NCBI RefSeq assembly: GCF_006345805.1
Contig: NW_021834547.1
Span: 1-47,308 of the forward strand
DNA: 47,308 nucleotides
From: Octopus sinensis
Taxonomy: Eukaryota
Direction of reading: 5' to 3'
A program made the position numbers and the translations under genes. The notes beneath the pieces are model-generated. The model was not told the origin of the DNA and ran no database searches. It saw only the letters and a program-made list of their open reading frames with translations. Of this stretch, positions 1 to 47,308 are shown piece after piece (positions within the stretch are counted from its first letter, which is position 1; every line of letters begins with the position of its first letter).

Positions 1-50
1 TCGTTAACTGCCAACAATCAACATAGATCATTACACAATTACTGTAACAA

Positions 51-920
51 TTGGTGACCACTGACTTCAATTTCGCATACCGTTGCACTATCAAAGCAGC
101 AAATTCTCCTCGCACGGAAGCCCTAGAGTCATTCTGGCGGGAAATCCGGTATGTAAAGAAAGAACACAACCGCGATGCAGCAGAGCTAAACGACATACGA
201 AGGGAGTATTGTGTAAATGCCTCTCCCAAACATCTAACATCATCAGCGAAACACTCCTGATGGTTATTATGTAACTGCCGAAAGGAAAACCATCTGGGAG
301 AGACCTGGTAACATGCTACAGGTACAGAAATCTCGCATTCTTCAGAGAAATTCTCATGGCCTTGCTGCAAAAAAGAACGAATGCAGAGCTAGATATACCA
401 GAATGGCTGACGTTCGCACGGAATACGACTGCCCGCAAGAACGAAGAGTCCAATGTGACCAAAAACTATAGGCTTGAACTTTACGCAGGTTGCCTGAATA
501 AACCTCCCCAGGACCATTGTCAAACAAATGGTGTGATAACTCACGAAGTGGCAAGGGGAAAGAAAGGAGTTTGCAGCTGTACTGGACAGGTCCTCTTTAA
601 CAAAGATGCCCTGAAAGAAGTTAAGCAACATCGTTGTAACATCTTAACAATATGGCTAGACTGCAAGAAGGTGTTTGAATCTGTGCTCACTCATGGATGA
701 CCACAACGTGGTCTACACAGTTATCACTGACAACTATTAATGCAACACCTATTGGTACAAACAGGATTAAGCTATCAACAGGCGCAATCCAGGGCGATAT
801 TCTCTCGGTAATTTTGCCTATATTGGCAGTGAACACTTTGTCGTTCCTGTTAACAAGATGCCAAGGCAACATGGCTGGACAGACGGAGAAAATAAGGCAT
901 TTTACCACAGTACAGAAAGG
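51..920 (+). mobile_element. Degenerate R4/Dong-like non-LTR retrotransposon RT fragment
   Basis: Frameshifted motifs ESFWREI, EWLT..TT..KNEE..KNYR..CLN, GKKGV..TGQVLFNK, WLDCKKVFESV (= W.D.KKAFDSV) and GAIQGDILSVIL.ILAVNTLS (= QGD.LSP..F.LA.NPLS). Confidence 0.75.
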
Positions 921-924
921 AAAT

Positions 925-1665
925 GAAGAATGGAGTCCTTCCACTAGTGCGTTAGGGTCCAACCGATAAAGAATAAAGTCTAACCATTGCTAGATTTTGG
1001 GGAGTTGAATGAGCATGTATAATGCTTTTAAGGCGGTGAAATTTTGCGGGACAGGGGCTAACAACAGGGACGACTACGATCGTCGATGTTAAGTTGGTAT
1101 ATCTACAGCTCTGAGAAATAGTGGTGGTACTATCTGGTGAGGTACAAGAACAGAATATATTTCCTGATCCGGCTGGCATTCGGTTTCAGTGCAGTACTGA
1201 AAATCATGGCGAAGGTTCTTAGGACGATCTTGATGACCAAGGTAGCACAGGCTACGAGTTCCTACACATATCGCATTCTGGATAGATTAGTATGTGCAGT
1301 TGGTAGAGTAAATTGTGGGTCATTTGAGGTGGTGTGAGTTGACCGCAAACCACCGAGGCTATAGGAGGTATTGCGCTGAGGCTCAAACACGAAAGAGGTA
1401 AGGTGGGCAGACCCGTGTTTTAGAGAGGAAATGGGATTTGAGATCTAAGCGAGCACATGAGTAGGTTAGAACAGCTCTCAATATGCGGAAAACTGGTAGA
1501 GCACTCTCCTATAACAGGATGGCTCCAAAGGGCATGAAGCTGCATCAAGAGGCGATCTGAGGAAGTGAAGCTGAAAAAATGAGTTAGAAGAGAGTTGCCA
1601 TGATGCAGGACGTCTTGGAGAGAGTGAAAACAGGGGATCCAGTGAAGGGCACCTCTTCGTCCCAA
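925..1665 (+). mobile_element. Degenerate Gypsy-like LTR retrotransposon pol (RT region)
   Basis: Hand translation across stops gives GVLPLV..VQPIKNKV*PLLDFGELNEHV, TIVDVKLVYLQL, YFLIRLAFGFSAVLKIM..ATSSY, and later CGKLVEHSPITGWL and QGDPVKG, matching an invertebrate Gypsy-type pol I recognise. Confidence 0.7.
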
Positions 1666-1774
1666 TATTTTGTCATCTCTTTCGGATTCAAAATTCTGAA
1701 ATCAGCTTTCACTACTTAGTTCTACGTTATCTTTTCCACAAGAGCCAACCATTTACAATGATCAGCATGTCGTT

Positions 1775-2880
1775 ATACAGCTAGCCTCTTTCATAACCAT
1801 CATATGGTCATATAAACATAGTCTTCTCCCTCGAACGCATATGATTCCTCTTATGCCTAACTTTTCTCTTAAATACATTTGTACTTTGTTGTTCATATAC
1901 ACATATTTTTCACATCCAACGGAGAACGTAGGTTTTCACATGTCCACTGCATTTAGAGCCCACATCTTATTACTATGCTGCACTGTTGTTTGTATATAGC
2001 CATCATACAATCAGTTTTTCATTCTGATAGGGAAGCATTTTGTTACCAACAGAGGGAAAAACCTCTTGAAATTTCTCCAGCCTGTTTTTATTTTAGTAGC
2101 TATAACTTCAGAACAACCTCTCCACTGATGGGTAATAGAAACTATCTTTTTTGTTTAAGGATCTTCCTGAGCATTACAGAAAATCTATTTCCTATGCACA
2201 TATAGAATTTCTTTGCTAGTGTGCATCAATTGCATATAGAGTCTACTTTCTCTGTTAAACTGTCTGTGATACTACGGCAACTCTTGTGTTTCTATAGTTT
2301 GCACTAAGTATACCGCATGGAATTTCTAATAGTATCTCTGTATAGGGTTTGTGTGGCTGTCATAAGCTATTCTTCTGCTGCTAGCTTCTTCTTTGACCTC
2401 ACCTTTTCAGAGTAAGGAACTCTGTGAAACGTTTTCTGCAGATCAATGAATGCTAAGTAGAGCAGCTTACTCTTACCCAAATACATCTGCAGTCACTTCC
2501 CCAAAACATGGATTTTTTAATACTTATCTATTGCCCAGAACCGAACTTTATCTCGTCTCGTCTTTTTCTGTAATTGCTTGAGCTGTAGTTGTTCCCATAA
2601 CTTTCGTGTCCTTGTCCAGCAATTTGATACTCCTGTGATTACCTTTCTATAGCATCTCCTTTATGCTTGTAACAACTGTTGTAATGCTGTAATGCCAGTC
2701 ACTAGGTATACCACTTTCCTGTATAATCTGATTGACTATACAAGTAACTAAGCCATATCCCACAGTGCCAAGTATTTTAAACCTTATAATAGTAATTGCT
2801 AATGGGATTTCTCCTGCTTTAATATTCTTCAGGGCCCTATCTATCATATTACTACCAGCTAGAATGACTAGTCATTCTGT
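1775..2880 (-). mobile_element. Degenerate RTE-clade LINE RT
   Basis: ORF 2647-2847 (ALKNIKAG..GYGLVT.IVNQIIQESGIPSDW), then YLAFIDLQKTFHRVP and a C-terminal LREKLGIRGI-like segment. Confidence 0.75.
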
Positions 2881-2978
2881 TGGAAAGATCTTTCTTCCAT
2901 GTTATCTCCACATATAGTAACCTTAAATGATAGCACTTTCAAGTTTTTTTTACCTCCCTGAATCACTTCTATCCATCC

Positions 2979-3003
2979 ACACACACACACACACACACAC
3001 ACA

Positions 3004-3037
<34 letters not shown>

Positions 3038-3043
3038 ACACAC
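2979..3043. repeat. (CA)n microsatellite
   Basis: Direct sequence. Confidence 0.95.
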
Positions 3044-3574
3044 CAATATAAAAAATAACAACCAACTATACAAAAAAAAGAAACGATATGTAAAAATATT
3101 CACAAAAAGCATGTAAAATGTTGTTACTATACAAATCCAAGGACAAAATATTCAGCTGATTATTGGATAATTTATACAAACAACATCAATAAAAAGCAAG
3201 CAAAAAGAATACCGTTGCATTTTCCTGATTATGTCCTGTAAACTTTATTTTACCAAATGCATCACAGGGTTTTGATGGCTCCTCATCTTTAGAATTTCTA
3301 TCAAAGACAAACAGAAACCAAATGAACTGTTGAAGTAAAGTTGTGATGGGGAAGGTAGAAGAGGAAAAATGACAAAATCAAGAGATAAAGAACAACTCCA
3401 ATGAAAGATACAAATATCACCGACATAGATACATAAATCCATACACGGAAATAAATAAATAAATTTTAATTTAGTTGAATCAAATAATGATTACTTTTAA
3501 ATAAACTGAAAAGGAAAAATAAGAAATATGTTGCCGTCAAAATAAATTAAGGAAATGGGTTTCACCATTCCACA

Positions 3575-3830
3575 TCTGAGGTATGATAAGGCCGTATTCA
3601 GAGACTGGCACGAAGTCACTTACAAATACACACCAAATTCTGACCCATACTGTGCTGTGTCTTCTCTGCCTTTTCTACCGCTACTACAATGGCCTCTGCT
3701 GGATGGCCTCTGACCACCTTATCCAGGTATCACTGATACACACATCAACACCCTATCTCAACAGGAACACCCTCTCTCCGTTCTCCTCTACTAGAAATCT
3801 TATACCTACAGCCAATTCCGCATTCCATAC
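3575..3830 (+). mobile_element. C-terminal fragment of a LINE ORF2 (Jockey/L2-group-like)
   Basis: AVSSLCLFYRYYNGLC-like motif across a frameshift, typical of the post-RT region of these LINEs. Confidence 0.55.
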
Positions 3831-3879
3831 CATCAATCATCAAAATGACCGGACATAATACTGGCATTGTCATAAGACT

Positions 3880-5012
3880 GTCTCCTGCAGTTTTCAAAAT
3901 TTCTATTGGCTTACCTGAAAGAACATAACGCACAATAACTGAAAGCTGAGCAACATTCTGGTGTTGGATCTACAGAAACAGGGAAATACTTGGCAGTTTT
4001 AAAATCTGCAACAATATAATTCTTGATATGTTTTGCCATCAACAGAACAATTTCTTCGTAGATGGTGGGTGATAAGTACGACTGCTTACCACTTCCAGTA
4101 TTGCCAAAGGTTTTCAAGTGACCCATAAGAAATGGATCAAATTGTTCTATAAGTTCCATAATTCTCAGAAAATTTCTCAGCCAACTATCTCTTCACTACC
4201 TCTAAATGCCAGACCTCTCTCAACTAGAAATATTGTCACAGTCGCTACATGAAAGAATGCAATACTTCAGTCCAGTATTTCTTGTTTCCCTGGACTTGTT
4301 CTTCCAACTCCTTGTTAACATGAGATGATCCCTGCATAAAAGATGGGGCTTGACTTTGTTCTTCTGTTTTCAGTTTCTCCTCTGCTTTTCTCACTTCAGT
4401 AAAGCCTTCCTTGTTGGAAAACCTGTCATGTTGACCTTGCAGGAGAGTGTAGTAAAAACAATAAACCTTACCCTCTGATGAGCTGTACAGGGGTCACATC
4501 TTTAAAAAAACTGCTCACCATTGTCATGAATGGTATAAAACATTAAATTTTTTAAACAACGATAGTGCCCAGCCAGTTTGCCTTCATTTGGTTTATAATG
4601 GTGTCGAGATACTGGGAAGGTGTCGGAGGCATTTTTATTTTAACATATGGCTGATTTTTGCCTGAAAGAACATGGACAAATACTTTTCTCTGACAGAAAA
4701 TCATATGACTGTGTCTGGATCCCATGATGCTACTTTGCTATTCATGACAGTAGGACATGAGGATTCTTCACCTTGAATGTCTTGAGGTAATACGTTCTTC
4801 CTCTTTTCAGCAGATCTACTTAGGAATGCAGCTGGTTCTTCAAAAGGAACGTCTGATACTATTTCTGCATTATTAGCCCCTAGGCTTTCTTTTTTCAAAG
4901 AAAATAACAATTCTACAGTGTTTTGTCTTTTCTAATACAACAGCATTTTTTTCATTTTGTTCTTTGTAAATTTTACTCGTCTGAGATCCAGTCAATTGAA
5001 TTTTCTGTGGCA
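3880..5012 (-). pseudogene. hAT-type transposase relic (ZMYM1-like, TTF zinc finger plus DUF4371-like region)
   Basis: N-terminus MPQKIQLTGSQ..K, YSSSEGKVYCF (TTF-like), ELIEQFDPFLMGHL..GNTGSGKQSYLSPTIYEE, AKYFPVSVDPTP (first catalytic D) and RYVLSGKPIE; multiple frameshifts. Confidence 0.8.
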
Positions 5013-5439
5013 TTCTTAGATATTTTGTGTGTGAGTATAATATATATTCTGAATAGAAGCAAAAGAAAATATTTTTAAAAAAATGAATAAATAATGCTGG
5101 AATTGATGGCAGCAATGTAGACATAATTCATTTAATCCTGCTGCAGGTATACTAAGCCAGTCACTTTATGCATATGTATTACTCCTGTGTCTTTTGCAGA
5201 TAAATAGAGCAGCTGCCAAAGTTAATAAAAGTTGAACAGAAAAATGTTCAAGGATTACAGATTAATGATTTCGTTTCCATAAAATTACTTTCCTTCAAAA
5301 TTATGCTTCACTTCCATGAAAATGAAAAGGTGTCAGAATGACAGGTATAAGTCACTAACATTTTTCAATATTCAGGTTAATTTTTTTTTTGTAGATTCCC
5401 CATTACTGTTGGATTTATTTTAATGAAACCACTGGCGGT

Positions 5440-5800
5440 GGAATATGAGCTATGACAACAGATGACTTGCGAACACTTGAAAGAAACGAAGCTAGAATGC
5501 TCCGCTGGATGTCAGAGTGTATATGATTTAAGAGGAAAACTATATGATTTAAGAGGCATCAGATGTTGCGAGCAAGAGAAGAGACTGCGCTGGTTTGGTC
5601 ATGTGTTGCGTGTGGATGAGGACGGTTGCATAAAGAAGAGCTGATCCCTAATTGTGGAGAGAACTTGTGGATGGAATACACGCGGGAAGATGCGATGGGA
5701 CGAAATGGTGAGAAAGTATCTTCAGAAACTGGGCTACACTGAGGAAATATCAAGGGACCGGGAGTTGTGATAATCTGCTGTACTTTAAAAGACGTACCAC
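5440..5800 (+). mobile_element. RTE LINE 3' fragment
   Basis: RGIRCCEQEKRLRWFGHVLRVDEDGCIKK followed by degenerate GRP.K.W and DR..W motifs. Confidence 0.75.
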
Positions 5801-5852
5801 GCTAAGTAATATCCCGGTCATCCATATACACAGGCATGTGATTTACAGATTC

Positions 5853-6106
5853 TAGTGCCATGTAAAATGAACCCGTGCCGGTGGCACGTAAAGTGCACCC
5901 AGCACACTCTGCAAAGTGGTTGGCGTTAGGAAGGGCATCCAGCCCTAGAAACCATGTAAAAACAGACAATTGGAGTCTGGAGAGCTTCTTGGATGGCCAG
6001 CTCCTGTCACACTGTCAAACCCATAGCAGCAAGGTGGATGGACGTTAAACAGTGATGATGATGATGATGATGATAAGGAGGAGGAGGAGGAGGAGGAAGA
6101 GGAGGA
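5853..6106 (+). mobile_element. SINE/RTE-type 3' region with (GAT)n tail, followed by (AGG)n
   Basis: GTGGTTGGCGTTAGGAAGGGCATCCAGC core and GGACGTTAAAC..(GAT)n terminus, recalled from mollusc/octopus SINE-LINE tails. Confidence 0.6.
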
Positions 6107-6624
6107 GAATGTTTCTCTTACATGCCCCTACATCAAAATTAAATCTTCACAGCAACACATTTTCATTGCAAAAGATATCTTTCTCCAATAAAATGTCTTT
6201 TGCTTCAATGTTTGCCATCTTCATTTCCAATTGGCTAAATACACTGACTTTCTTTTAAATTTTCCATATATTTTCTTTCTATGATTTACATTTGCTGCGG
6301 AACACAAAGACCAGGATTTCTCATATTTTGGATTTCATGTTTTAATTACTGCTTTCGCCCTAACATCTTGGGAAAGAGGGGAAACTGGCATTTATAGAAT
6401 TTTTAAGTAACAATAAAGCTAGGCATTTTGATCTTCATCTCAAACTTCCAAAATGCATGTTCGATTTAACCTTTTGAGACTTCTTCATATTTAATATTAT
6501 ATAAGAAAACACTTCTAACAATATACGTTGTCGTGGTTATAACTCATCATCTATGATGAACTCATTTCAGTTTCTTCACATAAAATTAGATCAAGTCCCC
6601 AGCCAGAAAAGTAAAATTTCAAAA

Positions 6625-6626
<2 letters not shown>

Positions 6627-6695
<69 letters not shown>

Positions 6696-6700
6696 CTCTC
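6627..6700. repeat. (CT)n microsatellite
   Basis: Direct sequence. Confidence 0.95.
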
Positions 6701-7460
6701 CATAAATATAATTAGGATCATTATTAGCAGATGCTGTGGATTTCCCACTGAGTTCACAAACCAGTTTTAACTTTTGCTTAATTCACTTTAATTTGTTCTT
6801 TATATAAAAGAGAAACAAATCGGCATCACAAAACCTAACCTCTTTCACTCATAAACATGTGTGTGATTATTAAAATTATTTATGCCATTACTGTATTAAG
6901 AGTAATAATTGAACAGAAATGATATATTGTTATATCAAACACCAATCAGATTTAACTTTTTTTAGTCTTCTGTTGATCTCCATTTTTATGCTTTTCATAA
7001 ATAATACCGGTGATCTAAGGGAGTAGGATTTGGAAATGTAACAATTTAATATATTCCCAAATTATTATGAGAAAACCCCTGAGATTTTATTTCTCTGCTT
7101 CTATCTCTTCACTTCTTTTCTGAAGTGCTAAGCGTTTAAGAAAAAAAGAAAGAAAACGGAAATAAGAAAATCGACTGTATATAATTCCTAAATGTTTTAA
7201 ATGAACATAGTCCAACTGGCCTCATGATACTAAGTTATGATGTATTGGGATGCTCAAAGAAAAGCGAAATAATGTTATTTCCAGCTACTAGGACACTCAA
7301 AAATGAGGTGGAAAATTGAATATTATATAAATAGAAATATTATTTTATGTTCTCTCCCTCGTAAGAAAAAAATCTTGTAATAATAAAAAATATAAGCCCT
7401 GCGTGGTTCTTTCTCTTTAAAGGAAAACCTCACCCTCCCTTCTATTTCTAGCTAACTCAC

Positions 7461-7463
<3 letters not shown>

Positions 7464-7522
<59 letters not shown>
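7464..7522. repeat. (CT)n microsatellite
   Basis: Direct sequence. Confidence 0.95.
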
Positions 7523-7526
<4 letters not shown>

Positions 7527-8790
7527 TCAAAATCATCTGTAGGTAGCAGCAACAACAGTTACCGGTCACATTTCCCACGTGTGTTTCGAACGATGGTTGA
7601 ATTCTGAATGCTACACACAAAACAAACGGAAAGGTACCATGGCGAGATGAAATATATTGGAAATTAATCCTAAGTCATCCTCACGTGATAAGCAGCGTGG
7701 AAATACAAGAGATCCCACGTTTGCACCCGAGAGAAACACAGAGGGGTGTGCATGTAGTTTGTAAAGGAAATGGTAATGAAGTCTGTATGAAGAACAATCT
7801 AACAAGCACTGGAGGGAGAAAATTAACAAGAGAAATAAAACAATATCTTTGAAAAACTACTGGAATGAAATCCTAAACATGTAAGAGACTTTCCCTCATT
7901 CTATCACTGTCTCTCTCCTTCTGCATCTCTCATCCACTGTTAAAAGTAAAGAAAATAGAAAACCTTACTCTCTCCCTATTTCTTAGTAAACTTTCTTTCT
8001 CAACTTCTCTTATTCCGAAAGCAACTGTAGGTGGCAGCACCAACAGTCGCCAGTCAAATTTCACATAAGAAAAAATTACTTATATGGAAATCAACAATTA
8101 AGAGATTCTTTTAGTTACCTCTCCCGCCCATTGCTTTTAGATATCCACATCTCTAAGCGATGTTTTTGTATACTAATTACTGGAAGAATCTCAACTGATA
8201 AAAATGTTTCAATTTACAACATTACCATAACTGAAATCCTAATATATGTGTACTTATACATTATAAAATTTAGGGGCATATTTCTTGAATTACCTTAGTT
8301 TAATGTTTTCCTCTATCCATTGAGATTTCTGAAAATAAACGAAAATAATATGAATGTTTGCAGGAATGATGAGATTTCAGCATCTGACATTAATAACACA
8401 GAGTTTCAAATTCTTTAACAAATTATACAGAGAAGACATAACTGAACAGAAATACTATAATAAATAAGTATAACTACAATTATCTGGAAGAGATAATCCA
8501 ATCCATATTAACACAAGTACACATGAATTTGTTTTCTATTGATTTATAGTTTTTAGCATGGTACACTGGTTTTGACATGGGATTGGAATGAATCAAATCT
8601 TCCGGATAGAAACAGAGCCACATGATGATAAGAGAATTTTATTTCACCAATTTAAACATCTGTCAGGCTGAGAAAGTTATACAATACACCTAATGCATAT
8701 TTAAAAAATAGAGACTAAAATGAAAGGAAGGAAAGAACAGATGCTAAAGATAAATGATCTTGTTGTTTAATATATTTAATATTTTTGTAG

Positions 8791-8987
8791 CCTCCATCAA
8801 TTGAAAGATCTATTCATTGGTGAAACCTTCAAGATAAATTCCACCGCCAACGTTGGTATCCTATTAAAAACAAATTTCCAAAAGCACGCAGTAGTATGTT
8901 TCTTATCGCACTCACAGTTGCACTGCCCTTCAGGATTGTTAGAGAAGTCGTAGAATGTGGTTGTGCTGTGCAAGTTTATATACTGAG
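8791..8987 (+). other. Candidate host (pseudo)exon
   Basis: TTTTTGTAG acceptor at 8790 and AG|GTAAAA donor at 8988; 65 codons with one TGA at 8821. Product not recognised. Confidence 0.25.
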
Positions 8988-9163
8988 GTAAAAGGTAAAT
9001 GATTTTCCTAGTCAAACACTTTTTAAACTTATAATAAATATTCATTGAGCAAGCTGTTGATATGCATATGAGGCATTTTATATAAATTTTATTTTTCTAC
9101 TGAATGATATAAACACTTCTGCTAATGATAAATTTATGAACGAATTTTCTGTTTATCTGCTTA

Positions 9164-10904
9164 TTGTTTGTCGTCTTCTTTAAAATTCCTCGCACTTTTG
9201 TGAATAAGTCAGACAACTTCTGCAACATTTGTGGTGAGGTGACCTTTGCATCGCAGAAGCGCCGTATTACTGCTCTGGTTAGAAAGGTATATCACCTATG
9301 TTTTGAATGCAAGATTGGCGACCAGGATAAGAAGTGGGCTCCTCACATGTGTTGCAACACTTGTGCTACTAGCCTTCACCAATGGTTGAAGAGGAAAAGG
9401 AAAGGAATATCTTTTATTGTACGAATGACATGGCGGGAGCCAACAGACAATACAGGCAATTGTTATTTCTGCATGGTACTTCCAGTGAAAAAGGGCTTTT
9501 CAAAAAAAGAGTCCCATGAATATCGAAATATTCCATTAGGTATGCGCCAGGTTCCACGTGGAAAATGTCTATCTGTTCCTGATGCACCAACTTCCATATT
9601 CTTCGAGTCAGATGAAGAAGAGGGTGAAGAGGAAGCAGAAGGGGATAACAGTGCTGGATTGCGGAATGACCAAAACTTTGATGAAACACACTCCTCTAGA
9701 TCACATCTCATAACACAACAGAAATTCCATGGCCTTGACAAGGATCTATGACTACCTGAGAATAGGGCAAAGCTGCTAGGCTCTCGTCTTCAACAGTGAA
9801 ATCTCCGAATAGCTGATGTAAACTTTCAAAATTTCATGACCGTCAGCAACAGTTCAGCAATTTTTTCATAATGGAAGGATGGAAGCACTTGATATTGAAT
9901 ACGAACCCAGTCACTGAAGGCTGTTCATGGATTCATGAAAAATTTGCCTGAAAGCTCTCTTGTTGCATAATGGCAATAGTGAACCTTCAGTTCATGTGGG
10001 CTATGATTCATATATGAAAAAAACATATGAGAATATAAAGCTTATGCTGCAATGCATAAAATATAGTGAACATCAATGGCAGCTCTGTGATGACTTAAAG
10101 GTTGTTGCCTTTGTGATGGGCTCTCAGGACGGATACACCAAGTTCTGTTACTTTCTGTGTGAATGGGATAGCTGCGCAAGAGGTTCGCACTGTATCAGGA
10201 GAGACTGGTCACCTCGGCAAACGTTGAAACTTGGGATGAAAAAATGTTCAACTTCCACCTCTCTCTGAGCCAAGCAAAATTTTTCTCCCATCACTACACA
10301 TAAAAGTGGGGCTCATGAAAAAATTTGTAAAAGCTATGGACAAATCTGGTCAAGGATTCAAGTATTTAACATCAGAATTCCCACCCCCACTGAGCAATGC
10401 TATGATAAAAGAGGGAGTCTTCATTGGTCCTCAGAGCTGAGAGCTTCTTAAAGAATTAATGGAAAACCTCGCCAAGGCTTACAAGAATATGGGATGTAAC
10501 ATGTCATGTTAAATCCACGTTTGGAGACACATTTAGACGTTTTTCTAGCGAGCTGTGGGGCAGTTAGTGACGAACATGGTTGGTGGTTTACCAAGATATT
10601 TCGACTATGGACACAGCAGTACCAGGGCAAATGGAGCAAAACGATGCTTGCTGGACATTATTCTTCAGCCCTCTATAAGCGTCAAGCAAAAAGGCAGGGA
10701 GTAGATACGGACTAGAGCATTAAACATAATGACAAAAACTGTACGTTATAATAAAATAATCACATATTATATGTCGTGTGTCTTTCAACCTATAGCTAAT
10801 ATGCATTTTTCAAGGTGATATTTGGATTCAGGACATGAAAATACATAAGAATTAACTAATCTTATTTAAGAAGCACACGACTTTTCAAAAGATGACGACC
10901 AGTG
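9164..10904 (+). mobile_element. Chapaev3/CMC-type DNA transposon, disrupted transposase plus probable right terminus
   Basis: FCNICG..GDQDKKWAPHMCCNTC, WREPT..CYFC, DDLKVVAFVMGSQDGYTKFCYFLCEWDS, SLHIKVGLMKKFVKA and GAVSDEHG motifs. The element ends ...GACCAGTG at 10904 (CAC.. on the minus strand). Confidence 0.8.
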
Positions 10905-10915
10905 TTAATAGCTCT

Positions 10916-10917
<2 letters not shown>

Positions 10918-10967
<50 letters not shown>

Positions 10968-10969
10968 CG
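10918..10969. repeat. (GT)n microsatellite
   Basis: Direct sequence. Confidence 0.95.
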
Positions 10970-10974
10970 TAAGG

Positions 10975-11660
10975 CTTATCTCAGGATCTTGAACTTCAGA
11001 GATGTGATTAAAAGCTTGGACACAATGGAAGAAATTATAGAGAACCAGTATCACTGGTGATATGCAGTTCTCCAAAAGACATACCACCTCAGTGGAACGG
11101 TGCTCTTGTAAAGTTGTGTATGTATGTTTATGTTTAACTCGGACCTTCACCCAATTTCAATTCTCTTCAAGCATCCACCACCTCCATCAACTCCCTAACA
11201 CCAGTTCTTACTTGATACCACTTTTCTTTCTATCCAGAATAAATTCACTATTTATCCATCCTTCATCATTTAATATTGTTCTTTCCACCCACACTTTCAT
11301 TCATCACTCCCACCCACCCCACTATGCCATCAAATTATCTCGCCGCCGCCGCCACCACTACACCTGTCACCCTCTCCTTTCTCTTCGCCGCTCATTCCTC
11401 AGTCTACTCAACAGCATGTCATCTCTCTTGTCTTTTTTACTGTGCCATCTTTGTTTTTCCTGTTGTTCTGTATTATAAGATAGCTCCTGCTCCCCACGAA
11501 TTTCTACCAATCTTTTAGCTTCAATGTCCTTTTTGGCACCTCGTAACCCCTATCGTCCATCATTTTCCTTCTCCACTCGTTCATCTCTCTCCTGTGTAAC
11601 AACGAACTTGTTCTGTTCAAACCCTTTTCGCTCATACTTTACTGCTTTCTACTCCTAATT
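10975..11660 (+). repeat. Unclassified pyrimidine-rich interspersed repeat (inverted homolog at 21400-22095)
   Basis: CCCTTTTCGCTCATACTTTACTGCTTTCTACTCC (about 11622-11655) matches the reverse complement of about 21405-21438; the 5' ends are also similar. Confidence 0.6.
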
Positions 11661-11737
11661 CTGCATAAAATTGTCCTACCTCGGGATGCATAGTCGTTCG
11701 AGCTACATGATGACCTTTCTAGTGTCCCGCCATACTA

Positions 11738-11990
11738 AAATGAAGACTACTACACTGGCCATAATAATACAAAAAAATAGAAGGCTTCTCTAAATATATG
11801 GAATATAGTTTCTGTAACTACCAGTAAGAGATAAAGTAGACAACTCTACTTATTGGGAAAATAGTAGCTGGCTCTACCAGAATGAAGAATAATAGTTTGG
11901 CCCTCCAGTATAAAAGATTGCACCAATGTGAGAAAATATATAAAGATATTCATAAAAAGGATATACAGTATTCTTTTTACACATATCCAT
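11738..11990 (+). repeat. Unclassified diverged repeat (copies at about 23088-23350 and 28950-29140)
   Basis: Collinear similarity, e.g. GCTCTACCAG..TGAAGAATAATAG and ATTCATAAA..ATATACAG. Confidence 0.7.
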
Positions 11991-12012
11991 TGTCACAAGA
12001 ACTAATGCAAGA

Positions 12013-12096
12013 GGGCATTAGTTCTTGTGACAAAAGCATCTATATTCTCAGAAGATAACATAGGCATCAACAATGCAAACCTGACTGGAGTGCAGC
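12013..12096 (+). repeat. Approximately 85-bp repeat, nearly identical to 36391-36474
   Basis: GGGCATTAGTTCTTGTGACAAAAGCATCTATATTCTCAGAAGATAACATAGGCATCAACAATGCAAACCTG is identical in both copies; both are followed by (TA)n. Confidence 0.9.
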
Positions 12097-12150
12097 ATAT
12101 ATATATATATATATGTGTGGTGTGTGTGTGTGTTATATAAATATATATAT

Positions 12151-12195
<45 letters not shown>

Positions 12196-12334
12196 TGGTA
12201 TATTATATATGTGTGTATATATATATATATATGTGTGTGTGTGTAATTATAAATATATGTATATATATATATGTGTGGTGTGTATATATAATATGTATAT
12301 ATATATAATATATATATATATATGGTGTGTGTTG

Positions 12335-12366
<32 letters not shown>

Positions 12367-12639
12367 TATGTATTATATATGTGTGTGTGTATATATATAT
12401 ATGTATATATATTATATATATATATATATATGTATGTATTATATATATATATATGTATGTATATATATATATATGTATATATATTATATATGTATGATAT
12501 TATATATTATATATATATATGTATATATATATATATGTATGCATATATATATATATGTATATATATATATATGTATGTTATATATATATATATATGTATA
12601 TATTATATATATATGTATGTATATATATATATATATATG

Positions 12640-12671
<32 letters not shown>

Positions 12672-12727
12672 TATAATGTATGTATATATATATATATAAT
12701 ATGTATGTATATATATATATATATATG

Positions 12728-12794
<67 letters not shown>

Positions 12795-12897
12795 ACATAC
12801 ATATATATAACATACATATATATATACATACATATTATATATAATACATACATATATATATATATATATACATACATATATATATATACATATATAC
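12097..12897. repeat. (TA)n/(TATG)n/(TACA)n compound microsatellite
   Basis: Direct sequence. Confidence 0.95.
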
Positions 12898-15843
12898 ATG
12901 GCACTCACAGAAACGCATCTTGAACCCGATATAGGTGATGCAGAAATACACATGCCGCAATATGCAGTCATACGCACAGATAGAAAAGGGAGGAGCCATG
13001 GTGGAGTTGCAATGTACATCCGAGATGACCTCACGCCCCAGGTCCTGCTGTCATATTCAAACTCAGTATGTGAAACTCAAATTGTACACATAAGACAACT
13101 GAATATCGTCATATGCACTACATATCGCCCACCAGACGCCCCAAAACACTCAGGCATGTTTGAAGACTGCCTAACAAAAATAGAAGTCCTCACCAACCTT
13201 GAACAGCACAACAGTGTATTCTTCATGGGTGACTTTAACCTCCCCAATGTGGAATGGCCTGGGGGGCAGATGCTCCCAGGGATGACACACCATCAGCAGG
13301 CACAGGTGGAGTCCCTGCTCCATCTCACAAATACCTCTTTCATGGAGCAAATAGTTCTGCAACCAACAAGGGCAGATAATATACTGGATCTGCTTCACAA
13401 ACAATATGGATATTATCCATAATGTTAATGTGATGCCGACAATGATCTCGGATCACAACATAATAGAGCTGTCTATGTATGGAACAAAAGCCCCTGCATA
13501 CACACAGCCTATACGAAGCACCTACCATCTCTCCAACTTAAACTTTCATAAATCAAAGTCACTGGAAGTCGATTGAGAAAGAGATCCTCAAGCAGGATTG
13601 GCCTGAATGTCTCTCCACACCGGACATAAACATGAAACACAAACACTTCATGTCCATAATACAAGCCATATGTGACAATATGTCCCAATGTGCAGGGCCA
13701 GCACACACAAGAACAAAAACAGGATCCCTAGAGAAAGGAGGATTCTTATGAGACGACGGACAAGGATTGCAAACCGCCTGAGCAAGCACAGCAAAAGTGG
13801 TGAGAAGTCTCGGCTCGAAAGAATGCTAATGGAAACTGAGAAAAAGTCTACATCAGTCCCATGAAAAGGGAGAGAGCAGATAAAGAAGCTTGGGTAATAG
13901 AAAATATAAAATCAAACCCTAAAGCTTTCTTTAAGTTTGCCAAAGAGACAGCCACAGTGCACCAGAGAATAGGACCTCTCTTCCAAAAAGATGGCTCTCT
14001 CACAGGAAATCCCACGAGGATAAGTGAAATACTGAACAAACAGTTCCAAAGTGTGTTCACTACACCTCTAGGACACAGGCAAGTAAACAACCCAGAAGAA
14101 TTCTTTGCCACTTTACCAGCGGCCAAAGAGACAAAAATTGAGTACATCAACATCGAAGAAGATGATATCACACTAGCCATTGATGAGATTGACACAAACT
14201 CAGCTGCTGGACCTGATGGATCCCAGCGATCCTTCTCAAATCGTGCAAACGAGCCCTTGCAAAACCGCTACAGCTTCTTTTTCAGAGCTTTCTTGCAAGT
14301 GGTAAGCTCCCAGTCAAACTGAAAGAGGGGGTAATATGCCCTATCCATAAGGGAGGTAGCAGAGCAGATGCTAAAAAAATTAGGCCTATCTCTCTGACCT
14401 CACACATCAGCAAAGTCATGGAACGAATAGTCCGTAAGAAACTAATCATCTTCCTTGAAGAAAATGACTTACTGTCTGACACCCAGCATGGATTTCGACC
14501 AGGTAGAGGCTGCCTAACACAGCTCCTGCAACACTATGACTGGGTGTTGAAACAGCTACTAAATGGCTCAAATGTGGATGTAATATATCTTGACTTTGCA
14601 AAAGCCTTTGATAAAGTCGACCATGGTATGATCTGTCACAAACTGCGTGGTCTCGGCAAAGGCGGGAAACTTGGAGAGTGGCTGCACAACTTCCTAAAAG
14701 ACAGAAAACAGGCAGTGGAGCCACCTCCAGGGAAACGCAAATAACAAGCGGTGTCCCACAGTGCGCTGTCTTGGGGCCACTGATGTTCATAGTGGCCCTT
14801 TCAGACATGCCTTCAGTTGCTACGATGACCACCCTTGCTAGCTATGCAGATGACACAAAAGTCTCCCACGCAATACAAAACCCTGAAAATATTGCGCATC
14901 TGCAACATGAGCTGGACACAATATACAGGTGGGCTGAGGACAACAACATGCAGTTTAATGCAGGTAAGTTCCAGGCCTGCGCTACTGGCACACAAAGGTA
15001 AATGACGTGAAGACTGGATACACTGGCCCAGGAAGAATTGCAATCCCTGAGTCAAATCAGTGCGTGACCTGGGCATTGACATGAGCAATGATGCATCTTT
15101 CCAAATGCATATTGCTAATCTGGTGATAAAATGCAGACGGCTAGCTGGATGGATTCTCCGAACTTTCAGAACAAGAGAGAAGGAGACACTGATGGTCCTA
15201 TGGAAAACATTTGTCCTCAGCCGCTTGGACTACTGCTCCCAACTTTGGTCACCACACAATATAAAACAAACAGCAGAACTCGAAGCAACTTAGAGAAGCT
15301 ACACAAAGAAAATCGTCTCAATGCAAAATGTCAGCTACTGGGAAAGACTGAAGGTATTAAACCTCTTCTCCCTCGGAGCGAGGCAGAGGAGAGAGATATG
15401 CAGTGATACATCTGGAAAATCCTGGAGGGTCTTGTCCCAAACTTTGGCATTCAAAGTTACTCCAACCGCAGAACGGGGCGCCGCTGTGTGGTGCCAAGGA
15501 TTCCAACATCACCATCAAAATACAGGTCCAGATACTGCAACAGCTTGGGTTTCAGAGGACCACAGCTCTTTAACATCCTCCCTAAATGCCTGAGAGACTT
15601 ACATGGTGTGGATGTGGGTTTCTTTAAAACTAAACTGGATCTCTTCTTGTTGGGAGTCCCAGATGAACCTACCTCACGACAGGAGACACAGGATGCGGGC
15701 AGCAGCATCGAACTCCCTTGTTGATCAAGTCCCACGTATCAGAGGTGGATTCACAAACTAGTGTAGCTCATTCAGCGGTGGTGCCCCAGCATGGCCACGG
15801 CCTTCGGGCTAAAACATTTTTAAGGATTTAAGGATTTTAAGGA
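12898..15843 (+). mobile_element. CR1/L2-group LINE, near-complete frameshifted ORF2 (APE endonuclease + RT) with 3' UTR and (AAGGATTT)n tail
   Basis: ALTETHL, GGVAMY, YRPP, MGDFNLP, PTRADNILDL, QHGFRPGRGC, YLDFAKAFDKVDH, SGVPQ..VLGPL, YADDTK, LDYCSQLWSP. Confidence 0.95.
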
Positions 15844-15877
15844 TATATATATACATACATATATATATACATACATA

Positions 15878-15909
<32 letters not shown>

Positions 15910-15920
15910 CATATATATAC

Positions 15921-15951
<31 letters not shown>

Positions 15952-16126
15952 CATACATATATATATACATACATATATATATACATACATATATATATAC
16001 ATACATATATATATACATACATATATATATACATACATATATATATACATACATATATATATATACATACATATATATATACATACATATATATATATAT
16101 ACATACATATATATATACATACATAT

Positions 16127-16167
<41 letters not shown>

Positions 16168-16617
16168 ACATACATATATATATACATACATACATATATA
16201 TATACATAATATATATATACATATATATATATACAATATATATAATATACATATATATATACATACATATATATATATATACATACATATATATATATAT
16301 ATATACATACACATATATATACATACATATATTATATATATATACATACATATATATATATACATACATATATATATATACATACATATATATATATATA
16401 CAGACATATATATATATACATACATATATATATATATATATATACATACATATATATATATATATACATACATATATATATATATACATACATATATATA
16501 TATACATACATATATATATATACATACATATATATACATACACATATATATACATACATATATATATACATACATATATATATACATACATATATATATA
16601 CATACATATATACATAC
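15844..16617. repeat. (TACA/TA)n microsatellite
   Basis: Direct sequence. Confidence 0.95.
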
Positions 16618-16618
16618 A

Positions 16619-16993
16619 CTAGCAGTATCGCCCGGCGTTGCTCAGGTTTGTAAGGGAAATAACTATAAAGCATTTTTAGAGAGTTATAGCCAAAAAATAG
16701 CAAAAAGATGGGAAAAAATGATGGTAATTTTTTTTTTAGTTAAAAAAGGTGGAGTTGCGTCCCCTAGACATTTTGTGTTTCTGATTCTGGACCCCATGTC
16801 GAATTTATCGATTTTTTTCAGAACTGGGGGAACTTTTCAAAAGTTTCGCTGCGTTAGTTTTGAATTATGACATTGGGCTATGTGTGTGTCAAGTTTCATC
16901 AGAATCGGTTGAAAGCCGTGGTCAGGGTGAAGGTACAAGCAAACAGACACACAGAAACACGCACAGACAAACTGCCGTTTATATAGAGAGAGA
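16619..16993 (-). mobile_element. Non-autonomous Helitron-like element
   Basis: On the minus strand it starts A|TC and ends with hairpin CCTGAGCAACGCCGGG then CTAG|T; collinear with 44268-44654. Confidence 0.75.
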
Positions 16994-16994
16994 T

Positions 16995-17080
16995 ACATAT
17001 ATATATACATACATATATATATACATACATATATACATACATACATATATACATACATACATATATATATACATACATAT

Positions 17081-17113
<33 letters not shown>

Positions 17114-17302
17114 CATACATACATATATATATACATACATACATACATATATATATACAAACATATATATACATATATATATATACATACATATATATAT
17201 ATACATATATATATATACATATATATATATACATACATATATATATATATATACATACATATATATACATATATATATACATTATTATTATTATTATTAT
17301 TA
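16995..17302. repeat. (TACA/TA)n plus (ATT)n microsatellite
   Basis: Direct sequence. Confidence 0.95.
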
Positions 17303-17509
17303 TTTCTTACAAAATATATACAACTGCTTAAGAAGTATTCGAGTCGAACCAAAGACAAAAGATAAGAATTTTAAAATATCTCAAATTCGGCAATCAACTT
17401 TGTTTTACATAGGAATACATAGTTATAAATTCGATTTAAAATGTATATATATATATATATATATGTAGAGGGAGAGAGAGAGAGAGAGAGAGAGACCTTG
17501 CTGCATGCA

Positions 17510-17950
17510 ATCAAGCCCTAAGCATAGCACTCGTGGAAACTCACCTCACCCCTGAAATAGAGGATGCAGAAGTACACGTACCAAAATATATCATACTGCG
17601 AACAGACAGAAGGGAAAGGAACCATAGAGTTGCTGTATACATCCGTAATGACCTCAAACCCAAGGTCTTACTGTCATATTCAAATTCAGTACGTGCCATT
17701 CTAATCGTATACATAAAGCAACACAATACAGTCATATGTAATACATATTGCCCACCGGAGGCTCCAAACCACATAGGCAAGTGTGAAGATCGCCTCACAA
17801 GAATTAATGAAATCCTCATGCAACTGGAACACCACGTGAGCATATTTCTTATGCGTGATTTCAACTTCGCCAATGTCAAATGGCCCGAAGGCCTCATGCT
17901 CTCAGTAATGACTCATTGAAAATAAGCACAGGTAGAGTCCCTGCTCAACC
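17510..17950 (+). mobile_element. CR1/L2-group LINE endonuclease fragment
   Basis: ORF 17533-17919 (ETHL..ILRTDR..VAVYIR..YCPP..RDFNF) is paralogous to 12898-13422. Confidence 0.9.
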
Positions 17951-17954
17951 GCTT

Positions 17955-19410
17955 ATTTTTATCTCATGTTGTCACTGCACTACCGAGCATAGCTCTGAGC
18001 ACCTTGGGTATGTGCTGCGGTTTGTTGTGGTCCTCTTATTTTCATATTTGTGCTATTTTCTATGTTTATATTTACTTGTAAGTCCTAGTACTTTTCTTAC
18101 GCATTTTTCTGAATACTTTTTATCATACCTTCTGTGATACGAATTATTCGTTTCTGTTTTTAGATTCCACATTCGTGTTACCTCTACTTCCAGATTCTTG
18201 CATTTTGATAGTTCCTCTATTTTAGAAAAACTTTGTCATCTGTTGGTATTGATATATCAAGTAGAAAGCATTTTTTTTATTGATGATTTCTAGCAACTAT
18301 ACCCGACCTGATAGCCTTAATTTCTCTACCTGTGTGTATTGAGGAAGATTTGGTCTTGTGTTGAAAATAAAAATCCTTTAGTCTCTACTCTGAGTCCCGA
18401 GCTTCTCAGCCATTGTTGGGATTTTGCTTTGTTTATTTTGAGTTTAGTTTAACCCAATATTTGCCATGAAGGGGCTTTCCTTGCCATCATGTTATCATGA
18501 TCCGTTGCTGTTCCAGTTTTAGCTTGGATTTCAGTTATTTTACATCGTTTGTTTTTTCTTCTTTTTCCTCATACCTGTTAGATACTACGACTCTTACCCT
18601 GGCCATAATTAGACCCTCTCTTCTTTCTGCGACTGTTTTCAGTTATGGCTTTAGTGATAAGTAGCTGATCTTTACAACCCTTGCAGCATCCCTTCTGCTC
18701 TTCTGGAAGCAAAGGCTATTTTCTTCGATACGCTTACCCATTCGCTGTGATATTATTGAAGTAAAGGCTTTGTAAGATGCAGAGAGACAAGTATTCTTTT
18801 TGTAATTTCGTGGGTTTGCCGTTTCAGAGGATTTGGGAATTAGGATAGTTTACCCTTCCGTGAGCCATTCAGTCATTGTCTCTGGCTTTGCTAGTATTTC
18901 ATTGGCAGGTATTTTAACCAGGACTTAAGGATCTTGTGCCCAGGTGCCTTCCAGTTGCGTAGGTTTTTCAGTGCCTGGGTGACCTCTTCAGTTGTTATAG
19001 GGTCCAGAGTTGTTCAGGTGCTGTTTTTTTTATTTTAAAAGACATTTTCTGAGGTAGTTCCATCGACGACCATATTTCTTTCCCAAATTCTTCCATTTCT
19101 GCTGGTGGTGCTGCATTGATCTCTAAGTTATTTTTGCCAAGTTCTTGGTAGAATCTTTTGGGGTTAGAGTTGAATTCTTTCTTTTGTTCAGAGAAATGTT
19201 GACGTTTCTCATACTGGCGGATTCTTTGTGCTTTGGTAAGGATATTTTGCTTCAGCTGTTCTTTTAACTCAGGCCTACCTTGTTCTGCAATTTTGTATTC
19301 ATTGAGTATTTTTCTTGTTTTCTTGTTAATTAGTAGTGTTGATTTTTATTACATTCATTAAGGATTGACAAATTATTTCTCTTATTTTCATCAAATATGC
19401 TGCGACGAAC
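17955..19410 (-). mobile_element. Internally deleted R4/Dong-like non-LTR element (RT N-terminal part + REL endonuclease)
   Basis: NWKAPG, LIPKSSETANPRNY, EQKGCCKGCKDQLLITK, and an REL-type region KKCFLLDISIPTDD..EVTRMWNLKT. Confidence 0.8.
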
Positions 19411-19419
19411 TTGTTCTTC

Positions 19420-19725
19420 ATTTTTTTGTGCAATATATTGTTCAGCTCCAGGATCCCAAATTACTTGTACCCATCATCATCCGGGTCTTTTATTCTCTCT
19501 CCGTTTGGCCCTCCTATAGTCCTACAATTTACTCTTTCCCTCGCTTCAAAATAAGCACCGAAAACTTCGAGATACCTACTTCCGTCCCTATATCCATGTT
19601 GCACATTTGCACAGCCTCAACACCAGCCCCTCCTTTTCAGACTCTGCTGTTTGCGAAAAGTTTTAAATCAGCCATGAAGAGGTGTTTGAGACGAGGTCCA
19701 TTCTTTCTCAGTTTATAGTGCCCAT
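19420..19725 (-). mobile_element. R4-like RT catalytic-core fragment
   Basis: HLFMADLKLFA (= HLL(Y/F)MDDLKLFA), DIG.EVG.SKF.VL.LKRGK, GYK*FGILE. Confidence 0.75.
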
Positions 19726-20367
19726 TGATTTTGCATAGGACTACAGAAAGTTTTCAAATCAGTATTCTACATATTCTTGATGCGTAAAACAATTTCTGTA
19801 TTGATTCTTAAATATGGTAAGTGTGATCGACCTAAGAGACAGAAAGTTGAAACAGCAAGAAACCACAAGCTAGCAGCGTATTTAAATTTTCAGGAAATGT
19901 ATGTGAACTAATATGAGTTTGGAGAGTGAGATGGGGTGGGCACCCACAGTGACTTAGTATTATAAATAATGACAAGAAGGAAAGCATTGGTATAAGGAAG
20001 GAGTTAGAGTCATCAAAAGACCGATAGAAAAGGATGTCAGTAGAATTCTCTGACGAAATTAGAGAAGAGGCGAGGAACAAGACAAGAGCTACATCGGATC
20101 ACAAAGGCGCAGTAGGGTTATGGATAAGGAGCAATTAAGTGCATCATATTTTAGGGATACTAAACTACCAGGAACCAGACGTGGCTTGAGATGCGTCATT
20201 GGGAGGTTGGTTGGTGGAGCGTCAACCTGTAATGTGCGGTCAAACAAATGATTTATCTATCCACCTAAGGAAATATACACGTGTACATATGCATATAGGC
20301 ACGTACGCATACATACACAAACCCCAAAACAAACGCATAATCCCGAACAATATGTATGTGTGTGTGT

Positions 20368-20406
<39 letters not shown>

Positions 20407-20409
<3 letters not shown>

Positions 20410-20559
20410 CAAAACAGTTTGATTCAAATTCGTTGTGATTTAAGCGCGATGCAAGTCGTTATCCATTTTGAATTTGAACTCAAATTCAAAATGGCTGACG
20501 ACTAGCATCGCGTCTGAAACTCAAAAGTACCAACGAATTTGAATCAAACTGTTCTGATT
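20407..20559. mobile_element. Fold-back (palindromic) MITE-like element
   Basis: Near-perfect inverted arms AATCAAAACAGTTTGATTCAAATTCGTTG / CAACGAATTTGAATCAAACTGTTCTGATT, with centre CCATTTTGAATTTGA-AC-TCAAATTCAAAATGG. Confidence 0.75.
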
Positions 20560-20618
20560 GATATATGTAACTCTCAATAAATTGATTGAGGGCCCTCCTT
20601 TTGTTTGTCCACTCACTC

Positions 20619-20660
<42 letters not shown>

Positions 20661-20842
20661 GGAAACATGCTGCTGAAGACGTTTATACCGATAGAACACT
20701 CGGTAAATTGTCTTCATGTAAGTTGAAACTAATTCCTTTTATGTTTTTCCTGCAAAAAAACAGTCCTCTTTTACGAAACGTTTGAAATTCCGATATTATA
20801 ACATTTCTCTATCGCCCCCGCACCCACTTATAGTGAAAATTG

Positions 20843-20890
<48 letters not shown>

Positions 20891-21399
20891 AGTGATATTT
20901 TTGTTGCTTGTTTATTTCTCCTAAATCATAGCAACACATTTGACCATCGTCCCTTGTTGGCGATGCACCCATCCAACACAGCTGCTGAGTGATATCCGAC
21001 AGACTGGACAGGGCCACACAGAAGGCCTCTATGACTATGGGAACGTGATTTAGTTCAAAAATTGGGGTCAAAATGGACAAGAATCAAGCAATCAAGAAAG
21101 AGCTCACTGTGACCAGTACGTAGCGAGGTATAGCAGAATTTAATAATCTGGTCGATACAGTGGTATACTGTATCCCCATTCTCCCCATTATGAACATCAA
21201 CATCATCGTCAAAGTCATCCTGTTCCGGGCTGGAATCGTGCTCCTGTGTGCTTTGGCATGTTTAATACACCATAATACCCTTCTAATGCTTACCACATTT
21301 CAACATAATCCGTGTGTAATTTTCATTCCATCAGCACAAGTGGGGTTACCATGTTTCTTACAAGATTATAAACACCAAGGTGGAGCAAGTTTAAGCGAG

Positions 21400-22095
21400 G
21401 AGAAGGAGTAGAAAGGAGTAAAGTATGAGAGAAAAGGGTCGGAGCAGCAGGAGTTTGCTGTTTATAAAGGAGTAAGATGACCTTTCGTATTTTAGAAGAG
21501 AGGATGGAGGTGATCAGGTGGAGCAGGAGAGTTAAAAAAAAGATCGGTGTGATGAGGTGTCAGGGTGAACATTGACGGTACGACGTGGGTAGGATGAGTG
21601 GGGAGTAGGGGATATCTTTTAATGCAGAACCACAGAAAAGAAATGGTGATACTGTAAAAAGGAGAAGGAAGAGTGAGAGAGATGACACGCTGTTGGGTAG
21701 GTTGGAGGAGTGGATGGGGGAGAGAAAGAGGAATGCACAGTGTATGGGAAAAGGGAGTGGTGTGGTGGTGGGTGAGGGGAGATAAATTGGAGGTACGGAA
21801 GGGTTGGGGAAGGGGCGAGGATTGAAAGTATGGGTGGGGAGAACAGTAAGGAAGTATGAAGGGTGGATAAATTGTGAAATGATTCTGAGTAGAAAAACAG
21901 TGGCATGGAAGAATTGGTGTTAGGTAGGTTACGGGTGGTGGTGAGTGTCTTGAAAAGGAGGGAAACTGGGTGAAGCATCCAGTTGTGCATATCGCCAATC
22001 ATCTTGATCCCATGTAATCTCCTCCATGTTGTCCAAGATTCCGAGATCAACATTCAGTCTCTTCCATGAAGCCGAAAGTCCTGTGATCGGTGAAA
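21400..22095 (-). repeat. Inverted homolog of the 10975-11660 repeat
   Basis: Shared blocks at both ends; both copies abut a (TG/CA)n array. Confidence 0.6.
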
Positions 22096-22108
22096 CACAC
22101 ACACTCAT

Positions 22109-22141
<33 letters not shown>

Positions 22142-22174
22142 CATCTGTGTGCATATGTGATTGTGTGTATTATG

Positions 22175-22259
<85 letters not shown>

Positions 22260-22531
22260 CATACATACCTCCCCTCTGACTGGCCACTGGTACTTATAGT
22301 GTCAAATACTTTCGGTATGCAAATTAGAGATCCTTACATAGAGTAACTGCAGCATTTGTTGAGTATAGAAACAGTTTGGCTGCTTGTTTCGCTGGACACT
22401 GTCAGAATGATGTGGATATCTCTCATGAGAACGCAACAAGGGTTGAAAATCAATTAAGGTTGTTCATTATCTTTTTTTTCAATCTGTGGAGAAATGCCTA
22501 AAATTTACCCTGTTTATAATTATACCATATG

Positions 22532-22559
<28 letters not shown>

Positions 22560-22563
<4 letters not shown>

Positions 22564-22748
22564 CCGCGTATGTACCGTTGGAGATTTTTTTCCCTCCGTC
22601 TTCCCTTCTTTGGATCTTTCCTTTTCCTATGGTTTTCACGAAGAGCTCCGCTCGAAACGTTAAACCCTCCTTCTTTCCTGGGCGTCCAATAATACTCTAC
22701 ATGTTCCACGTCCTCACGTTGTTGTGTTTTATGTTTGTGTTTTCATGT
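22560..22748 (+). mobile_element. Short Penelope-pLTR/retrozyme-like insert in (TA)n, carrying a damaged hammerhead
   Basis: GGTTT-tcacgaa-GAGC tcc GCTC-GAAACGTT-AAACC at 22631-22666; downstream CCTGGGCGTCCAATAATAC..GTTCCAC resembles the 23.7 kb and 30.9 kb copies. Confidence 0.6.
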
Positions 22749-22924
22749 ATATATATACATACATACATGTATATAATACATACATGTATATATATACATA
22801 CATACATATATAAATCTTTATATATATATATATAGATAGATAGATAGATAGATACATACATACATACATACACATATACATATATATACATACATATATA
22901 CATACATACATCATTCATACATAA

Positions 22925-22968
<44 letters not shown>

Positions 22969-23087
22969 GTAAATTAGAAACTGATTCTACTGGTTGACAT
23001 ATAATACGATGATTCTTTCCATCTCTAATATATGATATATAGAAGCTGTTTTTTTCTAATATTAAAAATTGTCCCCAGTGATATTAA

Positions 23088-23350
23088 CATGAAAACCACT
23101 ACACTGACTGTAATAATATAACAAAATGGAAGCCTGCAGTAAATATATAGAATTTAGTTGCTGGATCTACCAAAAAGAGATAAAATAGAGTTCTACCTAT
23201 TTCAAAAATTGCAGATAGCTCTACCAGTCTGAAGAATAATAGCTTGGTCTACCAGTATAAATGATAGCAACCAGTCGTATCAATGTGAGAATATATATGA
23301 AATTATTCATAAACAGAATATACAGCATTCATTTTAAGCAAATCCTTTGA
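23088..23350 (+). repeat. Copy of the unclassified 11738-11990 repeat
   Basis: Collinear similarity. Confidence 0.7.
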
Positions 23351-23484
23351 TGACATTCTCAAGAAATCATTCATCCCAATTCAGAAAATGGCAGAAAAGG
23401 TGGAGAAATTAAACTTAACAGAAGCAATTGATACCTTAAAAATGATTCTATTCTCATACATATATACATGCATACATACATACA

Positions 23485-23516
<32 letters not shown>

Positions 23517-23616
23517 CATATATATACATACATACATATACATACATACATATATATATATGTGTGTGTGTATGTTCGTTATGTGTGTGTGTTATAATAT
23601 AATATATATATATATA

Positions 23617-23684
<68 letters not shown>

Positions 23685-23699
23685 TATATATATATAATT

Positions 23700-24100
23700 G
23701 ATAAAAAAGGGCAAAAAAGTTAAGAAAAACAACAACATGGTACATGCAAATTGTTAATAGACGCTCACAGAAGGAAGGAAAGAAAAGGTGTTTTACGTTT
23801 CAAGCAAAGGTCTTTTTCAGATACAGGAGACAGAGTAAAATCCAAGAGAAAATTAAGACAAAGGGGAAATAAGGATTCACATAGACTCGGGTACTTGAAA
23901 ATATATGTACCAGGTAGGGTTGGATAAACTGTGTTTCCGGTCTATGGTTGATAAGTATCAAATCGGATATTCTGGTTGTGTACACAGAGAAACCAACTTC
24001 ATGAACATCGGACACTTATGAGAAAAGATGGAAGCAAGTGGTAGGCGTGTTGGGAATGAAAGATCCTACATGAGTGTGTCCATAAAAGGTTAACAAAAGG
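23700..24100 (-). mobile_element. Penelope-pLTR-like fragment with degenerate hammerhead (23788-23826)
   Basis: Minus strand TGTAT CTGAAAAA GACC TTT GCTT GAAAC GTA AAACA; the fragment ends at (TA)n. Confidence 0.5.
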
Positions 24101-24636
24101 TTTCAGTGGAGGAACGCGTTCTGCGGGGTCATAAACTGTTTCCCCTCCATCAGTACTTTGCTTGTTCGTCCCTCATTCGATATATTCCGTAAAATTTCAA
24201 ATTCATTACGTAAATACCATTCGCTTACGTAGACCCCGCATTTCATTTTGTATTGTCCCTCTGTGTTTCGTCCTTGCGGTCGAAATAAAAGTCATTCGTA
24301 ATTTCTCCTTTTTTGGTACGTGTTTCATTTCTGCTGAAAGTTTTGGCGTGGATGGTTGTGCTTTTGTGTGCTGCTTTGCAGCGGTCCTTTTTGTGAAAAG
24401 CCACCATTCGTTTGGTGGTTGTCAGTCGTTGAGAAAATGAAAAGCTATGCTGAATGAACAGAGGGTCGAACGTGTGTTGACCCGAGGGTACTGAAGCAGA
24501 ATGTATTCTTTCCCGATTTGGGACTGATGAAGAAATGTGGAAGTTTGATCAAGAGGGAGGGGTCAAATGTAAAGATGTCTCTTCCAGAGCGAGAGCGCGC
24601 TGTAATAAGAAAGAGGACGATAACATACAGAACTTT

Positions 24637-24772
24637 TAAATTTCTAAATATCTCAGAGATATAAGCAGTGGTGGTACGATAGAGCAGCTGTATATTGCCA
24701 ACTTAACGTGACAGTCCCATAAAGGGAATCACACCACCGCTATTTAGTCCCGGGAAGCATCAACGCTTCCTG
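24637..24772 (-). repeat. Structured leader repeat, copy 2 (copy 1 at 26828-26925)
   Basis: TAAATTTCTAAATATCTCAGAGATATAAGCAGTG..TCCCATAAAGG.AATCAC..ACCGCTATTTAG.CC..GGAAGC..GCTTCCT is shared; copy 1 lacks about 35 bp internally. Confidence 0.85.
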
Positions 24773-24844
24773 TCGGTCTTGACACATTTCCTGTGTCCTT
24801 ATGTTTACATGGGGGAGACAAGCACCCCCTCCAGCCAAGCCTGC

Positions 24845-24888
24845 ATCCAGAGACATGTTTCTGAGTCTTGCTCGTCATCAGTCTGGAT
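24845..24888 (-). ncRNA. Minimal type-I hammerhead ribozyme, core intact
   Basis: AUCCAGA CUGAUGA C GAG CAAGA CUC A GAAA CAUG UC^ UCUGGAU: 7-bp stem I, canonical core, palindromic ACAUGU helix III and GUC cleavage triplet. Confidence 0.85.
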
Positions 24889-25318
24889 TAGCATGGCTTT
24901 TTTCTTTATTATAGGCACAATGGCTTGATTATATAGAGGGGACATAACAAGACAAACGGGAACATAACACAAATGATGTATGATTGATGGAATGATTAAC
25001 AAATAATGAGAATGAGACGCTTCGACTTACTTCCGCTGCGAGACGAACTCTGAACTTTTCACATTAATTCTCAATACCATCGTGTCTCACTGTGAAGCGA
25101 AACCACAATGGTCTTCGTATCATTATCGTATAAAATGTATCATTAATTGTTCACATTAGTCTTTCTATTTTCCTTTTCTATTTTATCTTTTTTTTTTCCA
25201 AGTATTACATTTTTTCTTTTTTTTACAATTTCACAAAACACAAGTTCAATTCTCAGTTCATTTACAGTTCAATTCACAGTTCTTTTTAAACATTAATTGC
25301 ATTACGCTCGTAATTATA

Positions 25319-26779
25319 TTACCGTCTGCGTTTTTTACCACATTTATACTTTACACGACATTTCTTCTTCCTCTCGTTCTCTTTCTTTTCTTGTGTTCTC
25401 CTTCTCGAGTCTACCGCTTCGTTCACATCTTCCTCCGTTTGTGTATCTGTAATTTCTCCCGGCTGCAAATACGTCTCTTCCATCTGTTGTTCTTTATCTT
25501 TGAGCTTAAACAACTTTAGATTTCCTCGCCATATACTTCTTCGTTTTGCAGTTCCATCGCTCTCAATATCTCTTCTATAGTTGGTTCCTCAGTGTTACCA
25601 TTCTAATTAATATTATCTGCCATTCCTCTATCCGTTTCCATTTTTTCTAAAGTTGGTGAGTTTTTCAAATACTTCTCTTCCGTCTGTTCTTCTTTATCTT
25701 TGAGCTTAAAGAACTCTAGATTTTCTCGCTCTGTTTTGTCTTCGTTTTGCAGTTCCATCGCTCTCTCTATCTCTTCTATAGTTGGTTCTTCAGTGTTACA
25801 GTTCTGATATGTTATATTCTCTGCTATTCCTTTACTTTTTTCGTTTCTTTTAAAGTTGGTGACTTTTTACGTTCTCTCTTCCTGCTCTTCACCATATTAG
25901 TTCTATTATTGTTCCCCCTCTTCATTTCGTCGGCTGCATTTTCTTCCACAATTGTTTCCAACCTTTTCTCTACTTCTGTATTCGGGCATTTCCTTCGCAT
26001 ATGCCCCCTTATGCCACACAAGTAGCATTTTGGGGGTCTTCCCTGCAGCACAATATCTAACTTTTCACCGGTCGGTAATTCAATTTCATAACCCCCAAAA
26101 TTCAAGCATTGTTTTGCTCACTGTTAGTACGTTCAACTTTGTATTTCCTCTCTTCAAATACTCTCTGAAGATTCCCACTATTACCCATTCAGGCTCTATT
26201 ATGGGTGGGATTCTTCCAACTCTAATTTTCACTAACATTTTCCTGGTTTGTCGGGTATGAGAGTCCACCTATTTCCTTCTATCACTTGGTCGTTCCTCTT
26301 TGCCGCCTCCACATTTTCAAATATAACATTTACCTTGCCGTATTGGCTTCCTCTATTTATAAAAAAAACACTATAACCATACAGCACTATACCATTGCTT
26401 CTATTTGAAATTCAGGTGCTATTTCAATCCTCCTGGATTCGTTGGAGAATGTTCTGTATGCTATTGTTGAATTCCTTAACATTTTCTTTTTCTCCTCCGA
26501 CATTATAAGCTTCACATTCGTTGCTTCTCTTTCTACTTTGCTCATGTATCTCTTCATCTTTTCAGGGTCCCAATTCAACGACTTCGGTGTTAGGCTTCTT
26601 AATTTCTCTTTTTCCGGGTCTTCCACTGTCGCTTCCGCGTAGCTCTTGATTTCCAATTTTTCTTTTACCACCAAACGTCGGCTTCGTACGCATCTTCGAT
26701 TAGCTTCTCTCAAAAAACAACAAAACCTGGAGTAGCATGATTTGCTAGCTGCAGATACCTGTCTAGATCTTGTGAACAT
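25319..26779 (-). mobile_element. Frameshifted gag/ORF1-like protein with CCHC zinc knuckle (Tx1/L1-like ORF1)
   Basis: ORFs 26387-26887, 26086-26268, 25824-26105 and 25319-25513; KSYAEA, VKIRVGRIPP..EW and QGRPPKCYLCGIRGHMRRKC (CX2CX4HX4C), with a K/E-rich C-terminus. Confidence 0.8.
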
Positions 26780-26827
26780 ATATAATTCCAGTGAAATAAA
26801 TCCACTGATCACAAAAAATCGAAATAT

Positions 26828-26936
26828 TAAATTTCTAAATATCTCAGAGAGATATAAGCAGTGATGGTATCCCATAAAGGAAATCACATTACCGCTATTT
26901 AGCCCTAGGAAGCGTCGATGCTTCCTAGGGCTAAAT
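26828..26936 (-). repeat. Leader repeat copy 1, bounded by a perfect 17-bp hairpin
   Basis: Similarity to 24637-24772; ATTTAGCCCTAGGAAGC-gtcgat-GCTTCCTAGGGCTAAAT at 26897-26936. Confidence 0.85.
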
Positions 26937-27553
26937 TAGATATTGACTATTACTGATATTAGATTATTGGTGGGTTTCTTACCTTAAAAATTAATACATA
27001 AAAATTAAAATTAATATTTAACATTTGCTAGTTTTATTCCCATTGATAAATATATTTATAGTATTTATAGTATTTATTCGATACTATATAACTACGAATT
27101 GATTATTTCAGTAAGTATTTTAAATATAGATTTCCGAAAGTTCGTTTAAGTTTGTTGTTGTATTTTTGAAATTAGCTATTTCATCTTTAAATATGAAAAA
27201 TTAATTTATTAGGTCTTTATTATATGTGCATTATATTTATTTATAGAGATTATTTTAGATCTTAATTATTATATATATATACATTTATATATTTTCATTG
27301 ATAATTTATATATAAAGTCATTTTTTTAAAAATTTATGTAATTAGGTATAGACTATTACCGATATAAGATTATTGGTGGGTTCTTACCTAAAAAATTAAA
27401 ATTAATATTTAACATATAATCGATTTTGATTGTAATCATAATCGTAAGTTTTAAGTTTCTAGTTGAAAATAGAGATTATTATAAGTAAAATTATTATTTA
27501 TTTATATTTAAAAATATTGTTTACTATTTCTGATTATTTTAAATATTTCAATT

Positions 27554-27648
27554 AACCTGAAGATTGACTGTAACCATAATTCGAATTATTAATTGAATTT
27601 AAATTATTGTTATTCGAATTCGTACAGCCATGAAACGATCGTAGTGTT
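27554..27648 (+). ncRNA. Hammerhead ribozyme motif with long stem II
   Basis: CUGAAGA (27557), stem II UGACUGUA/UACAGCCA plus AAUUCGAAU/AUUCGAAUU, then GAAA CGAUCG UA; stem I is weak. Confidence 0.6.
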
Positions 27649-27789
27649 TTACTCTTTATCTTTTATTAAACTTTTAATACTTTTGATATTTATATAATAA
27701 TTTTTTAAAAAATTAATAAATAAATAAATTTATAAATAAAATAATATATAAATATAAAAATATACATACATATAAATATATTTATGCTT

Positions 27790-28240
27790 ATGGTTATGTT
27801 TTCCAGTTTCAGCTCTTGAGCTGTGGCCATGCTGGGGCACCGCCATTTGGTGTTGCTACATGATTTTACCTCATGAATGCATTTTAGCAACTGCCATTTG
27901 GTGCATGAGAGAGTTTGATGTAGCTTCCCTCATCTGCACCTCCTGCCGTAAAGTTGGTTCATCCTGGACACCTGACAGGAAGAGATCCAGTGGACTTTAA
28001 AGACATCCGCATCCACCCCATGGAGGTCCCTCAGGTTCTTCGGGAGGATATTGAAGAGCTGTGGGCCTCGGAAGCCCAGGCTATCACAGTATCTTGTCCT
28101 ACATCTTGATGGCAAATTCGGAGTCCTTGGCACCATGCAGTGGCGCCCAGTTCTGGCATTTGTGTAACTCTCGATGCCAAAGTTTGGGACAATTCCTTCC
28201 AGGATCTTCCAGATGTATATTATGGCATATCTTTCTCGCC
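27790..28240 (-). mobile_element. CR1/L2-group LINE 3' end
   Basis: VPRTPNLPSRCRTRYCDSLGFRGPQLFNILPK plus the same 3' UTR as 38515-39270. Confidence 0.9.
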
Positions 28241-28643
28241 TATTTGTATATATATATATTTGGAATTTATAAGTTTAAATTATTTAAATAATTCTTTGAA
28301 ATTTTAAATTTTATATTTTTTAATTAATTTTATGTAATGGCTTATGCGTTTCACTGTTTGATTTGCCTAATAGTGGTTTTATCTCTAATTTATAATATAA
28401 TATAATATATTTATACTATAAAATTGGATTTAATCCTAAATCTAATTTTTTCCTGTAAGTTTGGATTTATTCCCTAATATTATTATTATAACTTTATATA
28501 TATATATATATATATATACAACCCCCCACACACGCGCGCGCGCACAAAAAAGTTCATTCCCACGTCTATATGCACCTATAGACATGGAAAACAGGGCTAA
28601 AGGCAATATATATATGTGTGTGTGTGTGTGTTTGTGTGTGTGT

Positions 28644-28907
28644 GGAGGCGCAATGGCCCAGTGGTTAGGGAAGCGGACTCGCGTTTTCGATTCCCAGATC
28701 AGGCGTTGTGAGTATTTATTCAGCGAAAACACCGGCAGCGGGTGGTGGCGATCCCTGCTGTACGCTTTCGCCGCAACTTTCTTCTGTTGGCCTGCTCATT
28801 TAGCCAGCGGGGTGGCGTCATTTGAAGGTAAAATCAATGCAAAGCGCATTGTGACCAGCGATGTGTAGCAACATCTGAAAGCCTGGTCGGTCACGTGATC
28901 ACGTGAG
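28644..28907 (+). mobile_element. tRNA-derived SINE
   Basis: A-box TGGCCCAGTGG, B-box-like TTCGATTCC, and a body ending GGTCACGTGATCACGTGA plus an A-run. Confidence 0.75.
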
Positions 28908-30803
28908 AAAAAAAAAATATATATAAGTTCTAATTTACCCTAATTATACAAAAAAAGTCAGTAGCTGGTTCAACCATTGCGTAATATAGTAGTTATCACT
29001 ACTAATAAAGAAAATTTGCTGTTCCACATATGTGAAAAATAATAATCAGCTGTACATTGGTATACTGGAAAATGTATTAAGATATTCATAAGCAAAATTT
29101 ATAAGGTTGCTGTTAAAACAGAGTCTTTGATGAAATTCCAAAACACACATTGGTCATAATTCGTGCAAACAGAAGTAATAAAGAAAAAATGAAAAACATT
29201 AAATTACTTGGGATTCTTCGTCACTATAACTGTCTTCTTCAGCCGATGATTCAAAAGATAGTGATCTACAAAAATGAACCAAGAAGAAAGTTTAAGATTA
29301 GAGAAAGTTGTTTGTCATATGGAGTGTAGTTAACATTCTGGACATTTGAACTTCATCTAAAAGTTAAGAAAAGGAGAAAAGTGATAGTGTTGCATGGGTT
29401 GGGAGCAAGAAACAATGGAATATTACTGAAAGACTAATATAGGAGGTGATGAGAAGGATAACCAAGAGGGAGTTAAGGTCAGAATGAGTCAGAATGAGGC
29501 TAGAGGAATGGTCAGGGTCTGGTGAACAAAGGCGGAGAGAAAAGCTAAGAACATATGAGGAGAAGGTAGAAGGGGTCAGTGAGGATTATGACTAAATTTA
29601 TGGAGTAATATCTATGTGTATTTAGACCTGTTGTGAAATTAGGAATACATTTCAATAAGTAGCTTTGAACAATTTTATTTCAAAAGAGAGGTCAGCAAAT
29701 CTTGACGAAGTGCTCAGACAGTAAAACTCGTCAGTTTGATTTTTATTACAAGCTGCTGAAAATATAGTTCATAGACTTCATTTCAGCATAAGGTACATTT
29801 ACGCATAAAGTATGGGGTGTAAATACTCATGTAATTAATATCAAGGCATCACATTTCTACAATTTTCAAATGGCATTTAATTGGTACAATTTTGATTGTG
29901 TTTTGATATATAGCCTTCTGCCATTTGTCTCGGTTTTGTGGGATGTGTGGGTGTGTGAGATCTGATGAACTGTAAAAGACAGTAAATCTGCTTAATTTAA
30001 TTCACATCTCTAGAAAAACTTCTGCTTCAATGTATGATTTCTTACATAAAATAAGACCTCGAATTTCAACAATTACCATAAGGTATTTTGTTTGACCGTT
30101 TTATAATTCTGCTAATCCACTACATTTTCTTCAGATGTATATTAAGACACAAACAAACAGTAACATTAGAAGAGATAAACTGATAGGTTAAACATTTCTG
30201 AATTGACTGTATGTATTTGGTGGAGATACTTAGCGTTTATGGGGCAAATTTCAAAGCTACACTAAATACACGGTGGTAACACACTTTACATTGTTCTTAG
30301 TTTGCACGGATTTACTTGAGCATCGCTTTTGTTGGAACCAAAATGTTTTCGCTTTTCCCTTTATATCTACAGGAATCCCCTTTGTAGTTTCCGATTCAAT
30401 ATTTCCTTTTCCTTATCGTTATAACGTCATTTCATTTCTTCAATACAAAAGGCTCTGACTAATGCCTAAGTTAGAATTAATATCATATATTTATAAATAT
30501 CTGATAAATATTTTCGAGACTAAATAATAATTTCAAATGTCCAGAAAATTGATTTTTTTAGAACTGAAGATATATTATCAAATCTAGTTCATAATGGTCA
30601 AAGTCGTCAACAGAAACTATGAAAGAGTGAAGTATAAAAGAAACAACAGAAACAAAGAAACAATCAGAGCCACTAAAATTGTTGGATCTCTTGTAACTTT
30701 AAAGCAAACATCACACCTTCATGGTTACATTACATCAACAAAGGAAAATACTTTACTTCAAATAGAATATAAAATCCAATATCACCATATTACCTATACC
30801 AAT

Positions 30804-30870
<67 letters not shown>

Positions 30871-31125
30871 ACGGAAGCTTTATGAAAATAGACAAAAGAC
30901 GAAGGCAGGTTTACGGAAATAAACAAAAGACGAAGGCAGGTGGAATACAAACAAACAATTGTATTAGTATGGCGCTCAGGAAACATAAATAAAACAAGTC
31001 TTTAACGTTTCGAGCCTACGCTCTTCAACAGAAAGATACACAGAGAAGAAACACAGAAAGAAGGAGAGAAAAAAAATGCGTGCAGAGGCTAGCGAATCAA
31101 CATGGCGATCTGATTTCGGCTAGAA
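30871..31125 (-). mobile_element. Short Penelope-pLTR/retrozyme-like element ending at (TA)n
   Basis: Contains the hammerhead 30999-31036, the CCTGAGCG..TAATAC..TTCCAC block shared with the 22.6 kb copy, and a duplicated ACAAAAGACGAAGGCAGGT. Confidence 0.65.
30999..31036 (-). ncRNA. Minimal hammerhead ribozyme variant (CUGUUGA core)
   Basis: UCUUU CUGUUGA A GAGC GUAG GCUC GAAAC GUU^ AAAGA; stems I and II pair perfectly; palindromic AACGUU. Confidence 0.7.
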
Positions 31126-32317
31126 ATAATATTGCTTATTTTTCTTTCGAAAAAGATTTTTTACTCGATTGCTTGGAAGTGCTAAGGTGGAAACCGAGAT
31201 GTATAACTTGGTATAAGAAGAGACAAAAATTGAAATAATCATTTCATATTTATGATTTACATCAACATAATAAATACATAACTACATACACAGATATAAC
31301 ATATATCAAATTTAAGGTTAAAGGACGTTGAAACAAGGATTAATAGTTATAAGATACATCGACAGTAGTTAGAAATCCTAATTATAGATTTAAAATTTTA
31401 GAAGAGTTCCGAAGAAATGATGTACAGAGGTTTATAACATCAATATGAAGCAATTCGAAGGCCGTTTTTGGAGTCCATTAGTCAGCAGGTATGAATCCTT
31501 TCGATTCACACTGACATGTCCCCTTTACTAGGGATAAATAAATAGATAATTAATCAAGTTTGAAGATATGTAAGAGAAAAGAAAAGAAAGGAAGGAAATT
31601 TCTGGTTACATTACGTTGGTCGTCGGTTACTCTATCAGATACTGACCACTTTTACGATGATTCACGCTTATATACAAAAGGAAACTTCCAGTGTAGGATG
31701 ATGGGTGAAGTTTAAAAAACAATCGATTTTCCAATAAATTCCGAGAATAATCAATTACTAATAGCAGAAGAAGCAGGACTGCCAAATACTTAATTCCTTG
31801 TAACTCGTCTTATAGAGTTCCATGAAAGATGAGTGAAATGTATGGGTTCATGAATGAATGGTATCAGACAATTTATTTAATATGCCCGAATTGCAATATT
31901 TTAGAATAATGTATGATTCTCTAATGCATAAAGTACATTTGTAACCTATAGCATTATAGGGGAGGCCGCTTGCTAGTATATATGCTCTTATTCCTTAAAT
32001 TATGTATATATGAGGGTAGAGTAGTAGAATTTTTATATTTAATGTTAGTAAATGAATTTAAATGCGTTCTATAACTTTTTTTTTAAATACAACAGTACTA
32101 ACTATATATGTTCCAGTCTGATACTTATCTGATACTACTGTACATCCGTATACTACATTTTTATGGAGACAGAATCATTCAAGTGGGCATAAATCGATTT
32201 TTCTACAACTACATATTTTCCCTAATTTATTTTTGCTATTATCTATATATTTTGGAGGGGTGGATTTCCATTATTTAAGGCTACCTTAAAGAATTTTAGT
32301 TGAGGAAATCAACTCCG

Positions 32318-32560
32318 GGACTCATTCTTTGTAAGTCTAGTACTTATTCTATAGGTCTATCAGCGAACCGGTAAGTTACGGGAACGTAAACACACCAACG
32401 TCGGTTGTGAGACGATAGTGGAAGGAAAAATACAGACACGAAGACACACACATACACATATACATAATATACGACGGTCTTCCTTTGGTTTCCCTCTACC
32501 AAGTCCACTCACAAGGCTTTGGTCGGTCCGAGGCCTTAGTAGAAGAAATCGTTTTGCCAT
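32318..32560 (-). mobile_element. Octopus-type SINE fragment with internal (TG)n
   Basis: Minus strand CTTCTACTAAGGCCTCGGACCGACCAAAGCCTTGTGAGTGGA..TGTTTACGTTCCCGTAACTTAC..AGAATAAGTACTAG, recalled as a common octopus SINE. Confidence 0.7.
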
Positions 32561-32771
32561 CGCGCCCAGACAGGTATATAATGTTGAAAAGCTTCAAAAA
32601 TGGCGAAACACCGATATCCATCATTCCAAAATGGGAATGAGGGTGAGTTATCTCGCCTGTCTATGATTAAGTTGTTTTAACACCGTCGAAATGAGCCTTA
32701 TATACTCCACTACACTATTGTGGACAACTGACACTTTCCATCATATCATATAAGCTACTGTGAGTTTTCAC

Positions 32772-32808
<37 letters not shown>

Positions 32809-32927
32809 TTGTTATATTTCGGAATGGTCATTTTGCCAGTTTAGCCAATAAAAACACACGCACTATATACTTGGTGTTACTTTGCTTCAGTGTTATTTAT
32901 TTTTTACATTAATCTTAATCTTATTTC

Positions 32928-32971
32928 GGCCAGAGTTCTTTCGTCACACTCCTGTGACCGATGCAGTGGTC
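32928..32971 (-). ncRNA. Degenerate hammerhead downstream of the Penelope endonuclease
   Basis: GACCA cugcaucg GUCAC aggagu GUGAC GAAA GAAC UC UGGCC; the core is mutated but the stems are retained. Confidence 0.45.
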
Positions 32972-33464
32972 TTTTGTTTTCTTCTTTCTTATTTGTGTCT
33001 CTCGTTACTAACCGTCAGCCATTTTGTGTTTCTATTGTATGTGTCTTCATTTGCGCATGCTTATATCTCTATGTGCGTCTATGTTTATATAGTGTGTGTA
33101 TGTGGGAAGATGCCTGCAATATTTGTATCTTCTGTTTATATACGTTCGTGTAATTTGTTTTTGTTTATTCTTATTTTGTTCATGTGTTTAAATCCACATA
33201 TTATTATTATCATTACGTATGATTGTATGTATGTATGTATAACAACAATACTAATAATAATAATAATAAAACATTTAAAAACATTTCAAAAATTTAAAAA
33301 TTTAAAAAATAAAAAAAAATCTTTTAAATTTAATAAAGAGATTATATAGTTATTTATTTCTATTTGTTTATTTATCTGTGTATTTTATTCATTATGTTTT
33401 TGTTTTTGTTTATATTGTAACCAGTTTATGGGGATCCTCTACTGTCATATGTTGTGGTGTGTGC

Positions 33465-33775
33465 TAGTGTTCCATTCCAGTTACCTATTCAGGCTAGGTT
33501 TATCTTCTATTATGTGTGTAGCTTCCGTAATTTGTCTGAATGTTGCATCTGTTCTATGCGTAGACAAGATTTTAACATCTCTGTTGTTGATTGATCCCCC
33601 GTGTTCCTGCTCGGCGTGTTGGTACAGAATCGATGAGCTTTTACCTTCCTTAAGTTCTCTCCAATGCCCATTTACCCGCTCTCCTATGCTTCGTGCCGTT
33701 TCCCCTGCGTATGTCGTTGTCTTGTTACTGTATCATCCCTCTATACATCTTATACTATAGACTACTATTATCTTA
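33465..33775 (-). mobile_element. Penelope-like element GIY-YIG endonuclease fragment
   Basis: Hand translation VVYSIRCIEG*YSNKTTTYAGETARSIGERVNGHWRELKEGKSSSILYQHAEQEHGG..KIL..RQITEATHIIEDKPSLNR*LEW. Confidence 0.85.
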
Positions 33776-33903
33776 GCCTGAATATTTTAAGTTTTATAAT
33801 TATTAATTTTTATCAATATTAATTATTTACTATTATTCATTTTCATTTTTATTAAATTTCATATTTTAACATTTTTGTATACTTTCTTTTATTATTATCT
33901 TTT

Positions 33904-34095
33904 AGGCGGCGAACTGGCAGAATCGTAAGCGCGTCGCTTCGTTCGGATTTCAAATTCCACCGAGTCGACTTTGCTTTTCATCCTTTTGAGGGTCGATAAA
34001 TTAAGTACCAGTAAAAACACTGGAGTCGGTGTAACCGACTAATCTCTTCCCCACAAATTCGAGACCGTGTGCCTACAGTCGAAAGTATTATTATC
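33904..34095 (+). mobile_element. tRNA-derived SINE with Nin-like central domain
   Basis: GGCGGCGAACTGGCAGAATCG..TTCAAATTCC..GACTTTGCTTTTCATCCTTT.GAGGGTCGATAAATTAAGTACCAG and an (ATT)n tail. Confidence 0.75.
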
Positions 34096-36390
34096 ATCAC
34101 CTTATTTTACTACTATTACTATTTTTCTTAAATAAAAATATTAACACACACACACACAAATTACAAAGCATATTTCATCTACTTTGTTGGAGAATCTCAA
34201 CCGATCGGCATGTAACTTCCTTTCGGCTTTCGAAACCGCAACTCCAAATCACCATGCAATAACCTATCACTAGATCAATGAAATTTTACCTCCGATCAGA
34301 ACTGGACCCTCAAGAAAATAAACAGACTGACTCGGTAAGAGAATCAAACAACAGGAACGTTTCATGACCATTCCCCACAGGCAAGACAACCAGGCAGAAT
34401 GTCAAACTTGGTCTCCAGAAAGAATAAGAATAAGAATTATAACGAATCAAAAATTATATCCTTTCACAGAAAAGATTATAGATACACTGATTCCAAAGCA
34501 GTCCGTTACAGGCGAAAAACCCTCTACGCGACGGTAAAAAGAATCACATGCAAGATGAAAGAAACTGTAACAAAATCCCTTTTGCTTACTCTCTTCTTTC
34601 TTTATCTGTTTCTCTCTTAAATCAGTATGACTGAACTTTTGGTGATCTACATCTTTTATATACTTCGCCCATCATTTTCTGATAATATTGAATTTTGTGA
34701 ACATTTAATCATTTAAATATGTTTTCTAATTCGCAAACAAAATAGGGCCTTGGGACCGAGGAGAGGAGGTAACGCTTAGAAAATGTCTTGGAAGATGGTG
34801 AACATAGCGACAGAAAATTTGCGACTGTTCAGCTACAGGACCAGTGTAAGAAGGGAAGAAAGAGGGGTACTGGCAGTTGGTCACGCGACAGCAGCAGGCA
34901 GAGGAGAAAGACTGCAGGGTGAGAGAACGACAGAGAAAAATAGGGAAGAGATGAAGGGAAAGAAGAAAGGCTGGGAATACAAGAGAGAGACGGAGTCAGT
35001 AGAAAGTCTATAATAAATAAATACACACACACACATATATGTATATTTATATATATTAAGTATGTAAGTATGTTTTAAAATGTATGGGTTATTTACGGAG
35101 TGCTCATAGAGAGCCTACACGAAAAAATACAGAGTAGAGAAAATTTAAAACGCAAGTCTTGGAAAGTCAAACAGATTCCCGAACGCATAAATGAGAAATT
35201 TCAATCGAAGTAGTTGAATCATATATATTTATACACATCAACATAAATCATGCATGTACAGGCGTGAAAATTCCCCAAGGTTATAAAGAATGAAATCAAA
35301 CATACATAGAAATATAGAAGAAATATATAAATTTATATAAAAATACTTATCAAATTACATATAAATAAATTTACATACTACGAGTTATACGTGATAAATA
35401 TAGGAGGTGCAAAGTGGATGAGAGATTGGTACATTCTGTAAGGATCAGATATCGAGATATGTAGGTATTTAGTGGGTCTTTCGATATGATGAAGAAAGTT
35501 TATCTGGAAATGTCTGTCTACTTACGTATCAAAAGATGTCGATGCCACAGGCGGTTGAATTTGTGTTTCTGTTGTTTCAGGCTAGAGAAAAGAGGAAAAA
35601 CAATGTTAATTGTTGAAAGAAATGTTTGGGTTAGTATTTCTAGGTATAGAAAACATGTTTTAAGTAAAATATATGTTTGAAGGAGGAGGTATATAAGTAA
35701 CAGTAGTAAGCAAGAGGCAAAGAATAACCACATCTAAAAGTCTAACAACTACAACGGATATAGACACAGAAAAATCCATTTACAGAAAAACGATAAACAG
35801 TTTTATTTTCAATTTAGTTTTAGAGATTTCAACATGGTTAGCATCATTGAATTCAAATGAAGGTCTGAAATCGTAATTACAACTATTTTATTTTTATGAA
35901 GTTCAGTATTTATGACGTCAGTGCAGATCCTTTTAATGTCTTACTAATTTAGGCATAATTAAATAAAATCTTTAGGAAAATAATATCCTCAGATGCAATA
36001 TGAAACACAATTTATATATATATATAAATGAATTATAAAGTTCACATCCTGAAATCATCAAAAGACTCCCAAAGCCTAAAATTCAAAGAAGGAAAACAGT
36101 AAAGACATTAAATAGTTCTATAAGTTATAGAAAGTTTTTTTTTTAAATTATGATGAACATATAAATATCATTTAATGTAAGTTTATTTAAGCGTGTACAT
36201 TTTAGCTGTACATTTTCCCAATTGAAAAACGGACATATTTTGATACAATATTTTACATGAAATTTATACAAATTTTGCAAGGATTGTGCAATCTAAACAG
36301 GAACTAACTTCTTATTTTTCTCACTTCACCCATGATTGCAGGTGTCTTGCACAAATACTATTCGCATATGAACGCTTCCTCGCTACACTA

Positions 36391-36473
36391 GGGCATTAGT
36401 TCTTGTGACAAAAGCATCTATATTCTCAGAAGATAACATAGGCATCAACAATGCAAACCTGGCTGAAGAACAG

Positions 36474-36474
<1 letters not shown>
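36391..36474 (+). repeat. Second copy of the 12013-12096 repeat
   Basis: Near-identical sequence. Confidence 0.9.
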
Positions 36475-36505
<31 letters not shown>

Positions 36506-36508
<3 letters not shown>

Positions 36509-37357
36509 TCTCCCCGTCTGTCTTGATAGACAATGGGATGCGCCAAGGGTGGGGCCTACTTTGATGATGTGCAGCGTCTGCTGTGACTGAACAGTCCAAT
36601 TCTAGAGAGGCAGTCCCTGGTACAGTTGCTGCACACGAACATCGATGGGTACGTGTGGGGTGTTGCTGCAGTTGTCCTCCTCCTGGCCCGCCTGTCCGAC
36701 CACAGCTGTGATCTCCTTTCCTCAGCCATGGAAACGCCTTTCCTCACTGTCCGACGCCAGGCAGAGCGGTCAGCAGCTGTTACCTCCCACGTGTCCACAC
36801 AGATGTTGGCAGTCCTCAGGTCGCGCTTGCACACATCCCTGTATCGTAGCTGTGGACGTCCCTTGGGTCGGGATCCCGTGGTGAGTTCGCTATACAGGAT
36901 GTCTTTAGGCATGCGACCGTCCTGCATGCGGCAGACGTGTCCGAGCCAGCGCAGTCGTCTCCGCACGAGGAGGGCATGCATGCTTGGCATATTAGTCTGT
37001 TCTAGGATGACTCCGTTCGGTACTCGGTCCTTCCAGGAGATGCCAAGGATCCGTCGAAGACACCGCATGTGGAAGCCGCTAAGGCGGCATTCTTGCCGGG
37101 TGTATGTTGTTCAGCTCTCGCTGCCGTAGAGTAGGGTGCTCAGCACGCAGGCTCGGTACACTGCGATCTTGGTGGTTATTGTGAGCATGTTGTTTTCCCA
37201 CACTCTCCTGGAGAGCTTAGCCATGGCAGCAGCAGCCCTCCCAATCCGTCTGTTCAGCTCCGGCTCGAGGGACAGGCTGCTGGAGACCGTCGATCCCAGG
37301 TAAGTGAACTCGTTCACCACCTGCAAGCTGTGGTCACCGACACTGATGCTGGGGACC
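36506..37357 (-). mobile_element. RTE/BovB-like LINE 3' portion with C-terminal C2H2-like finger
   Basis: [85 protein letters not shown]; one in-frame stop. Confidence 0.95.
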
Positions 37358-37359
37358 CC

Positions 37360-37467
37360 ATATATATATGTATAATATATATATATGTATGTATATATTA
37401 TATATATGTATGTATATATATATATATATGTATGTATATATAATATATGTATATATATATATGTATG

Positions 37468-37498
<31 letters not shown>

Positions 37499-38093
37499 GT
37501 ATGTATATATATATATGTTATATATATATGTATGTTATATATATATATATATATATCTATATATGTATGTATATATATATATATATATGTATGTATATAT
37601 ATGTATATGTATGTATATATATGTATGTGTATATATATATGTATGTGTAATATATATGTATGTGTATATATATATGTATGTGTATATTTATATGTATATG
37701 TATGTGTATATATATATGTATATGTATGTGTATGTATATATATATGTATATGTATATATATATATGTATATGTATGTATTATATATATATGTATATGTAT
37801 GTATATATATATGTATATATATGTATATATATATGTATATGTATGTATATATATATATGTATATGTATTATATATATATATGTATATGTATGTTATATAT
37901 ATATATATGTATATGTATGTATATATATATATGTATGTATATTATATATATATATGCATGTATATATAATATGTATGTATATATATATATGCATGTATAT
38001 ATATATGTATGTAATATATATATATATGCATGTATATATATAATGTATGTATATATATGTATATATATATGTATGTATATATATATATATACG

Positions 38094-38142
<49 letters not shown>

Positions 38143-38210
38143 GTATGTATATATAATATATATATATATACGTATGTATATATATAATATATATATATAT
38201 ATATATGTAT
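37360..38210. repeat. (TA/TATG)n microsatellite
   Basis: Direct sequence. Confidence 0.95.
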
Positions 38211-38461
38211 GAGAGACCTGCAAGGTGTGGATGCAGATGTCTTTAAAATGAAACTGGATCTCTTCCTGTCAGGTGTCCCAGATGAACCAACTTCACGGCA
38301 GGAGGTGCAAATGAGGGCAGCTGCATCGAACTCTCTCATGCACCAAATGGCAGTTGCTAAAAAACTTTCGTGAAGTAAAACCAAGTAGCAACACCAAATG
38401 GCGGTGCCCCAGCATGGCCACAGCTCATAAGCTGAAACTAGAATCAATCAATCAATCAATC
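38211..38461 (+). mobile_element. CR1/L2-group LINE extreme 3' end with (AATC)n tail
   Basis: Near-identical to 39020-39270. Confidence 0.9.
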
Positions 38462-38494
<33 letters not shown>

Positions 38495-38514
38495 TGTATG
38501 TATATATATATATA

Positions 38515-39270
38515 TGACCTTTCATGTACATGTTGCTAAACTGACAATGAAATGTAGACGGCTGGCTGGATGGATTCTTAGAAACTTTAGAACAAGAGAA
38601 CAAGAAACGATGATGGTCCTCTGGAAGACACTTGTCCTAAGCCACTTTGACCACTTTGACTATTGCTCTCAGCTATGGTCACCATCCAGTGTCAAGTTGA
38701 TCACAGAACTTGAGGCGATCCAACGAAGCTACACAAAGAAGATAGCCTCTATGCAGAATGTAAGCTACTGGGAAAGACTCAAGAGATTAAAATTATATTC
38801 CCTGGAGCGTAGGCGGGAAAGATATGCCATAATATACATCTGGAAGATCCTGGAGGGAAGTGTCCTGAACTTTGGCATCGAGAGTTACGCAAATGCCAGA
38901 ACTGGGCGCCACTGCGTGGTGCCTAGGACTCCAAACCTGCTATCAAGATGTAGGACAAGATTCTGTGATAGCCTGGGCTTCCGAGGCCCACAGCTCTTCA
39001 ATATCCTCCCGAAGAACCTGAGAGACCTGCATGGGGTGGATACAGATGTCTTTAAAATGAAGCTGGATCTCTTCCTGTCAGGTGTCCATGATGAACCAAC
39101 TTCACGGCAGGAGGGGCAGATGAGGGCAGCTGCATCGAACTCTCTCATGCACCAAATAGCAGTTGCTAGAAAGCCTCCATGAAGTGAAACCAAGTAGCAA
39201 CACCAAATGGCGGTGCCCCAGCATGGCCACAGCTCATAAGCTGAAACTAGAATCAATCAATCAATCAATC
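38515..39270 (+). mobile_element. CR1/L2-group LINE 3' fragment with (AATC)n tail
   Basis: ORF 38514-39182 (GWILRNFRTR..DYCSQLWSP..SYWERLK.LKLYSLERRRER). Confidence 0.95.
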
Positions 39271-39537
39271 ATGTATATATATATGTATGTATATATATAT
39301 ATATTATATATATATATATGTGTGTGTGTGTATGCATATATATACATACACACACACACATATATATACATATATATATATATATACATACATATATATA
39401 TATATACATACATATATATATATATATACATACATATATATATATATACACATATATATATATATACGTATGTATATATATATATATACATACATATATA
39501 CATATATTATATATATATATATACATGCATATATATA

Positions 39538-39593
<56 letters not shown>

Positions 39594-39631
39594 CATATAT
39601 ATATACATGCATATATATATATACATACATA

Positions 39632-39890
39632 TCTCTTATTATAAAAGGCAGATTTTATCTGCCTCCCTTTGGGAGTTATACAAATCTACAATATAGGATT
39701 CTTCAATTACAATTTACCTAGCATTTTTGAGAGTACAATGCATCGCGTCATGCCAGGTCCAGTTTTTAAAATTTAAACTCCAATTAAGCAAAATTTACAG
39801 AAAACTCACATTCTGGTGTGTGTGTCAAATGCTTTTCTTAGTCTGGTTTACACCACACGCAAACGCACACACACAGTGGGCAACGAATAA
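39632..39890 (+). mobile_element. Probable Helitron-like 5' fragment
   Basis: A|TCTCTTATTATAAAAGGCAG resembles the 5' ends at 44268 and 40804; no 3' CTAG end found. Confidence 0.4.
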
Positions 39891-40429
39891 AATGAAAGTA
39901 AATAGCGACAGAGTGATTTGAGGAAGACTAAAGTGAAAGTATTCTGTCTATGACGCTGATAGATACATGAGTAAAATGTATGGGAAGCTAAAAGCTAAGA
40001 GTGAGTGAAAATGTTCTTGGAAGAGAGTAATTAGTAATAAAGTAAACATACACTCATACATACATACATACATACATACATACATACGTACATACATACA
40101 CACACACACACACACATACACACACACACACATACATACATACACACATACATACATACATATATATACATACATACATATATATACATACATACATATA
40201 CATACATACATACACACACACACATACACACACACACAGTATTGAAGCTTGAGAACAATCAAATACATTTGCAACACATCTGTTGAAAATATTATTGTTC
40301 ACACACATACATATACATATATACATATATATATACATACATATATACATACACACACACACACACATGATCCAGCATGGCCACAACCTCAAGGCTGAAA
40401 CATATAAAAGAATAACAGAATATAAATGT

Positions 40430-40790
40430 GTGCAAAGTACAAGAAATATTAATGCAGTATATAGGGATTGGACAATAAGCGTAAGGCAGTGTCAATGGTG
40501 GTTCTAGAAATCCGAGCCATAAACTACAGCCTAGAAGACGAGCCTCATCCTGAAAGATCTGTAGAACTCGACAAGGACATCCTGAAAACCCTGGTGGAAC
40601 AAAATATCATCGTAACTGTTGAGGAACTAGCAGAGAAGCTTGGATTTGGTCATTCAACCATTCATTGACACCTGTGTGCTATCGGAAAAGTCAGCAAATT
40701 GGGTCAATGGGTTCCTCACGAACTTTCCGAGTCTAATTGCATGCAGAGAGTGAATGTATGCTTTTCTTTGCTGTCATATCTCACCACTAC
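40430..40790 (+). pseudogene. Mariner-family transposase N-terminal fragment
   Basis: TRNINAVY..TISVRQCQWWF*K.R..NYSLEDEPHPER..VTVEELAEKLGFGHSTIH*HL.AIGKVSKLGQWVPHEL (WVPHEL is diagnostic). Confidence 0.9.
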
Positions 40791-40803
40791 TGCGCTATGT
40801 ATA

Positions 40804-41438
40804 TCTCTATATATAAAACTGTAGTTGTGTGAGTGTCTGTCCCCTTCGATTTAGATTCCTAACTACTCCCACATTTTGCGGTACAGTTTAACCAAATTCG
40901 GGTAGCTTATAGTCGTGATTCATATCGAGCCCGTCTGAATATTAGCGCGCGTCTACGATGAGTCTACGATTTTAAAAATAATTTAACATCATTTTTTATT
41001 CCATTTTAATGCATAATTTTTCGTGTGTCGATGGCGGCGGAGTTGGCGTCCACGCTCACACCTGCACCTGTGGGGAAGGGAGTGTAGGAAATCAACGTCG
41101 TAATGCGTTGTCAAGGAGACCAGTGTTCTTTTAGAACAACGACTTCATGGCTTGAAGACACCAAAACAGAAATGGCTAAGAAAGCGTCTACATGAGTCTA
41201 CGATTTTAAAAAAAAATTACCATCGTGTTTTTCCATTTTAATGCATTTTTTCGCTATTATATAAGGGAAGTAACTCTCTAAAAATGTCTACGATGAGTCA
41301 ACGATTTAAAAAAAAATTTACCATCATATTTTTTCCATTTTTAATGCATTTTTTGCTATTTTTTGGCTATAACTCTCTAAAAATGCTTATATAGTTATTT
41401 CCCTTACAAATCCGAGCAACGCCGGGCGATACTGCTAG
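40804..41438 (+). mobile_element. Non-autonomous Helitron-like element with internal tandem repeats
   Basis: A|TC start, 3' CCGAGCAACGCCGG hairpin and CTAG|T end; three copies of GTCTAC.ATGAGTC.ACGATTT..CCATTTT.AATGCA. Confidence 0.75.
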
Positions 41439-41704
41439 TATATATATATATACATACATATACATATATATATATATACATACATATACATATATATATA
41501 TATACATACATATACATATATATATACACATACATATACATATATATATATATACACATACATATACATATATATATATACACATACATATACATATATA
41601 TATACACATACATATACATACATACATATATATATATATACATACATATATATATATATACATACATATATATATATATATACATACATATATATATACA
41701 TACA

Positions 41705-41745
<41 letters not shown>

Positions 41746-41855
41746 ACATACATATATATACATATATATATATACATACATACATATATATATATATACA
41801 TACACATACATATATATATATATATACATACACATACATACATATATATATATAT

Positions 41856-41888
<33 letters not shown>

Positions 41889-41895
41889 CATACAT

Positions 41896-43140
41896 TTGAT
41901 TTCAGTAAGGCCTTCGATAGGGTCGATCACAAGATACTATTGAAAAAACTATCCAACATTGGTGTCTCTGGAAAGTTACTGAAATGGATCAAGTGTTTCC
42001 TGACAGACAGATCTCAACATGTTGTAGTTGAAGGGGTAAAATCAAGCCCAGCCAAAGTCAGTAGTGGCGTTCCGCAAGGCACTGTGCTGGGCCCACTTCT
42101 TTTCATCATTTACATTAATGACATTAACGACATCATCAAGCACAGCAACATAAAACTTTTTGCAGATGATTCCAAGCTACAGAAGGTCATAAATGAGGCG
42201 AGTGACCGGACATGCCTTCAGTCAGATCTACTGGCTGTTATCCAATGGGCAGAAAAAAACAATATGCTGCTGAACGAGGATAAATCTGAGTTAATCCACT
42301 TTGGAAAAGAGGATGCCCTGAAACTCCCATACTCCCTTCCTTCAGGTGAAACTCTCGCGGCGTCCAACAACATCAGAGACTTGGGTAATTGTGGACAACA
42401 ACATAAGCTGGGCCACTCATATAAACACCAAAGTTGACATGGCCCGCAGAATGTGTTCCTGGATTCTCAGAACTTTCCAGTCGAGAGATATCCACACCCA
42501 TTATCCTTCTCTTCTCCACTTTTGCCCGACCCCACCTTGAATACTGTTGTCCACTGTGGTCTCCCCACACAATACAAGGTATCATAAAAGTTGAAGCAAC
42601 TCAAAGGGCAATCACAAAAAAGATAGATGGCATGACAGGCCTCGACTATTGGGGTCGACTAGAAAAGCTAAAACTTTATTCTCTCCAACGTCGTCGTGAG
42701 CGCTACATCATCTGCATGATGTGGAAATATTCCATCAGCATTGCCCAAATGATGTTGGCATCACCTTTAAGTACAAATCGAAGGCTTGGACCCCGCGCCA
42801 TCCCCCCAACAAAAATCGCACTCTCATCTCATAACAACAATACGGCACAATTATTTCACCTCAATTGGCCCCGCTCTCTTTAACATTACACACAACAAAC
42901 ACACATTAAAACGGAAACTGACCCTATAGGGTTCAAGAAGTCTTTAGACAGATTCTTTCAAGAAATCCCGGATAAACCCCATACACCCGGATATGTCTCT
43001 GTAAACAATAACTCTCTACTTGAGTGGGCCATAGTGCCCAAATTCTGACTTGAAAGACTTCACCAGTGGTGCTATTAAGTTAGAACATGGCCTGGGCCAA
43101 TAATGGCCGAAACCTATCAAATCAGTATCAAAGTATCAAG
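41896..43140 (+). mobile_element. Second CR1/L2-group family, 5'-truncated RT to 3' end
   Basis: [42 protein letters not shown], and an (AAGTATC)-like tail. Confidence 0.95.
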
Positions 43141-43174
<34 letters not shown>

Positions 43175-43278
43175 AATATATATATATAAAAATATAATAT
43201 ATATATATATAATATATATATATAAAATATATATATAATAAAATATATATATAAATATATATATATATATAAAATATA

Positions 43279-43331
<53 letters not shown>

Positions 43332-43589
43332 AATATATATATATATAAATATATATATATAAATATATATATTAAATATATATATATAAATATATATATA
43401 TAAATATATATATATAAATATATATTATAAATATATATATTAATATATATATATAATATATATATAATAAATATATATAATAAATATATATATATATATA
43501 AATATATAATATATATAATAAATATATATATATATATATAAATATATATATATATAAAATATATATATATAAATATATACATTATATAA

Positions 43590-43620
<31 letters not shown>

Positions 43621-43954
43621 AATATATATATATATAAATATATATAATATAATATATATATATATATATATATATAAATAATTATATAAACAAATATATA
43701 TATATATATAAATATATATATATAAATATATATATATACAAATATATATATATAATATATATATAAATATATATATTACAAATATATTATATATATAAAT
43801 ATATATATATATATAATATATATATATACAAATATATATATATATATATAAATATATATATATAAAAATATAATATATATATAATATATATATAAATATA
43901 TATATATACAAATATATATATATATATATATAAATATATATATTACATATAACA

Positions 43955-43993
<39 letters not shown>

Positions 43994-44007
43994 TATATAT
44001 ACTATCT

Positions 44008-44048
<41 letters not shown>

Positions 44049-44098
44049 TATATCTATACAAATATATATATATATAATATATATAAATATATATCTAT

Positions 44099-44139
<41 letters not shown>

Positions 44140-44209
44140 ATAAATATATATATATACAAATATATATATATATATATAAGTATATATATATATATATATA
44201 TATATATAA

Positions 44210-44259
<50 letters not shown>

Positions 44260-44267
44260 AATATATA
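43141..44267. repeat. (TA)n/(TAAA) array of about 1.1 kb
   Basis: Direct sequence. Confidence 0.95.
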
Positions 44268-44654
44268 TCTCTCCTATATATAAACGGGCAGTTTGTCTGT
44301 GCGGGTTCTGTGTGTCTGTTTGCTTGTACCCTCACTCTGACCACGGCTTTCAAACCGATTCTGATGAAACTTGACACACACATAGCCCAATGTCATAATT
44401 CAAAACTAACGCAGCGAAAATTTTGAAAAGTTCCCCCAGTTCAGAAAAAGATCGGTAAATTCGACATGGTGTCGACAATCAGAAACACAAACCGCAGATG
44501 GTCTAGGGGACGTAACTCGGCCTTTTTAACTATCAAAAAAAAATTTACCATCATTTTTTCCCATTTTTTTTGCTATTTTTTGGCTATAACTCTCTAAAAG
44601 TGCTTTATAGTTATTTCCCTTACAAACCCGAGCAACGCCGGGCGATACTGCTAT
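44268..44654 (+). mobile_element. Non-autonomous Helitron-like element (same family as 16619-16993)
   Basis: TC start, collinear body, CCCGAGCAACGCCGGG hairpin, terminal CTAT in place of CTAG. Confidence 0.75.
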
Positions 44655-44656
44655 AT

Positions 44657-44694
<38 letters not shown>

Positions 44695-44709
44695 TAATAT
44701 ATATATATA

Positions 44710-45931
44710 AAGTCGATCATGGAATGATATGTCACAAACTGCGTGATCTTGGCATAGTTGGAAAATTGGGAGAATGGCTTCATGACTTTCTGAAGAATAG
44801 AAGTCAGGTGGCCACTTCCATTAACACGCAAATAATGAGCGGTGTTCCGCAGGGCACTGTTTTGGGACCACTACTGTTCATAATGGCCCTCTCAGACATG
44901 CCCTCAGCCACGCAGAGAGCCACGATCACAAGTTATGCAGATGATACAAAAGTTTCACAGGCAATGCAGAACCCTGAGGACACTAAGCACCTGCAATGTG
45001 AGCTGGACGAAATATACAAGTGGGCTGAAAAGAATAGCATGCAGTTGAATGCTGAAAAGTTTCAAGCTTTATACTATCAGCATGCAAAACTGAATGCAAT
45101 ACCCATTGAATACACTGGACCCGGAGGGATTGCAATCCCAGAGGCACAATGAGTGCGTGACCTGGGTATTCACATGAGTGATGACGCGACCTTTCATGTA
45201 CATGTTGCTAAACTGGCAATGAAATGTAGACGGCTGGCTGGATGGATCCTTAGAACCTTCAGAACAAGAGAACAAGAAACCATGATGGTCCTCTGGAAGA
45301 CACTTGTCCTAAGCCACTTTGGCTATTGCTCTCAGCTATGGTCACCATCCGGTGTCAAGATGATCACAGAATTTGAGGCGATCCAACGAAGCTACACGAA
45401 GAAGATAGCCTCTGTGCAGCATATGAGCTACTGGGAAAGACTCAAGAGATTAAAGCTCTATTCCCTGGAGCGTAGGCGAGAAAGATATGCCACAATATAT
45501 CTGGAAGATCTTGGAAGGACTTGTCCCAACTTTGGCATCGAGAGTCACACAAATGCCAGACCCGGCGCACTGCATAGTACCAAGGACTCCAAATTTGCCA
45601 TCAAGATGTAGGACAAGATATTTGTGATAGCCTGGGCTTCAGAGGCCCAAGCCCTTCAATATACTCCCAAAGAACCTGAGGGACCTGCATGCTGTATATG
45701 CGGATGTCTTTAAAGTAGGACTGGACCTCTTCCTGTCAGGTGTCCCGGATGACCAAAGCTTCACGGCAGGAGGTGCAGATGAGGGCCCTCGCATCGAACT
45801 CTCTCATGCATCAGATGGCGTTTGCTAAAAATCATCCGTGAGGTAAAATCGTGTAGCAAACAATATGGCGGTGCCCCAGCATGGCCACAGCTCATTAGCT
45901 GAAACTGGAAAAATCAAAATCAAAATCAATC
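44710..45931 (+). mobile_element. CR1/L2-group LINE, 5'-truncated RT to 3' end
   Basis: [29 protein letters not shown], and the 3' UTR with (AAAATC)n tail. Confidence 0.95.
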
Positions 45932-45932
45932 A

Positions 45933-46210
45933 TAAATATATATATATATATATATATATATCTATATAAATATATATATATATATAAATATATATATAAA
46001 TATATATATATATAAATATCTATATCTATATATATATATATATAAATATCTATATCTATTCTATATATATATATAGAAAATATCTCATAGATATATATAT
46101 ATATATAATTTATATATAAATATCTATATATATATATATATAAATATCTATATATATATATATATATAAATATCTATATCATATATATAATATATATATA
46201 TATAAATATC

Positions 46211-46242
<32 letters not shown>

Positions 46243-46388
46243 TCTATATATATATATATATAAATATCTATATCTATATATATATATATAAATATCTATA
46301 TCTATATATATATATAAATATAAATATCTATATATATATATATATATTAATATATATTATATATAAATACCTATATATATATATAATA
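45933..46388. repeat. (TA)n/(TATC) array
   Basis: Direct sequence. Confidence 0.95.
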
Positions 46389-47308
46389 TAACTTAGAATA
46401 ACTTAGAAAGGTTTTTGGCCAGTATTGGCCCAGCCATGGTCTAACTTAATAGCACCACCTGGCGAAGTCTTTCAGTTCAGGATTTGGGCACCAAGGCCCA
46501 TTCGAGCAGAGAGTTATTGTTGCGGAGACATATCCGGGTGTGGATGGTTTGTCCGATACTGTTTGAAGGAATTTTCCAAAGACTTCTTGAATTTTGTGTG
46601 GTCAGTTTCTTTTTTGACGTGTCCTGGTGTGTATGTTGAAGAGAGCGGGTCCAATTGAGGTGAAATAGTTGTTCCGTATTGTCGTTATGTGATGCGATTT
46701 AGATTTTTGTTGTGGACGGATGGCACGTGGTCCAAGCCTTGGATGCATTTTGAAGGTGATGCAACATCATTCGGACATTGTGATGAATATTTCCACATCA
46801 TAACAGATAATGTAGCGTTCACGGCGTCGTTGGAGCGAATACAATTTCAGCTTCTCTAGTCTACCCCAGTAGTCAAGGTCTGACATGCCATCTATCTTTT
46901 TGTGATTGACCTTTGGGGAGCTTCAATTCTCATAATATTTTGTTTTGTGTAGGGAGACCACAGTGGACAGCAGTATTCAAGGTGGGGTCGGGCAAAAGTG
47001 GAGAAGAGAAGGATAATAGCGTGGGAATCTCTCGACTGGAAGGTTCTGAGAATCCAGGAACACATTCTGCGGGCCATGTCAACTTTGTGCTTATATGTGT
47101 AGCCCAGCTTATGTTGTTGTCCACTGTTACTCCCAGGTCTCTGATGTTGTTGGATGCCATGAGAATTTCTCTCCAGAAGGAAGAGAGTAATGGGAGTTTC
47201 AGAGCGTCCTCCCTCCAAAGTGGATCAGTCGAATTTGTCTTCATTTAGCAACATGTTATTCTTTTCCGCCCATTGGACAACAGCTAGTAGGTCTGACTGA
47301 AGGGTTAT
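46389..47308 (-). mobile_element. Second-family CR1/L2-group LINE copy, inverted relative to 41896-43140
   Basis: [31 protein letters not shown] and a homologous 3' UTR; runs off the window end. Confidence 0.95.

What the first reader, a model, noticed from the sequence alone, without database searches (positions are those of the whole stretch)
22631..31036. Three related short elements with compensatory changes in hammerhead stem I
Seen: copies at 22631 (+), 23788 (-) and 30999 (-) share a GAGC-loop-GCUC GAAAC GU(U/A)-type block (mutated at 23788) and a downstream block. Stem I differs while pairing is kept: GGUUU/AAACC, UGU(A)U/AAACA and UCUUU/AAAGA. Each runs into (TA)n about 80-130 nt downstream. 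Inference: structure was selected in the progenitors of a TA-targeting PLE-pLTR or retrozyme-like family.
Basis: partly seen in the sequence, partly recalled or inferred. Interest (0 to 1): 0.7.

Follow-up and report, generated by a model that had tools for sequence, protein, structure and literature searches.

The report
Penelope-element hammerhead tails, altered core family
Three short repeats each carry a tiny hammerhead self-cutting-RNA motif of the kind already known from Penelope-like jumping genes and are likely inert tail pieces inserted at TA repeats, but one belongs to an abundant family that keeps a U where hammerheads normally need an A, which would test whether these elements need to cut their RNA at all.

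Summary
The three motifs are real: minimal type I hammerheads (stem I, 8-nt core, GAGC-loop-GCUC, palindromic GAAACGU-H), each followed by a shared block and by (TA)n 81, 92 and 127 nt downstream. The same core occurs at 117 metagenome loci, where stem I covaries across families and 17 of 117 loci have a Penelope-like (PLE) GIY-YIG frame upstream. So this is the PLE minimal hammerhead described in 2014, covariation included. Three copies cannot show covariation by themselves (best of 6 pairings, two changing pairs). No tandem unit or adjacent PLE gene was found, so they are not retrozymes as defined. All three cores depart from CUGANGA. Copy 3 is a ~256-nt member of a very abundant family, and in 4 of 4 laid runs no other letter reached 10% at core position 6, which reads U instead of A; the free positions N7 and H17 do vary. 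That family-wide A6U core is the only unusual feature. I did not find it in the papers I could search, but the key 2017 paper was not available.

The parts
22562..22747 (+). Copy 1: 186-nt element lying wholly between two (TA)n arrays
22631..22666 (+). Copy 1 minimal type I hammerhead; core damaged (C3 and G5 not present in register), stem II GAGC/GCUC intact, palindromic AACGUU
   Evidence: 25.8 bits, E 1.8e-5, partly circular model
22674..22695 (+). Copy 1 downstream shared block
22533..22561 (.). (TA)n 5' of copy 1
22748..22966 (.). (TA/TACA)n array 3' of copy 1 (inferred target)
23697..23880 (-). Copy 2 element; 3' end at the (TA)n array, 5' limit not defined (23880 is approximate)
23789..23825 (-). 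Copy 2 minimal hammerhead; G8 to A with C3 kept, stem II with a C:C mismatch, stem I 4 of 5 pairs
   Evidence: 11.1 bits, E 0.49
23753..23772 (-). Copy 2 downstream shared block
23456..23696 (.). (TA/TACA)n array 3' of copy 2 (inferred target)
30872..31127 (-). Copy 3: ~256-nt member of a very abundant repeat family; summed contig depth 1e5-1e6 inside, about 1e2 in the 5' flank
30999..31036 (-). Copy 3 minimal hammerhead, core CUGUUGAA (U at position 6 = 31028; N7 = 31027; H17 = 31004), stems I and II intact
   Evidence: (38 bits, E 4e-9, partly circular model)
30961..30982 (-). Copy 3 downstream shared block
30879..30941 (-). 31-nt head-to-tail duplication near copy 3's 3' end
30802..30870 (.). 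(TA)n 3' of copy 3; loose ends of laid contigs also run into (TA)n here (25 contigs in X1, 66 in X4)
33466..33774 (-). Separate broken C-terminal GIY-YIG endonuclease remnant of a PLE (2 stops); same strand as copy 3 but 2.3 kb away and not shown to belong to it

Best explanation
The three repeats carry minimal type I hammerhead motifs next to (TA)n and are likely short 3'-end (pLTR) pieces of endonuclease-bearing Penelope-like retrotransposons from different subfamilies, likely inserted at TA repeats by a PLE reverse transcriptase/GIY-YIG protein and predicted to be inert as lone, core-altered ribozymes. Shown here: the motifs, the (TA)n junctions, the high abundance and sharp 5' edge of copy 3's family, the same core 100-190 nt behind PLE GIY-YIG frames elsewhere, and stem I covariation across those families. 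Inferred from published PLE work: the source transcript holds two such motifs whose palindromic AACGU(U) pairs into helix III so that cleavage occurs after H17; the endonuclease nicks AT-rich DNA and the RT copies the RNA from near its 3' end, leaving 5'-short copies. The stem I differences would record selection in each source subfamily, not in these copies. In copy 3's family position 6 is U, which by analogy with the tested A6C variant would weaken cleavage; the family likely spread anyway because HHR cleavage was not needed for PLE insertion in vitro (PMC11167929).
For: Motif anatomy matches the four features listed for metazoan PLE min-HHRs in PMC4209133: extra base between 9 and 10.1, G10.1-C11.1, palindromic 15.2-16.2, short helix I. 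Same core at 117 metagenome loci; H17, which the pattern left open, is non-G in 118 of 118 matches. 17 of 117 loci have a same-strand GIY-YIG-like hit upstream, mostly ending 97-200 nt before the core; 3 of the 17 supplied the queries and 5 pairs look like one locus assembled twice. L023, L064 and L076 show a CxxCxxC-type linker before the endonuclease. Stem I pair 2 is paired in 33 of 38 clusters in four pair types (shuffle mean 15.9, 0 of 5000); covariation score 0.269, slid controls at most 0.108. Copy 3's repeat spans 30872-31127 with plateau/flank depth ratios of about 4,900 (X1) and 8,300 (X4); these are not copy numbers. Loose ends show sister subfamilies that share the core and the downstream block but have other spacers, and a shared (TA)n junction. 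(TA)n insertion preference is recorded for PLE families, including octopus Hydra and Naiad families (PMC8557442 text and File S1).
Against: No RT or GIY-YIG remnant was found directly upstream of any of the three copies (profile search; frameshift-aware alignment with 5 queries), so the PLE link is by the shared motif in other animals' DNA, not by this locus. Stem I pairs 3-5 are no better than shuffled across the 38 clusters (17, 12, 9 of 38). Copy 2 does not fold into the hammerhead (-1.6 kcal/mol, z 0.29), and copy 3 loses the fold in a 111-nt context. Rfam has no hammerhead hit at E<=1 (0 of 140 matches). Whether copy 3's family is a self-contained non-autonomous unit or 5'-truncated PLE ends cannot be told from contigs.
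Confidence: 0.8

Rival explanations
1. They are solo monomers of a non-LTR retrozyme family, produced from tandem arrays elsewhere in the genome through circular RNA.
For: Unit size 186-256 nt and 35-45% GC fit the retrozyme range (PMC7229834 passages). Retrozyme monomers and a PLE-pLTR origin are described (bioRxiv 10.64898/2026.07.22.740005). Copy 3's family has a sharp 5' edge.
Against: No tandem unit covers any copy. Copies 1 and 2 are tail-to-tail on opposite strands. The motif lacks helix III, as in PLE min-HHRs, whereas retrozymes were described with canonical type I HHRs. Whole elements show no excess self-pairing (z -0.53, -0.47, +0.12). Laid contigs end in (TA)n rather than in another unit.
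Confidence: 0.1
2. The family is a SINE-like non-autonomous element in which the hammerhead-looking stretch is kept for another reason, such as a Pol III B-box-like GCUCGAAAC or a protein-binding site, and never acts as a ribozyme.
For: GCTCGAAAC is one mismatch from a B-box pattern in copies 1 and 3 (box consensus recalled). Family-wide U6 and a fixed unit length would fit loss of catalysis.
Against: No A-box-like match in any copy. The full hammerhead layout, with non-G H17 and covarying stem I, is shared with PLE ends. In copy 3's family the only variable sites inside the motif are N7 and H17. This rival overlaps with the best explanation if the partner enzyme is a PLE protein.
Confidence: 0.08
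3. The three loci are unrelated, and stem I pairing is a chance product of T-rich upstream and A-rich downstream tracts.
For: Upstream parts are not clearly similar (31, 13 and 260 of 500 controls score as high). Three inner stem positions face AAA in all copies.
Against: Motif parts align above controls (0, 0 and 3 of 500); copy 1-copy 2 downstream 0 of 500. The chance that all six outer stem positions pair, from local composition, is about 1e-4 (register chosen after the fact). Loose ends link core and block in sister subfamilies.
Confidence: 0.02

Closest known systems
Minimal type I hammerheads (min-HHR) in pLTRs of metazoan Penelope-like elements (Cervera and De la Pena 2014, PMC4209133)
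   Same: No helix III loop, palindromic 15.2-16.2, extra base before G10.1, G10.1-C11.1, helix I of 4-5 bp, mostly single dispersed motifs from truncated PLEs, many families with compensatory changes.
   Different: Helix II is 4 bp here. Copy 3's family has U at position 6; the core change named in the text I read is U3-A8. The paper's figures and one supplement file could not be searched.
Canonical EN+ PLE clades (Neptune, Hydra, Nematis) with (TA)n insertion bias (Craig et al. 2021, PMC8557442)
   Same: HHR near the 3' end, insertion into (TA)n; metagenome relatives with this core have a C-terminal GIY-YIG with a Cys linker.
   Different: No coding region is attached here, so the clade of the partner is not determined. 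The published Hydra-1_Obim HHR has a 7-bp stem II and a real stem III, unlike these.
Non-LTR retrozymes (Cervera and De la Pena 2020, PMC7229834; Li et al. 2026 preprint)
   Same: Non-coding, 150-450 nt, type I HHR, PLE-pLTR related.
   Different: No tandem array, minimal rather than canonical HHR, no excess self-pairing, circular RNA not tested.
Natural A6C hammerhead of phage Bcep176 (Perreault et al. 2011, PMC3088659)
   Same: Natural change at core position 6; kobs below 0.1 per min.
   Different: A single phage sequence with C; here U, apparently fixed in an abundant animal repeat family.

Membership tests
PLE minimal hammerhead | Stem I - core - stem II - GAAA-palindrome-UH - stem I layout without loop 3 | tested here: met
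   copy 2 only partly
PLE minimal hammerhead | Extra nucleotide between 9 and 10.1, and G10.1-C11.1 pair | tested here: met
   Copy 3: extra A at 31024, G 31023 with C 31012; copy 1 keeps G-C; copy 2 has G-U
PLE minimal hammerhead | Intact catalytic core CUGANGA...GAAA...UH | tested here: not met
   Copy 1 lacks C3/G5 in register, copy 2 has G8A, copy 3 has A6U; lowers 'is an active ribozyme', not 'derives from one'
PLE minimal hammerhead | Covarying helix I across families | tested here: met
   Across 27-38 metagenome family representatives; the three window copies alone are too few
PLE minimal hammerhead | Self-cleavage as a dimer | not testable with these tools
   Needs an in vitro assay; self-duplex of the palindrome predicted at -5.5 kcal/mol
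EN+ Penelope-like element | RT plus GIY-YIG reading frame upstream of the 3' pLTR | tested here: not met
   None upstream of the three copies; present upstream of the same core in 17 of 117 other loci. They are filed as derived fragments, not as autonomous PLEs
EN+ Penelope-like element | 3' end at a microsatellite or AT-rich target, 80-130 nt behind the HHR | tested here: met
   family-wide for copy 3 (loose ends)
EN+ Penelope-like element | Partial tandem / inverted pLTR arrangement | tested here: inconclusive
   Single motifs only; copies 1 and 2 are tail-to-tail about 950 nt apart across TA arrays and differ in sequence
Non-LTR retrozyme | Head-to-tail tandem units, each with a complete HHR | tested here: not met
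   one motif per element. Arrays elsewhere in the genome could not be searched (no genome held)
Non-LTR retrozyme | Small, highly self-paired circular RNA | not testable with these tools
   Only contigs were available; fold z-scores near zero
tRNA-derived SINE | A and B boxes in a 5' head | tested here: not met
   No A-box-like match; the B-box-like match lies inside the hammerhead (box patterns recalled)

The most novel reading that the evidence does not exclude
Copy 3's family is a non-autonomous PLE derivative that spread to thousands of copies, in several subfamilies and at least two species, with a fixed A6U hammerhead core while the rest of the fold stayed under selection. Either PLE hammerheads serve as a folded recognition signal for the PLE protein rather than as scissors, or protein binding rescues a core change that cripples ordinary hammerheads.
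Probability: 0.3. Interest if true: 0.6.

Novelty: new variant of a known kind. Interest (0 to 1): 0.33.

Why it matters
As posed, the finding is an ordinary instance of a motif described in 2014. The added point matters because the role of the hammerhead in endonuclease-bearing PLEs is stated to be unclear (PMC8557442), and catalytic mutants did not block insertion in vitro (PMC11167929). An abundant family with a fixed core change, living beside sister subfamilies with A6 (copies 1 and 2 have A6), is a natural control: comparing U6 and A6 versions for cleavage and for use as template by a PLE protein tests whether cutting or only folding is selected. Such cores would also be missed by CUGANGA descriptors.

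Tried and rejected
No genome was held, so genomic copies could not be collected and R-scape-type analysis on this species was not possible. Rfam: 140 matches at E<=1, none a hammerhead, nearly all microsatellite-driven miRNA hits. A by-eye reading of a GIY-YIG remnant upstream of copy 2 failed: no profile hit and frameshift-aware scores within background for 5 of 5 queries. The remnant at 33466-33774 has no Pfam hit and no hit in the word-indexed longer-protein search (47 candidates, none at E<=0.001), but 133 relatives in the full search; it was not linked to copy 3. A possible fourth degenerate motif at 32920-32947 was not among the 16 covariance-model matches at E<=5. The U6 pattern has 0 matches in viral contigs and 0 in prokaryote genomes; a stem-II-anchored pattern has 0 in viral contigs; copy 3 has no phage match. 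Expression: no RNA holder listed; X10 and X15 are only guessed to be RNA and are not used as evidence of transcription. Literature for the U6 core: 'hammerhead+A6U+core' gave one paper, about twister ribozymes; 'hammerhead+CUGUNGA' 0; 'hammerhead ribozyme+octopus' 4 listed, none on this family by title; supplement searches 0 hits. Lunse et al. 2017 (PMC5785218) is not held. Earlier scan notes: none by sequence, by genome or for the first word set.
Full report
Setting. The window is animal-type repeat-rich DNA: many (TA)n/(TACA)n arrays and broken non-LTR retrotransposon frames. It looks octopus-like from repeat motifs I recall; that label comes from no call. No genome is held.

Observation. 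The three motifs are at the stated places. Each reads stem I 5' strand, a 7-8-nt core, a 4-bp stem II, GAAACGU-H and stem I 3' strand, then a shared block and a (TA)n array 81, 92 and 127 nt after stem I. The stem-II-to-GAAACGT pattern has 2 exact matches in the window and none in 100 shuffles. Short-window folds give stems I and II for copies 1 and 3 (-10.0 and -10.8 kcal/mol, z -1.96 and -1.23) but not copy 2 (z 0.29); in about 110-nt contexts only copy 1 keeps the fold. Rfam has no hammerhead among 140 matches at E<=1.

Homology. Motif parts align above resampled controls (0, 0 and 3 of 500 as high). Copy 1 and copy 2 also align downstream (0 of 500). Copy 3's downstream part does not (119 and 211 of 500), and upstream parts are weak (31, 13, 260 of 500). 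So they are relatives from different subfamilies, copies 1 and 2 being closer.

Covariation in the three copies. Stem I has 5, 4 and 5 Watson-Crick pairs. The inner three positions face AAA in all copies; only pairs 4 and 5 change on both sides. The true pairing scores 14, the five other permutations 10-12, which with three sequences cannot be significant. A local-composition null gives about 1e-4, with copy 1's register chosen after the fact.

What the motif is. A scan of metagenome contigs with the canonical-core version of the motif gave 117 loci and 118 matches. H17, left open, is C, U or A in 118 of 118. Grouped into 38 clusters, stem I pair 1 is paired in 36 of 38 and pair 2 in 33 of 38 in four pair types (shuffle mean 15.9; 0 of 5000), while pairs 3-5 are at chance (17, 12, 9 of 38). 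On 27 of the 38 representatives (11 dropped as near-repeats of two larger families) the covariation score is 0.269 against 0.104 +/- 0.021, 0 of 500 shuffles, slid controls at most 0.108; stem II is invariant by construction. Three loci carry open C-terminal GIY-YIG frames with a Cys linker, ending 100, 190 and 676 nt before the core. With these as queries 17 of 117 loci have a same-strand upstream hit; only 80 loci had long flanks and five pairs look duplicated. A covariance model from the 27 ranks copy 3 (38 bits, E 4e-9) and copy 1 (25.8 bits, E 1.8e-5) first and copy 2 fifth of 16 (E 0.49); it is partly circular because the scan pattern came from these copies. This matches the minimal hammerheads of Penelope-like elements: Cervera and De la Pena list families full of compensatory changes, the extra base between 9 and 10.1, G10.1-C11.1, the palindrome, and mostly single motifs from truncated PLEs, with no monomer cleavage and low dimer cleavage (PMC4209133, parts 1-2 of 4 read).

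Link to a coding region here. None of the three has an upstream RT or endonuclease remnant. A broken PLE GIY-YIG lies at 33466-33774 on copy 3's strand (133 relatives, some with upstream RT), but 2.3 kb of other sequence separates it from copy 3's 5' edge.

Copy 3's family. Contigs of 4 of the 24 listed runs (X1 and X4 DNA of two organisms; X10 and X15 only guessed RNA) were laid on 30872-31330 at 80% likeness. Summed depth is 1e5-1e6 from 30872 to about 31127 and about 1e2 just beyond; plateau/flank ratios are about 4,900 and 8,300. The tool warns these are not copy numbers, and overlapping contigs inflate them. Loose ends run into (TA)n at 30873 and show sister subfamilies that leave the alignment right at the ends of stem I (231-378 contigs in the DNA runs) and carry the same downstream block with a shorter spacer.

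The core in that family. Inside 31000-31035 only two sites have other letters at 10% or more: N7 (C 17-28%, A 21-30%, rest U) and H17 (A 67-92%). Outside, 17 of 220 sites vary. Position 6 (31028) has no listed alternative. Three rows were hidden, but the tool's per-run tallies of changes from A equal the listed rows in 4 of 4 runs, so none is hidden there. U6 is therefore the norm among sequences that can be laid on copy 3, not decay of this copy. The chance that both variable sites fall on the seven unconstrained positions is 0.033, a modest sign that the fold is still kept. Limits: one laying, depth-weighted contigs, and A6 sister families such as copies 1 and 2 may be too distant to be laid. 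The outermost stem I pair varies on one side only (31036, 12-25%), so there is no covariation within this family.

How it likely works. Inferred from published work: a PLE transcript with two motifs pairs the palindromes into helix III and cleaves after H17 (PMC4209133; PMC6765202 passages); the protein nicks AT-rich DNA and reverse-transcribes from within the RNA (PMC11167929 passages and section 3 part 2); (TA)n bias is recorded for several PLE clades (PMC8557442 passages, section 11 and supplement rows). Short 3' copies land at TA arrays as lone motifs. Copies 1 and 2 have then decayed (C3/G5; G8 and stem II). A natural A6C core cleaves below 0.1 per min (PMC3088659 section 8), so U6 probably weakens cleavage too. 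Hammerhead mutants did not reduce insertion in vitro, which would let a U6 family spread.

Retrozyme test. No tandem unit, one minimal motif per element, no excess self-pairing. The defining tandem feature (preprint part 1 of 5 and passages; PMC7229834 passages) is not met here; arrays elsewhere could not be searched.

In print? Searches for a U6 hammerhead core found nothing relevant (supplements 71, 72). An octopus repeat annotation has no occurrence of 'ribozyme' or 'hammerhead' in its main text (PMC13282606 passages). Lunse et al. 2017 was seen only in a reference list; figures, one supplement file of PMC4209133 and the preprint's supplements could not be seen and may bear on this. Earlier scan notes describe similar solo PLE hammerheads in other genomes as ordinary; they are leads only.

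Verdict. Real feature, known kind. The stem I covariation is expected and already described. The family-wide A6U core is a likely new variant worth one genome-wide count and one cleavage assay. Interest 0.33.

Noticed in passing
window 33466-33774 (-): Broken C-terminal GIY-YIG of a PLE; closest relatives 53-60% identical, longer ones carry an upstream RT. No Pfam hit.
   Followed up: partly
window 32920-32947 (-): Possible fourth, heavily damaged hammerhead-like stretch about 520 nt after that endonuclease and about 110 nt before an (AAT)n run at 32772-32808, the layout of a PLE 3' end; not detected by the covariance model.
   Followed up: partly
window 30879-30941: 31-nt tandem duplication at copy 3's 3' end, the size of the optional PLE 'tail'; not known whether it is private to this copy.
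   Followed up: no
window 31208-31303: A second, low-level repeat upstream of copy 3 (depth rises to 2,000-5,700 against about 100-200 beside it).
   Followed up: no
L043: Two near-identical hammerheads on opposite strands about 30 nt apart (604-632 -, 661-689 +), a head-to-head inverted pLTR arrangement.
   Followed up: no
L008, L013, L037, L038: GIY-YIG hits on both strands upstream of the hammerhead, consistent with the inverted 5'-truncated segment known in PLE insertions.
   Followed up: no
window 9140-10268 (+): Frames with a Cys-rich N-terminal part that look like a decayed DNA-transposon gene (by eye).
   Followed up: no
window 12811-15724, 27801-28274, 38253-39182, 41900-42883, 44664-45611, 46892-47244: Several fragments of CR1/L2-like retrotransposons (family label recalled), many bordered by TA arrays; some pairs 91-93% alike.
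   Followed up: no
window 25466-26440 (-): Zinc-knuckle (CxxCxxxxHxxxxC) frame followed by a 201-nt tandem duplication, like a decayed LINE ORF1.
   Followed up: no

What the first reader, a model, noticed from the sequence alone, without database searches (positions are those of the whole stretch)
24637..26936. Hammerhead-headed leader repeated around a CCHC gag-like ORF: candidate ribozyme-processed, gag-encoding retroelement
Seen, on the minus strand in order: leader copy 1 (26936-26828), gag/ORF1-like CCHC ORF (about 26780-25320), A-rich tract and AATAAA (about 24905), a core-intact hammerhead (24888-24845), hairpins (GGGGG..CCCCC, GACACA..TGTGTC, GGAAGC..GCTTCC), then leader copy 2. Predicted cleavage between 24852 and 24851 would create the leader's 5' end. 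Established: hammerheads occur in Penelope pLTRs and non-coding retrozymes, whereas LINE 5' ends (R2, RTE, L1Tc) typically use HDV-like ribozymes. Inference: either a Tx1/L1-like family whose 5' end is defined by a hammerhead (tandem head-to-tail copies here), or an LTR-like retrozyme carrying gag, possibly with a circular RNA intermediate. No RT is linked in this window, and copy 1 lacks the ribozyme.
Basis: partly seen in the sequence, partly recalled or inferred. Interest (0 to 1): 0.85.

Follow-up and report, generated by a model that had tools for sequence, protein, structure and literature searches.

The report
LINE parasite that targets hammerhead retrozymes
A decayed one-gene jumping element sits, between short duplicated ends, just in front of the hammerhead-ribozyme motif of a small octopus repeat; it belongs to a LINE lineage whose copies land at that spot in many different hammerhead repeats, and the combined unit was likely copied onward as one piece.

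Summary
The sequence features are real, but they are two elements. The hammerhead and both 'leaders' are one circularly permuted ~350-nt non-LTR retrozyme unit (at least 621 genomic copies; most lack the ORF). The 'gag' is a LINE ORF1 (predicted RRM-RRM-CCHC) in a 1.8-kb ORF1-only element, inserted with a 13-bp target-site duplication (TSD) just upstream of the hammerhead core; this copy is broken.
The pairing is systematic. Of 266 genomic 3' ends of this lineage, 115 have a hammerhead core 15-42 nt downstream (control 0), across many hammerhead families. Related autonomous APE-RT elements sit at the equivalent site with TSDs (20 of 28 ends precede a hammerhead), and once at a U2 snRNA gene start.
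In the window's subfamily, 10 of 10 5'-truncated copies lack the upstream target half but keep hammerhead and retrozyme tail, four with inverted arms. So the composite was probably re-copied by Penelope-type machinery, as a ~2.2-kb ORF-carrying retrozyme.
Tx1 elements that target other transposons, ORF1-only LINEs and retrozymes are each known; I found no report of retrozymes as targets. Cleavage, circles, transcription and the Penelope partner are unshown.

The parts
26897..26936 (-). Palindromic junction (17-bp arms) where the upstream retrozyme piece is 5'-truncated and inverted
   Evidence: z -9.8; same junction with a longer inverted arm in L091 and L101
26727..26936 (-). Upstream part of the retrozyme unit ('leader copy 1'), i.e. 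the left half of the target
   Evidence: this stretch runs straight into the hammerhead in copies without the ORF
26727..26739 (-). Left copy of the 13-bp target-site duplication
24898..26726 (-). ORF1-only LINE derivative (T-rich head, ORF1, 3' UTR, AATAAA, short A tail), no ORF2
25319..26650 (-). Broken ORF1: predicted RRM-like + RRM-like + CCHC, then a charged tail; stops and frameshifts; start codon position reads ATC
25986..26027 (-). CCHC zinc-knuckle codons
   Evidence: PF00098 on the open copy L095
25466..25868 (-). Internal ~200-bp tandem duplication in the ORF1 tail (84% identical)
24903..24918 (-). Conserved 3'-end motif of the ORF1-only lineage, including AATAAA
   Evidence: 266 exact genomic matches, control 5
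24883..24895 (-). Right copy of the target-site duplication; overlaps the 5' strand of hammerhead stem I
24845..24888 (-). Type I hammerhead motif with palindromic stem III/loop; predicted cut 24852/24851
24629..24851 (-). Rest of the retrozyme unit ('leader copy 2' with hairpins), ending at one of the family's two preferred 3' ends

Best explanation
The locus is an ORF1-only LINE derivative, likely of the Tx1 clade, lying between target-site duplications just upstream of the hammerhead core of a ~350-nt non-LTR retrozyme, and such composites were likely re-copied as single units by Penelope-type machinery. Steps: (1) SHOWN: the genome holds many hammerhead repeat families with empty and filled versions of the same site. 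(2) SHOWN: ORF1-only and autonomous ORF1+ORF2 elements sit at that site with 13-21-bp duplications that match the local target. (3) INFERRED: an APE-RT protein nicks about 15-40 nt upstream of the core and copies its own RNA in cis or ORF1-only RNA in trans; the duplication regenerates the site, which gives head-to-tail arrays (arrays shown). (4) INFERRED: the insert is co-transcribed with the retrozyme. (5) INFERRED from insertion structure: a Penelope-type RT primes at the retrozyme tail downstream of the hammerhead and copies back through it into the insert, giving 5'-truncated and inverted composites. (6) UNTESTED, about 35%: hammerhead cleavage trims or circularises the ~2.2-kb composite RNA and this matters for its spread. 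The window copy itself is decayed.
For: Empty versus filled sites and TSDs: (10 empty, 6 filled, 1 other of 17). Genome-wide: 115 of 266 tails are followed by an exact hammerhead core, control 0; 15 of the first 30 tails by position are followed by a core and 5 more by another element's head. From the target side, 7 of 30 position-ordered sites carry a LINE tail, one with ORF2 C-terminus (L301) and one internally deleted (L313). Autonomous partner: APE-RT-zf-RVT, best PDB match human L1 ORF2p; 20 of 28 3' ends precede a hammerhead at 30-33 nt; 29 of 36 show the duplication at the 5' end by script and 5 more by eye. Independent insertion: L261 is 5'-truncated inside a 357-nt tandem array with a TSD; L291 and L263 carry a locus-specific TSD variant on both sides. 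ORF1 is homologous to ORF1 of the autonomous elements; ORF1-only rows split from ORF2-linked rows at 100/99; dN/dS medians 0.12-0.24 between families. Composite copying: 10 of 10 5'-truncated loci lack the upstream target half, 4 have an adjacent inverted arm; 3' ends cluster in two classes about 50 nt apart, often beside (TA)n, as described for PLE tails (PMC8557442, PMC11167929). Insert and downstream unit distances correlate (Mantel r 0.69, n 19). Hammerhead stems covary and stem III is palindromic in 62 of 79 motifs.
Against: No autonomous Penelope element was tied to these hammerhead families: the PLE ORF beside L198 is not joined to that hammerhead in 29 other copies, and a scan of 360 held loci found no credible GIY-YIG end upstream of such a hammerhead (1 doubtful row). 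Tx1 membership was not tested against named RT sequences. Only one clearly 5'-truncated, target-flanked copy (L261) was seen, and the autonomous sample was the 40 best matches, so part of the enrichment is hitchhiking of a few founder insertions; the number of independent insertions is not known. 151 of 266 tails do not match the strict hammerhead pattern (some are tandem heads or decayed cores, some look off-target). In the window's own subfamily, selection on ORF1 is not clear (pN/pS 0.58 between groups, 0.61-0.73 within), and within-type Mantel tests are not significant. The dN/dS set was chosen for open frames. The ORF1 tree has long branches meeting and a midpoint root.
Confidence: 0.77

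Rival explanations
1. The hammerhead and leader are intrinsic ends of one element: a long retrozyme captured ORF1 once or a few times and diversified, and the short units are its deletion derivatives.
For: Composite copying is real in the window's subfamily; junctions are nearly invariant within subtype ii and insert and flank distances correlate overall.
Against: Duplications of different length and sequence match each local target; closely related inserts sit in unrelated hammerhead families; tandem arrays are separated by one TSD; autonomous relatives also sit with TSDs in a U2 snRNA array and another repeat; L261 is a truncated insert in an intact array.
Confidence: 0.1
2. A Tx1/L1-like family whose own 5' end is made by a hammerhead, seen here as head-to-tail tandem copies.
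For: In tandem targets an upstream hammerhead would cut the co-transcript about 320 nt before the insert (L283).
Against: Tandem inserts join tail-TSD-head with no hammerhead between them (L098, L100, L164, L175); most leader copies have no ORF; nothing follows leader copy 2 in the window.
Confidence: 0.04
3. Targeting is real but has nothing to do with the ribozyme: the endonuclease reads a short DNA motif in an abundant harmless repeat, as Tx1-Mar does in a Mariner element, and composite copying is an accident with no benefit. This shares steps 1-5 of the best explanation and disputes only step 6 and any adaptive reading.
For: One copy sits at the start of a U2 snRNA gene whose sequence resembles the retrozyme target; hammerhead cleavage was not needed for PLE insertion in vitro (PMC11167929 passages); 8 of 9 Xenopus retrozyme dimers did not cleave in vitro; composite copies in the window's subfamily are mostly truncated and broken.
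Against: The site stays 15-42 nt upstream of the core across families whose upstream sequences differ widely, which a single fixed motif explains poorly.
Confidence: 0.45

Closest known systems
Target-specific Tx1-clade LINEs that insert into other repeats (Tx1L into Tx1D; Tx1-Mar and SINEU-3 into Mariner-N4_AMi; Tx1-9_AMi into Harbinger; Keno into U2 snRNA) - Kojima 2015, PMC4494074 (passages and sections 14-15 read)
   Same: APE-RT element, fixed site in a multicopy repeat, TSD, tandem copies sandwiching a TSD, non-autonomous riders sharing the target, proposed co-transcription with the target.
   Different: The target is a hammerhead retrozyme, i.e. an RNA-mobilised element; many divergent target families are used at the same offset from the ribozyme core; the rider is an ORF1-coding lineage, not a SINE; and hitchhiking, which Kojima excluded for SINEU-3, appears to occur here.
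Animal non-LTR retrozymes - Cervera and de la Pena 2020, PMC7229834 (passages); Li, Clavereau and Pollet 2026 preprint 10.64898/2026.07.22.740005 (parts 1-3 of 5 read)
   Same: Type I hammerhead, 348-356-nt permuted tandem unit, palindromic stem III, no RT of its own, PLE-like insertion structure.
   Different: Described as non-coding and 51-972 bp; here filled units of ~2.2 kb carry an ORF1 and appear to have been copied whole. Circular RNA is not shown here.
HAL1 (half-L1) ORF1-only LINE derivatives - described in PMC5753468 (passages); Bao and Jurka 2010 not held
   Same: Non-autonomous, encodes only ORF1, LINE-type 3' end.
   Different: Related to Tx1-type rather than mammalian L1 elements, target-specific, and diversified into many families. 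HeT-A (gag-only, head-to-tail arrays) is a recalled analogy, not tested.
Penelope-like elements and their pLTR/tail structure - PMC8557442, PMC11167929, PMC4209133 (passages)
   Same: 5' truncation, inverted arm at the 5' end, two alternative 3' ends downstream of the hammerhead, U3-A8 core variant, palindromic helix III. One Chlamys PLE type has an upstream CCHC ORF and a 3' hammerhead.
   Different: No RT/GIY-YIG ORF in the unit; the CCHC ORF is an inserted LINE ORF1 with its own TSD; the two ends are about 50 nt apart rather than 30-40.

Membership tests
Non-LTR retrozyme (the target repeat) | Type I hammerhead in each unit | tested here: met
   stem II closes with a mismatch in the commonest form
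Non-LTR retrozyme (the target repeat) | Short (150-450 bp) tandem or permuted multicopy unit | tested here: met
   348-356-nt period in 4 of 8 loci tried; 621 exact motif copies
Non-LTR retrozyme (the target repeat) | Non-coding | tested here: met
   Empty units hold no ORF1; not met by the filled 2.2-kb composite
Non-LTR retrozyme (the target repeat) | Self-cleavage and circular RNA | not testable with these tools
   Only contigs were available, none on record as RNA
Penelope-type mobilisation | 5' truncation with adjacent inverted arm | tested here: met
Penelope-type mobilisation | Two alternative 3' ends (tail) downstream of the hammerhead | tested here: met
   60 of 109 ends at 24620-24649, 39 at 24670-24699; some rows are tandem continuations or allelic, and alignment ends are limited by the window query
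Penelope-type mobilisation | An autonomous RT+GIY-YIG element sharing the terminal repeat | tested here: inconclusive
   None found in held loci; no genome-wide test was possible
Tx1 clade | ORF1 plus ORF2 with APE, RT and C-terminal zinc finger (autonomous partner) | tested here: met
   shared with the L1 clade
Tx1 clade | Target-specific insertion with TSD (>20% of flanks in one repeat type) | tested here: met
   115 of 266 and 20 of 28; TSDs
Tx1 clade | 5'-truncated copies still flanked by target (independent insertion) | tested here: inconclusive
   Met by L261; not met by 10 of 10 truncated loci of the window's subfamily
Tx1 clade | RT phylogeny with named Tx1 references | not tested
   No named Tx1 sequence was returned; an O. 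vulgaris annotation lists L1-Tx1 as its active L1-group LINEs
HAL1-like ORF1-only LINE | ORF1 followed directly by 3' UTR and tail, no ORF2 | tested here: met
HAL1-like ORF1-only LINE | ORF1 kept under purifying selection | tested here: met
   Median dN/dS 0.12-0.24 among diverged families; inconclusive inside the window's subfamily
LTR retrozyme or LTR-type gag | Type III hammerhead in paired LTRs with 4-bp TSD | tested here: not met
   Type I motif in one repeat only; permuted unit; 13-21-bp TSD belongs to the insert
LTR retrozyme or LTR-type gag | Capsid fold | tested here: inconclusive
   Model (pLDDT 87) matches RRM/ferredoxin-like domains over residues 40-211 (best Z 8.0, rmsd 2.3-2.7, 74-81 aligned); sequence hits to Gag cover only the knuckle; the C-terminal part was not modelled
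LTR retrozyme or LTR-type gag | PBS and PPT | not tested
   not searched

The most novel reading that the evidence does not exclude
A LINE lineage has specialised on hammerhead retrozymes and replicates by two routes: its own target-primed insertion upstream of the ribozyme, and passive copying by Penelope RT as a ribozyme-processed, possibly circular, protein-coding retrozyme. The position upstream of the core is selected because Penelope RT primes downstream and copies back through it, and because the ribozyme supplies the RNA ends; read-through target RNA may help pick the site.
Probability: 0.25. Interest if true: 0.85.

Novelty: new variant of a known kind. Interest (0 to 1): 0.63.

Why it matters
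It adds a new class of target for sequence-specific LINEs and a three-level parasitism (Penelope element, retrozyme, LINE, plus an ORF1-only rider). It suggests that retrozymes can carry kilobases of coding cargo, where the literature read here describes them as short and non-coding. It offers a natural set of endonucleases that track a site at a near-constant distance from a ribozyme core across divergent flanks, with intact young ORF1 and ORF2 copies available (L280, L285, L294), so the specificity rule and the still unclear function of PLE hammerheads can be tested directly. It also warns repeat annotators: consensus builders will fuse these into false 'gag-hammerhead' elements.

Tried and rejected
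1. Rfam did not detect the hammerhead; a descriptor and covariation were used instead.
2. PLE ORFs near L164, L175 and L198 first looked like autonomous partners. L198's PLE is not joined to that hammerhead in its other copies. L175's lies about 2 kb away behind unrelated DNA, and L164's is a truncated ORF behind a (TA)n tract. My query held only the PLE ORF, not the hammerhead, so it tests nothing about linkage.
3. I first took L220 for an autonomous element with the window's tail motif; its ORF2 is on the other strand.
4. RNA: no RNA holder listed. Laying four contig sets on L283 gave no ends and, among the rows shown, no informative joints; this is no evidence on expression. Four organism labels hold half or more of that stretch's words, but no listed contig was seen to bridge the LINE-retrozyme junction.
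5. 80 distant ORF2 relatives (24-43% identity) from metagenome contigs have no hammerhead by my descriptor; many are cut short, so this says little about range.
6. ORF1 homologues in the large protein set were five Octopus vulgaris proteins only; Atlas look-alikes were ZCCHC3-RBD/RRM/CCHC clusters at 0.87-0.92, leads only. No capsid was listed in either fold search, which does not exclude one.
7. Literature searches for a Tx1 element targeting PLEs or hammerheads (background 15, 88, 92) found none. Repbase and subscription journals were not searchable, and no supplements were read; the O. vulgaris repeat library and Repbase entries could already note this target.
8. Earlier scan notes: nothing on this genome or protein.

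Full report
OBSERVATION. The minus strand carries a type I hammerhead at 24888-24845 with a predicted cut at 24852/24851. A strict descriptor finds it once in the window and never in 100 simulated windows. Rfam did not list it. The ORF is not open: it is cut by stops and frameshifts, and the start used by relatives reads ATC at 26650. The genome is 2.7 Gb; the nearest named proteins are from Octopus vulgaris, up to 98% identical to a paralogous copy, so it is taken to be an octopus.

THE LEADER IS A RETROZYME UNIT. The 274-nt hammerhead-plus-leader query had 2,858 candidates, 40 scored. Of the 30 loci cut out, 28 are not the window or its duplicate. None of those 28 matches the ORF, and in 24 the window's 26870-26727 stretch, or its end, runs straight into the hammerhead. 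The unit is permuted, with a period of 348-356 nt in 4 of 8 loci tried. An exact 17-nt motif of this family has 621 matches, control 0. Copies are 5'-truncated, often with an inverted arm, and end in two classes about 50 nt apart, often beside (TA)n. These are the insertion features described for Penelope-like elements (PMC8557442 passages), where the two ends are RT start sites downstream of the hammerhead (PMC11167929 passages). Across families, stems I and II covary, a U3-A8 core variant occurs, and stem III is palindromic in 62 of 79 motifs, as reported for metazoan and PLE hammerheads thought to act as dimers (PMC4209133 passages). This fits non-LTR retrozymes (PMC7229834 passages; preprint 10.64898/2026.07.22.740005 parts 1-3 of 5). 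An autonomous PLE sharing these repeats was looked for and not found, so the PLE link is inferred from structure.

THE ORF IS AN INSERTED LINE ORF1. The 26726-24898 segment is bounded by a direct repeat that occurs once at empty sites. It is 13 bp with one mismatch here and 19-20 bp in L092 and L093. A script found an upstream repeat for 27 of 76 tails; some of these are shared heads or chance rather than TSDs, many loci are truncated, and the window copy fell under the threshold. Clean 15-21-bp duplications are seen in L161, L164, L166-L170, L172, L175, L264 and L276. An open paralogue (L095, 363 codons) has only a zinc knuckle in Pfam. A model from 24 natural sequences (pLDDT 87) shows two RRM/ferredoxin-like domains before the knuckle. 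The protein search had 11,226 candidates, 150 scored. Some homologues are ORF1 of complete ORF1+ORF2 elements and many are ORF1-only, some in head-to-tail arrays separated by one TSD. ORF2 is APE-RT-zf-RVT with human L1 ORF2p as best solved match. In a tree of 51 open frames, the 26 ORF2-linked rows split from the 18 ORF1-only and 7 unclassed rows at 100/99; long branches meet and the root is a midpoint. Among 23 ORF1-only or unclassed frames (253 pairs, 102 saturated), median dN/dS is 0.24, 0.16 and 0.12 in rising dS bins (14, 28, 89 pairs) and 0.43 in the 5 closest pairs. Inside the window's subfamily the signal is unclear. This is a HAL1-like design (PMC5753468 passages).

TARGETING. The 16-nt tail motif has 266 exact matches (control 5). 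Of these, 115 are followed within 15-42 nt by an exact hammerhead core pattern (control 0), and the listed matches span many families with different upstream sequences. Of the first 30 tails by position, 15 precede a core and 5 precede another element's head. From the target side, 7 of the first 30 sites of the window's family carry a LINE tail: 4 flagged by script and 3 by eye, with ORF1 or ORF2 confirmed upstream in 6. For an autonomous family (909 candidates, best 40 scored; the query stopped at the tail), 20 of 28 ends found in 30 loci precede a hammerhead at 30-33 nt. Five precede another element's head, one a hammerhead with an internal deletion, one a U2 snRNA gene (Rfam 184 bits) and one unrelated DNA. 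In 36 longer stretches, 29 show the duplication at the 5' end by script and 5 more by eye. L261 is 5'-truncated inside a tandem array with a TSD, and L291 and L263 have their own TSD variant on both sides, which indicates separate insertions. A second hammerhead subtype used by the window's subfamily has 10 empty, 6 filled and 1 other site of 17. Target-specific Tx1 elements that use other transposons, U2 and microsatellites are known (PMC4494074 passages and sections 14-15). Tx1 membership here rests on architecture and behaviour, not on an RT tree.

HITCHHIKING. Kojima's test asks whether truncated copies are still flanked by target. In the window's subfamily, 10 loci are truncated inside the insert (L095, L096, L097, L104, L105, L107, L109, L110, L111, L112, L114 minus-strand duplicates counted once per locus; L105 and L110 are more complex). 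None has the upstream target half next to the truncation, four have an adjacent inverted arm, and all keep the hammerhead and end at retrozyme tail positions. In L095 and L109 both arms begin inside the insert. Left out of that count: full-length or tandem copies (L092, L093, L094, L098, L100) and nested or other-subfamily rows (L102, L106). Later deletion could explain single cases but not the inverted pairs. Insert and downstream distances correlate across 19 of 23 rows (r 0.69; 4 dropped as non-homologous), mainly between subtypes. The window alone cannot tell a direct insertion from a copied composite; it shares its truncation junction with L091 and L101, so these three are one event.

MECHANISM AND ODDS. 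Shown: anatomy, TSDs, empty and filled sites, enrichment, arrays, truncated composites. Inferred: trans-mobilisation by APE-RT, co-transcription with the target, re-copying by a PLE RT that primes downstream and reads back through an uncleaved or circular template. Untested: any role of cleavage (about 35%). Against such a role, cleavage was dispensable for a PLE in vitro and 8 of 9 frog dimers did not cleave. Two loci hint at read-through RNA: L098 has a piece of one target joined to another at a 4-nt overlap, and L277 carries retrozyme target letters at its 5' end inside a U2 array. No RNA evidence could be obtained.

NOVELTY. Each ingredient is known. Searches for a Tx1 element that targets hammerheads or PLEs found none, and the passages of the 2026 O. 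vulgaris repeat paper that I searched do not mention ribozymes or targets (PMC13282606). Repbase and supplements were not seen. Verdict: new variant of a known kind, interest 0.63.

Noticed in passing
L248:2112-2305 and L277: An autonomous element of the hammerhead-targeting family sits at the very start of a U2 snRNA gene in a U2 array, with a TSD; the U2 start resembles the retrozyme target motif. Possible link to U2-targeting Keno-like ancestry.
   Followed up: partly
L179:2500-7900: An intact related LINE (ORF1 536 aa, ORF2 1134 aa) lies with a 15-bp TSD inside another short repeat that looks SINE-like (label recalled, not tested); L178 and L180 are arrays at further unknown targets. The genome seems to hold a radiation of target-specific L1-group elements.
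   Followed up: partly
L164, L213, L229 hammerheads: A target family uses the U3-A8 core covariant; others use U3-G8 or U4C cores and GUU or GUA cleavage triplets.
   Followed up: partly
L164:8013-9374: One ORF1 copy in a tandem array has many Lys/Glu/Asn-to-Gly/Arg/Ser changes relative to its neighbour, as expected from heavy A-to-G change; could be ADAR-type hyperediting fixed by retrotransposition.
   Followed up: no
window 26934-27015 and 27340-27420: An 83-bp direct repeat (84%) in the AT-rich stretch upstream of the element; part of that stretch matches other loci, so it is another repeat.
   Followed up: no
window 1939-2883, 14244-15281, 31806-32243, 41895-42656, 44709-45362, 46903-47302: Fragments of other retroelements by local tblastn: RT pieces of two other LINE types and a GIY-YIG-side piece of a PLE; none is linked to the finding.
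   Followed up: partly
L332-L340: A PLE family with long open frames (RT plus C-terminal GIY-YIG), unrelated to the hammerhead beside L198.
   Followed up: partly
run X5: In one run guessed to be RNA, contig depth over the retrozyme part was about 1,200-2,000 against mostly 10-40 over the LINE part; contig depth is a poor measure and the run may be DNA, so this is only a lead.
   Followed up: no

Follow-up and report, generated by a model that had tools for sequence, protein, structure and literature searches.

A type I hammerhead motif in a high-copy short repeat of Octopus sinensis, likely a decayed non-LTR retrozyme

The described systems closest to the locus reported here are the non-LTR retrozymes of metazoans (Cervera and de la Pena 2020, PMC7229834), which include axolotl HHR_Amex1/newt satellite 2 and mussel repeats of 350–390 nt. 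Retrozyme units are given as 170–400 nt (PMC7229834), and animal genomes are reported to hold thousands of such hammerheads (PMC4209133, PMC7229834). The minimal hammerheads of Penelope-like elements (PLEs) are described as having a helix II of 7–8 bp, a helix I of 4–5 bp and a poorly defined loop 1 (PMC4209133). Partial tandems with inverted 5′ ends are presented as a signature of PLEs (bioRxiv 2021.04.23.441226), whose enzymes are reported to start at internal stem-loops and to prefer AT-rich targets, hammerhead cleavage being dispensable in vitro (PMC11167929); PLEs are put at 6.83% of the O. vulgaris genome (PMC13282606). Schistosoma hammerheads are described with an internal loop 1 of UCCA:GUAC and a loop 2 of CAAAUA with a 5′C/3′A opposition (PMC2632901). 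Further related papers are PMC2837043, PMC6155905, PMC1636495, PMC6765202, PMC11875169, and PMC3064770. In the literature searched we found no report of an octopus or cephalopod hammerhead, although Lunse et al. 2017 or the supplement of PMC7229834 may list one; the main text and single supplement of the 2026 O. vulgaris repeat annotation likewise yielded none (PMC13282606).

We analyzed a 47,308-nt stretch of Octopus sinensis DNA (the window). The locus is probably best explained as a canonical type I hammerhead carried by a short repeat of high copy; the repeat is likely a non-LTR retrozyme that depends on Penelope enzymes and has a putative ∼347-nt unit, and the present copy has likely decayed and would cut little as a monomer. 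Its features are as follows, with the basis for each in brackets.

24837–24899, minus strand: type I hammerhead with extended stem I (descriptor and folding)
24630–24836, minus strand: remainder of repeat copy A, which lies downstream of the cut and is rich in hairpins (repeat comparison and contig depth)
26821–26936, minus strand: repeat copy B, 5′-truncated and without a 38-nt stretch of A (repeat comparison)
26727–26820, minus strand: spacer and a coreless version of the stem-I 5′ strand of the hammerhead (alignment and contig joints)
25325–26650, minus strand: decayed ORF1-like gene with RNA-binding-like domains and a CCHC zinc knuckle (profile and protein searches)
24900–25324, minus strand: A-rich 3′ region that closes with an AATAAA signal and a short A run at hammerhead stem I (sequence)
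24434–24649, plus strand: beginning of another, diverged ORF1 that belongs to the same family (∼40% amino acid identity, 0 of 500 shuffles as good)

The hammerhead motif: class and predicted activity

The hammerhead motif is present on the minus strand, with its core section at 24888–24845, and contains the CUGAUGA, GAAA, and GUC elements listed in an initial annotation made from the letters alone, which gave no strand. C3 lies at 24881, A9 at 24875, G12 at 24861, and C17 at 24852, positions 10.1 and 11.1 are C (24874) and A (24862), and the predicted cut falls between 24852 and 24851, at C17. All core positions of a type I hammerhead are occupied as expected (C3-U4-G5-A6-N7-G8-A9, G12-A13-A14, A15.1-U16.1, and H17), and beside stem II (pairing probability 0.82) the open stem I, for which at least 4 bp are expected, has 6–7 bp and an outer 8 bp, in agreement with the type I assignment already made. 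Stem I consists of 6 bp followed by U1.7 and a UAA bulge (the seventh pair of the annotation can form in their place) and then of 3+5 bp beyond the bulge, overlooked earlier, that extend it to 24899/24837. Also as annotated, helix II has 3 bp, with the loop CAAGA under a C.A opposition, and the palindrome is ACAUGU. Helix III is a single pair. The label “minimal,” however, does not suit a motif that combines this 3-bp helix II with an extended, bulged helix I and canonical contact residues.

An exact-core descriptor has a single match in the window, and a descriptor that includes the palindrome matched once in the real sequence and in none of 3000 shuffles; among 300 shuffled windows a strict descriptor matched once and a loose one 15 times. 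Allowing one core mismatch added only a weak match at 22418–22460 (plus strand; 4-bp stem I, 2-bp stem II), which we take to be due to chance. An inverted repeat pair elsewhere (16559–17320/43937–44709) contains CTGATGA (16902 minus, 44361 plus) and none of the rest of a hammerhead. The 44-nt core folds no better than shuffled sequence (z −0.85, 35 of 200 as good); with flanks, 24835–24900 gives z −2.68 with 3 of 200 as good. An Rfam search, which the annotation had proposed as a check, returned no hammerhead family at E≤10 with either a 501-nt or a 71-nt query, leaving the motif short of the gathering threshold, and there was no hammerhead among the 150 of 215 whole-window matches listed. Pattern searches found 0 matches in viral contigs and 0 in prokaryote genomes, and the four metagenome matches to a 23-base descriptor are attributed to chance as they lack proper stems II and III.

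The G10.1-C11.1 pair of type I hammerheads, described as usual and not strictly defining (PMC4209133), is replaced here by the C.A opposition or, in an alternative pairing, by a G-C pair shifted by a single base on both sides. Contig X5 record 15 covers 24858–26836 with four substitutions, all outside the motif, and no gaps. The motif is also covered by contig X1 record 7, which has those four substitutions and four gap letters of unplaced position. As the two independent contigs agree in the mismatch letters, the C.A does not stem from an error of assembly. Internal loop 1 has UGCA on its 3′ strand and CUAA on its 5′ strand (CUAC in copy B). Its exposed U (U1.7, 24845) and the 3′ A of loop 2 match the canonical contact residues in sequence, whereas the extrahelical pyrimidine expected in loop 1 is missing from the core-bearing copy (UAA) and kept in the coreless copy B (UAC). 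The motif thus reads as a type I hammerhead of canonical geometry, given that in PLE minimal hammerheads the proportions are reversed (long helix II, short helix I), with two departures, the C.A at 10.1/11.1 and the A that replaces the bulge pyrimidine.

A scan for Pol III promoters with the B-box motif pattern placed none of its 12 matches inside the repeat, no tRNA genes were found, and the motif has no upstream promoter of the kind that marks Sm-alpha-type SINEs. In its architecture it is nevertheless similar to the Sm-alpha hammerhead of Schistosoma mansoni as described (PMC2632901), which shares the 6-bp inner stem I, the exposed U followed by an internal loop, and a loop 2 that starts with C and ends with A, and whose UAC bulge is retained in copy B; loop 2 is 5 nt here rather than 6, and the bulge pyrimidine of the core-bearing copy is A. 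With PLE minimal hammerheads the motif shares the palindromic 15.2-16.2 and loop 3 (ACAUGU), dimer dependence, and a context of partial tandems and inverted ends (PMC4209133; Lunse et al. 2017 as cited in PMC6765202). It differs from them in its short helix II, its long bulged helix I, the lack of G10.1-C11.1 beside the core, and the lack of an RT-GIY-YIG ORF beside the motif. We therefore reject a pure PLE minimal hammerhead, in view of the 3-bp helix II and the extended, bulged helix I with tertiary-contact residues.

Secondary structure prediction, which ignores tertiary contacts, places the active monomer fold 7.3 kcal/mol above the minimum free energy (p ∼1e-6), with loop III paired to core A6-U7-G8 at p 0.7. 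On the same terms a strand-swapped double hammerhead reaches −43.6 kcal/mol compared with −41.6 for two monomers, and the dimer minimum (−45.0 kcal/mol), in which the core is mispaired with helix II, lies 1.4 kcal/mol below the active dimer. Since no second core was found in the 47-kb window, only a dimer in trans could form from this locus, and by these energies it may be thermodynamically feasible. The motif is predicted to cut poorly as a monomer. A C.A opposition at 10.1/11.1 would be expected to lower the cleavage rate. Indirect support for the cost of such a mismatch comes from PMC544870, and we found no measurement of it in the literature searched. Axolotl HHR_Amex1, which likewise has a 1-bp helix III and a palindromic tetraloop, is reported to cut 6% in 1 h as a monomer and well as a dimer (PMC7229834), and the view in the annotation that hammerheads of this kind depend on dimers agrees with published descriptions (PMC4209133, PMC7229834) and with the folding here. 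Its ranking of the motif as the best candidate for an active ribozyme in the window holds trivially, as the motif is the only descriptor match, and is weakened by the departures at 10.1/11.1 and the bulge pyrimidine and by the want of a cis dimer partner. The copy is probably weak or dead.

Repeat copies, contig depth, and the putative unit

In a self-comparison of the window, 24630–24771 (in copy A) is repeated at 26821–26926 (in copy B). Copy B begins with a 40-nt fold-back palindrome (26897–26936), and the end of copy A near 24630–24636 is likely the 3′ end of the insertion. Stacked hairpins common to both copies (24630–24760 and 26821–26915, minus strand) end in a near-perfect palindrome at the shared 3′ end; they have no match in Rfam and are possibly an initiation or recognition structure for reverse transcriptase (RT). 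Eighty nucleotides after the end of copy B, at 26740–26727, lies a coreless version of the stem-I 5′ strand that is identical at 12 of 14 positions and has the bulge UAC. A 14-mer with two mismatches is expected to match by chance ∼0.3 times in the whole window (uniform bases); what lends this match weight is its placement relative to copy B. Alignment of the spacer with the DNA upstream of the hammerhead found no significant similarity (343 of 2000 shuffles scored as well).

Contigs from 4 of the 24 listed runs (X1, X5, X6, and X9) were aligned to 23750–27000 at 80% likeness. X6 and X9 are runs marked “DNA?”, represented by contigs and not raw reads, and X1 and X5 were used only to check letters because they are RNA only by guess, and contigs as well. 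Joints between spacer and hammerhead (24897→26744/26747) occur in both X6 and X9 and are weak, as they have only 21–23 letters on the short side at 80% likeness. From these joints and the ending of copy B in a coreless stem-I strand we infer a unit of ∼347 nt. The putative 347-nt unit has a GC content of 0.44 and a circular fold of z −3.1, and its opposite strand folds as well (z −3.8). Joints to the opposite strand were not taken as evidence for inversion, because hairpins may produce the same pattern.

Contig depth over the repeat exceeds that of its neighbors by a factor of tens to hundreds and declines toward the repeat 5′ side. In the two DNA? runs it is 286–1,990 in the 16 bins between the copies (24949–26692) and 34,920 and 31,041 in the hammerhead bin, with 78,022–255,627 in the bins at 24622–24839; summed contig depth is not a copy number, and part of the depth in the hammerhead bin may stem from contigs that cover only stem I. 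Loose ends at 24826 (37 and 32 contigs) retain the stem-I 3′ strand, U1.7, and a GUC or UUC triplet, and at 26821, where the repeat ends, 34 and 33 contigs break off and enter unlike, AT-rich DNA (agreement 0.49 and 0.46). The relative depth and the many distinct flanks point to many genomic copies, as in retrozymes. Among the 40 of 440 variant rows listed, none gives core or 10.1/11.1 letters of other copies. Outside the repeat, small indels and substitutions at 24135–24194 cluster relative to all X1 and X5 contigs and the deep X6 contigs, and are likely local assembly errors or a private variant.

Like the non-LTR retrozymes described in PMC7229834, the locus combines a type I hammerhead, a 1-bp helix III with palindromic tetraloop, and loop 1-loop 2 contact residues with high copy; the putative 347-nt unit, with its GC content under 50% and self-paired fold, may be a further point in common. 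It departs from them in having one core at the locus and a helix II of 3 bp with C.A where 4 bp are usual (PMC7229834); it is moreover split by an ORF1-like insert and is known here from sequence alone. Tandem units that each carry a hammerhead are not found, the window containing a single core, although the contig joints give a hint of tandems in the wider family. As the locus thereby falls short of the two-hammerhead criterion set out in bioRxiv 2026.07.22.740005, we file it as a likely retrozyme fragment rather than an active member.

ORF1-like genes adjoining the repeat

Copies A and B are separated by the minus-strand ORF1-like gene, which is decayed by stops, frameshifts, and a 201-bp internal duplication. 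Its zinc knuckle scores above the Pfam cut-off, its best match is an Octopus vulgaris-labelled protein (75% identity), and a PDB search with P0001 gave zinc-knuckle matches only (E 0.4–0.9). The protein family has 101 representatives, with a zf-CCHC-type match in 6 of 23 scanned and an RT in 0 of 23, and its Atlas neighbors are CCHC, ZCCHC3-RBD, RRM, and DUF4283 clusters, an architecture that we take to be that of LINE ORF1 of the L1/Tx1 kind. An autonomous LINE would have an endonuclease-RT ORF2 after ORF1; here ∼430 nt of A-rich DNA and then the hammerhead follow, and no endonuclease or RT was found downstream. Between the repeats only zf-CCHC was detected; there is no GIY-YIG in 90 further frames and no RT adjoining the repeat (21+90 frames), so that the RT and GIY-YIG ORF expected between the pseudo-LTRs (pLTRs) of a PLE was not found in these frames. 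The A-rich tail insert is bounded on both sides by nearly duplicated 14–17 nt, as in a LINE insertion. Endonuclease-RT LINE fragments lie elsewhere in the window (12811–15700, 17440–17946, 27744–28242, 38210–39632, and 44664–45600; Exo_endo_phos and RVT_1, mutual repeats) and often end in (TA)n tracts. Other elements are a mariner remnant at 40253–40504 (plus strand; weak match to a Mos1-type transposase HTH that, with E 2e-4, falls short of the cut-off), a MITE-like self-inverted element of ∼150 nt at 20407–20559 (81% palindrome), and an old inverted repeat pair at 11145–11684/21375–21975 (66% identical).

The plus-strand ORF1 runs head-on into the repeat and is cut off by the repeat end near 24636; contigs X6 record 17 and X9 record 26 extend for another 609 letters that differ from the window. 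Its remainder was not found beyond 26936 and is absent from the window; therefore this gene was not simply split by the insertion. Upstream of it, five alignments gave no significant remnant of repeat or hammerhead (90–496 of 500 shuffles as good). Near-identical contigs over ORF, junction, and unrelated flank have like depth (X6 539–717, X9 148–190), which suggests that the whole block was duplicated rather than being mobile as a composite. The depth of ∼4,100 at 24929 in both DNA? runs is unexplained by block duplication.

Origin of the locus and its meaning

Under the favored explanation, tandem transcripts would adopt a double-hammerhead fold, its 6-bp helix III built from two ACAUGU-type palindromes, and would be cut to unit length. 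A Penelope-like reverse transcriptase/endonuclease would then write the RNA into AT-rich DNA, starting at a constant 3′ position, and would leave 5′-truncated partial tandems with a fold-back 5′ end. Here, a partial tandem made up of copy B, spacer, hammerhead, and copy A may have landed in an old ORF1-type LINE remnant, after which a piece of a related LINE, limited to ORF1 and an A-rich tail, would have entered the stem-I 5′ strand, duplicating ∼14–17 nt, and the entire block would later have been co-duplicated.

The repeat could instead be the pLTR of an autonomous PLE, the window holding truncated ends only and no free short retrozyme unit. Shrimp, rotifer, and fly PLEs are reported to have hammerheads with a small palindromic helix III (PMC4209133) and retrozymes to be pLTR-derived (bioRxiv 2026.07.22.740005), and the partial tandem, fold-back 5′ end, and drop in depth toward the 5′ side fit PLE ends; the canonical geometry, the lack of a GIY-YIG match and of an adjoining RT in the 21+90 frames scanned, and the spacer-to-hammerhead joints, which suggest a short unit, nevertheless make this unlikely. 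That the arrangement of repeat, ORF1, hammerhead, and repeat is a mobile composite, either a PLE-moved non-autonomous element with an ORF1-like RNA chaperone or an ORF1-only LINE targeting the hammerhead stem, is in our estimation rather improbable. Its layout resembles pLTR-ORF-pLTR, two diverged ORF1s of one family adjoin the same repeat, contigs of depth 717 and 190 span the spacer/ORF junction with ∼4,100 at 24929, and the Terminons of bdelloid rotifers are described as hammerhead-ended elements with accessory ORFs, their hammerhead-bearing repeat lying downstream of the ORF as it does here (PMC6431247). The octopus locus, however, has no telomeric repeat beside the hammerhead, no RT, a small size, and a dead CCHC ORF1-like gene as cargo; the depth is alike over ORF, junction, and flank, as block duplication predicts, and diverged relatives of the flanking ORF1 run on without the repeat.

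We give little credence to monomeric activity, in which this copy would trim a local transcript at its 3′ end and tertiary contacts would offset its weak helices. All core bases, U1.7, and the 3′ A of loop 2 are intact, and the G-C beside the mismatch could act as 10.1-11.1 at the cost of an added base on either side, such an addition after A9 being reported as tolerated (PMC4209133), but the 1-bp helix III, the predicted misfold, the A in place of the bulge pyrimidine, and the dead upstream ORF count against it, and 8 of 9 predicted Xenopus retrozyme dimers were reported uncut in vitro (bioRxiv 2026.07.22.740005). The chance of a fortuitous descriptor match, as the silence of Rfam and the stemless metagenome matches might suggest, is negligible and largely refuted by the 0 of 3000 shuffles, the extended stem, the canonical loops, and the repeat context.

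The retrozyme interpretation that we prefer makes this hammerhead ordinary in kind, likely a worn copy of a known retrozyme type, although of a hammerhead family missed by Rfam, and would add cephalopods to the hosts of retrozymes. The ORF1 link is the only part likely to surprise specialists. On the present evidence it is doubtful that octopus genomes contain a family of hammerhead-ended elements with a LINE ORF1-like zinc-knuckle gene either as cargo or as an agent that targets them specifically. If they do, a retrozyme would supply an RNA chaperone of its own, a candidate protein factor of the kind believed to be required by weak dimeric hammerheads, or alternatively would offer an ORF1-only LINE its insertion site within hammerhead stem I.
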